Positions 1 to 64,000 are shown, counted from the first letter of the stretch. The stretch: DNA of 64,000 bases from an uncultured Candidatus Rokubacteria bacterium (GCA_963826115.1 CAWGVS010000005.1:1536001-1600000); one strand, 5' to 3'. Notes: generated from the sequence alone by a model not told the origin. Numbers and translations: made by a program.

Positions 1-247
1 GCATGATCGCCCGCCAGACCCGGTCGTCGGCGGGGCCGGTGCACGAGACGAGCTCGACGCGCCGGGCCGACGCCCACGCGCGCAGCCGGTCGGCGACGGC
101 CGAAAGATCCCGCCGGACGGTCTCGGGCTCACCGGGCGCAAAGGTGCCGACCGGGAACCCGAAGATCTCGGTGTCCCACGGCACGACGAACGCCGTGCCC
201 CACTCCGGGCGGCTCGGGTCGAGAGGCTCGGCCGAGACGTCAGCCAT
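1..247 (-). CDS. Partial gene (runs off window start), probably WecD/RffC-like GNAT acetyltransferase N-terminus
   Basis: Manually translated from ATG 247: MADVSAEPLDPSRPEWGTAFVVPWDTEIFGFPVG...; PWDTEIFG resembles the WDxxFFG motif of WecD-like proteins; start overlaps the glycosyltransferase stop. Confidence 0.5.
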   Translation of the reverse strand, partial: MADVSAEPLDPSRPEWGTAFVVPWDTEIFGFPVGTFAPGEPETVRRDLSAVADRLRAWASARRVELVSCTGPADDRVWRAIM

Positions 248-1208
248 CGCCGTCGACAGGCTCCCCCACCCGCTCCCGGACGACGTACGAGGGCTCCCGG
301 AGCACGCGGTGGTGGATCCGCGCCACGTACTCGCCAAGGATGCCGAGCGTGAAGAGCTGCGCGCCCGAGAAGATGGCGACGATCGACGCGGAGAACCGGA
401 AGAGCGAGAGGGGCTGCCCGGTCGCCAGGTAGGACCCCATCACGAAGGCGAAGGCGCCGAGCCCCAGCAGCATCACGACGAAACCGACGAGGCTCGCGAG
501 ACGGAGCGGCCACGTGCGGAAGGTGGTGGTCAGGTCGATCGCGAGCTTCGCAAGCTTGAGCCAGCTGTACTGGGACCGCCCGTGGCGCCGGGGGTCGTGG
601 CGAACCCCGACCGAGGCGATCCGCGTCGTCGTCCACCCGAGGAGCGCGTCGATGGCCACCGCCGGCCCCTCGTAGTGGGCGAACCCCTCGCGGAGCACCG
701 CCCGGAACGCGCGGAAGGCGCTGGCGCGCGAGGCGATGGCCACGCCCAGGAGGCGGTGGAGCCAGAAGCGCGTGACCCGCGACGAGACGTTCCGCGACAG
801 CCCGTGCTCGGCGGACGCGGGAACGCCGTACACGAGATCGTGCCCCTGCCCCAGCACCTCCAGGAGGCGCGGGATCTCCTCCGGAGGATGCTGGAGGTCG
901 TCGTCCATCGTCACGACGACCGCGAAGCGCGCGGCGCGGATCCCGGCCAGGAGCGCGTTGTGCTGGCCGTAGTTCCTCATCAGGTTGACGCCGCGGACCC
1001 AGGCGTGCTTCCGCGCCGCCTGGCCGATCCCGTCCCAGGACTCGTCCCGGCTCCCGTCGTTGACCAGGACGACCTCGAAGCGGTCGGCGATGGTGGGCAG
1101 CACCCGGGCGAGACGCTCGACCAGCGCGGGCAGGCTCGCCTGGCTGTTGTAGACCGGGATCACGATGCTCAGCTCGCGCTCTCGCCCGCGCTCGGACGCC
1201 ATCGTCAT
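240..1208 (-). CDS. GT2 polyprenol-phosphate glycosyltransferase (ArnC/GtrB-like)
   Basis: SIVIPVYN, VNDGSRD, RNYGQHNAL, MDDDLQHPPE motifs; two C-terminal TM helices. Confidence 0.9.
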   Translation of the reverse strand: MTMASERGRERELSIVIPVYNSQASLPALVERLARVLPTIADRFEVVLVNDGSRDESWDGIGQAARKHAWVRGVNLMRNYGQHNALLAGIRAARFAVVVTMDDDLQHPPEEIPRLLEVLGQGHDLVYGVPASAEHGLSRNVSSRVTRFWLHRLLGVAIASRASAFRAFRAVLREGFAHYEGPAVAIDALLGWTTTRIASVGVRHDPRRHGRSQYSWLKLAKLAIDLTTTFRTWPLRLASLVGFVVMLLGLGAFAFVMGSYLATGQPLSLFRFSASIVAIFSGAQLFTLGILGEYVARIHHRVLREPSYVVRERVGEPVDGDG

Positions 1209-1220
1209 CTCCGGCCCCGT

Positions 1221-1229
1221 ACGTTAGCA
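1221..1229 (-). promoter_or_regulatory. Putative extended -10 element (TG-C-TAACGT) for the glycosyltransferase
   Basis: Minus strand GTGCTAACGT 12 nt upstream of ATG 1208, with GGAG in between. Confidence 0.4.
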
Positions 1230-1286
1230 CGACCGCGCCGGCGGCCCGGCCGCGCGGGGCCCGCCACCCCCCTGCCCGTCCGGCCG

Positions 1287-1991
1287 TCAGGCACCGGCAA
1301 GCGCCCCGCGCCACGCGACGAGCCGCCGCGCCGCCTCCGTGAGGTCACAGGCCTCGATGTCCGCCCGCTCGGTGTCGGTCCGGATCGCCTGCTCCGCGTG
1401 CGGGCCTCGGCGGAGGCGGACCGTGGTCAGTCCGAGCGCCCGCGCGGGCGCGACGTCGTTGTCCGGGCGGTCGCCCACGTAGGCCACGCGGTCCGGCGGG
1501 AGCGCCCAGGCATCCAGGGCGGCCCGGAAGAAGCGGGGATCGGGCTTGGAAAGCCCGACTGCTGCCGAGAGCCAAACGCCGTCGCACAGCCCGGCGATCC
1601 CGGCGCGCTCGAGGTCGGCCCGGGCCGACGCCGGCTGGTTGGCGAGCACCCCGAGGCGCAGGCCCGCGGCGCGGAGGTCGCGGAGCGCGCCGACGGTTTC
1701 GGGATACGCCTCGAGCGGGACGGCGTCCCACGGGATCGCCTTTCGCAGCCCGGCGGCCGCATCGGCGGGCACCGCGAGGCTCTCGAGCATCTGGACGAGC
1801 AGGCTCGGCTCACCGGGATCGGGACGCCGGCACGCCGCCCGGTAGGCGCCGTGCAGCTCGGCCTCGCCGTGCGGGCAGCCCGCCGCTGCGAGGGCCGGCG
1901 CGAGCCAGGCGAGCGCGTGCCGGAGGCGCGCCGTCTCGTCCATCAGGCAGTAGCCGACGTCGAAGAGGACCCCGGCACGCCACGCCGTCAT
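1287..1991 (-). CDS. HAD-superfamily hydrolase
   Basis: LFDVG motif I, KPDPRFF, YVGDRPDNDV motif IV; ATG 1991 overlaps upstream stop (ATGA). Confidence 0.85.
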   Translation of the reverse strand: MTAWRAGVLFDVGYCLMDETARLRHALAWLAPALAAAGCPHGEAELHGAYRAACRRPDPGEPSLLVQMLESLAVPADAAAGLRKAIPWDAVPLEAYPETVGALRDLRAAGLRLGVLANQPASARADLERAGIAGLCDGVWLSAAVGLSKPDPRFFRAALDAWALPPDRVAYVGDRPDNDVAPARALGLTTVRLRRGPHAEQAIRTDTERADIEACDLTEAARRLVAWRGALAGA

Positions 1992-2386
1992 CGGTCGTCC
2001 GGCTCGAACTCGATGGTCACGGAAGCCTTGCCGTCGTTTCCGGTGGCGCACTCACGGACTCCCGCGTCTCCGAGACATATCACGATGCGCACGCCGGTCG
2101 CGTCACCGTTCTTCACGCTGGCGATCGCGACCAGCTGACATCCGGTAAGGTGGTTCATGGGGTTCCCGTCAGTTAGGCGGCTGCAGGACGCCTTCGACCG
2201 GACGTCGCGACGGATGGGCGTCTCGGCCTCGAACGTGACCAGATCGTCGAAGCCGACCGACACGCTCATGAGGAGGCCCGACGGCTGAGAGACGACCTCC
2301 ACCAGCGCGACACGCTCCGGATCGCGATCCTGATCGCATCCGAGCACTGCCAGCAGCCCCGGCAGCACGAGAAAGAATCGCCGCAC
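1988..2386 (-). CDS. Hypothetical lipoprotein
   Basis: GTG 2386 preceded by AGGAGGG; signal RRFFLVLPGLLAVLG-C lipobox; four further Cys. Confidence 0.6.
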   Translation of the reverse strand: MRRFFLVLPGLLAVLGCDQDRDPERVALVEVVSQPSGLLMSVSVGFDDLVTFEAETPIRRDVRSKASCSRLTDGNPMNHLTGCQLVAIASVKNGDATGVRIVICLGDAGVRECATGNDGKASVTIEFEPDDR

Positions 2387-2478
2387 GGTGACCCTCCTCA
2401 GGCGTCGGCGCGCCGCCTGCCCTTGGGGTCCGTGCTCTCCGGAGCCCGATGAGAGCCAGCGCGCGATCGGAGCTCCGG

Positions 2479-3264
2479 CTACCCCGCGATGAAGCCTCCG
2501 TCGACGACGAGCTCGGCCCCGGTCATGAACGAGGACTCGTCCGACGCGAGGAAAAGCGCCGCGAACGCGATCTCGCGCGGCTTGGCGATGCGGCCGAGCG
2601 GGATGCCCGTCTCGAACTCCTTCCGGATCGCGTCGGTCAGGTACGGCGCCTGCAGCGGCGTGTCCACGATGCCGGGGTGGATGATGTTGCAGCGGATCTG
2701 GTCCTTCGCGAACTGGATCGCGAGCGACTTGGTGAGGGAGATGAGCGCGCCCTTCGCCGACGTGTAGGCATCCTGCGCGCGCGTGAAGCCGGCCAGCGCG
2801 GACACCGACCCGATGTTGACGATGGACCCGCCGCCGGCGGCCCGGAGGTGCGGGATGCCGTGCTTCGTGACCCAGAAGACCGACTTCAGGTTGATGGCCA
2901 TGACCCGGTCCCACCAGCCGTCGTCGGTCTCGAGCACCGAGCGATCGCGGTCCTTCCAGAGGACGCCCGCGTTGTTGTAGAGGATGTGGAGCGCGCCGAA
3001 GCGGCGCACGGTCTCATCGATCATGCGCTGGACGTCGGCCTCGACCGCCACGTCGCCCGCCACGGCCACCGCCTGGCCACCCGCGCGCTCCACGAGGGCC
3101 GCGGTCTCCTCGGCCGCCCCCTTGTTGATGTCGGCCACGCCGATCCGCGCGCCATGCGCGCCGAATAGCACGGCCGCCTCCCGTCCCATCCCCATGCCGG
3201 CCCCGGTGATGAAGGCCACCTTCCCCGCGAGTCTCGGTCCGAGGCCAGCTCCGTCCACGGCCAT
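2479..3264 (-). CDS. Short-chain dehydrogenase/reductase
   Basis: TGAGMGMG, NNAG, YTSAK catalytic motif, VDGG C-terminus. Confidence 0.9.
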   Translation of the reverse strand: MAVDGAGLGPRLAGKVAFITGAGMGMGREAAVLFGAHGARIGVADINKGAAEETAALVERAGGQAVAVAGDVAVEADVQRMIDETVRRFGALHILYNNAGVLWKDRDRSVLETDDGWWDRVMAINLKSVFWVTKHGIPHLRAAGGGSIVNIGSVSALAGFTRAQDAYTSAKGALISLTKSLAIQFAKDQIRCNIIHPGIVDTPLQAPYLTDAIRKEFETGIPLGRIAKPREIAFAALFLASDESSFMTGAELVVDGGFIAG

Positions 3265-3314
3265 CACGCGCCCTCCCGTCGGTCGTTCGAGTGGAATGCC
3301 GTCGCCATCGTACC

Positions 3315-4205
3315 TCAGGGCACACGCACGCGGAGAACCGCGGGGCGGATCCGCACGCGGACGACGTGACCGCCGGTGGCCGCTTCCCCGTCCACGTGGA
3401 AGGGGATCGGCTCGGGCGCGGAGATCTCCACGGCCGGGACGCGCCGCGTGGCAACCCCGGGCGCCCGGTCCAGCGTGCCCCGGAAGAGGTGGAGCGAGTC
3501 CCGCAGCGCCACGAGCGGCGGCCGCTCCGCCACCGTGACCAGCTCGAGCTGACCGTCGTCGGGCCGGGCCGTGGGCGCGACCACCGCCCCGCCCCCGTAC
3601 TGGCGCCCGTTCGCGCAGACGACCAGGAGCGCGCGCTCCGTCCACGCCTCGTCGCCGGCCCGGAAGGCGTACTCCCGGGCGCGGTACCGGAGGACCTCGC
3701 GGACGCCGATGGTGAGGTACGGCCAGAGCCCGCGGCGCCGGAGCCCGCGCGCGTTGAACAGCGCCGCGACGTGGGCGTCCACGCCGATGCCGCACAGGTT
3801 GACGAACAGGCGCCCGTCGACCTCACCCACGTCGATCACCCGCTCGCGGCGGCCGAGCGCGATGCCGAGGGCCGCGGCCGGGTCCCAGGGGATCCCGAGC
3901 TCGCGGGCGAGGCCGTTGCCCGAGCCGGCGGGCACGACGCCGAGGGCGGTGCCGCTCCCGGCGAGGGCACTCGCGACCTCGTTGACGGTCCCGTCGCCGC
4001 CCCAGGCGCAGACGAGGGGCACGCGGGCGGCGACCGCGGCCCGCGCGAGCTCGTGCGCGTGGCCGGGTCCCTCGGTGACCCGCACCGTCCCCCCGGTGCC
4101 GCGCTTCGCAAGCGCGTCCTCGGCAAACGCGCGCCGCTTGTCCCCGGCCCGCGCCCCCCGCGGGCCCGACACCGGGTTGATGACGACCGCGACCGACGAG
4201 CTCAG
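3315..4205 (-). CDS. Diacylglycerol/lipid kinase (YegS/DagK family); probable CTG start
   Basis: INPVSG, GGDGTVNEV, PAGSGNGLA, HVDGE motifs; no ATG/GTG near the domain start; CTG overlaps the upstream TGA. Confidence 0.8.
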   Translation of the reverse strand: MSSSVAVVINPVSGPRGARAGDKRRAFAEDALAKRGTGGTVRVTEGPGHAHELARAAVAARVPLVCAWGGDGTVNEVASALAGSGTALGVVPAGSGNGLARELGIPWDPAAALGIALGRRERVIDVGEVDGRLFVNLCGIGVDAHVAALFNARGLRRRGLWPYLTIGVREVLRYRAREYAFRAGDEAWTERALLVVCANGRQYGGGAVVAPTARPDDGQLELVTVAERPPLVALRDSLHLFRGTLDRAPGVATRRVPAVEISAPEPIPFHVDGEAATGGHVVRVRIRPAVLRVRVP

Positions 4206-5566
4206 ATCCGCTCGAAGCCCCGCATCAGCTCCCAGTCGGTCACGACCTGGTCGAACGTCCGCTGCTCGAGCCGCGCGGTGTGGAGGTAGTGCTCGACGAC
4301 CTCGTCCCCGAACGCCTCCCGCGCCACCTTGGACCGCTCCAGCTCGCCGATGGCCTCTCGGAGGGTCTTCGGAACCTGGGGGAGCTTGGGGTCCTCGTAG
4401 GCGTTGCCCTCGTAGACCTTGGGCGCCGGGAGCTTCTTCTGGATGCCGTGGAGCCCGGCCGCAATCGTGGCCGCGAAGGCCACGTAGGGGTTCGCGTCGG
4501 CGCCGGGGATGCGGTTCTCGACGCGGAAGCCCGAGCCCTCGCCGCAGATCCGGAAGCCGCAGGTGCGGTTGTCCCAGCCGGCGACGATCCGGGTGGGCGC
4601 GAACGACCCGGCCTGGTACCGCTTGTAGGAGTTGACGTAGGGCGCGTAGAAGTAGGCGAACTCCTTCGCCATCGCCATCTGCCCGGCGAGCCAGTGCCCG
4701 TAGAGGGCGGAGCCGAGCCGCTTGCCCTTCTCGTGGAAGAGGCTCTTCTTCCCCGTCCGGTCCCAGAGGCTCGAGTGCAGGTGGAACGAGGACCCGGCGG
4801 AGCCCATGTCGTACTTCGCCATGAAGGTGATCGAGCTCCCCTGGGCGTGCGCGATCTCCTTCACCCCGTGCTTGTAGAGCGTGTGGCGGTCCGCCATCTC
4901 GAGGGGCTCGGCGTAGCGGAGGTTGATCTCCTCCTGTCCGCACCCCCACTCGCCCTTCGAGAACTCGACGGGGACGGCGGCGGCCTCCATCCCGTTGCGG
5001 ATCGCCCGGACGAGGCCTTCCTCCTTCGTGGTCTGGAGGATGTGGTAGTCCTCGATGTACTGGGAGACCGGCGTCAGCCCGTGGTACCGCTTCGCCCGAG
5101 CCTCGGCGAAGGTCTCCTTGAAGAGATAGAGCTCGAGCTCCGACGCGACCATGATCCGGTAGCCTTGCTTGGTCGCGCGCTCGATCTGCTGCTGGAGGAT
5201 TCGGCGCGGGCTGACCTCGACCGGCTCTCCCTCCTCCGTGTAGAGGTCGCAGAACACGAGCGCCGTCTTCTCGAGCCACGGGATCCGGCGGAGCGTCCCC
5301 AGGTCCGGGACGGCCTTCATGTCCTGGTAGCCGGTGGCCCACGACGCGAACTTGTAGCCGGGCAAGGGCTCCATGTCGACGTCGACCGTGAGGAGGTACG
5401 CGCACGCGTGGACGCCCTCGCCGGCGACGTGCCCCAGGAAGTGGCGCCCGACCACGCGCTTCCCCATGAGCCGCCCCTGGACGTCGGGAAAGACCGTCAA
5501 GACCGTGTCGATCTCGTCCCGGCGGACGAGATCCTCGAGCTCCTTCAGGTCGAGATTTCCGGGCAT
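4202..5566 (-). CDS. Glutamine synthetase-like protein (gamma-glutamyl-amine ligase, PuuA-type)
   Basis: DVQGRLMGK, ELELYLF, GQEEIN, HLHSSL, WDNRT, ENRIPGADANPY; divergent from GSI in the ammonium-site region. Confidence 0.85.
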   Translation of the reverse strand: MPGNLDLKELEDLVRRDEIDTVLTVFPDVQGRLMGKRVVGRHFLGHVAGEGVHACAYLLTVDVDMEPLPGYKFASWATGYQDMKAVPDLGTLRRIPWLEKTALVFCDLYTEEGEPVEVSPRRILQQQIERATKQGYRIMVASELELYLFKETFAEARAKRYHGLTPVSQYIEDYHILQTTKEEGLVRAIRNGMEAAAVPVEFSKGEWGCGQEEINLRYAEPLEMADRHTLYKHGVKEIAHAQGSSITFMAKYDMGSAGSSFHLHSSLWDRTGKKSLFHEKGKRLGSALYGHWLAGQMAMAKEFAYFYAPYVNSYKRYQAGSFAPTRIVAGWDNRTCGFRICGEGSGFRVENRIPGADANPYVAFAATIAAGLHGIQKKLPAPKVYEGNAYEDPKLPQVPKTLREAIGELERSKVAREAFGDEVVEHYLHTARLEQRTFDQVVTDWELMRGFERI

Positions 5567-5611
5567 GGCCCCCTCGGACGCCTCTCGCTCCCGGGCGGGG
5601 CGCCGGCCGGT

Positions 5612-6421
5612 CTAGAAGGTGAAGAGCTCCCCGCGTCGGTTCGAGAGCGCGGGCAAGGTCTTGCGGATGCGCTCCGCGTGGCCGAGGTCCACGTCCGCCA
5701 CGACGACACCCTCGCGGTAGCCGGCGCGGGCCACGACCGTGCCCCACGGGTCGATGATCATCGAGTTCCCGTAGCAGGCGTGTCCCGGGGGGTGCGTCCC
5801 GCACTGGGCCGCGGCGAGCACGTACACCTGGTTCTCGATGGCGCGGGCGCGCAGCAGCACCTCCCAGTGGTCCCGGCCGGTGTCCATGGTGAACGCGGAG
5901 GGCACCGTCACGAGGCGGGCACCCCACGCGGCAAGCCGCCGGTAGAGCTCGGGGAAGCGGAGATCGTAGCAGATGGTGAGGCCGACCGGCACGCCGGCGA
6001 GCGAGGCCACGACGACCTCCTCGCCCGGCGCCATCGTGGCCGACTCCTGGTAGGTCGTCCCCTCCACCTCCACGTCGAAGAGGTGGAGCTTCCGGTAGCG
6101 GGCCACCAGCTCGCCGTCCGGGTTGAACACCGTCGAGGTGTTGTGGACGCGCTCCTGTCCCTCGACCGCTTCGAGGATGGAGCCGCCGACGATCCAGATC
6201 CCGTAGCGACTGGACAGGCGCCCCAGGAGCTCCGTGGTCTCGCCGGGGATCGGCTCCGCGACCTCGGCGTGCCGCTTCGAGGGCCCGAGGTACGTCCAGA
6301 GCTCCGGAAGCACGACGAGGTCCGAGCCCCAGGCGGCGGCCTGCGCGACCAGCATCTCGCCGCGCTCGAGGTTCTCCGCCTTCTCGTCCCGGCTGTTCAT
6401 CTGCACGAGCGCTACGCGCAC
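5612..6421 (-). CDS. Carbon-nitrogen hydrolase (Nit1-like amidase)
   Basis: LPE, YRKLHLFD, ICYDLRFPE (Glu-Lys-Cys triad), RARAIEN; GTG start with GGGGAGG RBS. Confidence 0.9.
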   Translation of the reverse strand: MRVALVQMNSRDEKAENLERGEMLVAQAAAWGSDLVVLPELWTYLGPSKRHAEVAEPIPGETTELLGRLSSRYGIWIVGGSILEAVEGQERVHNTSTVFNPDGELVARYRKLHLFDVEVEGTTYQESATMAPGEEVVVASLAGVPVGLTICYDLRFPELYRRLAAWGARLVTVPSAFTMDTGRDHWEVLLRARAIENQVYVLAAAQCGTHPPGHACYGNSMIIDPWGTVVARAGYREGVVVADVDLGHAERIRKTLPALSNRRGELFTF

Positions 6422-6540
6422 GGCGTGTCCTCCCCTGGGCCCGGCCGGCAACCGGCGGGCGCGGCCCCCATCCTAGCGCAGTCGAGCGAACGGCCGCCAC
6501 ATCGCCCGCGGGCCCCGGAGGCCGCTCCGGGCGCCCGAGC

Positions 6541-7683
6541 TCAGTGCACGGTCAGCGGGACGGGCGGCAGGAGCAGAGCGAGGAGGATGAGGGCGAACAG
6601 CCCGAGAGCGCGGCGCCGGCCGTCGAGCGGCGTGATGTCGTCCATGGTCGGCGCGTGGCGGAATCCCATCAGGCCGACGATGAGCGCCGCCCAGACGAGC
6701 CAGTTGATGCTGCCGAACGCGAGCCCGATCACGACCAGGCCGCCGACCGCGAGCTTCGAGATGAGGGCGTGCTGCCGGCCGAACAGCGCGTAGACGATGT
6801 GGCCTCCGTCCAGCTGGCCGGCGGGGATGAGGTTCAGGGCCGTGACCAGGAACCCGAACCAGGCGGCGACCCCGACGGGATGGAGCAGGATGTCGAAGTC
6901 CGGAGGCAGGGATCCCAGCGTCAACCACTCGAGGACCTTCGGGAGGACGGCGTCGCCGAACTGCACGTACGAGGTCTCCGCCGACTCCTTGGGGATCCGC
7001 ACCACGGACGACAGCCGCAGCCCCAGCACGTAGATCGGGACCGCGACCACGAGGCCAGCGAGCGGACCCGCCACCGCCATGTCGAACAGCGCCCGGCGGT
7101 CGCGGATCGCGCCTCGGAGGCGGATCACCGCCCCCATCGTCCCGAGGAAGAACGGCGGCGGAACCGGGATGAAGTACGGGAGCGAGACCGGCATCCGGTG
7201 CAGTCGTCCCACCGTGTAGTGACCGAACTCGTGCACGCCCAGGATCCCGAGCAGGGCCGCGGAGAACGGCAACCCCACCATCAGCCGCCCCGGGTGCTGC
7301 CACAGCTCTCCGGGAGACACTCCGCTCTGGAGGGCCCCGGCAAGGAGCGTCGTGAGCACCGTGGCCAGGAAGAGCCCGAGGTGCACCAGCGGTCGGGACG
7401 GCTCGGCAACCTCCGCCTGGGCGATCGCATGCATCCACACCCGGTCCCCGTCCTCTCGGAGGAAGGGCGCGTACCCGTGCCGGGCCAGCCGGGGGCGAAG
7501 CATGTCGACCGCCTTCGCGGGCTCGACCATGAGGCGCCCGCCGAACGCGATCGAGCGGCCGACGAGCCGCCGGTCCTCGACGATGAGCACGTCGTCGAGC
7601 TGGCTCCGGAGCATCGCCTCGAGCGGGAACATCTCGGCCCAGCTCGGGGGCTCCTCGGGAGGGCGGCGCGACCAGAAGGGCAC
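6541..7683 (-). CDS. Site-2 protease (M50 family)
   Basis: HEFGH zinc motif, AGPLAG, NLIPAGQLDGG; multiple TM helices; GTG 7683 with GAGGAG. Confidence 0.9.
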   Translation of the reverse strand: MPFWSRRPPEEPPSWAEMFPLEAMLRSQLDDVLIVEDRRLVGRSIAFGGRLMVEPAKAVDMLRPRLARHGYAPFLREDGDRVWMHAIAQAEVAEPSRPLVHLGLFLATVLTTLLAGALQSGVSPGELWQHPGRLMVGLPFSAALLGILGVHEFGHYTVGRLHRMPVSLPYFIPVPPPFFLGTMGAVIRLRGAIRDRRALFDMAVAGPLAGLVVAVPIYVLGLRLSSVVRIPKESAETSYVQFGDAVLPKVLEWLTLGSLPPDFDILLHPVGVAAWFGFLVTALNLIPAGQLDGGHIVYALFGRQHALISKLAVGGLVVIGLAFGSINWLVWAALIVGLMGFRHAPTMDDITPLDGRRRALGLFALILLALLLPPVPLTVH

Positions 7684-7700
7684 TGGGAGGCTCCTCGCTC

Positions 7701-8198
7701 TCAGCCTACCACGCGGTCCTCGGGGCCCCGGATCGACTCGGGGGCGTCCGCGCCGTCCGGCGCGAGCAGGTGCCGGACGAGCGGCACGACCAGCGGGAGG
7801 CCACCCGAGAGATACACGACCGCCATCACCGCCTCCAGCGCGCTGGCCAGCACCGACTCCTTCTCGCGCCCGCCCTGCTGCGCCTCGCCGCGGCCGAGCC
7901 GGAGACACGCGTCCACCCCGAGCGCGCGCGCCCAGCCCGCGAGCCCGCGCGTCGAGACCAGCTCCGCTCGCCGGATCGTCAGGTCACCCGGGCTCGCCCC
8001 GGGCTCCCGCACCACGAGAAGCTCCGCGACGACAAGGCCCAGCACGGCATCGCCCAGGAAGGCGAGGGTCTCGTTGTGGGCGACCGGCGGATGCTCGTGG
8101 GCGTACGAGGGGTGCGTCAGGGCTTGGCGGAGAAGGTCGGAGGGCGCCCCCAGGCCGACGCGCGTCGCGAGCGCCGGGAGCGGGTCGCCCGCGCTCAG
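7701..8198 (-). CDS. RNase III nuclease-domain-only protein (no dsRBD, partially degenerate); start uncertain (CTG 8198 or fabF readthrough)
   Basis: Open frame extends upstream of the listed ORF: ALTHPSYAHE..HNETLAFLGDAVL ... LGRGE..GGREKESVLASALEA; located after fabF like rnc. Confidence 0.75.
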   Translation of the reverse strand: MSAGDPLPALATRVGLGAPSDLLRQALTHPSYAHEHPPVAHNETLAFLGDAVLGLVVAELLVVREPGASPGDLTIRRAELVSTRGLAGWARALGVDACLRLGRGEAQQGGREKESVLASALEAVMAVVYLSGGLPLVVPLVRHLLAPDGADAPESIRGPEDRVVG

Positions 8199-8234
8199 CG
8201 GAGCGTCAGGCGGCGGGGCCGCGGGCGGCGTCCT

Positions 8235-9491
8235 TCAGGCGCGCCAGCGCCGGAAGGCGAGCGTCGCGTTGGTGCCGCCGAAGCCGAAGCCGTTCGAGAG
8301 AGCCGCGTCGACCTCGACCTTCCGGGCCACGTTCGGGACGTAGTCGAGGTCGCACTCGGGGTCCGGCTTCTCGTAGTTGATCGTCGGCGGCAGGATGCCC
8401 TGCTGGAGGGCCAGCACCGTGACGATCGCCTCGATGCCGCCGGCGGCGCCGAGGAGGTGGCCGGTCATCGACTTGGTCGACGAGACGGCGAGCCGACGGG
8501 CGTGGTCGCCGAAGACCTGCTTGATCGCCAGGGTCTCCGTCTTGTCGTTGTACGGGGTCGACGTGCCGTGGGCGTTGACGTAGCCCACGTCCTCGGGCCG
8601 CAGGCCACCGTCCCGGAGGGCGCCGGCCATCGCGCGCACCGCCCCGTCACCGTCCGGATCGGGCGCGGTCATGTGATAGGCGTCGGCCGTCATGCCGTAC
8701 CCGACGAGCTCGGCGTAGATCCGCGCGCCGCGCCGGCGCGCGTGGTCCAGGCTCTCCAGGACGACGACGCCGGCGCCCTCGCCGGGCACGAATCCGTCCC
8801 GGTCGGCGTCGAACGGCCGCGAGGCTCGCGTCGGCTCGTCGTTCCGAGTGGACAGCGCCTTCATCTGGGCGAACCCGCCGATCGGGAGCTCGTCGATGAT
8901 CGCCTCCGAGCCGCCGGCGACCATGAGGTCGGCGTCACCGCGCTGGATGATCTTGAACGCGTCGCCGATGGCGTGGTTGCCCGTCGCGCAGGCCGTCACC
9001 ACCGAGGAGTTCGGGCCCTTCAGCTTGTAGCGAATGGATAGCTGCCCCGACGCCATGTTGACGATGAGGGACGGAACGAAGAACGGCGAGACCCGGCTCG
9101 GGCCCTTCTCGAGGAGCACCCGGTGCCACTCCAGGACGGACAGGATCCCGCCGATCCCGGAGCCGACGAGGGCGCCCGCCTTCGTCGGGTCCACCTGGGA
9201 GAAGTCGATCTTGGCGTCCTCGACGGCCTCCACCCCCGCGGCGATCGCGTACTGGATGAAAAGGTCGAGCTTCTTGAGCTCCTTCTTCTCGATCACCTTC
9301 AGGGGGTCGAAACCCTTGACCTCGGCGGCGATCCGGCAGTCGAGGCGCTTCGGGTCGAACCGGGTGATCGGCCCGACTCCCGACCGGCCCTCGCAGATCG
9401 CGCGCCAGTATTCGGGGACCGAGTTGCCCAGGGGCGTGATGGCCCCCAGTCCGGTCACCACGACCCGTGTCTTGTCGCCGTCCGCTCCCAT
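8235..9491 (-). CDS. fabF: 3-oxoacyl-ACP synthase II
   Basis: TACATG catalytic Cys, [22 protein letters not shown]. Confidence 0.97.
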
Positions 9492-9546
9492 CGCCCCGCC
9501 TCCACCAGCCTTCCGCGCCTCTGGCGTCTCGAAAACCGCCGGGGTC

Positions 9547-9792
<246 letters not shown>

Positions 9793-9809
9793 CTCCGTCC
9801 CTCACCTCC

Positions 9810-10574
9810 TCACATGTACAGCCCACCGTTGACGTGGATGACCTGGCCCGTGATGTAGCTCGCTCCTCCCGAGGCCAGGAACCGGACAACCTCCGCCACC
9901 TCGCGCGCAGTCCCGATCCGCTTCAGCGGGACCTGACCAACGTACGCCTCCCGCATCTCGCCGGACAGGGCCGCGGCCATGTCCGTCTCGATCAGTCCGG
10001 GCGCGACGGCGTTGACCAGAATACCCCAATGAGCCAGTTCTCGCGCCGAGGACTTGGTCAGTCCGATCAGGCCCGCCTTCGCCGTCGCGTAGTTGGCCTG
10101 GCCTGCGGTGCCCATGACGCCCGCCACCGAGGTCACGTTGACGATCCGCCCGGACCGCTGGCGGATCATGAGACGCCCGGCGGCCCGCGTGGCCTGGAAC
10201 GCGGCCTTGAGGTTGACGCCCAGGACCTCGTCCCAGTCGGCGTCCTTCATGCGGATCAGGAGGCCGTCCTTCGTGATGCCGGCGTTGTTGACCAGGAGGT
10301 CGATCCGATCGAAGCGCTTGTCCGTGTCGGTGACGATGCGCTGGACGTCCTCCGCCCGGCCCATCTCCGCGACCATGCCGACGGCCTTGCCGGCGCGCCC
10401 CTCGAGGGTCCCGGCGGCCTCCTCGACCTTCGCGGGGTCGCGGCCCGTGAACACCACCGTGGCGCCGTCGTCGAGGAGGGCCTCCACGATCGCGCGCCCG
10501 ATCCCTCGCGTACCGCCCGTGACGAGAGCGACCTGCCCGTCCAGAGACCGCCCGGCGCTGCCCGGCTCGCCCAC
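9810..10574 (-). CDS. fabG: 3-oxoacyl-ACP reductase
   Basis: TGGTRGIG, NNAGITKD, GQANYATAK, VNGGLYM; fab operon context. Confidence 0.95.
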   Translation of the reverse strand: MGEPGSAGRSLDGQVALVTGGTRGIGRAIVEALLDDGATVVFTGRDPAKVEEAAGTLEGRAGKAVGMVAEMGRAEDVQRIVTDTDKRFDRIDLLVNNAGITKDGLLIRMKDADWDEVLGVNLKAAFQATRAAGRLMIRQRSGRIVNVTSVAGVMGTAGQANYATAKAGLIGLTKSSARELAHWGILVNAVAPGLIETDMAAALSGEMREAYVGQVPLKRIGTAREVAEVVRFLASGGASYITGQVIHVNGGLYM

Positions 10575-10578
10575 GCCC

Positions 10579-11529
10579 TCAGCCCCCCAGCGCGGCCACG
10601 GCCTTGTCGAGCCCGGCCAGGTCCTCGACGGGCACGCCGGTGAGGGCGCCGTCGATGCGCCGCAGGAGGCCGGTCAGCACCTTGCCGGGCCCCACCTCGA
10701 CGAACGTCCGGCATCCCTCACGCGCCATGCGCGCGACGCAGTCCGTCCACCGGACGGGCGCCGTCACCTGGCGGATCAGGAAGGGCCGCACGTCGCCCGC
10801 GCGCGTGGTCAGCTCCGCGTCCACGTTGCGGACGACGGGATGACCCGGGTCGGCCATGCGCACTCCCCCGAGCACCGCGTCGAGGCGCTCGGCGGCCGGC
10901 GCCATCAGGCGACAGTGGAAGGGAGCGCTCACCGGCAGGAGGACGCTGCGCTTCCCACCCCGCGCGGGCGCCAGCGCCACCGCACGCTCGACGGCCGTCC
11001 GGTGGCCCGCGACGACGATCTGCCCCGGGGAGTTAATGTTGGCGACGTCCAGCACGTCGCCCTCCGCCGCATCGCGGCAGATCTCCTCCACGACCGGCAG
11101 CTCCACGCCGAGGATCGCGGCCATGGCCCCCGTGCCCACGGGCACCGCCTCCTGCATGAACTCCCCACGCCGGCGGACCACGGTCACCGCATCGGCGAAG
11201 TCGAGCGCACCCGCCACCACGAGCGCCGAGTACTCGCCGAGGCTGTGGCCCCCGACCACGGCGGGCCGGAACCCTCGCTCGGCGAGAATCCGCGCCCCCG
11301 CGACGCTCACGGTGAGCACGGCCGGCTGGGTGTTGGCGGTGAGCTGGAGCTCGGACTCGGGGCCCTCGAAGCACAGCTTGGCGACGTCGAAACCGATGGC
11401 GTCGCTCGCTTCCTCGAAGACGGCGCGCGCGGCGGGCGAGGCATCGTGGAACGCGCGCCCCATTCCCACGGCCTGCGAGCCCTGGCCCGGGAAGCAGAAC
11501 GCCAGGCGCACGTCAGCGGACACGCGCAT
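10579..11529 (-). CDS. fabD: Malonyl-CoA:ACP transacylase
   Basis: FPGQGSQ, GHSLGEY, SAPFHC, EVGPGKVL. Confidence 0.97.
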   Translation of the reverse strand: MRVSADVRLAFCFPGQGSQAVGMGRAFHDASPAARAVFEEASDAIGFDVAKLCFEGPESELQLTANTQPAVLTVSVAGARILAERGFRPAVVGGHSLGEYSALVVAGALDFADAVTVVRRRGEFMQEAVPVGTGAMAAILGVELPVVEEICRDAAEGDVLDVANINSPGQIVVAGHRTAVERAVALAPARGGKRSVLLPVSAPFHCRLMAPAAERLDAVLGGVRMADPGHPVVRNVDAELTTRAGDVRPFLIRQVTAPVRWTDCVARMAREGCRTFVEVGPGKVLTGLLRRIDGALTGVPVEDLAGLDKAVAALGG

Positions 11530-11555
11530 AGATGGTCACAGGTTCGCGAGCGCTG

Positions 11556-12617
11556 TCAACGGGGCGCGTCGGGCTCGGCCGGCCCCTCGTCCGCGCGGCC
11601 GTAGCGCGCCCCGGCCAGGGACTGACCCAGCTCGCCGGCCAGCGCCGCACGGATGTGTCCGTTGAGGTCAGCCTTGACCCACTCCGCCGCGGTCCGGATC
11701 CCGTTCTTCACCGCCCGGGCCGGCGAGGAGCCGTGGCCGATGATGCACGCGCCGTTGATGCCGAGGAGCGGCGCCCCGCCCGTCTCCGTGTAGTCGACCC
11801 GCTTCCAGAGGCGGCGGAAGGCCGGGCGCACCAGCAGGGCCGCCAGCTTGGTGGACAACGAGCGGCCGATCTCCTCCCGCATGAGGTTGACTAGCATGTC
11901 GGCGAGGCTCTCCGAGACCTTCAGGCACACATTGCCCGTGAAGCCGTCCGTCACCACGACGTCGGTGTGGCCGTTGTAGAGGTCCCGGCCCTCGACGTTC
12001 CCGACGAAGTTGATCGGCGACTCCTCGAGCCGCTTGAACACCTCGCGCACCAGCTCGTTGCCCTTGCCCTCCTCCTCGCCGACCGAGAGGAGCCCCACGC
12101 GGGGCTCGGTCACCCCGAGGATGTCCTTGGCGTAGACGTGCCCCATCACCGCGTACTGGGCGAGGTGCCAGGGCTTGGGGTCGATGTTCGCGCCCACGTC
12201 GAGGAGGATCGTCCGGCCGATCTTGTTGGGCAGCACGACGGCGATGGCCGGTCGGTCGACGCCCGGCAGGACGCCGAGCGTGAACATCGCGATGGCCATG
12301 GCCGCGCCGGTGTTGCCTGCCGAGATGAACGCGCCCGCCTCGCCGTCGCGCACCAGGGACGCGGCGACGCGCATCGAGGAGTCGCGCTTCCGGCGGAGGG
12401 CGTGAGAGGGCTGCTCGCTCATCTCCACCACCTGGGAGGCGTGCCGGACGCTGATGGGGAGCGGTCCCGTCCGGTGGCGAGCCAGCTCGCGCTCGATGAT
12501 CGTCCGGTCGCCGACCAGGATGACCTCGAGCCCGTACTCGCGCGCGGCGTCGATCGCGCCCTCGACGTTGACGGGCACTCCCCCGTCACCGCCCATCGCG
12601 TCGACGGCGATCTTCAT
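11556..12617 (-). CDS. plsX: Phosphate acyltransferase
   Basis: MKIAVDAMGGD, SAGNTGA, DVGAN, DGFTGNV, GHGSS. Confidence 0.97.
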   Translation of the reverse strand: MKIAVDAMGGDGGVPVNVEGAIDAAREYGLEVILVGDRTIIERELARHRTGPLPISVRHASQVVEMSEQPSHALRRKRDSSMRVAASLVRDGEAGAFISAGNTGAAMAIAMFTLGVLPGVDRPAIAVVLPNKIGRTILLDVGANIDPKPWHLAQYAVMGHVYAKDILGVTEPRVGLLSVGEEEGKGNELVREVFKRLEESPINFVGNVEGRDLYNGHTDVVVTDGFTGNVCLKVSESLADMLVNLMREEIGRSLSTKLAALLVRPAFRRLWKRVDYTETGGAPLLGINGACIIGHGSSPARAVKNGIRTAAEWVKADLNGHIRAALAGELGQSLAGARYGRADEGPAEPDAPR

Positions 12618-12660
12618 CGGCCGATCACCCGGCCGCGCCGCGGGCATGAAAGGGGCGCTC

Positions 12661-12843
12661 TCAGGCGCCTTCGGTCGAGATGACCTCTCGTCCCTTGTAG
12701 TACCCGCAGTGCGGGCACACGTGGTGCGGAACCTTGGGCTCGCGGCACTGAGGACACATCGACAGCGTGGGCGCCTCGAGCTTGTAGTGCGTGCGCCGCT
12801 TCCGGCCGCGGGTGATCGAGTGTCGGCGCTTGGGCAACGGCAT
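12661..12843 (-). CDS. rpmF: 50S ribosomal protein L32 (Zn-ribbon, four Cys)
   Basis: MPLPKRRHS...CPQC...PHHVCPHCGYY. Confidence 0.98.
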   Translation of the reverse strand: MPLPKRRHSITRGRKRRTHYKLEAPTLSMCPQCREPKVPHHVCPHCGYYKGREVISTEGA

Positions 12844-12855
12844 CGGTCGGTTCTC

Positions 12856-13362
12856 CTATTGGAGGCGCCGGAGCGCCTCGAGCGGCGCCAGCCGCGGGTC
12901 GGTCCCCCGCGGCTCGCACCGGCACTCGGTGACGTTCTTGTTGCCGCCGCACACCGGGCAGAGCCCCCGGCAATCGGGGCGGCAAAGCGGCTTCATGGGC
13001 AGAGCCAGGTCGGTCTCGCTCCGGAGAAGCTGTCCGACGTCCAGGACGTCCTCACGGTAGAAGTCCACCTCCAGGTCGTCGCGACCCAGCTCGATCTGGC
13101 CGTGCCGGCCGTTCGGCGGTGGCACGAACTGGAGGTCCACGCTGGGCTCGACCCGCGCCACGATCGCTTCCAGGCAGCGGCCGCACGCCAGCGGCGCCGT
13201 GGCCCCGAACCGTCCCGTGATGGAGACCTTGTCGCCCTGGCGCTCCACCAGGAGATCGATCCCGTCGAGCGTCCAGGCCGGGTCCGGATAGACCGCGCCG
13301 ATGCCCGCCGGGTCGATGAGCCTCACGCCCTCGTCGGGGATCTCGGAGATACGGATCTGCAT
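12856..13362 (-). CDS. yceD: DUF177/YceD family protein
   Basis: CGRCL; [18 protein letters not shown]; DPRLAPL; position upstream of rpmF. Confidence 0.92.
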
Positions 13363-13431
13363 CTGTTACTCGTCCGAAGCGTCAGTTGACTGATAAGTGT
13401 GGATTAAATCGAGTCTTTCTAAAGCGGTCGC

Positions 13432-13460
13432 AGTATACGGGGGGGCCCAGGGGGTGTCAA
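13432..13460 (-). promoter_or_regulatory. Sigma70-type promoter of the yceD-rpmF-fab operon
   Basis: Minus strand TTGACA-17 bp-TATACT. Confidence 0.85.
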
Positions 13461-13502
13461 GGGAAAAGGGCCGGACGGGCGCCCTCCCTCGGGGCCCGCG
13501 CG

Positions 13503-13531
13503 TTGACGGTGCGGAGGGCGTCTGCTACGTT
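13503..13531 (+). promoter_or_regulatory. Sigma70-type promoter of htpX
   Basis: TTGACG-17 bp-TACGTT with extended TG. Confidence 0.65.
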
Positions 13532-13595
13532 TCGTGGCGACACCCTGACGAGCGGCCGGGGTCAATCCCTGTCCGCGGAGCGAGGTCAACTGACG

Positions 13596-14456
13596 ATGGG
13601 CAACATGCTGAAGACGACGGTGTTCCTGGCCCTCCTGACCGGCCTGTTCATCGCTGTGGGCGGGCTCCTCGGGGGCCGGAGCGGCATGATGATGGCGTTC
13701 GTGCTCGCGCTGGTCATGAACTTCGTGTCGTACTGGTTCTCGGACAAGATCGTCCTGAAGATGTACGGGGCCCAGCCGATCGGCGAGGCCGAGGCGCCGG
13801 TGGTTCACCGGATCGTGAGGAACCTGGCCACGAAGGCCCGGATCCCCATGCCGAAGCTCTACCTGATCCCCTCGGAGGCGCCCAACGCCTTCGCCACCGG
13901 CCGGAACCCCCAGCACGCCGCCGTGGCCGTGACGGAGGGCATCCTGAGAATCATGAACGAGCGGGAGCTCGAGGGCGTCCTGGCTCACGAGCTCTCGCAC
14001 GTGCTCAACCGGGACATCCTGATCTCGACGGTCGCCGCGACGGTCGCCGGCGCGATCTCGATGCTGGCGAACATGGCCCAGTGGGGCATGATGTTCGGCG
14101 GCTCGAGGGACGAGGAAGGGCGGAGCACGAACCCGATCGCGCTGATCCTGACCATCATCCTGGCGCCGCTGGCGGCGATGCTGATCCAGATGGCCGTCTC
14201 GCGCTCGCGCGAGTACCAGGCCGACGCCTCGGGCGCCCAGCTCACGAAGGACCCCCACGGCCTCGCGTCGGCCCTCGGCAAGCTGGGCCAGGCGAGCCGG
14301 ATCGTGCAGATGGACGCCAACCCCGCGACCGCGCACCTGTTCATCGTGAACCCCCTCTCGGGCCGGTCGCTCATGAGCCTCTTCGCGACTCACCCGCCGC
14401 TCGAGGACCGCATCGCCCGGCTCGAGGCCATGCGCCCCGACGCCGTGCGCGTCTGA
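13596..14456 (+). CDS. htpX: Membrane zinc protease HtpX
   Basis: [34 protein letters not shown]. Confidence 0.95.
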
Positions 14457-14588
14457 GTGCGCGCCGCCGCCCCAGGTTGTCCGGCGCGGCCGGCGGGCTC
14501 GGTTCCGGGCCCGGCGGCCGTCGCCGTCTCGGAGCGAGAATCCCGTGACCGCGCTCGGGACCCGGCCGTACCCTAGTTCCGGCGCCCC

Positions 14589-15293
14589 ATGATCCAGACC
14601 CACGGGCTCGCGAAGCTCTACGGCATGCACGCCGCCCTCCGCGGCGTGACGCTCGAGGTCCCGGCGGGCCAGATCCTGGCCGTCCTCGGTCACAACGGCT
14701 CGGGGAAAACGACCCTCGTGCGGCTCCTGGCCACCCTCGCCCGGCCGACGGCCGGCCGTGGCCGGATCGGGGGTCACGACCTGGTCGACGGCCGCGACGC
14801 CGTGCGCCGGCTCGTGGCCGTCGTCGGGCACAGCACCCACCTCTACGACGACCTCACGCCGCGGGAGAACCTGGCGTTCGCGGAAGCCCTCGTCGGCCGC
14901 CCCGTCGACGCGGGCCGGATCGAGGCGGCGCTCGGGCAGGTCGGCCTCGACGGCCAGGCGGGCACCCGGGTGCGCGCCCTGTCGAGCGGCCTCCGCCGTC
15001 GGGTCGCGCTCGCGCGCGCGATCCTCCGCGAGGCCCGCGTGCTCCTCCTCGACGAGGCCTTCTCCGGCCTCGACCACGACAGCACCAAGCGCCTCGAGGA
15101 CTACCTCCACGCGTTCCGGGCCGGGGGCGGCTCGGCCGTCGTCGTGACCCACAGTCTCGGGCGCGCCCTGGCGATCGCCGACCGCGTGGCGATTCTCGCC
15201 GGAGGACGCATCGCGGCCGAGGCGACCCGCGCGAGCCTCACCGAGGAGGCGCTCCAGCGCCTGTACCTCGGCGCCACGGAGTCCGGCGCGTGA
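14589..15293 (+). CDS. ccmA: Heme exporter ATPase CcmA
   Basis: GHNGSGKT Walker A, LSSG signature, LLLDE; upstream of ccmB/C. Confidence 0.9.
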   Translation: MIQTHGLAKLYGMHAALRGVTLEVPAGQILAVLGHNGSGKTTLVRLLATLARPTAGRGRIGGHDLVDGRDAVRRLVAVVGHSTHLYDDLTPRENLAFAEALVGRPVDAGRIEAALGQVGLDGQAGTRVRALSSGLRRRVALARAILREARVLLLDEAFSGLDHDSTKRLEDYLHAFRAGGGSAVVVTHSLGRALAIADRVAILAGGRIAAEATRASLTEEALQRLYLGATESGA

Positions 15294-15970
15294 ACGGGTT
15301 CCTGCGCACGGCCTGGGCGGTCTTCCGGAAGGACCTCCTGGTCGAGCGGCGGGCGAAGGAGGGCGCCAACGCCCTCGGCTTCTTCGCGATCCTGCTCCTC
15401 TTCCTCTTCTACTTCGCGCTCGGACCCGATCGCGACCGGATCCGGGTCGCGCTGCCCGGCCTCTTCTGGCTGGCCTTCGTCCTGGCGGGCGTGCTCGGGC
15501 TCGGCCGCGCCTTCGCGCTCGAGCGCGACAACGACTGCCTCGACGGGCTCATCCTCGCGCCGGCCGACAAGGGAGCGATCTACCTCGGCAAGCTGGCGGG
15601 GACCACGGCGCTGATGCTGGCGATGGAGGTGGTCTTCGTCGTCGCGACCGGCATCTTCTACAACCTCGACATCTGGGCCGCGGTGCCGCGCCTCCTCTTG
15701 GTGGCGCTGGCCGGCACGATCGGCTTCGTGGCGGTGGGGACGCTGTTCGGGGCCATGACCGCCCAGCTCCGTGCGCGCGAGGTCCTGCTTCCGGTCCTCC
15801 TCCTGCCCCTCGTGGTCCCCGTCCTGCTCGCGGCCGTGAAGCTCACGGACCTCGCGCTGGCCGGCGAGGGCTGGGGGCCGGCGTGGCCCTGGTGGCAGCT
15901 CCTGCTCGGCTTCGACGTGGTGTTCGTGGTGGCCGGGCTCCTCACCTTCGAGTTCGTCCTGGAGGCGTGA
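15290..15970 (+). CDS. ccmB: Heme exporter permease CcmB
   Basis: KDLLVERR, ERDNDCLDGL, REVLLPVLLLPLVVPVL. Confidence 0.9.
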   Translation: MNGFLRTAWAVFRKDLLVERRAKEGANALGFFAILLLFLFYFALGPDRDRIRVALPGLFWLAFVLAGVLGLGRAFALERDNDCLDGLILAPADKGAIYLGKLAGTTALMLAMEVVFVVATGIFYNLDIWAAVPRLLLVALAGTIGFVAVGTLFGAMTAQLRAREVLLPVLLLPLVVPVLLAAVKLTDLALAGEGWGPAWPWWQLLLGFDVVFVVAGLLTFEFVLEA

Positions 15971-16638
15971 CGGTGCACCGGATCCTCGGCGGGCTGGCGG
16001 CGGTCCTCCTCGCGCTCGGGCTGTGGCTCGGACTCGGCTGGGCGCCCCGGGACGCCGTCCAGGGGAACGTCCAGCGCATCATGTACGTCCACGTCCCGTC
16101 GATCCTGACCGGCTACGCCGCGATCGGCCTCGTCCTGGTGGCGAGCATCGCCTACCTGTGGACGCGCCGGCCCGCCTGGGACCGCGTGGCGGCCGCCGGA
16201 GGCGAGCTCGCGGTCTGCTTCGTGGGGCTCACGCTGGCGACGGGCTCGATCTGGGGGAAGCCCACCTGGGGGACGTGGTGGACCTGGGACGCGCGACTCA
16301 CCTCGACCGCGCTCCTCTTCGTGATCTACCTCGGCTACCTCCTGCTCCGGAGCGTGGTGGAGGACCCGGAGCGCGCGGCGACGTATGCGGCCGTCCTCGG
16401 AATCGTCGGCGCCCTCGACGTCCCGATCATCCACTTCTCGGTCGAGTGGTGGCGCACCCTCCACCAGCCCGCGACCGTCCTGAAGCCGCAGGCGCCCTCG
16501 ATGGACCCGGCGATGCTCCGGGCGCTCCTCGTGAACATCGCGGCGTTCGTCGCGGCCTTCGCCTACCTCGCCGTCCGGCGCTACCGCCTGCTGACGCTCC
16601 GGGCCGAGCAGCTCGCCCGCGCCGTCGCGAGCTTGTAG
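15967..16638 (+). CDS. ccmC: Heme exporter protein CcmC
   Basis: IMYVHVP, WWD motif WGKPTWGTWWTWDARLT, SVEWWRTLHQ; GTGA overlap with ccmB. Confidence 0.95.
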   Translation: MTVHRILGGLAAVLLALGLWLGLGWAPRDAVQGNVQRIMYVHVPSILTGYAAIGLVLVASIAYLWTRRPAWDRVAAAGGELAVCFVGLTLATGSIWGKPTWGTWWTWDARLTSTALLFVIYLGYLLLRSVVEDPERAATYAAVLGIVGALDVPIIHFSVEWWRTLHQPATVLKPQAPSMDPAMLRALLVNIAAFVAAFAYLAVRRYRLLTLRAEQLARAVASL

Positions 16639-16646
16639 CCCGTGCC

Positions 16647-16690
16647 GCCGGCGGCCCGCGCCGCCGTTTGACGGCGGCGGGCCGCCCGGC
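16647..16690 (+). terminator. GC-rich hairpin after ccmC (putative terminator) overlapping the next promoter's -35
   Basis: GGCGGCCCGCGCCGCCGT-ttg-ACGGCGGCGGGCCGCC inverted repeat; no poly-U tail. Confidence 0.45.
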
Positions 16691-16696
16691 TAGGAT
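16668..16696 (+). promoter_or_regulatory. Sigma70-type promoter for the 739-aa lipoprotein
   Basis: TTGACG-17 bp-TAGGAT; GGGAGG RBS before ATG 16744. Confidence 0.65.
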
Positions 16697-16743
16697 TCCG
16701 GCGAACTCCGCGTCGCCGGCGCCCGGTCCTCGGGAGGCTATCC

Positions 16744-18963
16744 ATGTGGACCACGGCTCGCTCCCTCGCCGCTCGGGTCACCCCCGGCTCGCTGCTGGGC
16801 CCGATGCTGCTCGCTGGCTGCGCGGCCGCCCCGGAGCCCTTCGTGCAGCTGTCCGGGACCTCCGGTCCGGTCTCCTGGGAGATCGTGGACGTCTCGCAGA
16901 CGACCGTCCCGGGGAAGGAGATCCGCTGGGACTACACGCTCGTCGTGCGGACCGACGGTGGCCCCATCCAGTTCGAGACGCTCGAGACCGGCAGCGAGGG
17001 CGGCGCCGAGGGCATCCACGCCAGCCCATTCGTGGAGCGCCTCGAGTCGCACGGACGGCTCGTCATCCACACCGCGTACACCGTCCAGCAGAACAAGATG
17101 AACTCCGAGCTGTTCGGCAACTCGGCGCTCGGGCGACACCTGGACGTCGTGCGGCTCTTCCACCGGCTCACGGGCAAGGACCTAAACGGCCAGCCCGTCC
17201 GCGTCGACGTGCGCTTCACGCTCGACGCGGGGCTCGGCGCCCAGACGTCCCGGCGCCCGACGCAATCCGGGGCGCAGACGCCCGGCACAGCCACTGGGGC
17301 CCCGCTGGCCGAGCCCCAGACCGCTGGCCCGGCCAGCCTGGCGCACCAGCGAATCGGAGCGGACGCGACGGCGCTCGAGCGAGCGATGCTCGACGACCTC
17401 CGGGACGGATCACTCGATCGCCACTCGCCGCTGGACGCGGCCCTCATCGTCAGCGGGGCGCGCGACCGCCAAGAGCTCGACGCCCTCCGGCGGCGCTTCG
17501 AAGCGGCCGTCGCGCCTATCGTGGCGCGCGTCAAGGACCTGCCCACACCCGCCGAGCGGGCTCCCGCGCTCCTGGGCGCTCTCCACCCCGCCCGCACTAG
17601 CCTGGCACCGCTCCTCCGGGAGTACACGCTGAACGCGACCACCCTGATCGACGTCATCGAGACCGGCCGCTACAACTGCGTGTCGGCGACGATCGTGTTC
17701 ACGCTTCTGGCGGCCCGCGTCGGGCTGGACGCGCACCCGGTCCTGGTCCCCTCGCACGCGCGCGCCGCAGTCCGCATCGGCGGCCGGCAGGTCCCCGTGG
17801 AGACGACCGAGCCCTACGGATTCGATCCGAGCGAGGCCGAGCGGCGGCAGATCCTGCGGCGCTTCCGCGCCGACGTGGACGCCGCGCCCTCCTACGCCGA
17901 CGAGCAGGCCACCGACGTCGACTTCATCGCCCTCCTGGGCGCCGTCTACACGAACGCCTCGACGCTCCGCTCGCAGGAGGGGAACGTCGCGGCGGCGGTG
18001 GCCGTCGCCGGCCGCGCGGACCTCTTCGTCTCCCCGGCGGACCGGGTCGTCCTGAGCCGGTTCCGGATCGGTCTCCTGAACGAGATGGCCGTCGAGAGCT
18101 CGCAGCGCGGGCACCGCGCGGACGCCGTGACCGCCCTCGAGGAGGCGCGACGCCTGGCGACGCAGGCGGACGACGTCGCGTTCGTCGATGAGAGCCTCAC
18201 GGCCGTCGCCCTCGCCTGGATCCACGAGATCAGGGACTCCGCCGACGACGCCACGGTCCTCGCCTTCGCCGATCGCTTCGCCGGGGGGTCGGTCACTCGC
18301 GACGAGGTCCGCTCGTACGCGCTCCGGCTCGTCGCCTACCGGCGGACACAGCGCCGGGAGTGGGAGGCCGCCGTCCGCGACCTGCGGGAGGCCGCGACCC
18401 TGACCCGCATCCCCGCGTCCCGCGACCACGTCGCCCGCGAGCTCGCCCGCGCCGAGCTCGCCTACGTCAACGAGCTGGTGTCGAAAGACGCCGAGCGCGC
18501 GTGGCACGCATACCAGGCTCTCCCGCGCGACGGGGACGACGCCGAGCTCGCGAGCGCGCGCCAGCATGTCGCCCACCGGGTCGCTGTCGCGCGCATCCGG
18601 TCGCTGACGGACCAGCGGCGATGTGAGGATCTCGAGGCCCCGCTCGCGCTCTGGCGAGACGCCGACACGAGCGCCGAGCCGGACGGCGCGAGCGCCACTT
18701 GCCACACGCGGCGCGGCCTCGCGCTCTGGGACCAGGGGGAGATCGACCAGGCCACCGACGACTTCCGACGCGCATACCGGCTCGCCCCGCGTGATCCGGT
18801 GACGGAGCAGAACCTCGTCGCCGGGCTCCAGCGCCTCATCGCGGACCGGATCCGCGTGGGGCGGTGCCCGGACGCCCGCCCGCTGATCGCCGAGGGACGA
18901 ACGGTGGCGGCGGCGGACGCCTGGTTCCAGCGGGCGGCCGCGCGCTGCGACCAGCCCCCCTGA
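16744..18963 (+). CDS. Putative lipoprotein with transglutaminase-like (Cys-His-Glu) domain and TPR-like helical repeats
   Basis: Lipobox LLAG-C; GRYNCVSAT...LAARVG...VPSHA...VETT; C-terminal TPR-like RRGLALWDQGEIDQATDDFRRAYRLAP. Confidence 0.7.
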   Translation: MWTTARSLAARVTPGSLLGPMLLAGCAAAPEPFVQLSGTSGPVSWEIVDVSQTTVPGKEIRWDYTLVVRTDGGPIQFETLETGSEGGAEGIHASPFVERLESHGRLVIHTAYTVQQNKMNSELFGNSALGRHLDVVRLFHRLTGKDLNGQPVRVDVRFTLDAGLGAQTSRRPTQSGAQTPGTATGAPLAEPQTAGPASLAHQRIGADATALERAMLDDLRDGSLDRHSPLDAALIVSGARDRQELDALRRRFEAAVAPIVARVKDLPTPAERAPALLGALHPARTSLAPLLREYTLNATTLIDVIETGRYNCVSATIVFTLLAARVGLDAHPVLVPSHARAAVRIGGRQVPVETTEPYGFDPSEAERRQILRRFRADVDAAPSYADEQATDVDFIALLGAVYTNASTLRSQEGNVAAAVAVAGRADLFVSPADRVVLSRFRIGLLNEMAVESSQRGHRADAVTALEEARRLATQADDVAFVDESLTAVALAWIHEIRDSADDATVLAFADRFAGGSVTRDEVRSYALRLVAYRRTQRREWEAAVRDLREAATLTRIPASRDHVARELARAELAYVNELVSKDAERAWHAYQALPRDGDDAELASARQHVAHRVAVARIRSLTDQRRCEDLEAPLALWRDADTSAEPDGASATCHTRRGLALWDQGEIDQATDDFRRAYRLAPRDPVTEQNLVAGLQRLIADRIRVGRCPDARPLIAEGRTVAAADAWFQRAAARCDQPP

Positions 18964-18990
18964 GACGCTAGGCGGCGAGCCGCCGCGCGC

Positions 18991-20229
18991 TCAGGGCGAC
19001 TCGGTGTTCCAGAGGAACTCGCGCCGGCCGCCACGGGGCACGACGACCAGCCCGGACGCGTCGACCCGGTAGCGCTCCCGGTCCGCGGCGGGATCGAGCC
19101 CGAGCTGCTGCCCCGCCGAGATGATGTTGTAGCGGTCCACGATGCTGCGCCGGAGGTGGGCGCCCTTCCCGACCGACGTGAAGTCCATGACGATCGAGTC
19201 CTCGATCACCGCGCCCTCGTTCACCCACACGCCCCGGCCCAGGATCGAGTTCCGGATCGTGGCCCGCACGACGAGGGACCCCTCGCCGACCTGGGCGTTC
19301 TCGAAGTCCCCGCCGATGATCCGGGCCGGCGGGCCGTCGTACCGGCCCGCGTGGATCGGCCAGCGCCGGTTGTCGAGGTCCAACGCCGGGGTCTCGCCCA
19401 GGAGGTCCATGTGCGCCCGCCAGTACGCGTCGAGCTCGCCCACGTCTCGCCAGTACCCGGGCTCCTCGTAGGGCTTGATGCCGGGCACGATGTTCCCCTG
19501 GAAGTCGTAGGCGAAGACGCGGGCCGACGGGACCAGCGCGGGGATGATGCTCTTCCCGAAGTCGTGGTCGGTGGCCTGCCGCGCGTCGGCGAGCAGCGCG
19601 TCGACGAGGACTCGCCGCGAGAACAGGTAGTTCCCCATCGACACCAGCGCCTGCTTCGGGTTCCCGGGCATGCCCCGCGGCGACGCGGGCTTCTCGGCGA
19701 ACTCGACGACGCGCCCGGTCGCGTCCACGACCAGGTTCCCGAAGCTCGAGGCCTCGGCGACCGGAACGGGGCGCGCGGCCACCGTGACGTCGGCGTCGTG
19801 CTCGCGGTGAAACGCCACCATCTGGTTCACGTCCATCCGGTAGATGTGATCGGCGCCGAACACCGCGACCAGGTCGGGGTCGAAGTCGTCGATCAGGTTC
19901 AGGTTCTGGAGCACGGCGTCCGCGCTGCCGCGGAACCACATCTCCCCGATCCGCATCTGCGGCGGCACGACCGCGATGAAGTGGTCGGGCACCAGGCCGC
20001 TCGTCTGCCAGGCCACCCGGAGGTGCTCGATCAGCGACTGCGACATGTACTGCACGAGGACGTAGAGCGAGAGGATCCGGGAATTGACGAAGTTCGAGAG
20101 GACGAAGTCGATGATGCGGTAGCGGCCGCCGAAGGGAACGGCGGGCTTGCTGCGCTCGCGCGTCAGGGGGTCGAGACGCGAGCCCTTCCCTCCGGCGAGG
20201 ATCAGGGCGAGAACGCGGTCTCGCGGCAT
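18991..20229 (-). CDS. glgC: Glucose-1-phosphate adenylyltransferase
   Basis: LAGGKGSRL, KPAVPFGGRYRIIDF, GADHIYRMD, EKP, SMGNY, YWRDVG. Confidence 0.96.
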   Translation of the reverse strand: MPRDRVLALILAGGKGSRLDPLTRERSKPAVPFGGRYRIIDFVLSNFVNSRILSLYVLVQYMSQSLIEHLRVAWQTSGLVPDHFIAVVPPQMRIGEMWFRGSADAVLQNLNLIDDFDPDLVAVFGADHIYRMDVNQMVAFHREHDADVTVAARPVPVAEASSFGNLVVDATGRVVEFAEKPASPRGMPGNPKQALVSMGNYLFSRRVLVDALLADARQATDHDFGKSIIPALVPSARVFAYDFQGNIVPGIKPYEEPGYWRDVGELDAYWRAHMDLLGETPALDLDNRRWPIHAGRYDGPPARIIGGDFENAQVGEGSLVVRATIRNSILGRGVWVNEGAVIEDSIVMDFTSVGKGAHLRRSIVDRYNIISAGQQLGLDPAADRERYRVDASGLVVVPRGGRREFLWNTESP

Positions 20230-20289
20230 CGGTCGGCCCTCGGGTGCCCGGCGCCTCAGTGGAACCTCGGCAGCGCGGTCCGGAGTATA

Positions 20290-22524
20290 TCAGGCCCCGG
20301 GCTTCAGCATCACGACGCCGAGCGGAGGGAGGGTGAGGGTCACGGAGAACGGCTGGCCGGTCCACGGCCGGGCCTCGGCCCGGACGCCGCCGGCGTTACC
20401 GAGATTGCTCCCCCCGTAGTAGCCGGCGTCGGTGTTGAGGAGCTCCCGGTAGAACCCCTCGAACGGGACGCCGACCCGGTAGCCGTGGCGGGGCACGGGG
20501 GTGAAGTTGCACGCGACGAGCACGACGTCCCGGGGGTCCCGCGCCCGCCGGACGAAGGCCACCACGCTCTGCTCGGCGTCGGAGCAGTCCATCCACTGGA
20601 AGCCTGCGGGCTCGAAGTCGACCTGGTGCAGCGCCGGCTCCGTTCGGTAGACGCGGTTCAGGTCGCGGACGAGCGCCTGGAGCCCCCGGTGGTAGGGCCC
20701 CGCGTCGAGGAGGTGCCAGTCGAGGCTCCGGTCGTGGTTCCACTCGCGCGTCTGGCCGAACTCCCCGCCCATGAAGACGTGCTTCTTGCCGGGGTGCCCG
20801 TACATGAAGCCGTAGAGCGCCCGCAGTCCGGCGAACTTCTGCCAGTCGTTGCCCGGCATCCGCGCGTGGAGCGAGCCCTTGCCGTGGACCATCTCGTCGT
20901 GGGACAGGGGGAGGACGAAGTTCTCGTGCCACGCGTACAGGAGCCCGAAGGTGAGCTTGTTGTGGTGGTACTTCCGGTAGACCGCGTCGCGACTCATGTA
21001 GTCGAGCACGTCGTGCATCCAGCCCATGTTCCACTTGAAGCCGAAGCCGAGTCCGCCCACGTACGTGGGGCGCGAGACCATCGGCCACGACGTGGACTCC
21101 TCGGCGATCGTCATGGTGGCGGGGTGGTACTGGTAGATGACCTCGTTGAACCGCCGGATGAAGGCGATCGCCTCGAGGTTCTCCCGGCCTCCGTGCCGGT
21201 TCGGCAGCCACTCCCCGGGCCGCTTGGAGTAGTCGAGGTAGAGCATCGAGGCGACGGCGTCGACCCGAAGCCCGTCGAGGTGATAGCGCGCGAGCCAGTA
21301 GAGGGCGTTGCCGATGAGGTAGTTGGCGACCTCGTGCCGGCCGAAATTGAAGAGGAGCGTCCCCCAGTCCGGCTGTTCGCGCCGCCGGGGGTCGGCGTGC
21401 TCGTAGAGGTAGGTGCCGTCGAAGTACGCGAGGCCCTGCGGGTCCCGGGGGAAGTGCGCGGGCACCCAGTCGAGGATGACGCCAAGGCCCCGGGCGTGCA
21501 GCGCGTCGACGAACCCCATGAAGTCCTGCGCCGTCCCGTACCGCCGGGTCGGCGCGAAGGCGCCGATCTGCTGGTACCCCCACGAGCCGTAGAACGGGTG
21601 CTCGCCCACCGGCAGGAGCTCGACGTGCGTGTAGCCCATGTCGCGCGCGTAGTCCCCCAGGGACTCGCCGAGCTCGCGGTAGGTCAGGAACCGGTCGCCC
21701 TCGTCGGGAACGCGGCGCCAGGACCCCAGGTGGACCTCGTAGATCGTGACGGGAGCGTCGAGCGCGTTCCGCCGCGCGCGCTCGGCCATCCATGCGCCGT
21801 CGTTCCAGGCGTAGCCGTCGAGCGAGGCCACCACGGAGGCGGTGCGCGGCTCCTCGATCTCGAACTCGAAGGCGAAGGGATCGGCCTTGAGCGGCAGGAG
21901 CGCGCCGTCCGGGCCCAGGAGCTCGAACTTGTACCGGCTCCCCTCCCCGAGCTCCGGAACGAACAGCTCCCAGATGCCGGCGCCCGGATGGCGTCGCATC
22001 GGGTGGCGGCGGCCGTCCCACCCGTTGAAGTCGCCGACGACGCTCACCCGGCGGGCGCTCGGCGCCCACACGGAGAAGACCACGCCCGCCACCCCGTCGA
22101 GGACGAGCGCGTGCGCGCCGAGCTTCTCGTAGGCTTGGTAGTGGGTGCCCTCGCCCAGGAGGAGCCGGTCGAAGTCCGACAGGGTCGATGGGAACCGGTA
22201 GGGGTCGTCGATCTCGCGCACCCGCCCCGGGCCTTCCGTCACCGCGAGACGATAGCGGAACGGCGCAGCGCGCTCCGGAAACGTCGCCTCGAAGACGCCG
22301 TCCGGATGCAGACGCTCCATGACGCGCGGAGCCAGGCCGGGCTCGGCCGGACGCACCTCGGCCGCGGCCGCCCCCGGGAGGAACGCCCGGATCGCGAGCG
22401 CCGTCGCGCCGTTCTCCCGGCACACGTGTGGACCCAGGACCGCGAAGGGATCCGGATGGCGCCCCTGTACCAGGGCCTCCACGTCGTCTGCCGGGAGGGA
22501 GCCGCGGACCGCGGAAGACCTCAT
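20290..22524 (-). CDS. glgB: 1,4-alpha-glucan branching enzyme
   Basis: IYEVHLGSW, DWVPAHFP, RVDAVASMLY, AEESTSW, LSHDE; start 22524 (alt 22527). Confidence 0.97.
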   Translation of the reverse strand: MRSSAVRGSLPADDVEALVQGRHPDPFAVLGPHVCRENGATALAIRAFLPGAAAAEVRPAEPGLAPRVMERLHPDGVFEATFPERAAPFRYRLAVTEGPGRVREIDDPYRFPSTLSDFDRLLLGEGTHYQAYEKLGAHALVLDGVAGVVFSVWAPSARRVSVVGDFNGWDGRRHPMRRHPGAGIWELFVPELGEGSRYKFELLGPDGALLPLKADPFAFEFEIEEPRTASVVASLDGYAWNDGAWMAERARRNALDAPVTIYEVHLGSWRRVPDEGDRFLTYRELGESLGDYARDMGYTHVELLPVGEHPFYGSWGYQQIGAFAPTRRYGTAQDFMGFVDALHARGLGVILDWVPAHFPRDPQGLAYFDGTYLYEHADPRRREQPDWGTLLFNFGRHEVANYLIGNALYWLARYHLDGLRVDAVASMLYLDYSKRPGEWLPNRHGGRENLEAIAFIRRFNEVIYQYHPATMTIAEESTSWPMVSRPTYVGGLGFGFKWNMGWMHDVLDYMSRDAVYRKYHHNKLTFGLLYAWHENFVLPLSHDEMVHGKGSLHARMPGNDWQKFAGLRALYGFMYGHPGKKHVFMGGEFGQTREWNHDRSLDWHLLDAGPYHRGLQALVRDLNRVYRTEPALHQVDFEPAGFQWMDCSDAEQSVVAFVRRARDPRDVVLVACNFTPVPRHGYRVGVPFEGFYRELLNTDAGYYGGSNLGNAGGVRAEARPWTGQPFSVTLTLPPLGVVMLKPGA

Positions 22525-22531
22525 CATTTCG

Positions 22532-22570
22532 ATTGTACGCGGGCCGGCGCCGCGGAGGCGCGGGTATACT
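22532..22570. promoter_or_regulatory. Back-to-back -10 elements for probably leaderless glgB and ccmD transcripts
   Basis: Minus TACAAT (22537-22532) 7 nt before ATG 22524; plus TATACT (22565-22570) 7 nt before ATG 22578. Confidence 0.6.
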
Positions 22571-22577
22571 ACGTGGA

Positions 22578-22715
22578 ATGGGTCACGCCGCTTTCGTGCT
22601 CGCCGCCTACGCGCTCGTGTTCGGCGTGCTGCTCGTCTACTGGCAACGCGTGGAGCGCGGGATCCGGGCGCTCGAGCGCGAGGCTGGCGGCGACTCCGGC
22701 AGAGGTCAGCCATGA
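22578..22715 (+). CDS. ccmD: Heme exporter protein CcmD
   Basis: 45 aa: MGHAAFVLAAYALVFGVLLVYW then charged tail; coupled to ccmE. Confidence 0.8.
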   Translation: MGHAAFVLAAYALVFGVLLVYWQRVERGIRALEREAGGDSGRGQP

Positions 22716-23179
22716 CGCGGCGCCGGAAGCTCCTCCTCGGTGCCGCGGTCATCGTCCTCGCGCTGGGGGGGCTCATCATGACGGGCGTCCGGCAGTCCGT
22801 CGTCTACTTCGTGACGCCGTCCGAGCTCATGGCCGAGGACCGCTCCACCGGCAAGTCGTACCGCCTGGGAGGCATGGTCGTCCAGGGATCGCTCACGCAG
22901 AACGTCGCCGCGCACGAGCAGCGCTTCATGTTGACCGACGGGAAGGCCTCCGTCCCGGTCTACCACCGCGGGATCCCGCCCGACCTCTTCGCCGAGGGAC
23001 GCGGCGCGGTGGTCGAGGGCCGCCTCACCGCCGACGGCACGTTCCAGGCGAGCACGATCATGGCGAAGCACTCCGAGGAGTACCGCGCGCCGGACGGGGC
23101 CGTGCCGGGCCACGAGCAGCTTCTCCGCACCCTCCGCCCCGACGCCGCCGGCGCCGGCGCGAGCAGCGCGCCCAGGTGA
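22712..23179 (+). CDS. ccmE: Heme chaperone CcmE
   Basis: YFVTPSE, RLGGMV, PDLFAEG, AKHSEEY (HxxxY). Confidence 0.95.
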   Translation: MTRRRKLLLGAAVIVLALGGLIMTGVRQSVVYFVTPSELMAEDRSTGKSYRLGGMVVQGSLTQNVAAHEQRFMLTDGKASVPVYHRGIPPDLFAEGRGAVVEGRLTADGTFQASTIMAKHSEEYRAPDGAVPGHEQLLRTLRPDAAGAGASSAPR

Positions 23180-23709
23180 AGCTCCGGGCACGCTGGCTCA
23201 TCCCGCTCGCCGCGCTCCCGGTCGTGGGGCTCCTGGCCTACGGCTTCCGCACGGACCCCCGGAGCGTCCCGTCGCCGCTGGTCGGCCGGCCGGCGCCGGC
23301 CTTCGCGCTGACCACGTTCGACGGCAAGCCGGTCAGCCTGGAGAGCCAGCGGGGCAAGGTCCTCGTCCTCAACTTCTGGGCGTCGTGGTGCTACCCCGCG
23401 TGCTACGAAGAGGCCCCGATCCTCGAGGCGAGCTGGCGCCGGCTCCAGGCCCAGGGCGTGACCGTGCTGGGCGTCGCCATCCAGGACAAGGATCCTGCCT
23501 CCCTCGAGTTCATCCAGCGCTTCGGCCTCACCTTCCCCAACGCGCCTGACCCCGCGGGCAAGGTGTCGATCGACTACGGGATCTATGGCGTCCCCGAGAC
23601 CTTCGTGATCGACCGGCGCGGTGTGATCCGCCGCAAGCACGTCGGCGCGGTCTCCGAGGCCGTTTTCCGTGAGTGGGTCGAGCCGCTCCTCTCCGAGACG
23701 GCGGGATGA
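23176..23709 (+). CDS. ccmG: Thiol:disulfide oxidoreductase CcmG/TlpA-like with CxxxC active site
   Basis: SPLVGRPAP, LNFWASWCYPACYEEAP, YGVPETFVID; GTGA overlap. Confidence 0.85.
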   Translation: MKLRARWLIPLAALPVVGLLAYGFRTDPRSVPSPLVGRPAPAFALTTFDGKPVSLESQRGKVLVLNFWASWCYPACYEEAPILEASWRRLQAQGVTVLGVAIQDKDPASLEFIQRFGLTFPNAPDPAGKVSIDYGIYGVPETFVIDRRGVIRRKHVGAVSEAVFREWVEPLLSETAG

Positions 23710-24212
23710 GCACCGGGCCGCGCGGTCGTCCCGACACGCGATGCGTGTGGAGCTCCGTCGCGTGGCTCCTGGTGGTGGCCGCGCTCGTCGGCGGTCTCCC
23801 CGCGCTGTCGGCCGCGGCGGTGAGTGAGGAGGAAGTCCACGCGATCGCCGCGGAGCTCCGCTGCGTCGTGTGCCAGAACCTCTCGGTCGCCGACTCCCCC
23901 TCCGAGATGGCGCACCAGATGCGAGATCTGATCCGCGAGCGCCTGGCCGCGGGGGACCGCCCCGACCAGGTCATGGCCTACTTCGTCCAGCGATACGGAG
24001 ACTGGGTCCTCCTCGCGCCGCCCGCCCGCGGGCTCAACCTCGTCCTCTGGCTCGCGCCGTTCGCCGCGGTCGTGGGTGGCCTCGTGCTGGTCGTCTCCCT
24101 CGCGCGCCGGTGGCGCCGGACGCCCGCGTCCGCGTCGCTCCAGGCCCCGCCCGCGGTCGGCCCGGCGGACCGTGAGCGCCTCGCGGCCGAGCTCGAGCGG
24201 CTGGGCGACTAG
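23706..24212 (+). CDS. ccmH: Cytochrome c biogenesis protein CcmH/CycL
   Basis: LRCVVCQNLSVADS, RYGDWVLLAPP, LWLAP. Confidence 0.92.
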   Translation: MSTGPRGRPDTRCVWSSVAWLLVVAALVGGLPALSAAAVSEEEVHAIAAELRCVVCQNLSVADSPSEMAHQMRDLIRERLAAGDRPDQVMAYFVQRYGDWVLLAPPARGLNLVLWLAPFAAVVGGLVLVVSLARRWRRTPASASLQAPPAVGPADRERLAAELERLGD

Positions 24213-24222
24213 GCGCGGCGAG

Positions 24223-25143
24223 ATGATGGCCCTGGTCCTCCTCACCGCGGGGCTCGCGATCCCGGCCCTCGCCTTCGCCGCGTGGCCACTGCTCGGGCGC
24301 TCGGCCCACGCGGCCGCGCCCGCGCTCACCGACGACGACCGCGCGGGGCTCGAGAACGAGAAGCTCATCGCGCTTCGGGCGCTCCGCGAGCTCGAGCTCG
24401 ACCGCGTCGCCGGCCACGTGACCGAGGAGGACTACCGGGACCTCCACGCGCGGTACGAGGGGGACGCGGTCGCCGCGCTCCGGCGGCTCGACGCGCTCGG
24501 CCCGGCGCGGCCGCCACGCGCCGCGCCCACGCCAACCGTCGCGACGCCGTGGACGCGGCAGCCGGTCGCCCTCGGCGCGATGGGGGCGGGGCTCCTGGTC
24601 TTCGGCCTCGTCCTGGGCCTCCTCGTCTCGCGCTACTCGACGCCGGCGCCGCCCGAGCCCGACATGGTCACCGCGCCGCCCGGGATGCCGCCGGGCATGT
24701 CTCCGAGCTCGGGCGGGCCGCCGCGGCCGCTCTCGAAGGAGATGCTGCAGGGCATGCTCCAGGCGGCCCACGCGAGCCTCGACGCGGGCCGCTACCAGGA
24801 AGCGATCGCCGCCTACACCGCGGTGCTCCGGCGCGAGCCCCGGAACGTCGACGCGATCACCCATCTCGGCGTGATCCTGGCCCTGGCCGGCCACCACACC
24901 GACGCCCTCGAGGCGTTCGACCGGGCGCTCGCGATCGATCCCGACTACGCGCACGCCCTCTGGGACAAGGCGGGAACGCAGGAAGCGCTCCAGGACCACG
25001 GGGGCGCCGTCGCCACGCTCGAGCGTTTCGTCCGCGTCGCGCCGCCCGGACCCGACCGGGACCGCGCGCAGGCGCGCCTCCGCGAAGCGAAGGCGAAGCT
25101 CGCCACGGCGCCGAAGCCGGGCGCGGCGAGCCCGGGCCGATGA
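24223..25143 (+). CDS. ccmI: CcmI-like TPR membrane protein
   Basis: N-terminal TM, LRELELDRVAG..EEDY, second TM, C-terminal TPRs; ccm context. Confidence 0.75.
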   Translation: MMALVLLTAGLAIPALAFAAWPLLGRSAHAAAPALTDDDRAGLENEKLIALRALRELELDRVAGHVTEEDYRDLHARYEGDAVAALRRLDALGPARPPRAAPTPTVATPWTRQPVALGAMGAGLLVFGLVLGLLVSRYSTPAPPEPDMVTAPPGMPPGMSPSSGGPPRPLSKEMLQGMLQAAHASLDAGRYQEAIAAYTAVLRREPRNVDAITHLGVILALAGHHTDALEAFDRALAIDPDYAHALWDKAGTQEALQDHGGAVATLERFVRVAPPGPDRDRAQARLREAKAKLATAPKPGAASPGR

Positions 25144-27164
25144 CGGTCATCCCGGAGCTCGGCACGGCGGCTCTCGTGGCCGCGCTCGTGGTCGGCGGCC
25201 TCGGCCTGATCGCGGGCGTGCAGGCGAGCCGCGCGGGCGCGCCGGGGTGGCTCGCGACCGCGCGGCGGGCGGCGGTGGCCAACTTCCTCCTGGTGACGCT
25301 CGCCGTCGTCACGCTCGAGTACCTCCTGATCACGAGCGACTTCAGCGTGCGGTACGTCGCCAACACCAGCACGGCGGCCAGTCCGCTCCGCTACCGGATC
25401 GCCGGCCTGTGGGGGGCGCTCGAGGGCTCGATCCTCCTGTGGGAGTGGCTCCAGGCTCTGTTCGTCGTGCTCGTCGCGCGGCGCGCCGCCGCGCTGCGCC
25501 GTGAGCTCTCGGGATACGCGCTCGCCGTCCTCTTCACGGTCTCCGGGATCTTCCTGGTGATGATGACGCTGATCGCGAGCCCGTTCGAGCGGCTCGCGCA
25601 GCCCGCCCTCGAGGGCCGGGGGCTGAACCCCCTCCTCGAGGTCACCGACATGCTCGTGCACCCCTTGCTCCTCTACACGGGCTACGTCGGGTTCGTCGTG
25701 CCGTTCGCGTTCGCGATGGCGGCCCTGATCGCCGGACGCCTCGACGGCACGTGGCTCACCCTGACGCGGCGCTGGACCGTGACGGCCTGGCTCTTCCTCA
25801 CGAGCGGTATCCTCTACGGCGGCTGGTGGTCGTACCGGACGCTCGGCTGGGGCGGCTACTGGGCGTGGGACCCGGTCGAGAACGCCTCGTTCATGCCCTG
25901 GCTCATGGGGACGGCGTTCGTCCACTCGGTCATGGTCCAGGAGCGGCGGCCGATGCTCAAGATCTGGAACATGGCCCTGATCACGCTCACGTTCGCGCTG
26001 ACGATCTTCGGGACGTTCCTCACCCGGAGCGGCGTCATCTCGTCGGTCCACGCATTCGCCAGCGGCGCGATCGGCCCCTTCCTCCTCGCGTATCTCGCGG
26101 TGATCCTGCTGACCTCGCTCGCGCTTCTGGTCTGGCGGTGGGACCGGCTCGGCGAGCGCGCGGAGCTCGACGCGCTCCTGTCCCGCGAGTCGGTGTTCCT
26201 GGTGAACAACGTGCTGCTGGTGGCTTTCTGCTTCACGGTCTTCATGGGCACGATCTTCCCGCTCCTCGCCGAGGCGGTGACAGGAGCCAAGGTGTCGGTG
26301 GGGACGCCCTACTTCAACTGGGTGAGCGCGCCGATCCTGCTCGTCACGCTCTTCCTGATGGGCATGGGCCCGCTCGTGCCGTGGCAGCGCGGGTCCTGGC
26401 CAGTGCTGGGGCGCCTCCTCCGCGGGCCGGCGATCGTCGCCCTCGTTGCGAGCGTCCTCACATGGCTCGTCTTCCGCCTACCGGTCGGCCTGGTGGGTCT
26501 CGGCTACACCCTCCCCTACTTCGTCGGGGCGATCGTGCTGGGCGAGCTGTGGCGGGCGGCGCGCGGCCGACGGCGCGCGACGGGCGAGCCGTGGCCGACG
26601 GCGGTCGGCCGGCTGCTCGCGCAGAACCACCGGCGCTACGGCGGTCTCGTGGTCCACCTGGGCGTGGTCCTCGTCGCGATCGGCGTCGCGACGTCGACGG
26701 TCGGCAAGACAGAGCGCGAGGCCACCCTCCGGAAGGGCGAGACGCTCGAGCTCGGCCGGTACGCCGTCAGGTTCGACGGGCTCTCGGCGTCGGAGGAGCC
26801 GACGCATCTCCTGGTCCGGGCCGCCCTCGACGTGAGCGTGTCCGGCCGGCCCGCGGGCACCATCAGCCCGGGCCAGCGCCTCTACCCGGGCTCCAACTCG
26901 CCCTTCGCCTCCGTCGCCGTGCGGTACGGGTTCCTCCGCGACTTCTACGTGATCCTCGGCGCCTTCGACCGCCAGGGGCAGTGGGTCCAGGTCAAGGCCC
27001 AGGTGCATCCGATGGTGGCCTGGATCTGGCTCGGCGGCCTCGTGGTGATCCTGGGAGGCGGGCTGGCGCTCTGGCCCGCGGGGCGCCGCGCGTCATCCGC
27101 GGTGCCGGCGGGCGCCCGGGCCGCGATCGCGGGAGGAGCCGATGGGAGATCGGCGTCCGATTGA
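25140..27164 (+). CDS. ccmF: Heme lyase CcmF
   Basis: DFSVRYV, EGSILLW, GLNPLL, HPLLLYTGY, WGGYWAWDPVENAS, SVHAF. Confidence 0.97.
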   Translation: MTVIPELGTAALVAALVVGGLGLIAGVQASRAGAPGWLATARRAAVANFLLVTLAVVTLEYLLITSDFSVRYVANTSTAASPLRYRIAGLWGALEGSILLWEWLQALFVVLVARRAAALRRELSGYALAVLFTVSGIFLVMMTLIASPFERLAQPALEGRGLNPLLEVTDMLVHPLLLYTGYVGFVVPFAFAMAALIAGRLDGTWLTLTRRWTVTAWLFLTSGILYGGWWSYRTLGWGGYWAWDPVENASFMPWLMGTAFVHSVMVQERRPMLKIWNMALITLTFALTIFGTFLTRSGVISSVHAFASGAIGPFLLAYLAVILLTSLALLVWRWDRLGERAELDALLSRESVFLVNNVLLVAFCFTVFMGTIFPLLAEAVTGAKVSVGTPYFNWVSAPILLVTLFLMGMGPLVPWQRGSWPVLGRLLRGPAIVALVASVLTWLVFRLPVGLVGLGYTLPYFVGAIVLGELWRAARGRRRATGEPWPTAVGRLLAQNHRRYGGLVVHLGVVLVAIGVATSTVGKTEREATLRKGETLELGRYAVRFDGLSASEEPTHLLVRAALDVSVSGRPAGTISPGQRLYPGSNSPFASVAVRYGFLRDFYVILGAFDRQGQWVQVKAQVHPMVAWIWLGGLVVILGGGLALWPAGRRASSAVPAGARAAIAGGADGRSASD

Positions 27165-30200
<3,036 letters not shown>

Positions 30201-30214
30201 GAGGGGGCATCCCC

Positions 30215-30841
30215 ATGCTGAGGCTCGCGGTCGTCCTCCTCGCCCTCCTGGCGGCAGCCCCGGCCGCCGAGCAGGCCGCCCTGGTCGAGCGCCTGCAGCA
30301 CGGCGCCGTCGAGGAGCGGCGTGTCGCCGCCGAGCGCCTGGGAGAAATCGGCGACGACGGCGCGACCGCCGCGTTGGTCCAGGCGCTCCACGACCCCGAC
30401 GACGTCGTCCGGAGCGAGGCCCACGACTCCCTGTGGGCGATCTGGCACCGCTCCGGCGACCCGACGATCGACCGGCTCCTGGCGCAGGGTATCGCGCTCA
30501 TGCAGTCGGGCCGCGTGCCGGAGTCCATCGCCGTCTTCAGCGACGTGATCGCGCGGGCCCCCACCTTCGCGGAGGGCTGGAACAAGCGCGCGACCGCCTA
30601 CTACCTGATGGGGGACTTCGACCGCTCGCTCGCCGACTGCGAGGAGGTCGTGAAGCGCAACCCGGCTCACTTCGGCGCCCTGTCGGGCTTCGGCCTGATC
30701 TACCTCCAGAAGGACGACCTGCCGAAAGCGGCGCAGTATTTCGAGAAGGCCCTGGCCGTCGACCCCACCCTCGCGCAGGTGGAAGCCGCCCTGAACGAGA
30801 TCCGCGAGGTCCTCCGGAAGCGCGGCGGGCAGACCATCTGA
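30215..30841 (+). CDS. Exported HEAT-repeat plus TPR protein
   Basis: Signal peptide; HEAT-like RRVAAERLGEIG; TPRs AEGWNKRATAYY, HFGALSGFGLIY (alt start 30197). Confidence 0.8.
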   Translation: MLRLAVVLLALLAAAPAAEQAALVERLQHGAVEERRVAAERLGEIGDDGATAALVQALHDPDDVVRSEAHDSLWAIWHRSGDPTIDRLLAQGIALMQSGRVPESIAVFSDVIARAPTFAEGWNKRATAYYLMGDFDRSLADCEEVVKRNPAHFGALSGFGLIYLQKDDLPKAAQYFEKALAVDPTLAQVEAALNEIREVLRKRGGQTI

Positions 30842-30886
30842 CACCGAGCCCCACGAGACAACCCTCGACACACCAACGGAGGACCC

Positions 30887-31582
30887 ATGACCCCGCTCGA
30901 TCCCCAAGTCCTGGCTGAGCTCGCCCGCATCTCCTCGCCGACGATCGCGAACGCGATCGAGACCTTCAACGTGAAGCCCTGGAACACGGGATTCGTGTCC
31001 TCCGACATCGTGTGCCGCTTCCCGAAGATGCCGGCCATGGTCGGGTACGCGGTGACCGCCCTCATCCGCGCGGAGCCCCAGCCGGTCGAGGGCCACCGCG
31101 CCAACGAGTTCGCCTGGTGGGAGCACGTCGCCGCGAGCCCGGGCCCCCGGGTCATCGTGATGCACGACATCGACGAGCCGCGCGGTCAGGGAGCCTACTG
31201 GGGCGAGGTGCAGGCCAACATCCACAAGGCGCTCGGATGCCTCGGGGTGGTGACCGACGGGACCGTGCGTGACCTGCCGGAGGCCGAGGCCGCCGGGTTC
31301 CACTTCTTCTCGGCTCACGTGTCGGTCTCCCACGCGTACGTCCACATGGTGGACTTCGGCGCGCCGGTCAAGGTCGGCGGGCTGTGGATCCGCCCCGGAG
31401 ATCTCCTCCACGGCGACCAGCACGGCGTGGTGGTGGTGCCGCCCGAGATCGCGGCGAAGATCCCGGAGGCCGCGGCCCGCATCGAGGCCCGCGAGCGGAA
31501 GATGATCGCCGTCTGCCAGAAGCCCGGCGTGACGGTGGAGGAGCTGAAGGCCGCCCGTACCGCGATGCGGCAGTCCTACTGA
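30887..31582 (+). CDS. RraA/HMG aldolase family protein
   Basis: WGEV, TDGTVRD, PGDLLHGDQHGVV. Confidence 0.85.
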   Translation: MTPLDPQVLAELARISSPTIANAIETFNVKPWNTGFVSSDIVCRFPKMPAMVGYAVTALIRAEPQPVEGHRANEFAWWEHVAASPGPRVIVMHDIDEPRGQGAYWGEVQANIHKALGCLGVVTDGTVRDLPEAEAAGFHFFSAHVSVSHAYVHMVDFGAPVKVGGLWIRPGDLLHGDQHGVVVVPPEIAAKIPEAAARIEARERKMIAVCQKPGVTVEELKAARTAMRQSY

Positions 31583-31585
31583 GCC

Positions 31586-33001
31586 ATGGCGGCGGGGCGG
31601 CCGCCCAGCTTCTTCGAGACGGTCAACCTCCACTTCGAGCGGGCGGCCGCCCTCACCGACTATCCGCGGGGTCTCCTCGACCAGATCAAGGCCTGCAACA
31701 GCGTCTACGCGTTCCAGTTCCCGGTGCGGACCCGCCGGGGGTACGAGGTGATCTCGGGGTGGCGCGCCCAGCACAGCCACCACCGCCTGCCGGTGAAGGG
31801 CGGCATCCGGTACGCGGCCGAGGTCAACGAGGACGAGGTGAAGGCCCTCGCGGCGCTGATGACCTACAAGTGCGCCATCGTCGACGTGCCCTTCGGCGGC
31901 GCCAAGGGCGGGATCAAGATCGACGCCAAGCAGTACGACGCCGACGAGATGGAGCGCATCACGCGGCGCTACACGGCCGAGCTGATCAAGAAGAACTTCA
32001 TCGGGCCGGGCGTCGACGTGCCGGCCCCCGACTACGGCACCGGCCCCCGCGAGATGGCCTGGATCGCCGACACGTACTCCGCGTTCAACCCGGGCCAGAT
32101 CGACGCGCTGGCCTGCGTCACCGGGAAGCCGGTGACCCAGGGCGGCGTCTGGGGCCGGGTGGAGGCCACGGGCCGCGGGATCTACTTCGGCCTGCGCGAA
32201 GCCTGCGCCGACGCGGCCGACATGAAGGCCCTCGGAGTCTCACCAGGCCTCGAGGGCAAGCGCGTCGTCGTCCAGGGGTTCGGCAACGTCGGCTACCACA
32301 GCGCGCGGTTCTGCCAGGAGGGCGGCGCGGTGATCGTGGCGGTCGCGGAGCGCGACGGCACCATCTACCGGCCGGAGGGCCTCGATGTCGAGGCGGCCCA
32401 CCGGCACGTCCACGAGAAGGGCTCGATCCTGGGGTTCCCCGGCGCGCGCGACCTCTCGACGGCCGAGGGCCTCGAGCTCGACTGCGATATCCTGATCCCG
32501 GCGGCGCTCGAGAACCAGATCACCGTCGCGAACGCCCCGCGGATCCGCGCTCGCATCCTGGCGGAGGGCGCCAACGGGCCGACGACGTTCGACGCCGAGC
32601 GCATCCTCCTCGACCGTGGCGTGATGATCATCCCCGACATCTACCTCAACGCCGGCGGGGTCACGGTGTCGTACTTCGAGTGGGTGAAGAACCTCTCGCA
32701 CGTCCGGTTCGGCCGGGTGGGCAAGCGCTTCGAGGAGTCGGCGTTCGAGCGGATGCTGCTCGCCGTCGAGAAGGCGACCGGCCGCCAGTTCACGCCGGAC
32801 GAGCACCGGCGGATCGCGCACGGCGCCGACGAGATCGACCTCGTCAACTCCGGGCTGGAGGAGACGATGACCGGGGCGTACCGGCAGCTCCGAGAGCTGA
32901 TGCGCCAGGACCCCCGGGTCAAGGACCTTCGGACCGCCGCCTTCCTGAACGCGCTCCGGAAGGTGGCGACCAGCTATCTCGAGCTCGGCATCTTCCCGTA
33001 G
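31586..33001 (+). CDS. gdhA: Glutamate dehydrogenase (Glu/Leu/Phe/Val family)
   Basis: [43 protein letters not shown]. Confidence 0.93.
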
Positions 33002-33306
33002 CGCGGTCGCTCGGCCGACCGCGCGCCCCGGATGTCCAGGTAGAGGTTGTAGATCGCGATCAGCATCGGAAACAGGTTCGACAGCACCCCGACCGAGTCG
33101 TTCTTGCCGAATGTGAAGTACGCCAAGAGCAGGAGGCTGCCCGCCACGCTCATGTACCAGAACACGCGCGGCACCGTCGGGCGTCCCTCCACGCGCGACG
33201 CGTAGAGCTGGACCAGCCACCGTCCGGTGAACAGGGCGAGCCCGATGTAGCCCACCAGCTTCCAGGGAGTGAGGGTCACGCCGAAGTTCGCGATCACGTC
33301 GTGCAT
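32974..33306 (-). CDS. Lipid A biosynthesis N-terminal (LAB_N) domain membrane protein
   Basis: MHDV...[16 protein letters not shown]...[19 protein letters not shown]; three TM helices. Confidence 0.8.
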
Positions 33307-33362
33307 TCCCGTCCTGCCCCGTCGAGAGCGCCGGCCCGCGCCCCGGCCCGGAGGGCCGCCGG

Positions 33363-34793
33363 CTACCGGTGCTCGCCGACTCGGTGGAGCTTGAGCAAAT
33401 TGACCGTGCCGCGCACCGCCAGCGGCGCGCCGCCTACGATGACCAGGATGTCGTTGTAGCGCACCGACCGGTCCGCGAGCAGGCTCGCCTCGATGTCCAT
33501 CACCATCTGGTCGATCGAGGTCTGCGACTGGATCAGTCGTGGGATCACACCCCAGTCGAGGGCCAGGCGCCGCCGCACGCGCTCGTTGGGCGTGAACGCG
33601 ACGATCGGCACCGGAGGCCGGTCCTGGGAGATGAGCCGCGCCGTGTAACCCGACTGTGTGAACGCCACGATCGCCCGGGCCTTGAGCTCCTGCGCGGCGA
33701 AGGAGGCGCTGTCCGAGATCGCCTGCGGGAACGAGACCTCGCCCCGGCGCGGGCGATCCATGGTCTGCGGCGAGAACGCCTGCTCGGTCCTCCGGATGAT
33801 GCGGTCCAGGACCTTCACCGCCTCCACGGGGTAGGCGCCGGTCGCCGACTCCGCGGACAGCATCACCGCGTCCGTGCCATCGAGCACCGCATTGGCGACG
33901 TCGGAGACCTCCGCGCGCGTCGGCCGGAGGCTCGAGACCATGGACTCCAGCATCTGGGTGGCCACGATGACGGGGGTCCGCGCGATGCGCGCCCGCCGGA
34001 TGATCTCCTTCTGGGCGATCGGCACCTCCTCGAGGGGCACCTCCACCCCGAGGTCGCCGCGCGCCACCATGACGGCGCCGGTCGCGCTCAGGATCTCGTC
34101 GAGGCGTCCGAGCGCCTCCGGCCGCTCCAGCTTGGCGACGACCTGGACGTCGGAGCGGAACTCGTTGATGACCTCCCGCACCTCCAGGAGGTCCGCCCCC
34201 GACCGCACGAACGACACCCCGACGTAGTCGACGCCGTGGCGCAGGCCGAAGTGGAGGTCCTCGCGGTCCTTCTCGGTCATGATCGGCAGCCGGACTGCGG
34301 TGCGCGGGAGGTTCACGCCCTTGTGGTCCTTGACCATCCCGCCCGTCGTGACGCGGCAGACGACGTCCTCGCCGCGGACGTCCTCGACGTCCAGCGCGAT
34401 CCGGCCGTCGTCGATGAGGACGCGGTCGCCGGTCTTCACGTCTCGGGCGAAGCCGCGGTAGGAGATGCTGGCGCGCTCGGCCGTTCCGGGGACCGTCTCC
34501 GTCGTCAGCACGAACGCATCGCCGCGCCGGAGCGTCGCCGCCCCGCCCCCGGCGAACGTGCCCAGGCGGATCTTGGGACCCTGGAGGTCCTGGAGGATCG
34601 CGATGGGCTTCCCGATCCGCGTCTCGACGGAGCGGATGCGCTCGATCGCCTGGAGGTGCTCGGCGTGGGTCCCGTGGGAGAAGTTCAGGCGGGCCACGTC
34701 CATCCCGGCCCGGGCCATCTGCTCGATGATGCCCTCGGCGAGGGACGCCGGCCCGATCGTGCAGACGATCTTGGCGAGTCGTTCCTGGGCCAC
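33363..34793 (-). CDS. pyk: Pyruvate kinase
   Basis: KIVCTIGPAS, RLNFSHG, DLQGPKIR, MVARGDLGVE, ATQMLESM, PTRAEVSD. Confidence 0.98.
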   Translation of the reverse strand: MAQERLAKIVCTIGPASLAEGIIEQMARAGMDVARLNFSHGTHAEHLQAIERIRSVETRIGKPIAILQDLQGPKIRLGTFAGGGAATLRRGDAFVLTTETVPGTAERASISYRGFARDVKTGDRVLIDDGRIALDVEDVRGEDVVCRVTTGGMVKDHKGVNLPRTAVRLPIMTEKDREDLHFGLRHGVDYVGVSFVRSGADLLEVREVINEFRSDVQVVAKLERPEALGRLDEILSATGAVMVARGDLGVEVPLEEVPIAQKEIIRRARIARTPVIVATQMLESMVSSLRPTRAEVSDVANAVLDGTDAVMLSAESATGAYPVEAVKVLDRIIRRTEQAFSPQTMDRPRRGEVSFPQAISDSASFAAQELKARAIVAFTQSGYTARLISQDRPPVPIVAFTPNERVRRRLALDWGVIPRLIQSQTSIDQMVMDIEASLLADRSVRYNDILVIVGGAPLAVRGTVNLLKLHRVGEHR

Positions 34794-34820
34794 GGTCAGG
34801 CCATCCCCGGGTGCCGCACG

Positions 34821-36056
34821 TCAGAAGGCTCCCTTGTCGAGACTGTAGAAGTTCCCGTAGATCGACTCGCAGGCCTCGCGGAGCCGCCGGCGCTCCGCGT
34901 AGCGTGGGCCGAACCGGTCCAGCGCCTGGCTGCTGGTGTCGGCCCGCGTCCGCCCCTCCATGACCATCTCGCTCAGCCACTCCCCGATGAGCAGCGAGCC
35001 CGCGATCCCGATCGCGTTGCAGCCGGCGGCGACCCACAGGCCGCGGATCGTCGGGACGGCGCCCAGGAGGTAGTTGCCGTCGGGCGTGAAGGTCGGCAGC
35101 CCCGCGCATCCCTTCAGCACCGGCGCGCCGTCGAGCGCGGGGAACGCCCGGGTGAGCCCGCTCGCGAGCTCCTCCAGGACTCCGAGGTCCTTCTCGGTGT
35201 GCTCGATCTCGAACGTGGCGGGCAGATCCGTCATCGAGAACGCCTTGGGCCGCGCCTCGAAGCCCCCGAGCATCAGGCCGCCGACCTCGGGCCGGATGTA
35301 GACGGAAGCGTCGGGCACCCGGACCACCGGGAGGTTCTGGGGCACCTCCGCCATCGGCGCCGTCGTCCAGTGCTGATGACGGAGCGGCACGGTGTCCACG
35401 GCGAGGCCGACCGCGCCCGCCACCCGCTCGACCCAGGGCCCCGCCGCCACCACGACCCGCGAGGTGTCCAGCGGGCCCGCCGGCGTGTCGACGCCGCGCA
35501 CCGCGCCTCGCTCGAGGCGGATCGCGGTGACCGGCCGGTCGGTCTCGAAGGTCACCCCGAGGCGCCGAGCCGCGCGCGCGATCGTCATGGCCAGCGTGTA
35601 CGGCTCGACGTAGCCGTCCCCGGGGATCCACGCCGCCGCCTTGACGCCCCCGGTGTCGAGAAACGGGACGCGGGCGGTTGCCCCCTGGGGCGTGAGGAGC
35701 TCCACCTCGAGGCCCCACCGCCGCGCGTTGGTGACGTGCTCCTCGAGCTCCCGCACCCGCCCGTCGGTCAGCGCGAGCTTGAGGCTCCCGACCTGGCGGA
35801 ACCCGCTCTCCTCGCCGTGCTCGGCGCTCCAGTGCTCCAGCCGGTCGACGACGTGGCGGATGGAGCGGACCATGAGCTCGCTGGATCGCAGCTGCCCGAC
35901 CAGGCCGGCGGCCTGCGGCGTGTTTCCGGAGGCCAGCTCGCGCCGCTCGAGCACGACCACGTCGCGAAGCCCGGCCCGGGCCAAATGGTAGGCGATCGAG
36001 CACCCCCAGATGCCGCCGCCGACCACGACGGCGGCCGCCTCACGCGCGGGACTCAC
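34821..36056 (-). CDS. FAD-dependent amine oxidoreductase (DMGDH/sarcosine DH flavin domain only)
   Basis: GGGIWG Rossmann motif, GSLKLA, GDGYVEP, FTPDG; ends where the folate domain of the full-length family begins. Confidence 0.85.
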   Translation of the reverse strand: MSPAREAAAVVVGGGIWGCSIAYHLARAGLRDVVVLERRELASGNTPQAAGLVGQLRSSELMVRSIRHVVDRLEHWSAEHGEESGFRQVGSLKLALTDGRVRELEEHVTNARRWGLEVELLTPQGATARVPFLDTGGVKAAAWIPGDGYVEPYTLAMTIARAARRLGVTFETDRPVTAIRLERGAVRGVDTPAGPLDTSRVVVAAGPWVERVAGAVGLAVDTVPLRHQHWTTAPMAEVPQNLPVVRVPDASVYIRPEVGGLMLGGFEARPKAFSMTDLPATFEIEHTEKDLGVLEELASGLTRAFPALDGAPVLKGCAGLPTFTPDGNYLLGAVPTIRGLWVAAGCNAIGIAGSLLIGEWLSEMVMEGRTRADTSSQALDRFGPRYAERRRLREACESIYGNFYSLDKGAF

Positions 36057-36104
36057 CGGACCTCGAAGGGGCGCCGGCCCGGCTCGGCGGGCAAGCGGCG
36101 GGAG

Positions 36105-37118
36105 CTACGACGCGGCGGCCGAGGCCGCCTGCTTCTGCCGAGCGATCTCGAGGAGCTCGTGGGGCAACCCGAAGCGGACATCCTCCTCCACCACGCGGAA
36201 CTCCCGCACCGCCGGCGCGCCGCGCGTCCCGAGGTAGTCGACCACCTCGCGCACGAGGAACTCGGGCGTGGACGCGCCGGCCGTCACGCCGATACGCCCG
36301 CAGCCGTCGAGCCACTCCGGCCGGATGTCCCGGACGTCGTTGATCAGCCGCGCGGGCGTTCCCAGCGCCTCCGCCACCTCGCGCAGGCGGTTCGCGTTCG
36401 AGCTGTTCGCCGCGCCGAGCACCAGCACGAGGTCGACGTCGCTGGCGAGCTGCTTGACGGCCGCCTGGCGATTCTGGGTCGCGTAGCAGATGTCGTCGCG
36501 CGCCGGCCCCTGGATGGCGGGGAACCGCCGCCGCAACACCTCGATGACCGCCTTCGTGTCGTCCACCGAGAGCGTCGTCTGCGTGAGGTAAGACACCTTC
36601 TCGGCGTCCTCGACGACCAGCTGCTCGGCTTCCTCGACGGAGTCGATGACCACGATGCGGCGCGGCGCTTCGCCCAGGGTCCCGATCACCTCGTCGTGGT
36701 CCGCGTGGCCGACCAGAACGATGGTGCGGCCCTCCTTCGCGTACCGGATCGCCTCGAGGTGGACCTTCGTGACCAGGGGGCACGTCGCGTCGATGACCCG
36801 GAGGCGCCGGGTAATGGCCGCCGTCCGCACCGCGGGCGACACCCCGTGGGCGCTGAAGATCACGGTGGCGCCCTCCGGCACCTCGTCGAGCTCGTCCACG
36901 AACACGGCGCCCTTCTCCCGCAGCGCCTCCACCACGTGGCGGTTGTGGACGATCTCGCGGCGGACGTAGATCGGCACGCCGACGACCTCGAGCGCCCGCT
37001 CCACGATCTCGATGGCCCGCTCGACCCCCGCGCAGAAGCCTCGCGGGCCCGCCAGGACGATCTCGGCGAGCGGCGCGGCCCCTGGATCGGAGGATGAGTC
37101 GTGACCGTTGGCGCGCAT
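36105..37118 (-). CDS. ispH: 4-hydroxy-3-methylbut-2-enyl diphosphate reductase
   Basis: RGFCAGV, VHN, SAHG, DATCPLV, DICYATQNRQ, SSN, TAGASTP. Confidence 0.98.
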   Translation of the reverse strand: MRANGHDSSSDPGAAPLAEIVLAGPRGFCAGVERAIEIVERALEVVGVPIYVRREIVHNRHVVEALREKGAVFVDELDEVPEGATVIFSAHGVSPAVRTAAITRRLRVIDATCPLVTKVHLEAIRYAKEGRTIVLVGHADHDEVIGTLGEAPRRIVVIDSVEEAEQLVVEDAEKVSYLTQTTLSVDDTKAVIEVLRRRFPAIQGPARDDICYATQNRQAAVKQLASDVDLVLVLGAANSSNANRLREVAEALGTPARLINDVRDIRPEWLDGCGRIGVTAGASTPEFLVREVVDYLGTRGAPAVREFRVVEEDVRFGLPHELLEIARQKQAASAAAS

Positions 37119-37126
37119 CGCCCCTC

Positions 37127-37132
37127 AGTATA
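37127..37132 (-). promoter_or_regulatory. -10 element (TATACT) 8 nt before the ispH ATG
   Basis: Minus strand TATACT-GAGGGGCG-ATG. Confidence 0.5.
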
Positions 37133-37179
37133 GGGGGCCGGGGGCGGCCGGCGCAAGCAACGCCGCCCGCACGCGGGCC

Positions 37180-37785
37180 TCAGCGGAACCGGCGGCTCAC
37201 GCCCAGGTAGAGGGCGCTCGAGTTGATGCCCGTGTTGATGTTGCACAGCGATGCGTTGGAGATGTGCTGGAACCGGTACCCGACGGCCAGCGTCGTCGTG
37301 TCCGACAGGGCCACGAGGACCCCGGGACCGGCCTGGAGGAGAAAGTTCACCGAGCAGTCGGTCTGCGGGAGGCTCGTCTCCCCCGCCAGGATCCCCGCGC
37401 CGACCTCGACGTACGGCCGGACGCGCGACTCCGTCCCGGCGACGATCCACCGCGCGAGCGCCGAGGCCCCGACCACCGTCCCCGACCCCGAATCGCCGTC
37501 GAGGTGCAAGAGCGTCGGCTCGAGCAGGACCGCCAGGTTGCCGCGAAGCCACCCGGGGCCGGCCGGGTCCGTCACGATCCACTCGATGTGCGGCAGGAGC
37601 TGGAGGCTGGCGATGGTGTCGAGCCCGTCCTTCGCCGCGTGGCTGACCGAGACCGCGCCACCCACGCCCACCAGCGTCGCGCCCGCCGAGATCGGGTCGC
37701 CGGCCCACGCCGGGCCCGGCCCCGCGACCGCCGCGGCCAGGAGGCAGCCGACCCACGCCGGGTGCCGTCGGCTCCGGCGCGTCAC
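37180..37785 (-). CDS. PagL-like lipid A 3-O-deacylase/acyloxyacyl hydrolase outer-membrane barrel
   Basis: Signal peptide; RPYVEVGAG; GYRFQHISNA (His-x-Ser); NTGINS. Confidence 0.8.
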   Translation of the reverse strand: MTRRSRRHPAWVGCLLAAAVAGPGPAWAGDPISAGATLVGVGGAVSVSHAAKDGLDTIASLQLLPHIEWIVTDPAGPGWLRGNLAVLLEPTLLHLDGDSGSGTVVGASALARWIVAGTESRVRPYVEVGAGILAGETSLPQTDCSVNFLLQAGPGVLVALSDTTTLAVGYRFQHISNASLCNINTGINSSALYLGVSRRFR

Positions 37786-37804
37786 CCGGCGGCGATCGAG
37801 GGCG

Positions 37805-38827
37805 TCACGGACGGATCAGGACCTTCAGCGCTTCGCCCCGGCTCATGAGCTCGAGGGCTCGCGGCACGTCGCCGAGCCCCATCTCGTGCGTGACCAGCGG
37901 CGTCGGATCGAGCGTGCCGTCCGCGAGCAGCGCGACCGCGCGGCGAATCAGCTCCGGCGTGTGGTGGAACACCCCGAGGAGGCGGAGCTCCTCGTAGTGG
38001 ACGCGCCGCGTGTCGAGCCGGGCGGTCGTGCCGGGCGCGCACCCGCCGAAGAAGACGACGGTCCCGCCCTTTCCCGCCACGGCCATCGCCTGCTCCCACG
38101 CCTCCGGCCGCCCGGTCGCCTCGATGACGCAGCGCACGTCGCCACCGGCCGCGTCCCGCACCGCGGCCACGGGGTCGGGCGCGCTCGCCACGTCGACGCA
38201 TGCGGCGAACCCGAGCCCGCGGGCGCGCTCGAGGCGGGGCCCCGCCTTGCCGGCAAGGACCACCCGCGCACCCCTGCCACGCGCCAGGAGGCCCAGGAGC
38301 AGCCCGAGCGGCCCGTGCCCCAGGATCGCCACCGTCTCCCCCGCCTCCACCGCGGCCGCGTCGATCGCCCGGAGACAGCACGCGGCGGGCTCGGCGAACG
38401 CGACGCGCGCCGCCTCGACCGACGGCGGCACGCGCACCAGGTTCTCGGCCACCAGGCGCGGCGGGAGCGCGATGTACTCGGCGTAGGCGCCGTTGACGAA
38501 GAGGAGGTCGTCGCAGAGGTTCGGCCGGCCGCGGCGGCAGGCCGGGCACCGGCCGCATGGCGCCGAGTTTGCCGCCACCGCGCGGTCCCCCGGCCGGACG
38601 CCGCCCACGCCCTCCCCGACCGCGGCGACCGTGCCCGCGAACTCGTGGCCGAAGACGGTCGGCACCCGCGGGATCATCACCGGGTGGCCGCGGCGCAGCG
38701 TCTTGACGTCCGTGCCGCAGGTCAGCGCGGCCTCGATCCGCAGCACCACCTCGCCGGGGCCCGGCTCCGGGACGGGCGCGTCCTCGAACCGGAGGTCGCC
38801 GGGTCCGTAGAAGACCTGCGCCCTCAT
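37805..38827 (-). CDS. Zinc-dependent medium-chain (polyol-type) dehydrogenase
   Basis: TCGTD, GHEFAG, structural Zn CGRCPAC...C, GHGPLG. Confidence 0.9.
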   Translation of the reverse strand: MRAQVFYGPGDLRFEDAPVPEPGPGEVVLRIEAALTCGTDVKTLRRGHPVMIPRVPTVFGHEFAGTVAAVGEGVGGVRPGDRAVAANSAPCGRCPACRRGRPNLCDDLLFVNGAYAEYIALPPRLVAENLVRVPPSVEAARVAFAEPAACCLRAIDAAAVEAGETVAILGHGPLGLLLGLLARGRGARVVLAGKAGPRLERARGLGFAACVDVASAPDPVAAVRDAAGGDVRCVIEATGRPEAWEQAMAVAGKGGTVVFFGGCAPGTTARLDTRRVHYEELRLLGVFHHTPELIRRAVALLADGTLDPTPLVTHEMGLGDVPRALELMSRGEALKVLIRP

Positions 38828-39831
38828 GCCCCGACCTCGACGAAGACCTTCAAGGCCTCCCGGCGCTCCATGAGCCCGACCGCCTCGGCGAGGCGCTCCA
38901 GCGGCACGCGGTGGGAGCACAGCTCGTCCACGCGGACCGCGCCGCTACGAAGGAGCTCGAAGGCCGCGGCCAGGTCCTCGGGGGACGACGAGTAGGTCGC
39001 GGTCAGCGTCAGCTCGCGCTTGTAGATCTCGCCCAGCGGCAGCGCCGCCTCGCCCTCGCCGACGAAGAGGTGGACCTCGCCGCCGTCCCGCACCCAGCCG
39101 AGCGCGGCCCGCGCGAGCGCGGGCGCCGGCGCCGCGAGCACGACCAGGTCGGCGCCGCGGTCCTCGCTGGGCCCGGCAAGCGCCGCGGCGGCCGCCTCGG
39201 GCGGGACCGTCGCTTCGGCGCCGAGCGACTCGGCCAGCGCACGCCGGGCCGGTAGCGGGTCAACGCCCACGACGCGCGCGCCCTCGAGGCGCGCGAGCTG
39301 GATCAGGAGACAACCCATCGCGCCGAGCCCGGCGACGGCGACGGTGTCCCCCGCCCCGACGGACGCGCGCCGGAGTGCGCGGACGCAACAGCCGAGGGGC
39401 TCGGTGAACGAGGCCACCGTGTCGGACATCCCGTAGGGAACGCGGAACGTCGCGTGGCGGACGTTCTCGGCGGGGACGCGCACGTACTCGGCGAAGCCGC
39501 CGGGGTCGAGGTTCGACGCCTTGAACGCGCGGCACATCGAGACACTGCCGCGCCGGCAGTAGTGACAGGCGCCGCACGGAACGTGGTGGGCCACCACCAG
39601 CCGCTCGCCGGGCCGGAAGGCGACGACGCCGTCACCGACCTCGACCGCGATGCCCACGACCTCGTGCCCGAGGACCGCGGGGTGCGGCGCCGGCGCGCGG
39701 AGCTTCGCGAGGTCGGAGCCGCACAGCCCGCAACCGAGCACCCGGAGCAGGATCTCCCCGGGACCGATCCGGGGCGCCGGGCGGGTCTCGAGCCGGATCT
39801 CCCCCGCCCCGGCGTGGACCGCCGCCCTCAT
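38824..39831 (-). CDS. Zinc-dependent medium-chain (polyol-type) dehydrogenase
   Basis: LCGSD, GHEVVG, CGACHYC...C, GLGAMG; ATGA-coupled to hpnD and to the next dehydrogenase. Confidence 0.9.
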   Translation of the reverse strand: MRAAVHAGAGEIRLETRPAPRIGPGEILLRVLGCGLCGSDLAKLRAPAPHPAVLGHEVVGIAVEVGDGVVAFRPGERLVVAHHVPCGACHYCRRGSVSMCRAFKASNLDPGGFAEYVRVPAENVRHATFRVPYGMSDTVASFTEPLGCCVRALRRASVGAGDTVAVAGLGAMGCLLIQLARLEGARVVGVDPLPARRALAESLGAEATVPPEAAAAALAGPSEDRGADLVVLAAPAPALARAALGWVRDGGEVHLFVGEGEAALPLGEIYKRELTLTATYSSSPEDLAAAFELLRSGAVRVDELCSHRVPLERLAEAVGLMERREALKVFVEVGA

Positions 39832-40676
39832 GTGGCGATCTGGCCGTGCAGGTAGGCGCCGAGGGCGAGCGCGATCTTCTTGGGCGTGGAGACGCGGATG
39901 CGGCCGTCGAAGACCCGAAACTCGCGCGCCTCGATCTCCCGGAGGAGCGACCGGTAAATGCTCCCCATGATCTCCGCGGCGATCAGCCGGCGCCGGTCGG
40001 CCGGCGGGCGCGCCGCCTTGGCGGCGCGATAGTACGCGTGCGCGCGGTCGGCCTGGAAACGCATGAGCCCGAGGAAGGCCGGCGTGTGGCGGCCGCGGTT
40101 CAGCTCCTCCTCCGAGTAGCCGAAGCGCCGGATCTCGTCGAGCGGCAGGTAGATGCGGCCCCGCTCGGCGTCGGTCCGGAGGTCCCGGAGGATGTTCGTG
40201 AGCTGGAGGGCCACGCCCAGGTTCACCGCGTAGTCGCGGGCGCGGGGGTCCGTGTAGCCGAAGATCTCGATGCAACAGAGGCCAACGGCGCCCGCCACCC
40301 GGTAGCAGTACTCGTGAAGCTCCTCGAACGAGGCGTAGCGCCGTTTGTCGATGTCCATTTCCACGCCGTCGAGGATCGCCTCCAGGTGCTGGCGCTGGAC
40401 CGGAAAGGCGCGGACCACCTCGGCCAGGTGCTGGGCGATCGGCTGGGTCGGGCGGCCGTCGTAGGCCCGGCCCAGCTCGAGCCGCCACTCCCCCAGGACC
40501 CGGCGCTGCTCGCTCGGCGTCGCGGCGCCCTGGTCGACCGCGTCGTCCACCGTCCGGCAGAAGGCGTAGAGCGCGTAAATGGCGTGACGCTTCCGTCTCG
40601 GCAGGAACAGGAACGAGTAGTAGAAGTTGGACCCGCTCTTGCGGGTAAGGATGGCGGAGAGGTCAGCCGCGTTCAT
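39828..40676 (-). CDS. hpnD: Presqualene diphosphate synthase HpnD
   Basis: SGSNFYYSF, YAFCRTVDDAVD, YCYRVAGAVG, QLTNILRDL, GRIYLP. Confidence 0.88.
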   Translation of the reverse strand: MNAADLSAILTRKSGSNFYYSFLFLPRRKRHAIYALYAFCRTVDDAVDQGAATPSEQRRVLGEWRLELGRAYDGRPTQPIAQHLAEVVRAFPVQRQHLEAILDGVEMDIDKRRYASFEELHEYCYRVAGAVGLCCIEIFGYTDPRARDYAVNLGVALQLTNILRDLRTDAERGRIYLPLDEIRRFGYSEEELNRGRHTPAFLGLMRFQADRAHAYYRAAKAARPPADRRRLIAAEIMGSIYRSLLREIEAREFRVFDGRIRVSTPKKIALALGAYLHGQIAT

Positions 40677-40721
40677 GGCGTGATGCGACGCCGGCTGCGC
40701 GGGCCGCCCCGGCGTCCCCGA

Positions 40722-41730
40722 TTATACACGGCGGCGCCGGGGCGCGTACCCGTTCGCCCAGAACCAGTCGACGGCGTCGCGGAGTGCCTCATCGACCGGC
40801 GTCTGCGGCAGGCCGAGCTCCCGGACGGCCTTGGACGGGTCGAAGAACATCCGCTTCGCGGCCATGCGGACGGCGGTCCGCGCGACGACCGGCTCGCGGC
40901 CGGTGAGGCGCGCGACGAGCTCCGCCCCCGTCGCGATCGCGAGCGCGGCCCCGTGAGGGAGGCGTACGCGGGGGGCGCGCACGCCCGTGTAGGGCTCGAG
41001 CCGCTCGAAGATGGCCCGGAGCCCGAGGTTGCCCTCGGCGTGTCCCAGGATGTACCGCTCCCCCACCCGACCCCGCGCCGCGGCAAGGAGGTGTCCGCGG
41101 GCGACGTCACGGACGTGCACGATGTTGAGGCCCGTGTCGAGGTACGCGAGCATCCGACCCTTCAGGTAGTCGACCAGCATGCGCCCGGTCGGGGTGGGCT
41201 TCCAGTCCCACGGGCCGACAGGCGCCGAGGGGTTCACGATGACGACCGGCACGCCTCGGGCGGCCGCCGCCTCCGCCTCGCGCTCGCCGAGGAACTTCGA
41301 GCGCTTGTAGTCGCCGACCATGTCCTCGAGCTGGACCGGCGTGGCCTCCGTCCCCGGGCGGCCGTCCGGGGGCAGGCCCAGCGTCCCGACGCTCGAGGTG
41401 TACACGATGCGCGCGACGCCGGCGGCGGCGGCCGCCAGGAGCAAGGCGCGCGTGCCGCCCACGTTGACCCGGTAGAGCACGGCGGGATCGGGCGCCCAGA
41501 GACGGTAGTCCGCCGCGACATGGTAGAGAACCTCGACGCCCGCCAGCGGAGCCGTGAGCGAGCGCGGCTCCAAGAGGTCTCCGGTCACGACCTCGACGGG
41601 CAGGCCGGCCAGGGCCCGCCGGTCGCTGCCCGACCCGGGCCAGCACGCGCACCGAGACGCCCTCGTCGACCAGCGCGCGCACCACGTGGCTCCCGACGAA
41701 GCCCGTGCCGCCCGTGACGAGCGCCCGCAT
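40722..41730 (-). CDS. hpnA: Hopanoid-associated sugar epimerase HpnA, frameshifted as assembled (one extra base near 41634-41636)
   Basis: N-terminus MRALVTGGTGFVG in one frame; HVAADYRLW, YKRSK, KPTPTG in another; removing one G gives ...VLARSGSDRRALAGLPVEVVTGDL. Confidence 0.85.
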
Positions 41731-41744
41731 CGGCGTGGCGGGCG

Positions 41745-42932
41745 TCAGAAGGGGTAGTCGAGGCCGACGTAGATCGCCGCGCCCTCGCGGCTGTAGGCGA
41801 TCTCGATGTGCCCGACGACGCTCGGTGGCGCGAGCCCGCGGAGGCCCAGGCCGGGCGTGACCTCGAAGCGCGTGTCCATGAACTGCTCCGCAGAGTTGAA
41901 CACCTTGCCGAAGTCGACGAACGGCGCGACCTCGAACTCGGCGTCGACGCCGAAGATCTTCATCTTCAGCACCTTGGCTCGGATCTCGGCGTTCAGCAGG
42001 AGCCGCGCGTCGCCGTAGAACCGGTTCTCGCCGAAGCCCCTCAGGGTGTCGACGCTACCGAGGGTCGGCAGGACCTGGAACGGCGTGTTCGAGTCCCCGG
42101 AGGTGCCCTCGAAGAGCCCGCGCGCCACGAAGATCAATCGGCGGTCGAAGAACGGCTGGAGCCAGATCGCCTCCACCCCGGCCTTCAGGTAGTCGGCGTC
42201 GCTCCCGAGGAGCTCGGTGGAGGCCTCCCCGAACAGGCTCAGGAAGAACCCCTCGGTCGGCGTGGTCAGCGAGTTGCGGCTGTCGTAGATCAGCGCGACG
42301 CGCTGCGCGTGGACGGTCGCGCCCTGGACCCCGGGCAGATCCGGGAAGAGGTCGCCCGTGAAGGGCAGGCCCGGCACGCCGCCCTTTCCGACCTCGAACC
42401 GCTGGAGGGTCTCGCCGAGGGACAGCCGCATCGTGCGGGTGATGTTCACGCCGAACAGGGCATAGACCCCGGTCGTCTCGAGGGTCATGTTCGACTCGTC
42501 CTCCTTCTTCGACGAGGGGCCGATGCCGAAGAAGCGGACGGAGGACACGCGCTGGTGCAGGAGCTGGAAGTCGGCGTGGAACCGGCCACCGAACACGTCG
42601 AGGTTCTTGTACTGGAGCTTCAGCTCCCGGTCGATGTGCTCCGAGTACGAGGCGATGATCTCCAGGCGCTCGAGCGCGCTCGCGTACAGAAAGTAGCGGA
42701 ACGTGCCCGTCACGCCTCGGATCTCGTTCCACGTCACCGACGGCGCGATGATGCTCCGGACCTGGCCATCGGCATCCTTGAACATCCACACCGGGAGGAC
42801 CCCGTAGGTCTCGCCCTCGTTCGGGTCGGTGTCGAACGCGGGCAAGGGGAAGAACGAGTACGTGGTCTCCCCGGCCGCCGCGCCGGGCAGCAGGAGCAAG
42901 CAGCCGACGAGGAGCGCGGCGAGAGGCCTCAG
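41745..42932 (-). CDS. Omp85/BamA-TamA-family beta-barrel lacking POTRA domains; probable CTG start
   Basis: Signal peptide LRPLAALLVGCLLLLPGAAAG; LRGF lid motif, NAEIR, FVDFG, terminal YPF; CTGA overlap with the hpnG stop. Confidence 0.8.
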   Translation of the reverse strand: MRPLAALLVGCLLLLPGAAAGETTYSFFPLPAFDTDPNEGETYGVLPVWMFKDADGQVRSIIAPSVTWNEIRGVTGTFRYFLYASALERLEIIASYSEHIDRELKLQYKNLDVFGGRFHADFQLLHQRVSSVRFFGIGPSSKKEDESNMTLETTGVYALFGVNITRTMRLSLGETLQRFEVGKGGVPGLPFTGDLFPDLPGVQGATVHAQRVALIYDSRNSLTTPTEGFFLSLFGEASTELLGSDADYLKAGVEAIWLQPFFDRRLIFVARGLFEGTSGDSNTPFQVLPTLGSVDTLRGFGENRFYGDARLLLNAEIRAKVLKMKIFGVDAEFEVAPFVDFGKVFNSAEQFMDTRFEVTPGLGLRGLAPPSVVGHIEIAYSREGAAIYVGLDYPF

Positions 42933-43666
42933 GGGTCGCCCGGGGTGTCGACGAATGCCCGGAGGAACCGCGCGAGGCTCCCGAGCGCCAGGCGTGAGCG
43001 TTGCCCGAGACGCCACGCGGGGCCGATGAGCGAGGGACGCGCCAGGAGGCGGGCCGCCACCCACGGGCGCGTCCGGCCGTCCGGCCCCACGACCTCGAAG
43101 AGGGCGCGGGGCACCTCGTCCTCCGGGCCGTCGGCGACGGCCCGGACGGTGAGCGCGGGGATCCCGGTCCGCCGGGCCCAATCCAGGACGTGCGCGCTCT
43201 CCATGTCGACGGCCAGCGCGCCTCGCGTCCGCCAGCACTCCGCCTTGGCGGCCGGACTCGTCGCGACCTCGTCCAGCGTGAGGAGCGGGCCGACGCGGTA
43301 GCGGAGGCCCGCGCGCTCCAGGGCGCGCACGGCGCGCCGCCGGAGCCCGGGATCCCCTTCGTTTCCCGGGCGGCCCGCGGCGAGTGTCGTCACGGCGATC
43401 GGCGACCACGACGTCGGCCGGGCGGAGATCCGGCGCGCAGCCGCCGGCGAGCCCGGTCACGAGGAGAGCGCCGGGCATCCCGGGGAGCCGGGGAAGGTCC
43501 ACGCGCGAGAGGGCGACGGCTCGGGGGCCCACGGTGCGGACGGTCAGCCCGCGCCGCGCGGCCGGCGGCAGTCCCCGGAGGAGCCCGCGGGCCTCCAGGG
43601 CGAGGCCGACGACGACGAGGAGACCATCGCCGGGCGGCGGGCGCGTGGGCGGAGCCCCGGCGTCAC
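42929..43666 (-). CDS. hpnG: Adenosylhopane nucleosidase HpnG (PNP/MTA nucleosidase fold), two compensating single-base indels as assembled
   Basis: VGLALEAR, GLAGGC..DLRPADVVVAD, AVDMESA, RAVAD split over frames; GTG 43666 is in frame with stop 42929. Confidence 0.75.
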
Positions 43667-44010
43667 GGCGGCGGAGAAACCGCCGTCCGGCCGGCCTTCT
43701 CCGCCTGCTTCCGGGCGAGCCAGGCGGCGTAGGACTTCCCGGCCGCGGTGTCCTTCCCCGTGAAGAGGATGGTGCGCACCTCCGCAAAGAGGACACGGTA
43801 TGGCCCGCCGCCCTCGGCGTCGAACATCTCGAGGTACGGCTCCGCAGCGTCCGCATCGCGGTTGAACACGTAGCCGTGGAGCTCGGTGCCGTCCCGCCTC
43901 ACGACCGTGGTGTTGCCGCGGTAGTCGAAGGCCAGCTCGACGATGCGGGCGAGAGGGAAGTCGGCGTCCGGCTCGGGCGCCCATCCCTCGAGGGTCTTCT
44001 CGCCCTCCAT
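43663..44010 (-). CDS. Hypothetical protein in hpn operon (115 aa)
   Basis: Coupled to hpnH and hpnG; LAFDYRGNTTV..DG..GYVFNR, FTGKDTAAGKSY; normal codon usage. Confidence 0.8.
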   Translation of the reverse strand: MEGEKTLEGWAPEPDADFPLARIVELAFDYRGNTTVVRRDGTELHGYVFNRDADAAEPYLEMFDAEGGGPYRVLFAEVRTILFTGKDTAAGKSYAAWLARKQAEKAGRTAVSPPP

Positions 44011-45032
44011 CACGCGCGTCCGGTCACGGTGGCCACCACCGTGTCCCGGAATCCGCGCAAGCTCGAGAACGTCTCCTGGACGGCCGTGGCCTCGAACCCG
44101 CAGTGGACCATGCAGTCGCGGCACTTCTCGTTGCCGCTCCGCTTCCCGTAGCGCTCCCAGTGGGTGGTCGCCATCAGGTCCTGGAAGCTCGAGGCGTAGC
44201 CCTCCTGCAGGAGGTAGCAGGGGCGCTGCCAGCCGAACATGTTGAAGGTGGGGTTCCCCCAGGGCGTGCACTCGTAGTCCCGCTTCCCCATGAGGAACTG
44301 GAGGAACAGCGGGGACTGGTTGAACCGCCACCGCCGCTTCGGGCTGGACAGGATGCGGCTGAAGAGATCGTTCGCGCGCTGCTTGCGCAGGAAGTGCTCC
44401 TGGTCCGGGGCCTTGGAGTAGCTGTAGCCCGGTGAGACCATCATCCCCTCGACGCCCAGGTCCATCATCGCGTCGAAGAACTGCCGGACCCGCTCGGGGT
44501 TGGCGCCCTCGAACAGGGTGGTGTTCGTCGTCACGCGGAACCCGCGGCGGAGCGCCTCCCGGATCCCCTCGACCGCCTGGTCGAACACGCCGTCCTTGCA
44601 GACCGCCTCGTCGTGCTCCTCCCGGAGGCCGTCCATGTGGATGCTGAAGGAGAGGTACTTGGACGGCGTGAAGAGCCCGGTCTCGAGCTTCTCCTTCAGG
44701 AGGATGGCGTTCGTGCAGAGGTAGACGTACTTCCTCCGCGCCACCAGCTCGGCCACGAGCCGTCCGATGTCGGGGTACATCAGCGGCTCGCCGCCCGGGA
44801 TCGACACGATCGGGGCACCGCACTCGTCGACCGCCTTGAGGCACTGCTCGACCGTCACGTGCTTCCGGAGGATCTGGCCCGGGTACTGGATCTTCCCGCA
44901 GCCCGCACAGGCGAGGTTGCACCGGAACAGCGGCTCGAGCATGAGGACGAGGGGGTATCGCTTCCGGCCGCGGAAGCGCTGCGCGAGCACGTAGCTCGCC
45001 ACGGTCCACATCTGCGAAATAGGTACGCTCAT
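44010..45032 (-). CDS. hpnH: Radical SAM adenosyl-hopene transferase HpnH
   Basis: YPLVLMLEPLFRCNLACAGCGKIQYP, GGEPL, CTPWGNPT, CMVHCGFE. Confidence 0.97.
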   Translation of the reverse strand: MSVPISQMWTVASYVLAQRFRGRKRYPLVLMLEPLFRCNLACAGCGKIQYPGQILRKHVTVEQCLKAVDECGAPIVSIPGGEPLMYPDIGRLVAELVARRKYVYLCTNAILLKEKLETGLFTPSKYLSFSIHMDGLREEHDEAVCKDGVFDQAVEGIREALRRGFRVTTNTTLFEGANPERVRQFFDAMMDLGVEGMMVSPGYSYSKAPDQEHFLRKQRANDLFSRILSSPKRRWRFNQSPLFLQFLMGKRDYECTPWGNPTFNMFGWQRPCYLLQEGYASSFQDLMATTHWERYGKRSGNEKCRDCMVHCGFEATAVQETFSSLRGFRDTVVATVTGRA

Positions 45033-45051
45033 AGGCTCCGTTCGCGGGGTC

Positions 45052-45873
45052 TCACGCGGGCTCGCCGGCGCGCGCCGGCGGCCGCCGACCCGTCGACCGC
45101 TCCCGCGACCGTAGAGAGCATACTACAAGGCCCGCCAGCGGCACGTGGATGAGGGTCCCCGCTAACAGGAGACCGGGCTCGGCCACCGCGGCCGTGACCG
45201 CCAGGTTGAAGACCAGCACGAGGTAGTAGAGCCCGACGGCCTGGCGCTCGTGCGGGGGCCAGCGCCGGCCCCACGCGGGGGGCGCGCCGCCGACGCGGGG
45301 CGCGATGGCGGCCCAGCCCCAGGCGATCAGGAAGCCGACGACCACCCAGCCTCCGAAGTTCGCCGCGGGGACGCCGAAGTACCAGCCCGGCTCCGGGTAG
45401 TAGAAGATCCGCCCGAGAAACCACCGCTCCCCCCGCACCGCCAGCGGGTCGATCACGACGTCGAGCCACATCATCAGGAGGCCCGTGAGCGCCGCCACGC
45501 GGAGGCCGGCGCCGGGCCCGGCGGCGCGCCCGCCGAGAAGCTGCCTTGCCAGCCCGAGGCTCGCGTACGCGAGGAAGGTGAAGGACAGAAAGTCGAAGAG
45601 CGGCACGTTCGAGACGTACAGCTCGCGCCCGGCCGTCCCCCCCGTGTAGTGGTACAGGCCGAACGGGACGCCGGTGCGGGTCGAGCTCCACTCGGCGAGG
45701 AACGCGAGGCTTCCCGCCCACGCGGTGAAGGCGACCGCGCGCCGCCACCCCCACGCCGCGGTCGCCGCGGTCAGGTAGACGGCGAGGAACCCGAACACGT
45801 ACGGGCGCAGCGCGAGGCTGCCCCACGCGCGCCCGAGCGTCTCGACGAGGAAAAGGTGGTCGCCGCCGCCCAT
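45052..45873 (-). CDS. CruF-like carotenoid biosynthesis (hydratase-type) membrane protein
   Basis: AEWSSTRTGVPFGLYHY, DVVIDPLAV, YFGVPAANFGGW; alt start 45891. Confidence 0.75.
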   Translation of the reverse strand: MGGGDHLFLVETLGRAWGSLALRPYVFGFLAVYLTAATAAWGWRRAVAFTAWAGSLAFLAEWSSTRTGVPFGLYHYTGGTAGRELYVSNVPLFDFLSFTFLAYASLGLARQLLGGRAAGPGAGLRVAALTGLLMMWLDVVIDPLAVRGERWFLGRIFYYPEPGWYFGVPAANFGGWVVVGFLIAWGWAAIAPRVGGAPPAWGRRWPPHERQAVGLYYLVLVFNLAVTAAVAEPGLLLAGTLIHVPLAGLVVCSLRSRERSTGRRPPARAGEPA

Positions 45874-45890
45874 CGGCCCCGAGCCACCCA

Positions 45891-45899
45891 TGCTACACT
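45891..45899 (+). promoter_or_regulatory. Putative extended -10 element for shc
   Basis: TG-C-TACACT 27 nt upstream of ATG 45927. Confidence 0.45.
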
Positions 45900-45926
45900 A
45901 ACCGTCGGCCTGCCGGACCAACGACC

Positions 45927-47819
45927 ATGCTAGATACGAGCCGAGTCGACGCGGCGCTTCAGCGCTCGCAGGACCATCTGCTGCGGCTCCAGGCCCCGGC
46001 CGGTTTCTGGCTCGGGGAGCTCGAGGCCGACACCACCATCACGTCCGAGTATCTGCTGCTCCGCCATCTCCTGGGGACCCCGGACCGTGACCTCGAGCGG
46101 CGGGCGCTCCCCTACCTCCGAGATCGGCAGGGCTCCGACGGCTCCTGGAACCTCTACGAGGCCGGCGCGGGCGATCTCTCCGCGACCATCAAGGCCTACT
46201 TCGCCATGAAGATGGCCGGCGTCTCGCAGAACGACCCGGCGCTCTCCCGAGCGCGCGAGTGGGTGCTGGAGCGCGGTGGCCCCACCCAGGCCAACGTGTT
46301 CACCAAGATCACCCTCGCGCTGTTCGGGCAGTACCCGTGGGGCGGCGTGCCGGCGATGCCGGTCGAGATCATGCTCCTCCCCCGCTGGTCCTACTTCAAC
46401 GTCTGGGAGATCTCCTACTGGTCGCGGACCGTCCTCATCCCGCTCCTCATCGTGATGGACCGCCGGCCGCTCCACCCCGTCCCACGCGAGGCGGGGATCG
46501 ACGAGCTGTGGGCCCACCACCTCCATCTCGACGATCCGGCCTACGCGCGGCGCGGGCTCGTCTCGTGGAAGAACGTCTTCATCGGCATCGACGGCTTCCT
46601 GAAAACGTGGGAGGGCTTCGGCCCGCGGCCCTGGAGGGGTCAAGCGATCCGGGCGGCTCACGACTGGCTGGTGCCCCGGATGTCGGTGCCCGGTGGTCTG
46701 GGCGGGATCTACCCCGCCATGGTGAACGGGATCCTCGCGATGCGGCTCCTGGGCTACCCGGACGACCACAGCCTGATCACCGGTCAGCTCAAGGAGATCG
46801 AGGCCCTCGGCATCGAGGAGCCGCAGCGCTTCCACATGCAGCCATGCGTCTCCCCGGTCTGGGACACGTCGCTGGCCGTCAACGCGCTCCTTGCGTCCGG
46901 GCTGCCGGCCGGACACCCGGCCCTCGTCCGCGCGTCGGACTGGCTCCTGGACCGCCAGGTCGTGGCGGAGCCGGGCGACTGGCAGGTCAAGCGCCCAGGG
47001 CTCGAGTCCGGCGGGTGGGCCTTCCAGTTCGACAACCCCTACTACCCGGACCTCGACGACACCGCGGTGGTCGCGATGGGGCTCCACCAGATCGATCACC
47101 CCGATGACGGCCGGCGGCGCCTGGCCATCGAGCGCGCCGTCCGGTGGCTCCGGGGGATGCAGGGCAAGGACGGGGGCTGGGCGTCGTTCGACACCGACCA
47201 GACGCGCCTCCTGTTCAACAACATCCCCTTCGCGGACCACGGCGCGCTCCTCGATCCGGCCACCGAGGACCTCACCGCACGCTGCATCGACTGCTTCGGA
47301 CGGCTCGGCGTGCCCGTCGACGATCCGGCGATCCAGCGCGGGGTCGCGTTCCTCCGCCGCACGCAGACCGCCGAGGGCGCGTGGCACGGTCGCTGGGGCG
47401 TGAACTACCTCTACGGCACCTGGTCGGTGCTGCGCGCCTGCGAGGCGATCGGGCTCGGCCCGGAGGACCCGATGGTCAAGCGGGCGATCCGGTGGCTCGA
47501 GGCTCGCCAGAACCCCGACGGGGGCTGGGGCGAGACGTGCGACTCGTACGCCGACCCGCCCTTGAAGGGCCGCGGGATCTCGGGGCCCAGCCAGACGGCC
47601 TGGGCCCTCCTCGGGCTGATGGCCGCGGGACAGGCGCGCAGCTCCGCGGTCGAGCGTGGGATCGGGTTCCTCGTGCGGACCCAGCGCGCGGACGGCGGGT
47701 GGGACGACGCCCTGTGGAATGGGACCGGCTTCCCCCGGGTCTTCTACCTGCAGTACCATCTCTACGCCCACTACTTCCCGCTGTGGGCGCTCGGGACCTG
47801 GCGCCGGGTCACGCCGTAG
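45927..47819 (+). CDS. shc: Squalene-hopene cyclase
   Basis: YPDLDDTA (DXDD), QW repeats, SPVWDT, NNIPFADH, GTGFPRVFYL. Confidence 0.98.
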   Translation: MLDTSRVDAALQRSQDHLLRLQAPAGFWLGELEADTTITSEYLLLRHLLGTPDRDLERRALPYLRDRQGSDGSWNLYEAGAGDLSATIKAYFAMKMAGVSQNDPALSRAREWVLERGGPTQANVFTKITLALFGQYPWGGVPAMPVEIMLLPRWSYFNVWEISYWSRTVLIPLLIVMDRRPLHPVPREAGIDELWAHHLHLDDPAYARRGLVSWKNVFIGIDGFLKTWEGFGPRPWRGQAIRAAHDWLVPRMSVPGGLGGIYPAMVNGILAMRLLGYPDDHSLITGQLKEIEALGIEEPQRFHMQPCVSPVWDTSLAVNALLASGLPAGHPALVRASDWLLDRQVVAEPGDWQVKRPGLESGGWAFQFDNPYYPDLDDTAVVAMGLHQIDHPDDGRRRLAIERAVRWLRGMQGKDGGWASFDTDQTRLLFNNIPFADHGALLDPATEDLTARCIDCFGRLGVPVDDPAIQRGVAFLRRTQTAEGAWHGRWGVNYLYGTWSVLRACEAIGLGPEDPMVKRAIRWLEARQNPDGGWGETCDSYADPPLKGRGISGPSQTAWALLGLMAAGQARSSAVERGIGFLVRTQRADGGWDDALWNGTGFPRVFYLQYHLYAHYFPLWALGTWRRVTP

Positions 47820-47857
47820 AGCCCGGCGGGAGCCCGTCCACAGTTCGTTCACCGCGA

Positions 47858-48643
47858 ATGTCCGGCTCGCTCGTCCTCGACTCCATTCAGGGTCTCGGGC
47901 GGTTCGGCCTCGACACCCTCTCGGCGCTCGGGCGGTTCGGCGTCTTCCTGGGGGAGGCGCTCCGCTGGGCGGTGGTCCCCCCGTTCAAGGTCCGCCAGAC
48001 GATCCAGCGGATCTGGTTCATCGGCTTCCGATCGATGTCGGTCATCCTCCTGACCGGCGCGTTCACGGGAATGGTGCTCGGGCTCCAGGGCATGCTGATG
48101 CTGCAGCGGGTCGGCTCCGAGGCCTTCGTCGGCCCGCTGGTGGCCATCGCGCTCGTGCGGGAGCTGGGGCCGGTGCTGGCCGCACTCATGGTGACCGGGC
48201 GCGCCGGCTCGGCGCTGGCCGCCGAGATCGGCGTCATGCGCATCACCGAGCAGATCGACGCCCTGACCGTCATGGCGCTGAACCCGATGCGGTACCTGGT
48301 GGTGCCGACCCTGGTGGCGGGTGTGATCGCCCTGCCCCTCCTGACCTGGGTGTTCGACGTGGTCGGCATCTACGGCGGCTACCTCGTGACCGTGAAGCTC
48401 TTCGGGATGTCGTCGGGCACCTACTTCGGGCAGATCCGGGCCTTCCTCGACACCGGCGACATCTGGGTCGGGTTCTGGAAGGCACTCGTCTTCGGGCTCG
48501 TCATCACCTGGGTCGCCTGCTACAAGGGGTTTCACGTCGGCCACGGCGCCGAGGGCGTCGGACGCGCCACGACCGAGTCGGTCGTGCTCGCGTCGGTGCT
48601 CATCCTGGTGCTCGACTACCTCCTCGGCTCGGTGCTCCCGTGA
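47858..48643 (+). CDS. mlaE: MlaE-family lipid ABC permease
   Basis: RELGPVLAALMVTGRAGS, MRITEQIDAL, GAEGVGRATT. Confidence 0.93.
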   Translation: MSGSLVLDSIQGLGRFGLDTLSALGRFGVFLGEALRWAVVPPFKVRQTIQRIWFIGFRSMSVILLTGAFTGMVLGLQGMLMLQRVGSEAFVGPLVAIALVRELGPVLAALMVTGRAGSALAAEIGVMRITEQIDALTVMALNPMRYLVVPTLVAGVIALPLLTWVFDVVGIYGGYLVTVKLFGMSSGTYFGQIRAFLDTGDIWVGFWKALVFGLVITWVACYKGFHVGHGAEGVGRATTESVVLASVLILVLDYLLGSVLP

Positions 48644-49401
48644 CCGGCTCCGCCGCGCCCGCCATGCGGGTGGAGGGGCTCCGCAAGCGCTTCGGGAGCC
48701 AGGAGGTCCTGCGCGGCATCGACCTCGAGATCGCCCCGTCCGAGCTGATGGTCGTCATCGGGCGCTCGGGCGGCGGCAAGTCGGTGTTCCTGCGGCACCT
48801 GCTCGGGCTGGTCCGGCCCGACGGCGGGCGCGTGCTGATCGACGGCGAGGACGTCGGGCGCCTCCGCGGGCAGGCCCTCGACCGCGTGCGCGAGCGCTTC
48901 GGCGTCGTGTTCCAGGGCGGCGCCCTGTTCGACTCCTCGACGGTGCTCGAGAACGTGCTGTTCCCGATCCGGGAGCGCCGGCGGTACCCCGCGGGCGAGC
49001 TCCTGCCTCGCGCCCACGAGGCGCTGGCGCAGGTCGGGCTCGGCGAGATGGGCCACAAGTTCCCGGCCGAGATCTCGGGCGGCATGCGCAAGCGCGTGGC
49101 CATCGCGCGCGCGCTGGTCACCGAGCCCCAGGTGGTGTTCCTCGACGAGCCGACCACGGGGCTCGATCCGATTCTGGTCAACTCCATCCATCACCTGATC
49201 GTCGGTCTGCATCGAAAGTTCGGCTTCACGGCCGTCATGGTCAGCCACGAGATCCCGGAGATCTTCAAGATCGCCGACCGCGTCGCCATGCTGCACGAGG
49301 GGCGGATCCACGTCGTCGGCAGTCCCGAGGAGATCCAGGGCTCGACTGATCCGGCCGTGCGACGATTCATCCACGGCGAGGTCGAGGAGCAGGCAGTCTA
49401 G
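48640..49401 (+). CDS. mlaF: MlaF-family ABC ATPase
   Basis: GRSGGGKS, FQGGALFDS, ISGGMRKR, DEPTTGLDP (alt start 48664). Confidence 0.93.
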   Translation: MTGSAAPAMRVEGLRKRFGSQEVLRGIDLEIAPSELMVVIGRSGGGKSVFLRHLLGLVRPDGGRVLIDGEDVGRLRGQALDRVRERFGVVFQGGALFDSSTVLENVLFPIRERRRYPAGELLPRAHEALAQVGLGEMGHKFPAEISGGMRKRVAIARALVTEPQVVFLDEPTTGLDPILVNSIHHLIVGLHRKFGFTAVMVSHEIPEIFKIADRVAMLHEGRIHVVGSPEEIQGSTDPAVRRFIHGEVEEQAV

Positions 49402-49432
49402 TCGGAGCGCTGGAAGGAGGCCGGACGGCGCC

Positions 49433-49870
49433 ATGGGTCGACGAGTGGAGCTTGGGGTCGGGCTGTTCATGGTCGTGGGAGTTCTGGCACTGGCGTACCT
49501 GTCCATGAACCTGGGCCGGGTCGACGTCCTGGGGCGACAGGGGTACGTCGTCTACGCGGACTTCCCCACCGTCGGGGGGCTGAAGTCGGGCGCCGCGGTG
49601 GAGATCGCCGGCGTCTCGGTCGGGCGCGTGCAGTCGATCGGGCTCAAGGACTACCAGGCCCGGGTGACGCTCCGGATCGACACCGACGTGAAGCTCCAGA
49701 CCGACGCGATCGCGTCGATCAAGACCAAGGGCCTCATCGGTGAGAAGTTCGTCCAGATCAGCCCCGGGGGGTCGGAGAAGCTGGTCCCCGCCGGCGGACG
49801 CCTGACCGAGGTCGAGGCGCCCGTCGACATCGAGGAGTTGATCTCGAAGTACGTCTTCGGCAAGGTGTAG
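49433..49870 (+). CDS. mlaD: Single-MCE-domain MlaD
   Basis: N-terminal TM, GGLKSGAAVEIAGV, GLIGEKFV, PGG. Confidence 0.93.
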   Translation: MGRRVELGVGLFMVVGVLALAYLSMNLGRVDVLGRQGYVVYADFPTVGGLKSGAAVEIAGVSVGRVQSIGLKDYQARVTLRIDTDVKLQTDAIASIKTKGLIGEKFVQISPGGSEKLVPAGGRLTEVEAPVDIEELISKYVFGKV

Positions 49871-49874
49871 AGCC

Positions 49875-51284
49875 ATGCGCCAGCCGCGGCTGTCCGCTCG
49901 GGACGCGCTTCTCGCCGTCGCCCTGGTCTCCGCGCTGCTCCCGGGGATCGCCGGCGCTCAGGGCCAGAGCCCCGCCCCGGCGTCGAACGCCGTGCGCATG
50001 AACCTCGAGGACAGCCTGCGCGCAGCGCTCGGGCGGAGCCCGGAGACGCGCCAGGCGATCGCCGAGGTCGAGGGCTATCGCGGCAAGCAGCTCCAGGCCC
50101 TCGGGATCGGACGCCCGCAGATCGAGCTCCAGACGGTGGTCGGCCCGTCGCCCCGCGCCCGCGGCAACCAGGTCTCCTCGCCCGACGACCAGTACTCCCC
50201 GGACATCACCGGGGCGTTCGTCCGGGGCACGGTCAGCGTCCTCCAGCCGATCTTCACTTGGGGCCTGATCGAGAACGCCCGCATGGCCGCCGATCACGGC
50301 GTGCGCGCCGCGCAGGCGGGCGTTGACGTCAAGAGCACCGAGGTCGCGCTCCGCGTGAAGCAGGCGTACTGGGGCGCGGTGACCGCCAAGGCGATCCGCG
50401 CCTTCCTCCTCGAGGTTCGGGACCAGGTCGACCTGGCGATCGCGCGGACCGAGCGGCTGGTCGAGGGCGGGTACGCGACCGACATCGACCTCTACCGGTT
50501 CCGCTCCAAGCGCGGCGAGCTCGAGCGGTTCATCAACCTCGCGGACAAGACGGTCGACATCGCCACCCAGGCTCTGGGAACGTGGACGGGCAAGCCCAGG
50601 GGAGTGCCGGTCGACCCGGCGGACGAGATGCTCCCCGAGACCGTGACGCGCATCCCGGCGGTGGATCAGTACGTCGAGACCGCGCTGTCGGGCCGGCCCG
50701 AGTTCTCCCAGCTCCGGGAGGGCATCGAGGCCCGGCGGCGGCTGGTGGAGGTCGAGCGCAAGCAGGGCTATCCGCTCTTCTTCGTCGGCATCCTCGGCGA
50801 TCTGGCGTATGCGACGAACCGGGATCGTCTCGAGAACCCCTACGTCATCGATCCCCTGTACCACACCGCGGTCGGGCCGGTGATCGGCTTCAAGTACAGC
50901 CTCGACTTCGGCATCCGCGCGGGCAAGATCAAGGAGGCGCAGGCCGAGGTCCAGAAGCTCGAGGCCTTGCGCGACCACGCGCTCGACGGGATCCCGCTCC
51001 AGGTCCGCGACGCGTACAACACCGTCGTGGAGTCCGAGCGGAACATGCGGGTCCTGTCCGAGGCCTTCGACAACGCCAAGCAGTGGCTGGTCGCCAGCTC
51101 GTCGAACACGGACCTGGGGGTCGGCGATCCCGACGACCTGGCGGACGCCTTCGTGCAGTACGCTCGCACGCGCGCCGACTACCTCCAGGCGGTCTACGCC
51201 TACGTCTTCGGTCTCGAGCAGCTCGCCCATGCGGCGGGCCAGGACGTCGCCGAGGTGCAGCGGCTGTCCACGCTCAAGCCGTGA
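49875..51284 (+). CDS. TolC-family outer membrane channel
   Basis: Signal peptide; two repeats with QPIFTWG, VKQAYW, VRDAY; long amphipathic helices. Confidence 0.85.
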   Translation: MRQPRLSARDALLAVALVSALLPGIAGAQGQSPAPASNAVRMNLEDSLRAALGRSPETRQAIAEVEGYRGKQLQALGIGRPQIELQTVVGPSPRARGNQVSSPDDQYSPDITGAFVRGTVSVLQPIFTWGLIENARMAADHGVRAAQAGVDVKSTEVALRVKQAYWGAVTAKAIRAFLLEVRDQVDLAIARTERLVEGGYATDIDLYRFRSKRGELERFINLADKTVDIATQALGTWTGKPRGVPVDPADEMLPETVTRIPAVDQYVETALSGRPEFSQLREGIEARRRLVEVERKQGYPLFFVGILGDLAYATNRDRLENPYVIDPLYHTAVGPVIGFKYSLDFGIRAGKIKEAQAEVQKLEALRDHALDGIPLQVRDAYNTVVESERNMRVLSEAFDNAKQWLVASSSNTDLGVGDPDDLADAFVQYARTRADYLQAVYAYVFGLEQLAHAAGQDVAEVQRLSTLKP

Positions 51285-51310
51285 GAGACTCTTTCCGGAG
51301 GACCGAACGC

Positions 51311-51946
51311 ATGCGACGGCTCGTGGCCCCGCTCCTCATCGCCGCCCTGGCTCTCTGGGCCGGAGTCCCCGCCCACGCCGGCCCACCGACGGACCAGCTC
51401 AAGGGCGGGATCGACCGGGTGCTGGTCATCCTGCAGGATCCCGCCATGAAGCAGCCCGGGAAGGCCGAGGAGCGGCGGCAGAAGATCCGCGCGATCGCCA
51501 ACGAGGTCTTCGACTGGCAGGAGATAGGCAAGCGCGCGCTCGCCCGGCACTGGCAGGCGCGGTCGCCCCAGGAGCGTGAGGAGTTCTCCAAGCTCTTCGC
51601 CGACCTGCTCGAGCGCTCGTACGTCGGCAAGATCGAGGCCTACAGCGGCGAGAAGATCATGTACGGCGAGGAGACCGTCGACGGGGACCAGGCCAACGTG
51701 CGGACGAAGCTCTTGACGAAGAGCGGCACCCAGATCCCGATCGAATACCAGATGCAGAAGGCGGACGAGCGCTGGCGCGTCTACGACGTGAAGATCGAGA
51801 ACGTCGGCCTGGTCGCCAACTACCGGTCCCAGTTCAACCGGATCATCCAGCAGTCGGGCTACAACGACCTGATCCAGCGACTGAAGACCAAGCAGGAAGA
51901 GCTCCAGTTCGACGATCAGGCCGCCACGAAGGGGAAGAAACCGTGA
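51311..51946 (+). CDS. mlaC: MlaC/HpnM-family periplasmic lipid shuttle
   Basis: FDWQEIGKRALARHW, LLERSY, WRVYDVKIENVGLVANYRSQF. Confidence 0.9.
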   Translation: MRRLVAPLLIAALALWAGVPAHAGPPTDQLKGGIDRVLVILQDPAMKQPGKAEERRQKIRAIANEVFDWQEIGKRALARHWQARSPQEREEFSKLFADLLERSYVGKIEAYSGEKIMYGEETVDGDQANVRTKLLTKSGTQIPIEYQMQKADERWRVYDVKIENVGLVANYRSQFNRIIQQSGYNDLIQRLKTKQEELQFDDQAATKGKKP

Positions 51947-52695
51947 CCGGGCTCGTCCTCGCCGCCGGGCTGGGGAAGCGCCTCGCTCCCCTCACCGACG
52001 AGCGGCCCAAGGGGCTGATCGAGCTCGGCGGGCGGAGCCTCCTGGCGCGTCTCCTCGACGGCCTCCGGGCCGCCGGGGTGAACGAGACGGTCCTGGTCGT
52101 CGGCTACCGGCAGGAGATGATCCGGACCGCGCTCGGGACGTCCCACCAGGGCATGCCGCTCCGCTACGTCGTGAACCGGGATTTCGAGAAGGGCCCGCGG
52201 CTGTCGCTCTGGGCGGGCCGCGCGGAGTTCATCCGGGACGACGTGGTCCTCGCGGACGGTGACGTCCTGTTCGCGCCGCCGCTCCTCGAGCGGGTGGTGC
52301 GGGCGAAGGACGAGAGCGTGTTCCTGGGCGAGCCCGACTTCGTCGACACGGGCGAGGAGATCAACCTCTACCAGGCCGGCTCACGCGTCGTCGCGATCCG
52401 GCGGGGCGTCAGCGGCCCGCCGCCGGTGCCCTACGAGGCGCGGTCGGAGTGGGTGGGCTTCGCGAAGGTGGGCCGCGCCGCGGGGCGCGATCTCGCGGCC
52501 GGGCTCGACACCATGATTCGCGAAGGCCGGGTCGACGGCGACTACGAGGTCGCCCTCGACGGCCTCCTCGACCGGCACGCGTTCGCGGTGAGCCCGACGG
52601 CCGGCCTCCCGTGGGTCGAGATCGACTTTCCGCAGGACCTCCACGCGGCGGAGACCGAGATCCTGCCGCGGATCGACCGGCCCGGCCGGAGCTAG
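51943..52695 (+). CDS. Phosphocholine/phosphonate cytidylyltransferase-like nucleotidyltransferase (LicC/PntC-like)
   Basis: LAAGLGKRL, PKGL, DGDVLF, EWVGF, WVEIDFPQDL; GTGA-coupled to mlaC. Confidence 0.75.
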   Translation: MTGLVLAAGLGKRLAPLTDERPKGLIELGGRSLLARLLDGLRAAGVNETVLVVGYRQEMIRTALGTSHQGMPLRYVVNRDFEKGPRLSLWAGRAEFIRDDVVLADGDVLFAPPLLERVVRAKDESVFLGEPDFVDTGEEINLYQAGSRVVAIRRGVSGPPPVPYEARSEWVGFAKVGRAAGRDLAAGLDTMIREGRVDGDYEVALDGLLDRHAFAVSPTAGLPWVEIDFPQDLHAAETEILPRIDRPGRS

Positions 52696-53201
52696 CCGGC
52701 CCGTCCCCGCGCCGCGCCCGCCGCCCGGCCGAGGCTCTCGGCGACGTCGTCGGCGAGGCGCCCGATCCTCCGGAGCCCCTCGTCGTCGTAGTGTCGGCCG
52801 GGGCCGTCCAGGAAGCCGAGCGCCCCCCGCGTCACGCCGTCGAGCCGGACCGGCGCCGCCGCCACGACCCGCAGCCCCTCGGCCTCGAGCCGCTCGCGAA
52901 GCCAGGGGGCGATCGGGACGCGCGGGTCGGCCAGGAGGTCCGGCGTCCAGACCGGACGGCCCTCCCGCACCGCGCGGCCCGCCATCCCGAGGCCGGCGGC
53001 CAGGGTCTGTCCGATCCACCGGTCCACCTCGCCCGCGCCCGCCGTGGCGACGCAGGTGAGCCGGGCGCTCCCGTCGTCGAGCCAGAAGAGCGCGGTGCGC
53101 CGCACCCCGATCGCCGTTCGGACCGCGTCGAGGACCGCGGCCGCGGCGGCGGACACGGGGCCAGAGTCGAAGGCCGACAGGGAGAGCGCGGGCCCGCTCA
53201 C
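52692..53201 (-). CDS. Stand-alone GAF domain protein
   Basis: GMAGRAVREGRPVWTPDLLADPR, AAPVRLDGVTRGAL; GTGA overlap with Rid gene. Confidence 0.75.
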   Translation of the reverse strand: MSGPALSLSAFDSGPVSAAAAAVLDAVRTAIGVRRTALFWLDDGSARLTCVATAGAGEVDRWIGQTLAAGLGMAGRAVREGRPVWTPDLLADPRVPIAPWLRERLEAEGLRVVAAAPVRLDGVTRGALGFLDGPGRHYDDEGLRRIGRLADDVAESLGRAAGAARGRAG

Positions 53202-53584
53202 TCGACGGCGATCGCGTCGATCTCGACCAGCATGTCCGGGTGGATCATCGTGCCGCACTCGACCCACGTGCACGCGGGCCGGACCTCGCCGAACGCCTCG
53301 CGGTGCGCGCGGGCGACATCCTCCCACTGGGACATGTCGGCGAGGTACACACCGGTCTTCACGACGTGGCCGAGGTCGAGCCCGAGCTGGGCGAGCGCCT
53401 CCGACATCGTGCGGATCGCCTGCGCGGCCTGAACGTACGCGTCGCCCTTGCCCACGACCACCCCGCCCGGGCCCGCGGCCGTGCAGCCCGACACCCACGC
53501 CATGTCGCCGACCCGGACGGCCCGCGAGTAGCCGACCAGCGGCTCCCACCGCCCGCCGGAGGAGACCCGCTGGCGCGGCCGCAT
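53198..53584 (-). CDS. Rid (YjgF/YER057c/UK114) family protein
   Basis: WEPLVGYSRAVRVG, VSGCT, RPACT, LVEIDA. Confidence 0.85.
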   Translation of the reverse strand: MRPRQRVSSGGRWEPLVGYSRAVRVGDMAWVSGCTAAGPGGVVVGKGDAYVQAAQAIRTMSEALAQLGLDLGHVVKTGVYLADMSQWEDVARAHREAFGEVRPACTWVECGTMIHPDMLVEIDAIAVE

Positions 53585-54615
53585 CACGGCGCGCCGTTCC
53601 GGGCGCCCCGCTGGAAGTGCGGCATCACGCGGTCGGCGAAGAGCCGCATCGAGCGCGTGATCTGCTCGTGGGTCAGGTACCCGGCGAACTGCGTGACGTT
53701 CAGGAAGTCCGTGACCTCGAAGTAGTCGATCAGCTCGCGGAGCCGCTTGACCGCATCCTCCGGTGACCCCGAGAGGCGCGCCAGCGTGGGAATCCGGTCG
53801 TAGAGGGAGTGCTGCGTCTTCTCGGCGTCGACGGTGAGGCTGTCGAGGAAGCCGAAGTACTTCTCCATGCCGCGCTCGAACGTCTCGTTCGCCTCCGCAG
53901 CGCTCTCCGCCAGATAGCAGAACATCGTGAGCCCGACCCGCATCCGCGCCGGGTCGTGGCCGTGCTCCCGGTACACCCGGCGGTACGTGTCGATCTGGGC
54001 CCGGAGGGCCTCCGGCTTCTGGTTCGCGGGGAACGTCAGGATCGGCCAGCCGAGGGCCCCGTACCGGGCGAACGACGCCTCGCTGATCGAGGCCCCCCAG
54101 CACGGGATCGGGTTCTGCACCGGCTTCGGCCAGATGCTGGCGCGGCGGCCCCGGTAGAGCGGGGTCTCGTAATCGAGCCCGTCCAGCTGGCCGAGCGCCT
54201 CGCGGACGACGGCAAGCGACTGGTCGAAGCGCGCCTGGCTCTCCTCGAGCTTCACCCCGAACCCCATGAACTCGTGGGGCTGGTAGCCGCGCCCCAGGCC
54301 CAGCTCGAGCCGCCCGTTGCTCAGGCAGTCGACCATCGCCGCCTGCTCGACGACCCGGATCGGGTGGTGCTGGAACGGGAGCACGACGACGCCTGCCCCC
54401 AGGCGGATGCGGCGCGTCTCACGGGCCGCCGCCGCGGCCATCATGAGGCAGTCCGGCACCAGGGCGTACCCCGCGAAGTGATGCTCGGCGAACCAGCAAG
54501 CCCAGTAGCCGAGCTGGTCCATGAGACGCACCTCGGCGAGCTGCTGCTCGTAGCGCTCCTGGCTCGACTGCCCGTCCCGCCGGTCGCACAGCACGAGATG
54601 CGAGAAGTACGTCAC
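53584..54615 (-). CDS. Luciferase-like (LLM) flavin-dependent oxidoreductase
   Basis: WFAEHHF, IRLGAG, HPIRVVEQ, GRLELGLGRG, PKPVQ. Confidence 0.9.
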   Translation of the reverse strand: MTYFSHLVLCDRRDGQSSQERYEQQLAEVRLMDQLGYWACWFAEHHFAGYALVPDCLMMAAAAARETRRIRLGAGVVVLPFQHHPIRVVEQAAMVDCLSNGRLELGLGRGYQPHEFMGFGVKLEESQARFDQSLAVVREALGQLDGLDYETPLYRGRRASIWPKPVQNPIPCWGASISEASFARYGALGWPILTFPANQKPEALRAQIDTYRRVYREHGHDPARMRVGLTMFCYLAESAAEANETFERGMEKYFGFLDSLTVDAEKTQHSLYDRIPTLARLSGSPEDAVKRLRELIDYFEVTDFLNVTQFAGYLTHEQITRSMRLFADRVMPHFQRGARNGAP

Positions 54616-54643
54616 GCGAGCTCCTCCGTGTTCGAGTGCCGTG

Positions 54644-54673
54644 ACTGTATCGACGGCCGTTCGCCGCTGTCAA
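54644..54673 (-). promoter_or_regulatory. Sigma70-type promoter for LLM-Rid-GAF operon
   Basis: Minus strand TTGACA-18 bp-TACAGT. Confidence 0.6.
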
Positions 54674-54697
54674 GCGAGGCGCCGCCCGGCGCCCCGA

Positions 54698-54726
54698 TTG
54701 ACGCGCCTGGCGCGGCGGGCTAGCGT
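54698..54726 (+). promoter_or_regulatory. Sigma70-type promoter for the second LLM
   Basis: TTGACG-17 bp-TAGCGT. Confidence 0.55.
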
Positions 54727-54782
54727 TTCGTGGTGAACCGCGAACGAGACCGCCACTCCGGATGTTGCCGGTCGCCGCGCCC

Positions 54783-55841
54783 GTGAAGTTCGGATTGATC
54801 GCGCAGATGCAGGCGCCGAAGCCGTGGCGCGCGGGCGAGAACGTCGACCACCGCATCCACTGGGACACGCTGGCCGAGGCAGTCCTCGCCGACGAGGTCG
54901 GCTTCGACTACTACTGGGCGACCGAGCACCATTTCTACGAGGAGATCGCCCACAGCTCCGCCCCCGAGGTCTTCCTGGCGGCGCTGGCCGCGCGCACGGG
55001 TCGGATCCGGCTGGGTCACGGGGTGGTCGTGCTCCCGTGCAACCACCCGGTGCGGGTGGCCGAGCGCGCCGCGACGCTCGACATCCTGTCGAACGGCCGC
55101 CTCGACCTCGGCACGGGGCGGGGCGCGTCCTGGTACCACACCGAGGCGTTCGGAGTCTCGATCGACGAGTCGCGGGAGGTCTGGGACGAGGCGCTCCGCG
55201 TGATCCTGGGGCTCATGGTCCACGACACCTTCCCGGGGCACAAGGGCCGGCACTTCGAGGTCCCCGAGCGGAAGCTCGTCCCCAAGCCGCTCCAGAAGCC
55301 CCACCCTCCGCTCTGGGTCGCGGCCACGAGCCGGGCGACCTTCGCCAGCGCCGCCCGCGCGGGCCTGGGCGTCCTCGGGTTCACCGCCGTCCCGCCCGAG
55401 GAGCTCGCGCCGGCGGTGGCGGCGTACCGCGAGGCCCAGGCCGGGGCCGACCCCTCGGGCTTCTACGGCGTCGCGCCGAACTTCCAGGTGGCGGCGTTCA
55501 TGACCGCGCACTGCGACGCGGACGACCGCCGCGGGCGCGCGATCGCCGGCGCCGCGGCGCGCTGGTACCTCGGGGACAACGACGCGCCGTTGAACCGCGT
55601 GCGGTTCGGGCCCGACTTCGACCGGAGCCGGTTCGCCAAGTACACCGACGACGCGCTCGTCCGCGACCGCATGGTGGTCGGCGGCGATCCCGACACGTGC
55701 TCGCGCGTGGTCGAGGCGTGGGCGAAGGTCGGCGTCGACCAGCTCATCCTGATGATCCAGGCCGGCGAGACGTCGCACGACGACGTCATGCGCGCGATCG
55801 AGCTCCTGGGCACGAAGGTGCTGCCCCGCTTCCAGGACTGA
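54783..55841 (+). CDS. Luciferase-like (LLM) flavin-dependent oxidoreductase
   Basis: WATEHHF, HSSAPEVFL, HPVRVAERAATLD, GRLDLGTGR, PKPLQKPHPP (alt start 54762). Confidence 0.9.
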   Translation: MKFGLIAQMQAPKPWRAGENVDHRIHWDTLAEAVLADEVGFDYYWATEHHFYEEIAHSSAPEVFLAALAARTGRIRLGHGVVVLPCNHPVRVAERAATLDILSNGRLDLGTGRGASWYHTEAFGVSIDESREVWDEALRVILGLMVHDTFPGHKGRHFEVPERKLVPKPLQKPHPPLWVAATSRATFASAARAGLGVLGFTAVPPEELAPAVAAYREAQAGADPSGFYGVAPNFQVAAFMTAHCDADDRRGRAIAGAAARWYLGDNDAPLNRVRFGPDFDRSRFAKYTDDALVRDRMVVGGDPDTCSRVVEAWAKVGVDQLILMIQAGETSHDDVMRAIELLGTKVLPRFQD

Positions 55842-55858
55842 CGCCGGCGCGCCGGGGC

Positions 55859-56407
55859 TCAGCCGCTGGTTCGGCTCCGGAACCGGTAGAGGGCGACCAG
55901 CGTGCCCGCGTCGAGAATGTCCCCCGCGTCCGCCATGCGGTAGGCCTCGCCCACCGGCACCGGCACGACCTCGATCTGCTCGTCGGCGTCGAGCCCGCGC
56001 GGGGCCGGGCGAAGCTCCCGCGCCACGAACAGGAAGATGCGCTCGTCGGTGAGCCCGGGGTCGGCCAGGGCCTCCCCCAGCGGCTCGAGCCGGCCGGCCT
56101 CGTAGCCCGCCTCCTCGATCAGCTCCCGCCGGGCGCACGCCTCGGGCGACTCGCCGGCCTCGATGGTCCCCGCCGGCAGCTCCCAGATCTCGGCGCCCAC
56201 GATGGGCCGGTACTGCCGGATCAGCGCCACGCGGCCGTCGTCGAGGATGGGGACGATGTAGGCGACGGACGGCGTCCGCACCGCGTCGAGCCACACCCGT
56301 CGGCCGTCGGGCAGCGCGTGGCGCTCCCGCCGGACGCGGAGCCGGCTCCCGCGGTACTCGGGGGGATCGCCCGGGTCGTCTACCCCGCGTGCGGCGCCTT
56401 GATCCAT
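55859..56407 (-). CDS. NUDIX hydrolase (ADP-ribose pyrophosphatase-like); start uncertain
   Basis: RQYRP, ELPAGTIEAGESPEACARRELIEEAGY NUDIX box. Confidence 0.85.
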   Translation of the reverse strand: MDQGAARGVDDPGDPPEYRGSRLRVRRERHALPDGRRVWLDAVRTPSVAYIVPILDDGRVALIRQYRPIVGAEIWELPAGTIEAGESPEACARRELIEEAGYEAGRLEPLGEALADPGLTDERIFLFVARELRPAPRGLDADEQIEVVPVPVGEAYRMADAGDILDAGTLVALYRFRSRTSG

Positions 56408-57195
56408 TGGATGATCGCGTCGACCACCTCGCGCTCGATGCCGAAGTAGCCGTGCTGCGCCTGGGCCTCGCACGGATCGGACTTCGGCGGATTGCCGCCC
56501 TCGAACGTGAGGATCTCCTTCGGGCTGGCCTGCCCCAGCGCCTTGTAGATGACGGTCGCCTCCGAAGGCGAGGAGAACTTGCAGGCGTCGTCCTTGTGCC
56601 GGACGATCAGTGTCGGGATCCGGATGTCCCCGAGCTTGGCCGTCTTCACCGTCTCTCCGGTGGTCCGGGAAGTCTGCACGACGCTGGAAGTCAGCACGAG
56701 CCCGTCCGGGCCACCCGGGCCTTCCGCGAGACGCCCCGCCACCCCGGCGGCCGAGACGGACCCCATGCTCGTCCCCACGAGCCACACGGGAACGGGCGCC
56801 ATCTCGCGAAGCGCGCCGATCACCTGCTTCATGTCCTCGGCATGCTCCTTCGAGGTCCGGAAGTTCCAGTAGTCTCCGCGGTCGGACGGGGTGTCGACCA
56901 CGGCGACCAGGAAGCCGGCGTTCGCGAACCGCTCCCGCATCTTGACCAGGAAGTTGAACTTGAGCTGGCCGATGTTGTTCGGCGGTGAGAGCGCCAGGTG
57001 GCCGTCGCCGCCGGCGAAGAGGATCAGGCTCGCGGTCGGCGTCTTGGGCGAGCGCACGAGCAGGAATCCCTGCGTGACGCCCTTTCGCGTCGGCACGCTC
57101 CGGACTTCGTCGCTCGCGGCGCCGGCCTGGACGGCGGCGACAAGGAGCGCCAGGACCAGGCCGCGGCGAACTTGGCGGCCGGTCGGCTGTCTCAT
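56380..57195 (-). CDS. Exported alpha/beta hydrolase
   Basis: Signal peptide; FAGGDG, GTSMG nucleophile elbow, HKDDAC, HGYFG. Confidence 0.8.
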   Translation of the reverse strand: MRQPTGRQVRRGLVLALLVAAVQAGAASDEVRSVPTRKGVTQGFLLVRSPKTPTASLILFAGGDGHLALSPPNNIGQLKFNFLVKMRERFANAGFLVAVVDTPSDRGDYWNFRTSKEHAEDMKQVIGALREMAPVPVWLVGTSMGSVSAAGVAGRLAEGPGGPDGLVLTSSVVQTSRTTGETVKTAKLGDIRIPTLIVRHKDDACKFSSPSEATVIYKALGQASPKEILTFEGGNPPKSDPCEAQAQHGYFGIEREVVDAIIQWIKAPHAG

Positions 57196-57221
57196 CTCGT
57201 CCCCTCCCCTTCTTGCCGTGA

Positions 57222-59657
57222 TCAGGTCCGCACTCGCTCGCCCCGCGGGTCCCAGAGAGGCGCCCGGCGGACCTCCGCGGCCACGAGCCGGCCGAACGAC
57301 TCCACCGAGACCCGGGTGCCCGGCCCCGTCAGGTCGATCGGCAGGTAGGCGAGCCCGACGTTCTGTCCGAGCGTGTGGCCGTACCCCCCGCTCCGCAGAC
57401 GGCCCACGACGCGGCCCTCCGAGACGACGGCCTCCCCGCCCCACAGGACGCACGACGCCCCGTCGAGGACGAGAGGCACGAGCCTCCGCTCGGGTCCGGT
57501 CGCGCGCTGGCGCAGGAGCGCCTCGCGCCCGATGAAGTCGCCCTTGTCGAGCCGGACGCAGAAGCCGAGGCTCGCCTCGAGGGGCGTGTCGCTCGGGCCG
57601 ATGTCGTCGCCCCAGTAGTAGAAGCATTTCTCGAGGCGGAGGGTGTTCAGGGCGTAGTAGCCGACCGGCTGGATCCCGAACTCCTCGCCGGCGGCCAGGA
57701 GGGCGTCCCACACCCGCCCGGCGCCGTCCGCCGGGACGACCAGCTCCCAGCCGAGCTCCCCGGCGAAGCTCACGCGGTTGGCGCGCACCCCCACCCCGGC
57801 CACGTCGACCGGCCGGGACGTGAGGTACGGGAACGCCGGCGTCGACAGATCGGCCCGGCTCACCTTGGCGAGGGTCCGCCGGGAGTCCGGGCCCCAGACG
57901 CTCACGACGGCGTGGCGGTCGGTGACGTCGGCGATCGTGACCGAGCCGTCGTCCGGCAGGTGGAGCCGGAGCCAGCCGAGGTCGCTCGCCGACGACCCGG
58001 TCCCCGTGGTCACCCGGAACGCCGCGGCGTCGAGGCGGGTGACGGTCACGTCGCACTCGATCCCGCCACGCGGGTTCAGGCACTGCGTGTAGATCAGGCT
58101 CCCCGCGGGCCGGTCCACGTCGTTCGCGCAGAGGCGCTGGAGGAACGGGACGGCGCCCGGGCCGGTCACGTCGAGCTTGCCGAAGGACGTCATGTCGAGG
58201 AGGCCCACGCGCTCGCGCACGGCTCGGTGCTCGCGCGCGACGTGCTCCCAGTAGCCCGGCCGGTCCCACGTCCGCTCGTCGATGCCCTGCCGCCGCCCTG
58301 GCCGCCCGGGGACGAAGTAGTTGGCGCGCTCCCAGCCTCCGCGTTCCCCGAACACGGCGCCGCGGGCGAGGAGCCGCTCGAGGAGCGGGCTCGTCCGGGC
58401 CGGACGGCCCCACTCCCCCTCGTCCGACGGGAACCGGGGCGCGTAGTAGTAGCGGTACACCTCCCGTGCCCGCTCCGCGGCGATGCGGCGGTCGCGCAGG
58501 TGGGGACCGAACCGGCGGACGTTCAGCTCCGAGACGTCCATCGAGGGCGCCCCCTCGAGGATCCACTCGGCCATCACCCGCCCGACGCCGCCCGCGCCCG
58601 CGATGCCGTTGATCGACATCCCGGCCGCAACCCAGAGCCCCGGGCGCCCCGGGACCGGGCCCAGCGCGTAGTGACCGTCCGGCGTGAAGCCGTCGGGCCC
58701 GTTGACGAGCTGGAGGATCTCGGCCTTCTCGACCGCGGGAAACCGCCGGATCGCGCCGGCCAGGAGCGGCTCGAACAGCTCCCACTCGGCCGGCAGGAGC
58801 TGCTGCGTGAACTCCCAGGGCACGTCGTCGAGCCGCCACGTCTTCGGATCCGGCTCGAAGCCGCCCACCAGGTAGCCGCCGACCTCCTCGCGGACGTAGA
58901 CGAGGTTCTCGGGATCGCGCACCACCGGCGTGTCCCGGGACAGCTCCTGGCCGGGAACCGGACGCGTGATCAGGTACTGGTGCATGAGCGGCACGATGGG
59001 CAGGTCGACGGCGGCCATCGCCGCGACGCGGGGCGCCCACTGGCCGGCCGCGTTGACGACGATCTCGGCGCGGATCGGGCCGGCGGTCGTCTCGACCCCC
59101 CGAATCCGGCCCTTCGGATCCACGTGGATGCCGGTGACCCGGACCCCGGTGACGATCTCCGCACCCCGCGCGGCGGCCCGGCGCGCCAGCTCGCGGGTCA
59201 TCCCGTTCGGCTCGAGGTACCCGTCGTCCGGGATGTGCACCGCGCCGTGGAGATCGGCGCTGCTCATGAGCGGACAGACGCGCAGCGCCTCGTCCGGCCC
59301 GATGATGGCCACGTCGAGCCCGAGCGCGCGGGCCCGGCTCACGCTCCTCTGGAGCCCCTTCAGCATCGCCGCGCTCGAGGCGAGCCGGAGGCTCCCCACC
59401 GGCCGCCAGCCGGCCGCCTCGCCGAGCTCGGCGGCCAGCTCCCGGTAGAGCCGGATGCTGTAACTCATCAGTTGCATGTCGGCAGGCGAGGTGCGGAACT
59501 GGGACACGAGCCCGACGGAATGGAAGGTCGTGCCGCTGGTGAGCTCGCCCTTCTCGACCAGGGCGACGTCGCGGCACCCCGCGGCCGCCAGGTGGTAGGC
59601 GATGCTGCAGCCGACGATCCCGCCGCCCACCACGACCACGGCCGCGTCGGCTCGCAT
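57222..59657 (-). CDS. Dimethylglycine/sarcosine dehydrogenase-like flavoprotein with GcvT folate-binding domain
   Basis: GGGIVG, TSGTTFHSVG (covalent-FAD His position), FTPDG, GWERANYF, DMTSFGK, GELGWEL, LRLEK. Confidence 0.92.
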   Translation of the reverse strand: MRADAAVVVVGGGIVGCSIAYHLAAAGCRDVALVEKGELTSGTTFHSVGLVSQFRTSPADMQLMSYSIRLYRELAAELGEAAGWRPVGSLRLASSAAMLKGLQRSVSRARALGLDVAIIGPDEALRVCPLMSSADLHGAVHIPDDGYLEPNGMTRELARRAAARGAEIVTGVRVTGIHVDPKGRIRGVETTAGPIRAEIVVNAAGQWAPRVAAMAAVDLPIVPLMHQYLITRPVPGQELSRDTPVVRDPENLVYVREEVGGYLVGGFEPDPKTWRLDDVPWEFTQQLLPAEWELFEPLLAGAIRRFPAVEKAEILQLVNGPDGFTPDGHYALGPVPGRPGLWVAAGMSINGIAGAGGVGRVMAEWILEGAPSMDVSELNVRRFGPHLRDRRIAAERAREVYRYYYAPRFPSDEGEWGRPARTSPLLERLLARGAVFGERGGWERANYFVPGRPGRRQGIDERTWDRPGYWEHVAREHRAVRERVGLLDMTSFGKLDVTGPGAVPFLQRLCANDVDRPAGSLIYTQCLNPRGGIECDVTVTRLDAAAFRVTTGTGSSASDLGWLRLHLPDDGSVTIADVTDRHAVVSVWGPDSRRTLAKVSRADLSTPAFPYLTSRPVDVAGVGVRANRVSFAGELGWELVVPADGAGRVWDALLAAGEEFGIQPVGYYALNTLRLEKCFYYWGDDIGPSDTPLEASLGFCVRLDKGDFIGREALLRQRATGPERRLVPLVLDGASCVLWGGEAVVSEGRVVGRLRSGGYGHTLGQNVGLAYLPIDLTGPGTRVSVESFGRLVAAEVRRAPLWDPRGERVRT

Positions 59658-59687
59658 GGCGTTCCTATCGGCTCGGGCGCGACTCCG

Positions 59688-60866
59688 TCAGGCGAGGATC
59701 TCCTCGAGGACCCGGCCGTCGACCCGCCCGGCGGCCATGTCCGTCAGCCGGCAAAGCGTGGGCATGAGGTCGATCGTCCGGCCGGCCCGCATCTCCGACC
59801 CGGGCCGTACCCCCGGGCCGGTCATCAGCATCGGGATCCGCTGCTCGTGCTTGGAGCCGTGCGACCGGAGCCCCGACTCGGTCCGGTGGGCCGGGCCGTC
59901 GTCCCACACGCCCAGCGCCACGTCGCGCGCCGCCCAGCAGATGAGGTCGCCGACCCGCTCGGGCGGGAGGTGGTCCCGGTGGGCCTCCGCGTTCGGGACA
60001 ACCTCGTCGATCCCGGGGACCCGTTCGAGGACGACCCGGGCCTCCCGGGCCATCCCGGGGTCGTCGAAGTACAGGTAGAGCGCCCCGCCGAGATCCCGGT
60101 GGTGGGCGTAGAGGCCGTCCCGGATGAGCGGCACGCCGTGGGTCGCGATGCCGTGCTCCCCGAGCACCCTGACCGGCGAGACGGAGCGGAGCTTCGCGTT
60201 CATCCCGTGGTCCGCCGTGAGGATGACCAGGGTCTCGGCCGGGTCGTAGACGTCCAGGAGGCGCCCGAGGGCCTCGTCCTTCGCCTCGAGGTACTGCTGC
60301 ATGGCGGGCTCGTCGGGCGCCAGCATGTGCTGGGGGTAGTCCGTCGTCGCGACATAGAGGAAGTCCGGGCGCTCGCGGAGCGCGACCTCCCGGGCCATCC
60401 GGAACACCCACAGGTTGATGTCGAGGGTGAAGATCTCGGGCGGGGCCCCGGCGGCCGCCCGGTGGGCCTCGGGGTGGGTCTTCATGTCCACGCACACGTC
60501 GAGCCCGCGCCGGAGGAGCTTCGTGAGCTTCTCCTTGGCGGTCACGAGGGCCGTCGACCAGCCGGCCTTCTGGAAGTGCTCGAAGACCAGCGGCTCCTGG
60601 ACGAACGAGACCTGCTCCATGAAGACGTCCGCCTTCGCCCCGCGGTCGTAGAAGAAGTTCGTCGAGAGACCGTGGCGGGCGGGGTACGTCCCCGTGAGGA
60701 GCGAGATGTGGTTCACGTTCGTCAGGCTCGGAAGGACCCCCCGGCCGTCGAGCGTCGAGCCGCCGGCCTTCATGAGCGCGGCCAGCCGGGGCATCCGGGC
60801 CGGCTGGACGTACCCCGGGTCGAACCCGTCGATGAGGAACATGAGGATCTTCCGTGGACGGCTCAT
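59688..60866 (-). CDS. phnA: Phosphonoacetate hydrolase (alkaline phosphatase superfamily)
   Basis: LIDG, PSLTNVNH, TAKEKL, TTDYPQH, TADHGMN, LRSHG match PhnA motifs. Confidence 0.8.
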   Translation of the reverse strand: MSRPRKILMFLIDGFDPGYVQPARMPRLAALMKAGGSTLDGRGVLPSLTNVNHISLLTGTYPARHGLSTNFFYDRGAKADVFMEQVSFVQEPLVFEHFQKAGWSTALVTAKEKLTKLLRRGLDVCVDMKTHPEAHRAAAGAPPEIFTLDINLWVFRMAREVALRERPDFLYVATTDYPQHMLAPDEPAMQQYLEAKDEALGRLLDVYDPAETLVILTADHGMNAKLRSVSPVRVLGEHGIATHGVPLIRDGLYAHHRDLGGALYLYFDDPGMAREARVVLERVPGIDEVVPNAEAHRDHLPPERVGDLICWAARDVALGVWDDGPAHRTESGLRSHGSKHEQRIPMLMTGPGVRPGSEMRAGRTIDLMPTLCRLTDMAAGRVDGRVLEEILA

Positions 60867-60882
60867 CGGTCGACCTCCGGGG

Positions 60883-61989
60883 TCATCGGGGAACCTCCAA
60901 GGCCAGATCGGCAAGGCTCGAGCGGAACGCGTCGACCACCGCGTCCATGTCCCGGGGCGTGAGCGTCCCCATGTTGGACACGCGGAATGCGTAGGTGCGG
61001 ATGTCACCCTGGCCGGCGTAGATCACGTACCCGCGGCTCTTCATGGCGTCGTGGAGCGGATCGTAGGCCAGCCCCGGGAGGAGGCGGAAGGTGGTCAGGA
61101 TGTTCGACCGGGCCCCCTCGGGGACCAGGATCTCGAAGCCGAGCCCTGCCATGCCGCGCCGCACCACCCGGGCGTTCTCGGCATACCGGGCGATCCGGTG
61201 GTCCACGCCCTCTCGCTCGAGCTCCACGAGCGCCTGCCGCATCGCGTGGAGGACCTGGACGGCGGGCGTGAACGGGGTGCTGTCGCGCTCCTGGGTGGCG
61301 TAGTGGGCATGGAGGTCGAGGTAGACGCTCCGGGGCGGCTGTCCCGCGAGGGCGTCCAGGGCCGAGCGTCGTCCGAGCACGAAGGCGATCCCCGGGACCC
61401 CCTGGAGGCACTTGTTGGCGCTCGCGGTCACGAAGTCGATGCCGTCGGCCGAGACATCCAGCGGCTCGCCGAAGAGGGAGCTCATGGCGTCCACCAGCAC
61501 CCGACGGCCCGCCCCGGCGGCGACCCGGGCGACGTCCACCACCGGGTTCAGCAGCCCCGTCGTCGTCTCGTGGTGGACCACCGCGACGTGGCTCAGCACG
61601 GGATGCCTCCGGAGAGCCGCGTCCACGTCAGCCGGCGGGACCGGGGTGGTGACGTCGTAGCGGAGCACCTCGGCCCGGATCCCGTGGGCGTGCGCGATCC
61701 GGGCCAGCCGGTCCCCATACACACCGTTGTTCACGATCAGGAGGCCGCGGTCGCGGGGCACCGCCGAGCACACCGCCGCCTCGACCGCCGCGGTCCCGGA
61801 GCCGGTGAAGAGGACGGACGCGAAGCTCCCCGCACACCCCGCCATCCGGACGAGGCGCTCCCGGCAGTCGCGCATCATCTCGAAGAACTCCGGCTCCCGG
61901 TGACAGAGGTCCGGCATCACCAGGGCCTCGCGCACCGGTCGGCTCGTGTTGGCGGGGCCGGGGTTCAGCAGGATCCACTCGCGCTCCAT
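60883..61989 (-). CDS. phnW: 2-aminoethylphosphonate aminotransferase (class V PLP)
   Basis: LLNPGP, DLCHREPEF, GSGTAAVE, HHETTTGLLN, DAMSS, SANKCLQGVPG, PFTP, VIYAGQG. Confidence 0.85.
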   Translation of the reverse strand: MEREWILLNPGPANTSRPVREALVMPDLCHREPEFFEMMRDCRERLVRMAGCAGSFASVLFTGSGTAAVEAAVCSAVPRDRGLLIVNNGVYGDRLARIAHAHGIRAEVLRYDVTTPVPPADVDAALRRHPVLSHVAVVHHETTTGLLNPVVDVARVAAGAGRRVLVDAMSSLFGEPLDVSADGIDFVTASANKCLQGVPGIAFVLGRRSALDALAGQPPRSVYLDLHAHYATQERDSTPFTPAVQVLHAMRQALVELEREGVDHRIARYAENARVVRRGMAGLGFEILVPEGARSNILTTFRLLPGLAYDPLHDAMKSRGYVIYAGQGDIRTYAFRVSNMGTLTPRDMDAVVDAFRSSLADLALEVPR

Positions 61990-62181
61990 CCTCGATCCTC
62001 CCGGCCGTCAGGCTACCCCTCGCGCCCGTCGCCCGTCCACCCTGGCGTCGCGACGTCGATCGCTCCGACGCCGACAGGTCCGCTTCCGCAGAGGCGGCCG
62101 GAGGTCGCCCCCGTGGTTTCTTCCTTGTAACCGACGAAGCGACACGCTAAGGTGCCGCTAGAGGAGGAGACCCAAGGGGTC

Positions 62182-62379
62182 ATGGCGCAGCTCGCCTTTC
62201 TGATCTCGCTCGTCGCACTGGGAATCTCCATCCTCGCCTACCAGGAAGCCGGCGGCACGAAGGATCTCACCAAGAGGGTCGAGTCGCTTCGTGAAGACCT
62301 CCGGCGCGAGACAGCGGACAGCCTATCCAAGCTCGAAAAGGCGCTCCGCTCGGCGGAGCCCGCGAAATCGAAGCCATGA
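62182..62379 (+). CDS. Small single-pass membrane protein with coiled-coil tail
   Basis: MAQLAFLISLVALGISILAYQ then charged helix; purine-rich upstream region. Confidence 0.65.
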   Translation: MAQLAFLISLVALGISILAYQEAGGTKDLTKRVESLREDLRRETADSLSKLEKALRSAEPAKSKP

Positions 62380-62443
62380 GTCGAGCCGGCGCGTCTCCTC
62401 CGCGAGGCTGCCGACGCGCGACGCGTCCCGCTTCGATCCGCGA

Positions 62444-63124
62444 GTGCACACCCGGAGGCTGCGAGCCCTAGAGGCGGTGGACGCCGAATCGGACCCCCCT
62501 GACGCTGGTTGGCGCACCGAGCCGCGCTCCGCTGAGCGCCGGGTCGTCCTGCGGCGGCATCAGCTATCCCACCTGCCCGGGCTCGAGGTGCACGCCACCA
62601 TCTTCGAGACCCGCTACGCGCCGGGCTCCTCGCCGAGCCACTGCAGCGGGACGTGCTGCGTGAGCGGCGTCAAGGTCGACGTCGCCCAGCGCGATCAGAT
62701 CCTCGCCCACACCGACCTCGTCCGGCGCGCGATGGACCCCGGACAGGACCACGACCCCCGCCACTGGTTCGAGGAGACGGAGGTCCCCGACCCCGATTTC
62801 CCGTCGGGCCGGTGCGTCGGCACCGAGGTCCACAACGGCGGCTGCGTCTTCCTGGACTCGGCCGGGCGGTGCGTGCTCCAGGCGGTGACGATCGCCCAGG
62901 CCAGGCCAGGTTTCGACCTGAAGCCCTTCTTCTGCTACGCCTTCCCGATCACGGTCGCCAACGGAGCGCTGTGGATCGACGAGATGTGTCTGGACGCGCC
63001 CGGCGGCTGCTGCCGGCCGGCGCCCGGTGGCCCGCTCGGCGTCCTCGACGTCTGCGAGGGCGAGCTGCGCCACACGCTCGGCGACGAGGGGCTCCAGGAG
63101 CTCCGGCGGGCTATCGAGGAGTGA
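62444..63124 (+). CDS. Cysteine-cluster protein (DUF3109/YkgJ-like); start uncertain
   Basis: CSGTCC..G, DFPSGRC, CVFL..GRCVLQ, KPFFCYAFPI. Confidence 0.65.
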   Translation: MHTRRLRALEAVDAESDPPDAGWRTEPRSAERRVVLRRHQLSHLPGLEVHATIFETRYAPGSSPSHCSGTCCVSGVKVDVAQRDQILAHTDLVRRAMDPGQDHDPRHWFEETEVPDPDFPSGRCVGTEVHNGGCVFLDSAGRCVLQAVTIAQARPGFDLKPFFCYAFPITVANGALWIDEMCLDAPGGCCRPAPGGPLGVLDVCEGELRHTLGDEGLQELRRAIEE

Positions 63125-63134
63125 CCGCCACTCG

Positions 63135-64000
63135 ATGAGCTTACGCGCCGGCGCCCAGGTCTCCGCCTCCGGCTCCCCGGTTCGCACGACCGGCCGGGCC
63201 GGCTTGACGGGACCGACGGGGCGGAACGGCCGGCCCGGACCGGCGCCGCGGATCGGCCTTGCCTGCAACCTGAAGCCCGAGGAAGGCCAGCCGTCCCTCC
63301 CGGCGCCGACCGCGAACGGCCACGGGAACGCGGCGGACCTCTACGCCGAGTGGGACGACGAGGTCACGATCGCGGCGCTCGAGGCCGCGCTGGCGGAAGC
63401 GGGCGAGGTCGTCCGGCTCGAGGCGACGAAGGAGTTCCCGCTCCGCCTCCACGAGGCCCGACCCGACATCGTCTTCAACGTGGCCGAGGGGCTCTGGGGG
63501 CCGAACCGCGAAGCCCACGTCCCCGCTTTCTGCGAGTTCTGGAACGTCCCGTACACCGGGAGCGATCCGTTGACGCTGGCGCTCTGCCTCGACAAGGCGC
63601 GGGCCAAGGAGGTCCTGGCCCACCATCGCGTCCCGACCGCCGAGTTCACCGTCGTGCCCCCGCGGGCGCCGCTCGACCGGATCCCGCCCCTCCCCGTCGT
63701 GGTGAAGCCCCTCCACGAGGGATCGAGCAAGGGAATCACCCAGGCGTCGCTCTGCCGGACGCGGGCCGAGGTCGGCCGCGCGGCCGGACGAGTCTGGCGG
63801 CACTACCGCCAGCCGGCGCTCATCGAGCGATGGCTCCCCGGCCGGGAGTTCACGTGCGCCCTGATCGGGAACGACCGGAGGACCCGGCTCCTCCCGGTGG
63901 TCGAGCTGAACTTCGACGCCCTGCCACGGGGCGCCGAGCGTCTCTACTCGTACGAGGCGAAGTGGGTGTGGGACACGCCGGACAAGCCGCTCCCCATCTT
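63135..64000 (+). CDS. ATP-grasp D-Ala-D-Ala ligase-like protein (partial, runs off window end)
   Basis: Manual translation: RIGLACNLK..YAEWDD..FNVAEG..REAHVP..YTGSD..LDKARAK..VKPLHEGSSKGI..ERWLPGREFT. Confidence 0.85.
   Translation, partial: MSLRAGAQVSASGSPVRTTGRAGLTGPTGRNGRPGPAPRIGLACNLKPEEGQPSLPAPTANGHGNAADLYAEWDDEVTIAALEAALAEAGEVVRLEATKEFPLRLHEARPDIVFNVAEGLWGPNREAHVPAFCEFWNVPYTGSDPLTLALCLDKARAKEVLAHHRVPTAEFTVVPPRAPLDRIPPLPVVVKPLHEGSSKGITQASLCRTRAEVGRAAGRVWRHYRQPALIERWLPGREFTCALIGNDRRTRLLPVVELNFDALPRGAERLYSYEAKWVWDTPDKPLPI

Follow-up and report, generated by a model that had tools for sequence, protein, structure and literature searches.

A Rokubacterial phnW operon with a DMGDH-type folate flavoprotein, a candidate catabolic route for N-methylated aminoethylphosphonates

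The window is a 64,000-nucleotide stretch (GCA_963826115.1 CAWGVS010000005.1:1536001-1600000) from the 99%-complete, 72% GC genome of a soil-dwelling member of the Rokubacteria. Toward its end lie three intact ORFs, co-oriented on the minus strand in the order phnW, phnA-like and DMGDH-type, with the following features in and around them.

60883..61989, minus strand: PhnW-type 2-aminoethylphosphonate (AEP) aminotransferase, 368 aa, operon gene 1 (TIGR03301, NF010006, Aminotran_5)
59688..60866, minus strand: hydrolase of the alkaline-phosphatase superfamily, PhnA-like, 392 aa, presumed to cleave C-P bonds (Phosphodiest; PDB 1EI6, 3SZY)
57222..59657, minus strand: N-demethylase of the DMGDH type with FAD and folate domains, 811 aa, proposed to act on N-methyl-AEP and N,N-dimethyl-AEP (Pfam domains, residues)
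61990..62181, no strand: upstream intergenic region, phnW to a small divergent ORF, presumed to contain the promoter (read from the sequence)
56380..57193, minus strand: signal-peptide protein, 271 aa, between the demethylase and NUDIX genes, without family match; operon membership doubtful
55859..56335, minus strand: NUDIX hydrolase (ADP-ribose pyrophosphatase-like; Pfam NUDIX, 65.6 bits), syntenic and downstream; functional link unproven

The gaps between the operon genes are 16 bp (60867-60882) and 30 bp (59658-59687), in agreement with the first-pass annotation, which had described phnW, phnA and the 811-aa gene as co-oriented with gaps of about 16 and 30 bp. Third-position GC is 0.93-0.95 in the three operon frames, which in a genome of 72% GC marks them as real coding sequence. 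The 392-aa protein was taken to begin at residue 48 of the longest ORF, an ATG common to all 14 aligned homologues. A consensus scan of positions 55500-62500, uninformative at the GC content of the host, returned no sigma-70-like promoter and no intrinsic terminator, and no LysR regulator or AEP ABC transporter adjoins the operon. The 271-aa signal-peptide protein has zero Pfam or NCBIfam matches and, among 31 loci with a PhnA-like gene, possesses a homologue only in L037. The NUDIX gene, for which the best NCBIfam models (NudE and YffH/AdpP) were both under cut-off, is found downstream of the cluster in 15 of the 17 loci that pair PhnW with a PhnA-like gene, loci without the demethylase included.

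The first gene of the operon is assigned to the PhnW family of AEP transaminases, with its activity predicted. The protein possesses an Aminotran_5 domain and passes the cut-offs of TIGR03301 (PhnW-AepZ; 383.2 bits, cut-off 360.8) and NF010006 (323.6 bits, cut-off 296), though not that of the narrower catabolic model TIGR02326 (311.8 bits, cut-off 400.8). It adjoins the PhnA-like gene, a pairing present in 17 of the 31 PhnA-like loci, and PhnW orthologues of 72-77% identity directly adjoin bona fide PhnA in other Rokubacteria (L091-L093).

For the product of the second gene the initial label of phnA was too strong, as it scores 168.3 bits against the phosphonoacetate hydrolase model TIGR02335 (cut-off 407.55); the relatives at L030 and L032 score 184 and 194 bits, while bona fide PhnA proteins of Rokubacteria reach 576-597 bits. 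What stands of the label is the conserved residues. Aligned with five bona fide PhnA sequences, to which its identity is ~31-36%, the protein keeps the Thr nucleophile (T49), the metal ligands (D13, D176, H180, D219, H220 and H336) and both lysines (K111 and K113), all at positions invariant in the five; the lysine pair stabilises the leaving group in PhnA (PMC10574752). Pfam assigns it to the type I phosphodiesterase/NPP family (Phosphodiest, 119.5 bits), and the best PDB matches are the phosphonoacetate hydrolases 1EI6 (161 bits) and 3SZY (145 bits), with E-values of ~1e-46 to phosphonoacetate hydrolase structures compared to ~1e-8 to NPPs. By these sequence measures the protein is a member of a separate sister family, PhnA-like, outside the curated PhnA family.

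The operon had been noted to lack phnY, and searches extended to the rest of the window genome found neither phnY (best TIGR03250 match 391 bits, cut-off 635.65) nor phnX above cut-off. A tblastn search of the window and all 31 PhnA-like loci with the PhnY of Sinorhizobium meliloti gave no ALDH-like hit. The absence of phnY therefore holds for both window and genome but is the rule in the phylum and not peculiar to this operon, with PhnY over cut-off in only five of 151 phylum genomes; bona fide-type PhnA is present in ~71. A dedicated AEP transporter was also not found in these searches, the best PhnS2 match scoring 213 bits against a cut-off of 392.75.

The third gene encodes a protein with four Pfam domains above their gathering scores: DAO (252.7 bits), FAO_M (45.3 bits), GCV_T (256.9 bits) and GCV_T_C (72.6 bits). 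The protein matches rat DMGDH (4P9S) with 506.5 bits across residues 5-802 (~800 aligned) and DMGO (1PJ5) with 384 bits, and in the alignment the DMGO residues His48, His225 and Tyr259, which are the flavinylation site and the catalytic His/Tyr dyad as named in PMC5082570, correspond to His, His and Tyr. Architecture and residues thus place it in the DMGDH/SARDH/DMGO family. The genome possesses three further full-length DMGDH-type paralogues (four in all) in varied contexts, and a 45%-identity paralogue groups with a Phaeobacter enzyme encoded in a glycine betaine cluster; because of these, the window copy is probably not the housekeeping DMG dehydrogenase. It is the gene context that argues for a substrate other than dimethylglycine or sarcosine. 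No convincing signature emerged from a search for residues that the phn-linked clades have in common and that are rare in other sequences. Many close homologues carry the JGI label '4-methylaminobutanoate oxidase'.

Conservation of the trio is partial. In the 17 loci where PhnW and the PhnA-like gene are adjacent, the demethylase is intact in 11, a remnant in three and absent in three, making it an accessory gene that has decayed or been lost in six of 17 related loci. Two metagenome loci of the window clade (L094 and L095) share the gene order of the window. In the phylum sample the window-type demethylase is limited to one genus, with six genomes compared to 10 that possess a group A PhnA-like gene. 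Deeper members of the window clade (L100, 71% identity; G083, 67%) are located away from phn genes, and the flanks of sister-group metagenome loci (54-60% identity) are without PhnW in 74 of 77 cases.

DMGDH-type genes also occur beside phn genes outside of the window clade. A second clade, at 43% identity to the window flavoprotein, is represented in other Rokubacteria by a gene between phnA(-phnY) and phnW (L080, L084-L089). Within the 151-genome phylum sample, 15 of 16 S. meliloti-type PhnW genes directly adjoin a second-clade gene, and PhnW is the immediate neighbour of 15 of the 19 second-clade genes. All five Rhizobiales-type phnWAY plasmid loci inspected have a second-clade gene within 10 kb of phnWAY (following a DeoR gene in four), and the coordinates of two further phnWAY records match the same placement. 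The window clade and the second clade were not sisters in either of two quick trees, and a single origin of these two main clades was rejected by an AU test in which they were held together (p = 1.3e-5). A third context consists of two metagenome contigs (L107 and L118) that encode GntR, an MttB-family methyltransferase, a DMGDH-like protein (58% identity), PhnW and PhnX. Both PhnW proteins pass all three NCBIfam models, while the PhnX proteins, truncated by the contigs, score 240 (L107, passing the cut-off of 220) and 169 (L118, not passing). An MttB-type gene ahead of DMGDH-like, PhnW and PhnX is what would be expected for the stepwise demethylation of trimethyl-AEP. Three separate contexts spread over two phyla, together with the AU test, uphold the earlier view that a DMGDH-type folate flavoprotein belongs with phnW and phnA-type genes. 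The slot between phnA and phnW that is filled in one relative (L093) by a single-domain DAO enzyme also counts in favour of this view. The DMGDH-type demethylase probably gives access to a so far undescribed route for N-methylated phosphonates, and literature searches confined to main articles returned no description of such a route.

Taken together, the operon appears to be catabolic for AEP and N-methylated AEP by way of demethylation, PhnW and the PhnA-like enzyme, a reading to which we assign a probability of roughly 0.55. The 811-aa flavoprotein would oxidise N-methyl-AEP, and probably N,N-dimethyl-AEP, at the N-methyl group, with electrons passed to ETF or another acceptor, and the one-carbon unit would be transferred to tetrahydrofolate (THF) in the GcvT-type domain to yield AEP and 5,10-methylene-THF. 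PhnW, clear as to family and predicted as to activity, would then convert AEP and pyruvate to phosphonoacetaldehyde and alanine. Lastly, the PhnA-like enzyme would cut the C-P bond via the Thr nucleophile and a two-metal site, acting either on phosphonoacetate, should an unlinked general aldehyde dehydrogenase oxidise the aldehyde, or on phosphonoacetaldehyde directly. The demethylase would serve as an accessory module that widens the substrate range. THF-coupled demethylation feeding PhnW, as had been proposed at the outset, gains from the recurrence of DMGDH-type genes with phnW in independent contexts and is tempered by the loss or decay of an accessory gene in six of 17 loci and by a substrate that we infer.

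Several alternatives bear on individual genes of the operon. The PhnA-like protein could be an NPP/alkaline-phosphatase-type phosphatase, phosphodiesterase or phosphonate-monoesterase as opposed to a C-P hydrolase, and might release AEP bound in esters or lipid head groups, the C-P bond being broken elsewhere, if at all. Such a role is compatible with the low score against the PhnA model, the Pfam placement amongst the type I phosphodiesterases and a genome without PhnY, which leaves no known source of phosphonoacetate. Further, the relatives at 59-63% identity are without PhnW and downstream of GNAT and GT4 genes, rendering the substrate of the hydrolase uncertain, and a 38% relative from a Dehalococcoidia genome follows a GT4 glycosyltransferase gene with PhnW not nearby. 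Even so, this possibility has a real but small chance of being correct, given that phosphonoacetate hydrolases are the closest structures by a wide margin, that both leaving-group lysines of PhnA are conserved and that, where L091 and L092 have bona fide PhnA next to this type of PhnW, the window has the PhnA-like protein instead. Other relatives point in the same direction: those of group B sit where G030 has PhnA, DMGDH-like, PhnW and PhnX (L084), a 69% relative adjoins PepM, Ppd and AepZ genes (L030), and L039 pairs a PhnA-like gene with a divergent LysR gene in the manner of the LysR-phnA pair on a Caballeronia plasmid (L070). A biosynthetic cluster, in which an AepZ-type transaminase makes AEP and the flavoprotein takes part in tailoring, is suggested by a PhnW that passes TIGR03301, a model spanning catabolic and biosynthetic transaminases, and not the catabolic-only TIGR02326. 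This is highly improbable, as the 99%-complete genome has no PEP mutase (pepM) over cut-off (best 133 bits, cut-off 319.55), no Ppd-like gene was present among the ORFs scanned in window positions 44000-64000, and the orthologous PhnW genes adjoin bona fide PhnA. With phnJ also not found above cut-off in the genome, the cluster is taken to be catabolic.

The flavoprotein, for its part, may be an unrelated neighbour and one of the genome's several DMGDH-family demethylases, with dimethylglycine, sarcosine or some other N-methyl amine as substrate, kept in place by common ancestry within a group of close relatives. The presence of four full-length paralogues in varied contexts, the restriction of the window-type orthologue to one genus of the phylum sample, the 74 of 77 sister-group loci with no phn neighbour and the equal synteny of the downstream NUDIX and LLM genes would all agree with this, as would the six loci where PhnW and the PhnA-like gene are intact beside a decayed or absent demethylase. 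It is nevertheless unlikely in view of the 30 bp gap to the PhnA-like gene on the same strand and of the DMGDH-type genes that accompany phnW in two more contexts, phylogenetically distinct, with other gene orders and in another phylum; additionally, the paralogue that groups with the glycine-betaine-cluster enzyme is a different gene. Alternatively, the flavoprotein might resemble PbfB/C/D and oxidise the ethyl side of AEP or N-methyl-AEP to phosphonoacetaldehyde and ammonia or methylamine, in parallel to PhnW. FAD enzymes have been reported in phnX clusters without phnW (PMC10590968), and at L093 a 385-aa single-domain DAO enzyme fills the slot between PhnA and PhnW. In three of 19 genomes (G032, G033 and G073) the second-clade gene is beside PhnA, in G032 also beside PhnX, while PhnW was not found there at E<=1e-60, a poor fit with a product that requires PhnW. 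However, the window clade, both scanned members of the second clade and the L107 protein all keep complete GCV_T and GCV_T_C domains, and since the folate domain is needed only to capture a one-carbon unit, its retention counts against a reaction of this kind. With 15 of 19 second-clade genes directly beside PhnW and MttB-containing clusters that fit stepwise demethylation, a PbfB/C/D-like reaction is decidedly unlikely.

The preferred reading, demethylation followed by PhnW and the PhnA-like enzyme, can be extended across the contexts. In this quite unlikely extension, bacteria of two or more phyla would break down mono- and dimethyl-AEP, as well as trimethyl-AEP where an MttB-type methyltransferase is available, by removing one methyl group after another in folate- or corrinoid-linked reactions until AEP is left; DMGDH-family enzymes would have been recruited at least twice independently; and the PhnA-like family, perhaps along with Rokubacterial PhnA generally, would cleave phosphonoacetaldehyde directly. 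If true, it would constitute the phosphonate counterpart of the pathway from glycine betaine to glycine, and direct cleavage would explain the near-total absence of PhnY from the phnW-phnA clusters of the phylum and would be the third type of C-P hydrolase chemistry to consume phosphonoacetaldehyde.

Amongst known systems, the operon is like the S. meliloti-type PhnW-PhnY-PhnA in combining an AEP transaminase with a subsequent alkaline-phosphatase-fold hydrolase that agrees in nucleophile, metal ligands and Lys pair. It differs in that neither operon nor genome has PhnY above cut-off, the hydrolase belongs to a separate family and neither a LysR gene nor an AEP ABC transporter adjoins. The flavoprotein shares with DMGDH, SARDH and DMGO (4P9S, 5L46 and 1PJ5) the four-domain architecture, the flavinylation His, the His/Tyr dyad and a complete folate domain, whereas its gene context is phosphonate catabolism and not glycine betaine catabolism. 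MabO, a DMGDH-type enzyme from the Arthrobacter nicotine plasmid, is a demethylating oxidase of gamma-N-methylaminobutyrate whose primary amine product passes to a transaminase. The proposed window route would similarly demethylate an omega-N-methylamino acid to a primary amine for a transaminase, though with phosphonate as the acid group. A MabO-like plasmid gene with purU and folD as its neighbours (L078) groups with the S. meliloti-type clade and not with the window clade.

MabO is listed as a reference enzyme in PMC10590968, the source for PbfB/C/D. Like those enzymes, the window demethylase is a dispensable, patchily distributed PF01266 flavoenzyme from an AEP degradation cluster, with a predicted role in extending the range of substrates to N-methylated AEP. 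The Pbf enzymes give phosphonoacetaldehyde and no formaldehyde, and their PF01266 domains share at most ~31% identity with characterised reference enzymes and 20.6-26.5% with SarDH (PMC10590968 Table 1). The window protein, in contrast, has the complete DMGDH-type fusion, folate-binding domain included, is closely related to DMGDH and is predicted to demethylate to AEP as opposed to deaminating to phosphonoacetaldehyde and methylamine; the main text of PMC10590968 makes no mention of a GcvT or folate domain. The iron oxygenases TmpA and TmpB break the C-P bond of trimethyl-AEP with its methyl groups left in place, yielding glycine betaine (PMC10590968, PMC11203657). The proposed window route would likewise deal with N-methylated AEP as a phosphorus source but, unlike TmpA/TmpB, would strip the methyl groups first and then direct the product into a hydrolytic AEP pathway.

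The operon, on the minus strand of the window (C5:1536001-1600000; GC 72%) within a 6.24 Mb genome of 12 contigs (completeness 99.09%, contamination 5.34%), consists of three ORFs with a third-position GC of 0.93–0.95, and close homologues carry names from the Methylomirabilota or Rokubacteria. The operon and its flanks comprise the following features:

60883-61989, minus strand: PhnW (368 aa)
59688-60866, minus strand: PhnA-like protein (392 aa), its start placed at the ATG common to all 14 aligned homologues
57222-59657, minus strand: DMGDH-type demethylase (811 aa)
56380-57193, minus strand: protein of 271 aa that begins with a signal-like segment and matches nothing in Pfam or NCBIfam, inserted between the demethylase and NUDIX genes
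55859-56335, minus strand: NUDIX hydrolase, downstream on the same strand
Upstream, divergent: a small ORF, a DUF3109 protein and a D-Ala-D-Ala-ligase-like gene

A co-oriented trio with gaps of about 16 and 30 bp, as reported in the first-pass annotation, is borne out by these coordinates, which give 16 and 30 bp. The window operon has neither a linked transporter nor a linked regulator. A scan of 55500-62500, uninformative at 72% GC, found no promoter or terminator, and a sequencing-run search for the window listed no RNA data, only DNA metagenomes at no more than 0.32 of the sampled words. Elsewhere in the window, 34821-47819 is an isoprenoid/hopanoid neighbourhood (LytB, squalene/phytoene synthase, an HpnH-like radical SAM protein with DUF3463, and squalene-hopene cyclase), and 34821-36104 encodes a single-domain DAO flavoprotein with 41% identity to the N-terminal half of the demethylase.

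PhnW passes the models TIGR03301 PhnW-AepZ (383.2 vs 360.8) and NF010006 (323.6 vs 296) and falls below the narrower TIGR02326 (311.8 vs 400.8). The demethylase has the complete DAO, FAO_M, GCV_T and GCV_T_C architecture (Pfam), aligns end to end with rat DMGDH (506 bits), human DMGDH (495) and Arthrobacter DMGO (384), and keeps the residues aligned to DMGO His48, His225 and Tyr259. Human DMGDH is described as having a covalent-FAD histidine and a His/Tyr catalytic dyad, and no substrate-contact residues are named in the available text of that paper (PMC5082570). Two scans for specificity-determining columns common to the phn-linked clades and rare elsewhere gave 2 and 9 columns, none of them convincing; at one candidate, Y668, rat DMGDH also has Tyr. 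For the hydrolase, the label 'phnA' proved too strong (168.3 bits on TIGR02335 against a cut-off of 407.55), while its relatedness to PhnA stands: the best solved relatives are the phosphonoacetate hydrolases 1EI6 (E 3.5e-46) and 3SZY (2.9e-41), followed by NPPs at ~1e-8, and in an alignment with five annotated PhnA the Thr nucleophile, the metal-binding Asp and His residues and the K-x-K motif with its two Lys are conserved, Lys that in PhnA stabilise the leaving group according to the available part of a review (PMC10574752). Because bona fide PhnA from other Rokubacteria score 576–597 bits on the same model, the window hydrolase falls in a distinct PhnA-like family.

A scan of species-representative genomes returned 31 loci with a PhnA-like relative, only one of which (L037) has a homologue of the 271-aa protein. 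Conservation of the trio holds for the PhnW/PhnA-like pair and in part for the demethylase. PhnW lies directly upstream of the PhnA-like gene in 17 of the 31 loci (PhnA-like identity to the window at least 73%); the demethylase is intact in 11 of these 17 (one of the 11 is cut by the contig end), persists as a remnant in three (the FAD domain only in L015, internal deletions in L021 and L027) and is gone without trace from three (L025, L026 and L029). Given this distribution, the demethylase is ancestral to the cluster type, has been repeatedly lost and behaves as an accessory module. Within a phylum sample of 151 genomes, including three flagged as unpublished (G029, G047 and G058) on which no specific claim depends, group A PhnA-like genes (at least 73%) occur in ten and the window-type demethylase (at least 84%) in six, all from one genus and each beside PhnA-like and PhnW; deeper members of the window clade lie away from phn genes (71% identity in metagenome contig L100, 67% in genome G083). 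A PhnA-like gene split across two frames (G149:C5:901782-902952, probably the same locus as L028) and an S. meliloti-type demethylase with an in-frame TGA and a truncated alignment (G126:C13:66714-68363) are signs of ongoing cluster decay.

A NUDIX gene follows the cluster in 15 of the 17 loci, demethylase-free ones included, and is counted as merely a syntenic neighbour, since it is kept at loci without the demethylase; it was not adopted as an operon member, similar genes being also found near non-phn DMGDH-like genes. The window genome has three more full-length DMGDH-type paralogues (58, 51 and 45% identity to the demethylase) in unrelated contexts, and a NUDIX gene also adjoins the 58% paralogue. 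NUDIX genes lie within ~3 kb of DMGDH-type genes, with or without phn genes, at window 55859-56335, at L064:6678-7367 and at 9 of 77 sister-group loci; one more (L075:6068-6577) adjoins LysR in the phnWAY cluster of Shinella.

The main new result is the independent recurrence of a DMGDH-type gene near phn genes. On Rhizobiales plasmids, an 816–825-aa 'FAD-dependent oxidoreductase' of a second clade lies no more than 10 kb from bona fide phnW-phnA-phnY in all five such loci examined (from S. meliloti, Phyllobacterium, Shinella, Aminobacter and a record labelled Roseateles XES5), directly after a DeoR gene in four of them, and by coordinates two further plasmid records have this second-clade gene 4 and 8 kb from a PhnA match. 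None was present within the 5-kb flanks fetched for a Caballeronia LysR-phnA-MFS locus, which is without phnW. The four Pfam domains of the window demethylase recur in the S. meliloti protein, which is 43% identical to it and whose orthologue group is sharply bounded, with 89 plasmid records at 80% identity or above, one at 60–80% and the others below 60% (~53% for the top one listed). The DeoR/GlpR and DMGDH-type pair stands beside phnWAY and an AEP ABC transporter (L071:5995-9337, L074:4311-7669, L073:18539-21095 and L075:18525-21095), its position differing among genera; in S. meliloti the other flank is a taurine/sulfoacetaldehyde cluster. On a Shinella zoogloeoides plasmid (L076:5113-9436), a choline/ethanolamine-kinase-like gene comes after a divergent DeoR gene, and its stop codon overlaps the start of a DMGDH-type gene with 53% identity to the S. 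meliloti phn-linked gene. The arrangement hints that a subfamily may use N-methylated 2-aminoethyl phosphates or phosphonates as substrates.

Other Rokubacteria carry the second-clade gene (61–63% identity to the S. meliloti protein) in tight operons, with the following gene orders (X, second-clade gene):

L080 and L085: PhnA, PhnY, X, PhnW
L084: PhnA, X, PhnW, PhnX
L086-L089: PhnA, X, PhnW

Across the 151-genome sample, 15 of the 16 genomes with an S. meliloti-type PhnW have a second-clade gene directly adjacent (two copies are seemingly truncated or interrupted), and 18 of the 19 second-clade genes are beside PhnW and/or PhnA. At another phylum locus (L093), a 385-aa single-domain DAO enzyme occupies the second-clade slot between PhnA and PhnW, a slot evidently used for amine-oxidising accessory enzymes.

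Phylogenetically, the window clade and the second clade do not form a sister pair. The window clade falls with the 58% paralogue of the window genome and with a large Chloroflexi/Bipolaricaulia-type group, and the S. meliloti clade with a MabO-like gene (Arthrobacter plasmid, flanked by purU and folD) and a Paracoccus plasmid gene, a gene sharing an operon with a choline/ethanolamine-kinase-like gene being more basal. The trees are quick searches with SH-aLRT support only; a tree constrained to unite both phn-linked clades is worse by 391 log-likelihood units (AU p = 1.3e-5, for a group chosen after the first tree had been seen).

Among 80 metagenome contigs examined, 77 carry relatives with 54–60% identity, and 74 of these 77 sister-group loci are without a phn neighbour; the DMGDH family has many members and more than one function. 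Two contigs, L107 and L118 (cluster spans L107:2579-11622 and L118:2661-9239), share the order GntR, MttB-family methyltransferase, (YitT, a membrane protein), DMGDH-like, PhnW, (kinase-like, an APH/choline-kinase-like gene in L107), PhnX. Their PhnW pass all three NCBIfam models, and of the contig-truncated PhnX that of L107 passes the PhnX model and that of L118 fails it (169 vs 220). As MttB-superfamily enzymes demethylate quaternary amines (MtcB, MtyB and MtpB, from titles listed in PMC12478193), this gene order looks like what would be expected of a chain demethylating trimethyl-AEP to AEP, followed by the PhnWX route. In a third contig (L102), PhnW is 4 kb from the flavoprotein, which is adjoined by ETF alpha and beta. 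In L121:5956-13822, an MttB-family gene and one for a URO-D-type methyltransferase come after two tandem DMGDH-type genes; this cluster probably serves demethylation of quaternary amines (betaine-type) and exemplifies the usual sister-group context.

Genome-wide profile searches, judged by curated cut-offs in this 99.09% complete genome, bear out the noted lack of phnY, and neither phnY nor phnX could be located elsewhere: the best PhnY match reaches 391 against 635.65 and looks like a general lactaldehyde-type aldehyde dehydrogenase, and the best PhnX match reaches 43 against 220. PEP mutase (133 vs 319.55) and the AEP-binding proteins PhnS and PhnS2 (115 and 213 vs ~393–395) are likewise without a match over cut-off, and PhnJ is without any match whatever. 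Based on these results the window cluster is catabolic and is the sole recognisable phosphonate module of the genome; a biosynthetic cluster was rejected, no pepM having been found in the genome. The absence of PhnY is not peculiar to the window operon, since PhnY exceeds the cut-off in 5 of the 151 genomes as against ~71 with bona fide-type PhnA (type confirmed in 12 loci by 59–65% identity to S. meliloti PhnA, in three of these also by TIGR02335), with PhnX in 19. No ALDH-like gene is present in the window, at the 31 PhnA-like loci or at eight further PhnA/PhnW loci (L086-L093), so that in this phylum phosphonoacetaldehyde is either oxidised by an unlinked general aldehyde dehydrogenase or taken directly by the hydrolases.

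There is evidence for a phosphonate-related role of the PhnA-like family, which takes the place of bona fide PhnA beside the same PhnW type (the window vs phylum loci L091 and L092). Group B relatives (59–63%) occur in 9 of the 151 genomes, between GNAT-GT4 genes and OppDF-type transporter genes, and in genome G030 (L084) the same position holds PhnA, DMGDH-like, PhnW and PhnX. Besides the lone PhnA-like relatives of the group B loci (L031-L036, L038 and L040-L043) or the PhnA cluster (L084:6099-15630), these loci have a histidine kinase, a sigma-54 response regulator and SBP_bac_5, and phosphonate uptake may be the role of the Opp-type transporter and two-component system. A 69% PhnA-like relative in L030, a MAG labelled Planctomycetota, lies opposite genes for a PepM-nucleotidyltransferase fusion, Ppd and an AepZ-like protein, and therefore a putative C-P hydrolase lies beside an AEP biosynthesis cluster (L030:1708-9176; divergent PhnA-like gene, split phosphonopyruvate decarboxylase, AepZ-like transaminase and second nucleotidyltransferase). 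At L039 the PhnA-like gene is paired with a divergent LysR gene, a layout like that of the LysR-phnA pair on the Caballeronia plasmid (L070).

What the analysis shows is which families the proteins belong to, that their catalytic residues are intact, how the genes are ordered and that the association recurs; in the mechanism proposed as most likely, the flavoprotein would strip N-methyl groups from N-methyl-AEP and N,N-dimethyl-AEP with the carbon passing to THF, the resulting AEP would enter PhnW, and the C-P bond would be cut by the PhnA-like enzyme. The window clade, the L107 protein and both second-clade members that were scanned retain the folate domain, and this argues for oxidation at the methyl carbon and not the ethyl carbon. 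For three genomes, a Pbf-like deaminating reaction of the second-clade gene fits better, unless another transaminase substitutes: in G032 (L090:7315-11802), G033:C146 and G073:C118 bona fide PhnA is directly followed by the DMGDH-type gene (and in G032 then by PhnX), and no PhnW at E≤1e-60 was found anywhere in these genomes. L082, from a same-genus relative, does have class-III aminotransferases next to PhnX. In that locus (L082:526-14584, genome G095), PhnX is away from PhnW and accompanied by two class-III aminotransferases, two sets of ABC importer genes and an iron-type alcohol dehydrogenase; it may represent a second phosphonate module, independent of PhnW and missing from the window genome. 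Overall, the earlier interpretation, THF-coupled demethylation feeding PhnW, is partly supported: recurrence in independent lineages and the retained folate domain strengthen it, and the phn-free majority of sister-group loci (74/77) and the three PhnW-less genomes count against it. The cluster is one for AEP catabolism, with an accessory flavoenzyme whose predicted chemistry is new and a divergent hydrolase family.

N-methylated aminophosphonates are common natural phosphonates, for which the known routes of use are the Pbf oxidoreductases (N-methyl-AEP to methylamine) and the TmpAB oxygenases (trimethyl-AEP). A folate-coupled demethylase would channel methyl carbon to one-carbon metabolism and open the hydrolytic AEP pathway to di- and trimethylated substrates; it would also explain what a recurrent but unannotated 'FAD-dependent oxidoreductase' does. 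A second question concerns how phnW-phnA clusters throughout a soil phylum operate without PhnY, and which substrate the PhnA-like family cleaves. The proposal is directly testable, as the S. meliloti-type gene adjoins phnWAY on plasmids of the genetically tractable model Sinorhizobium and its relatives, and N-methylated AEP substrates have already been synthesised, according to the available text of PMC10590968.

The literature searched, which excluded supplementary tables that could list such fusions, yielded no account of a phosphonate cluster with a GcvT-fused DMGDH-type enzyme. Searches joining phosphonate, phnW and aminomethyltransferase found none, those combining aminoethylphosphonate, tetrahydrofolate and demethylation found none in the proposed sense among listings and abstracts, and those combining phnW with GcvT, glycine cleavage T, sarcosine dehydrogenase, DMGDH or methylaminobutanoate returned only PMC10590968. 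In the accessible parts of that paper, SarDH and DMGDH are reference sequences and alignments are trimmed to the PF01266 domain; its Table S1, of representative cluster-encoded PF01266 proteins, could include such fusions. According to that paper, the sole trimethyl-AEP route described so far uses two iron oxygenases, and PbfC and PbfD act in the opposite mode, with no formaldehyde formed (PMC10590968), whereas the demethylase here is predicted to act on the methyl carbon.
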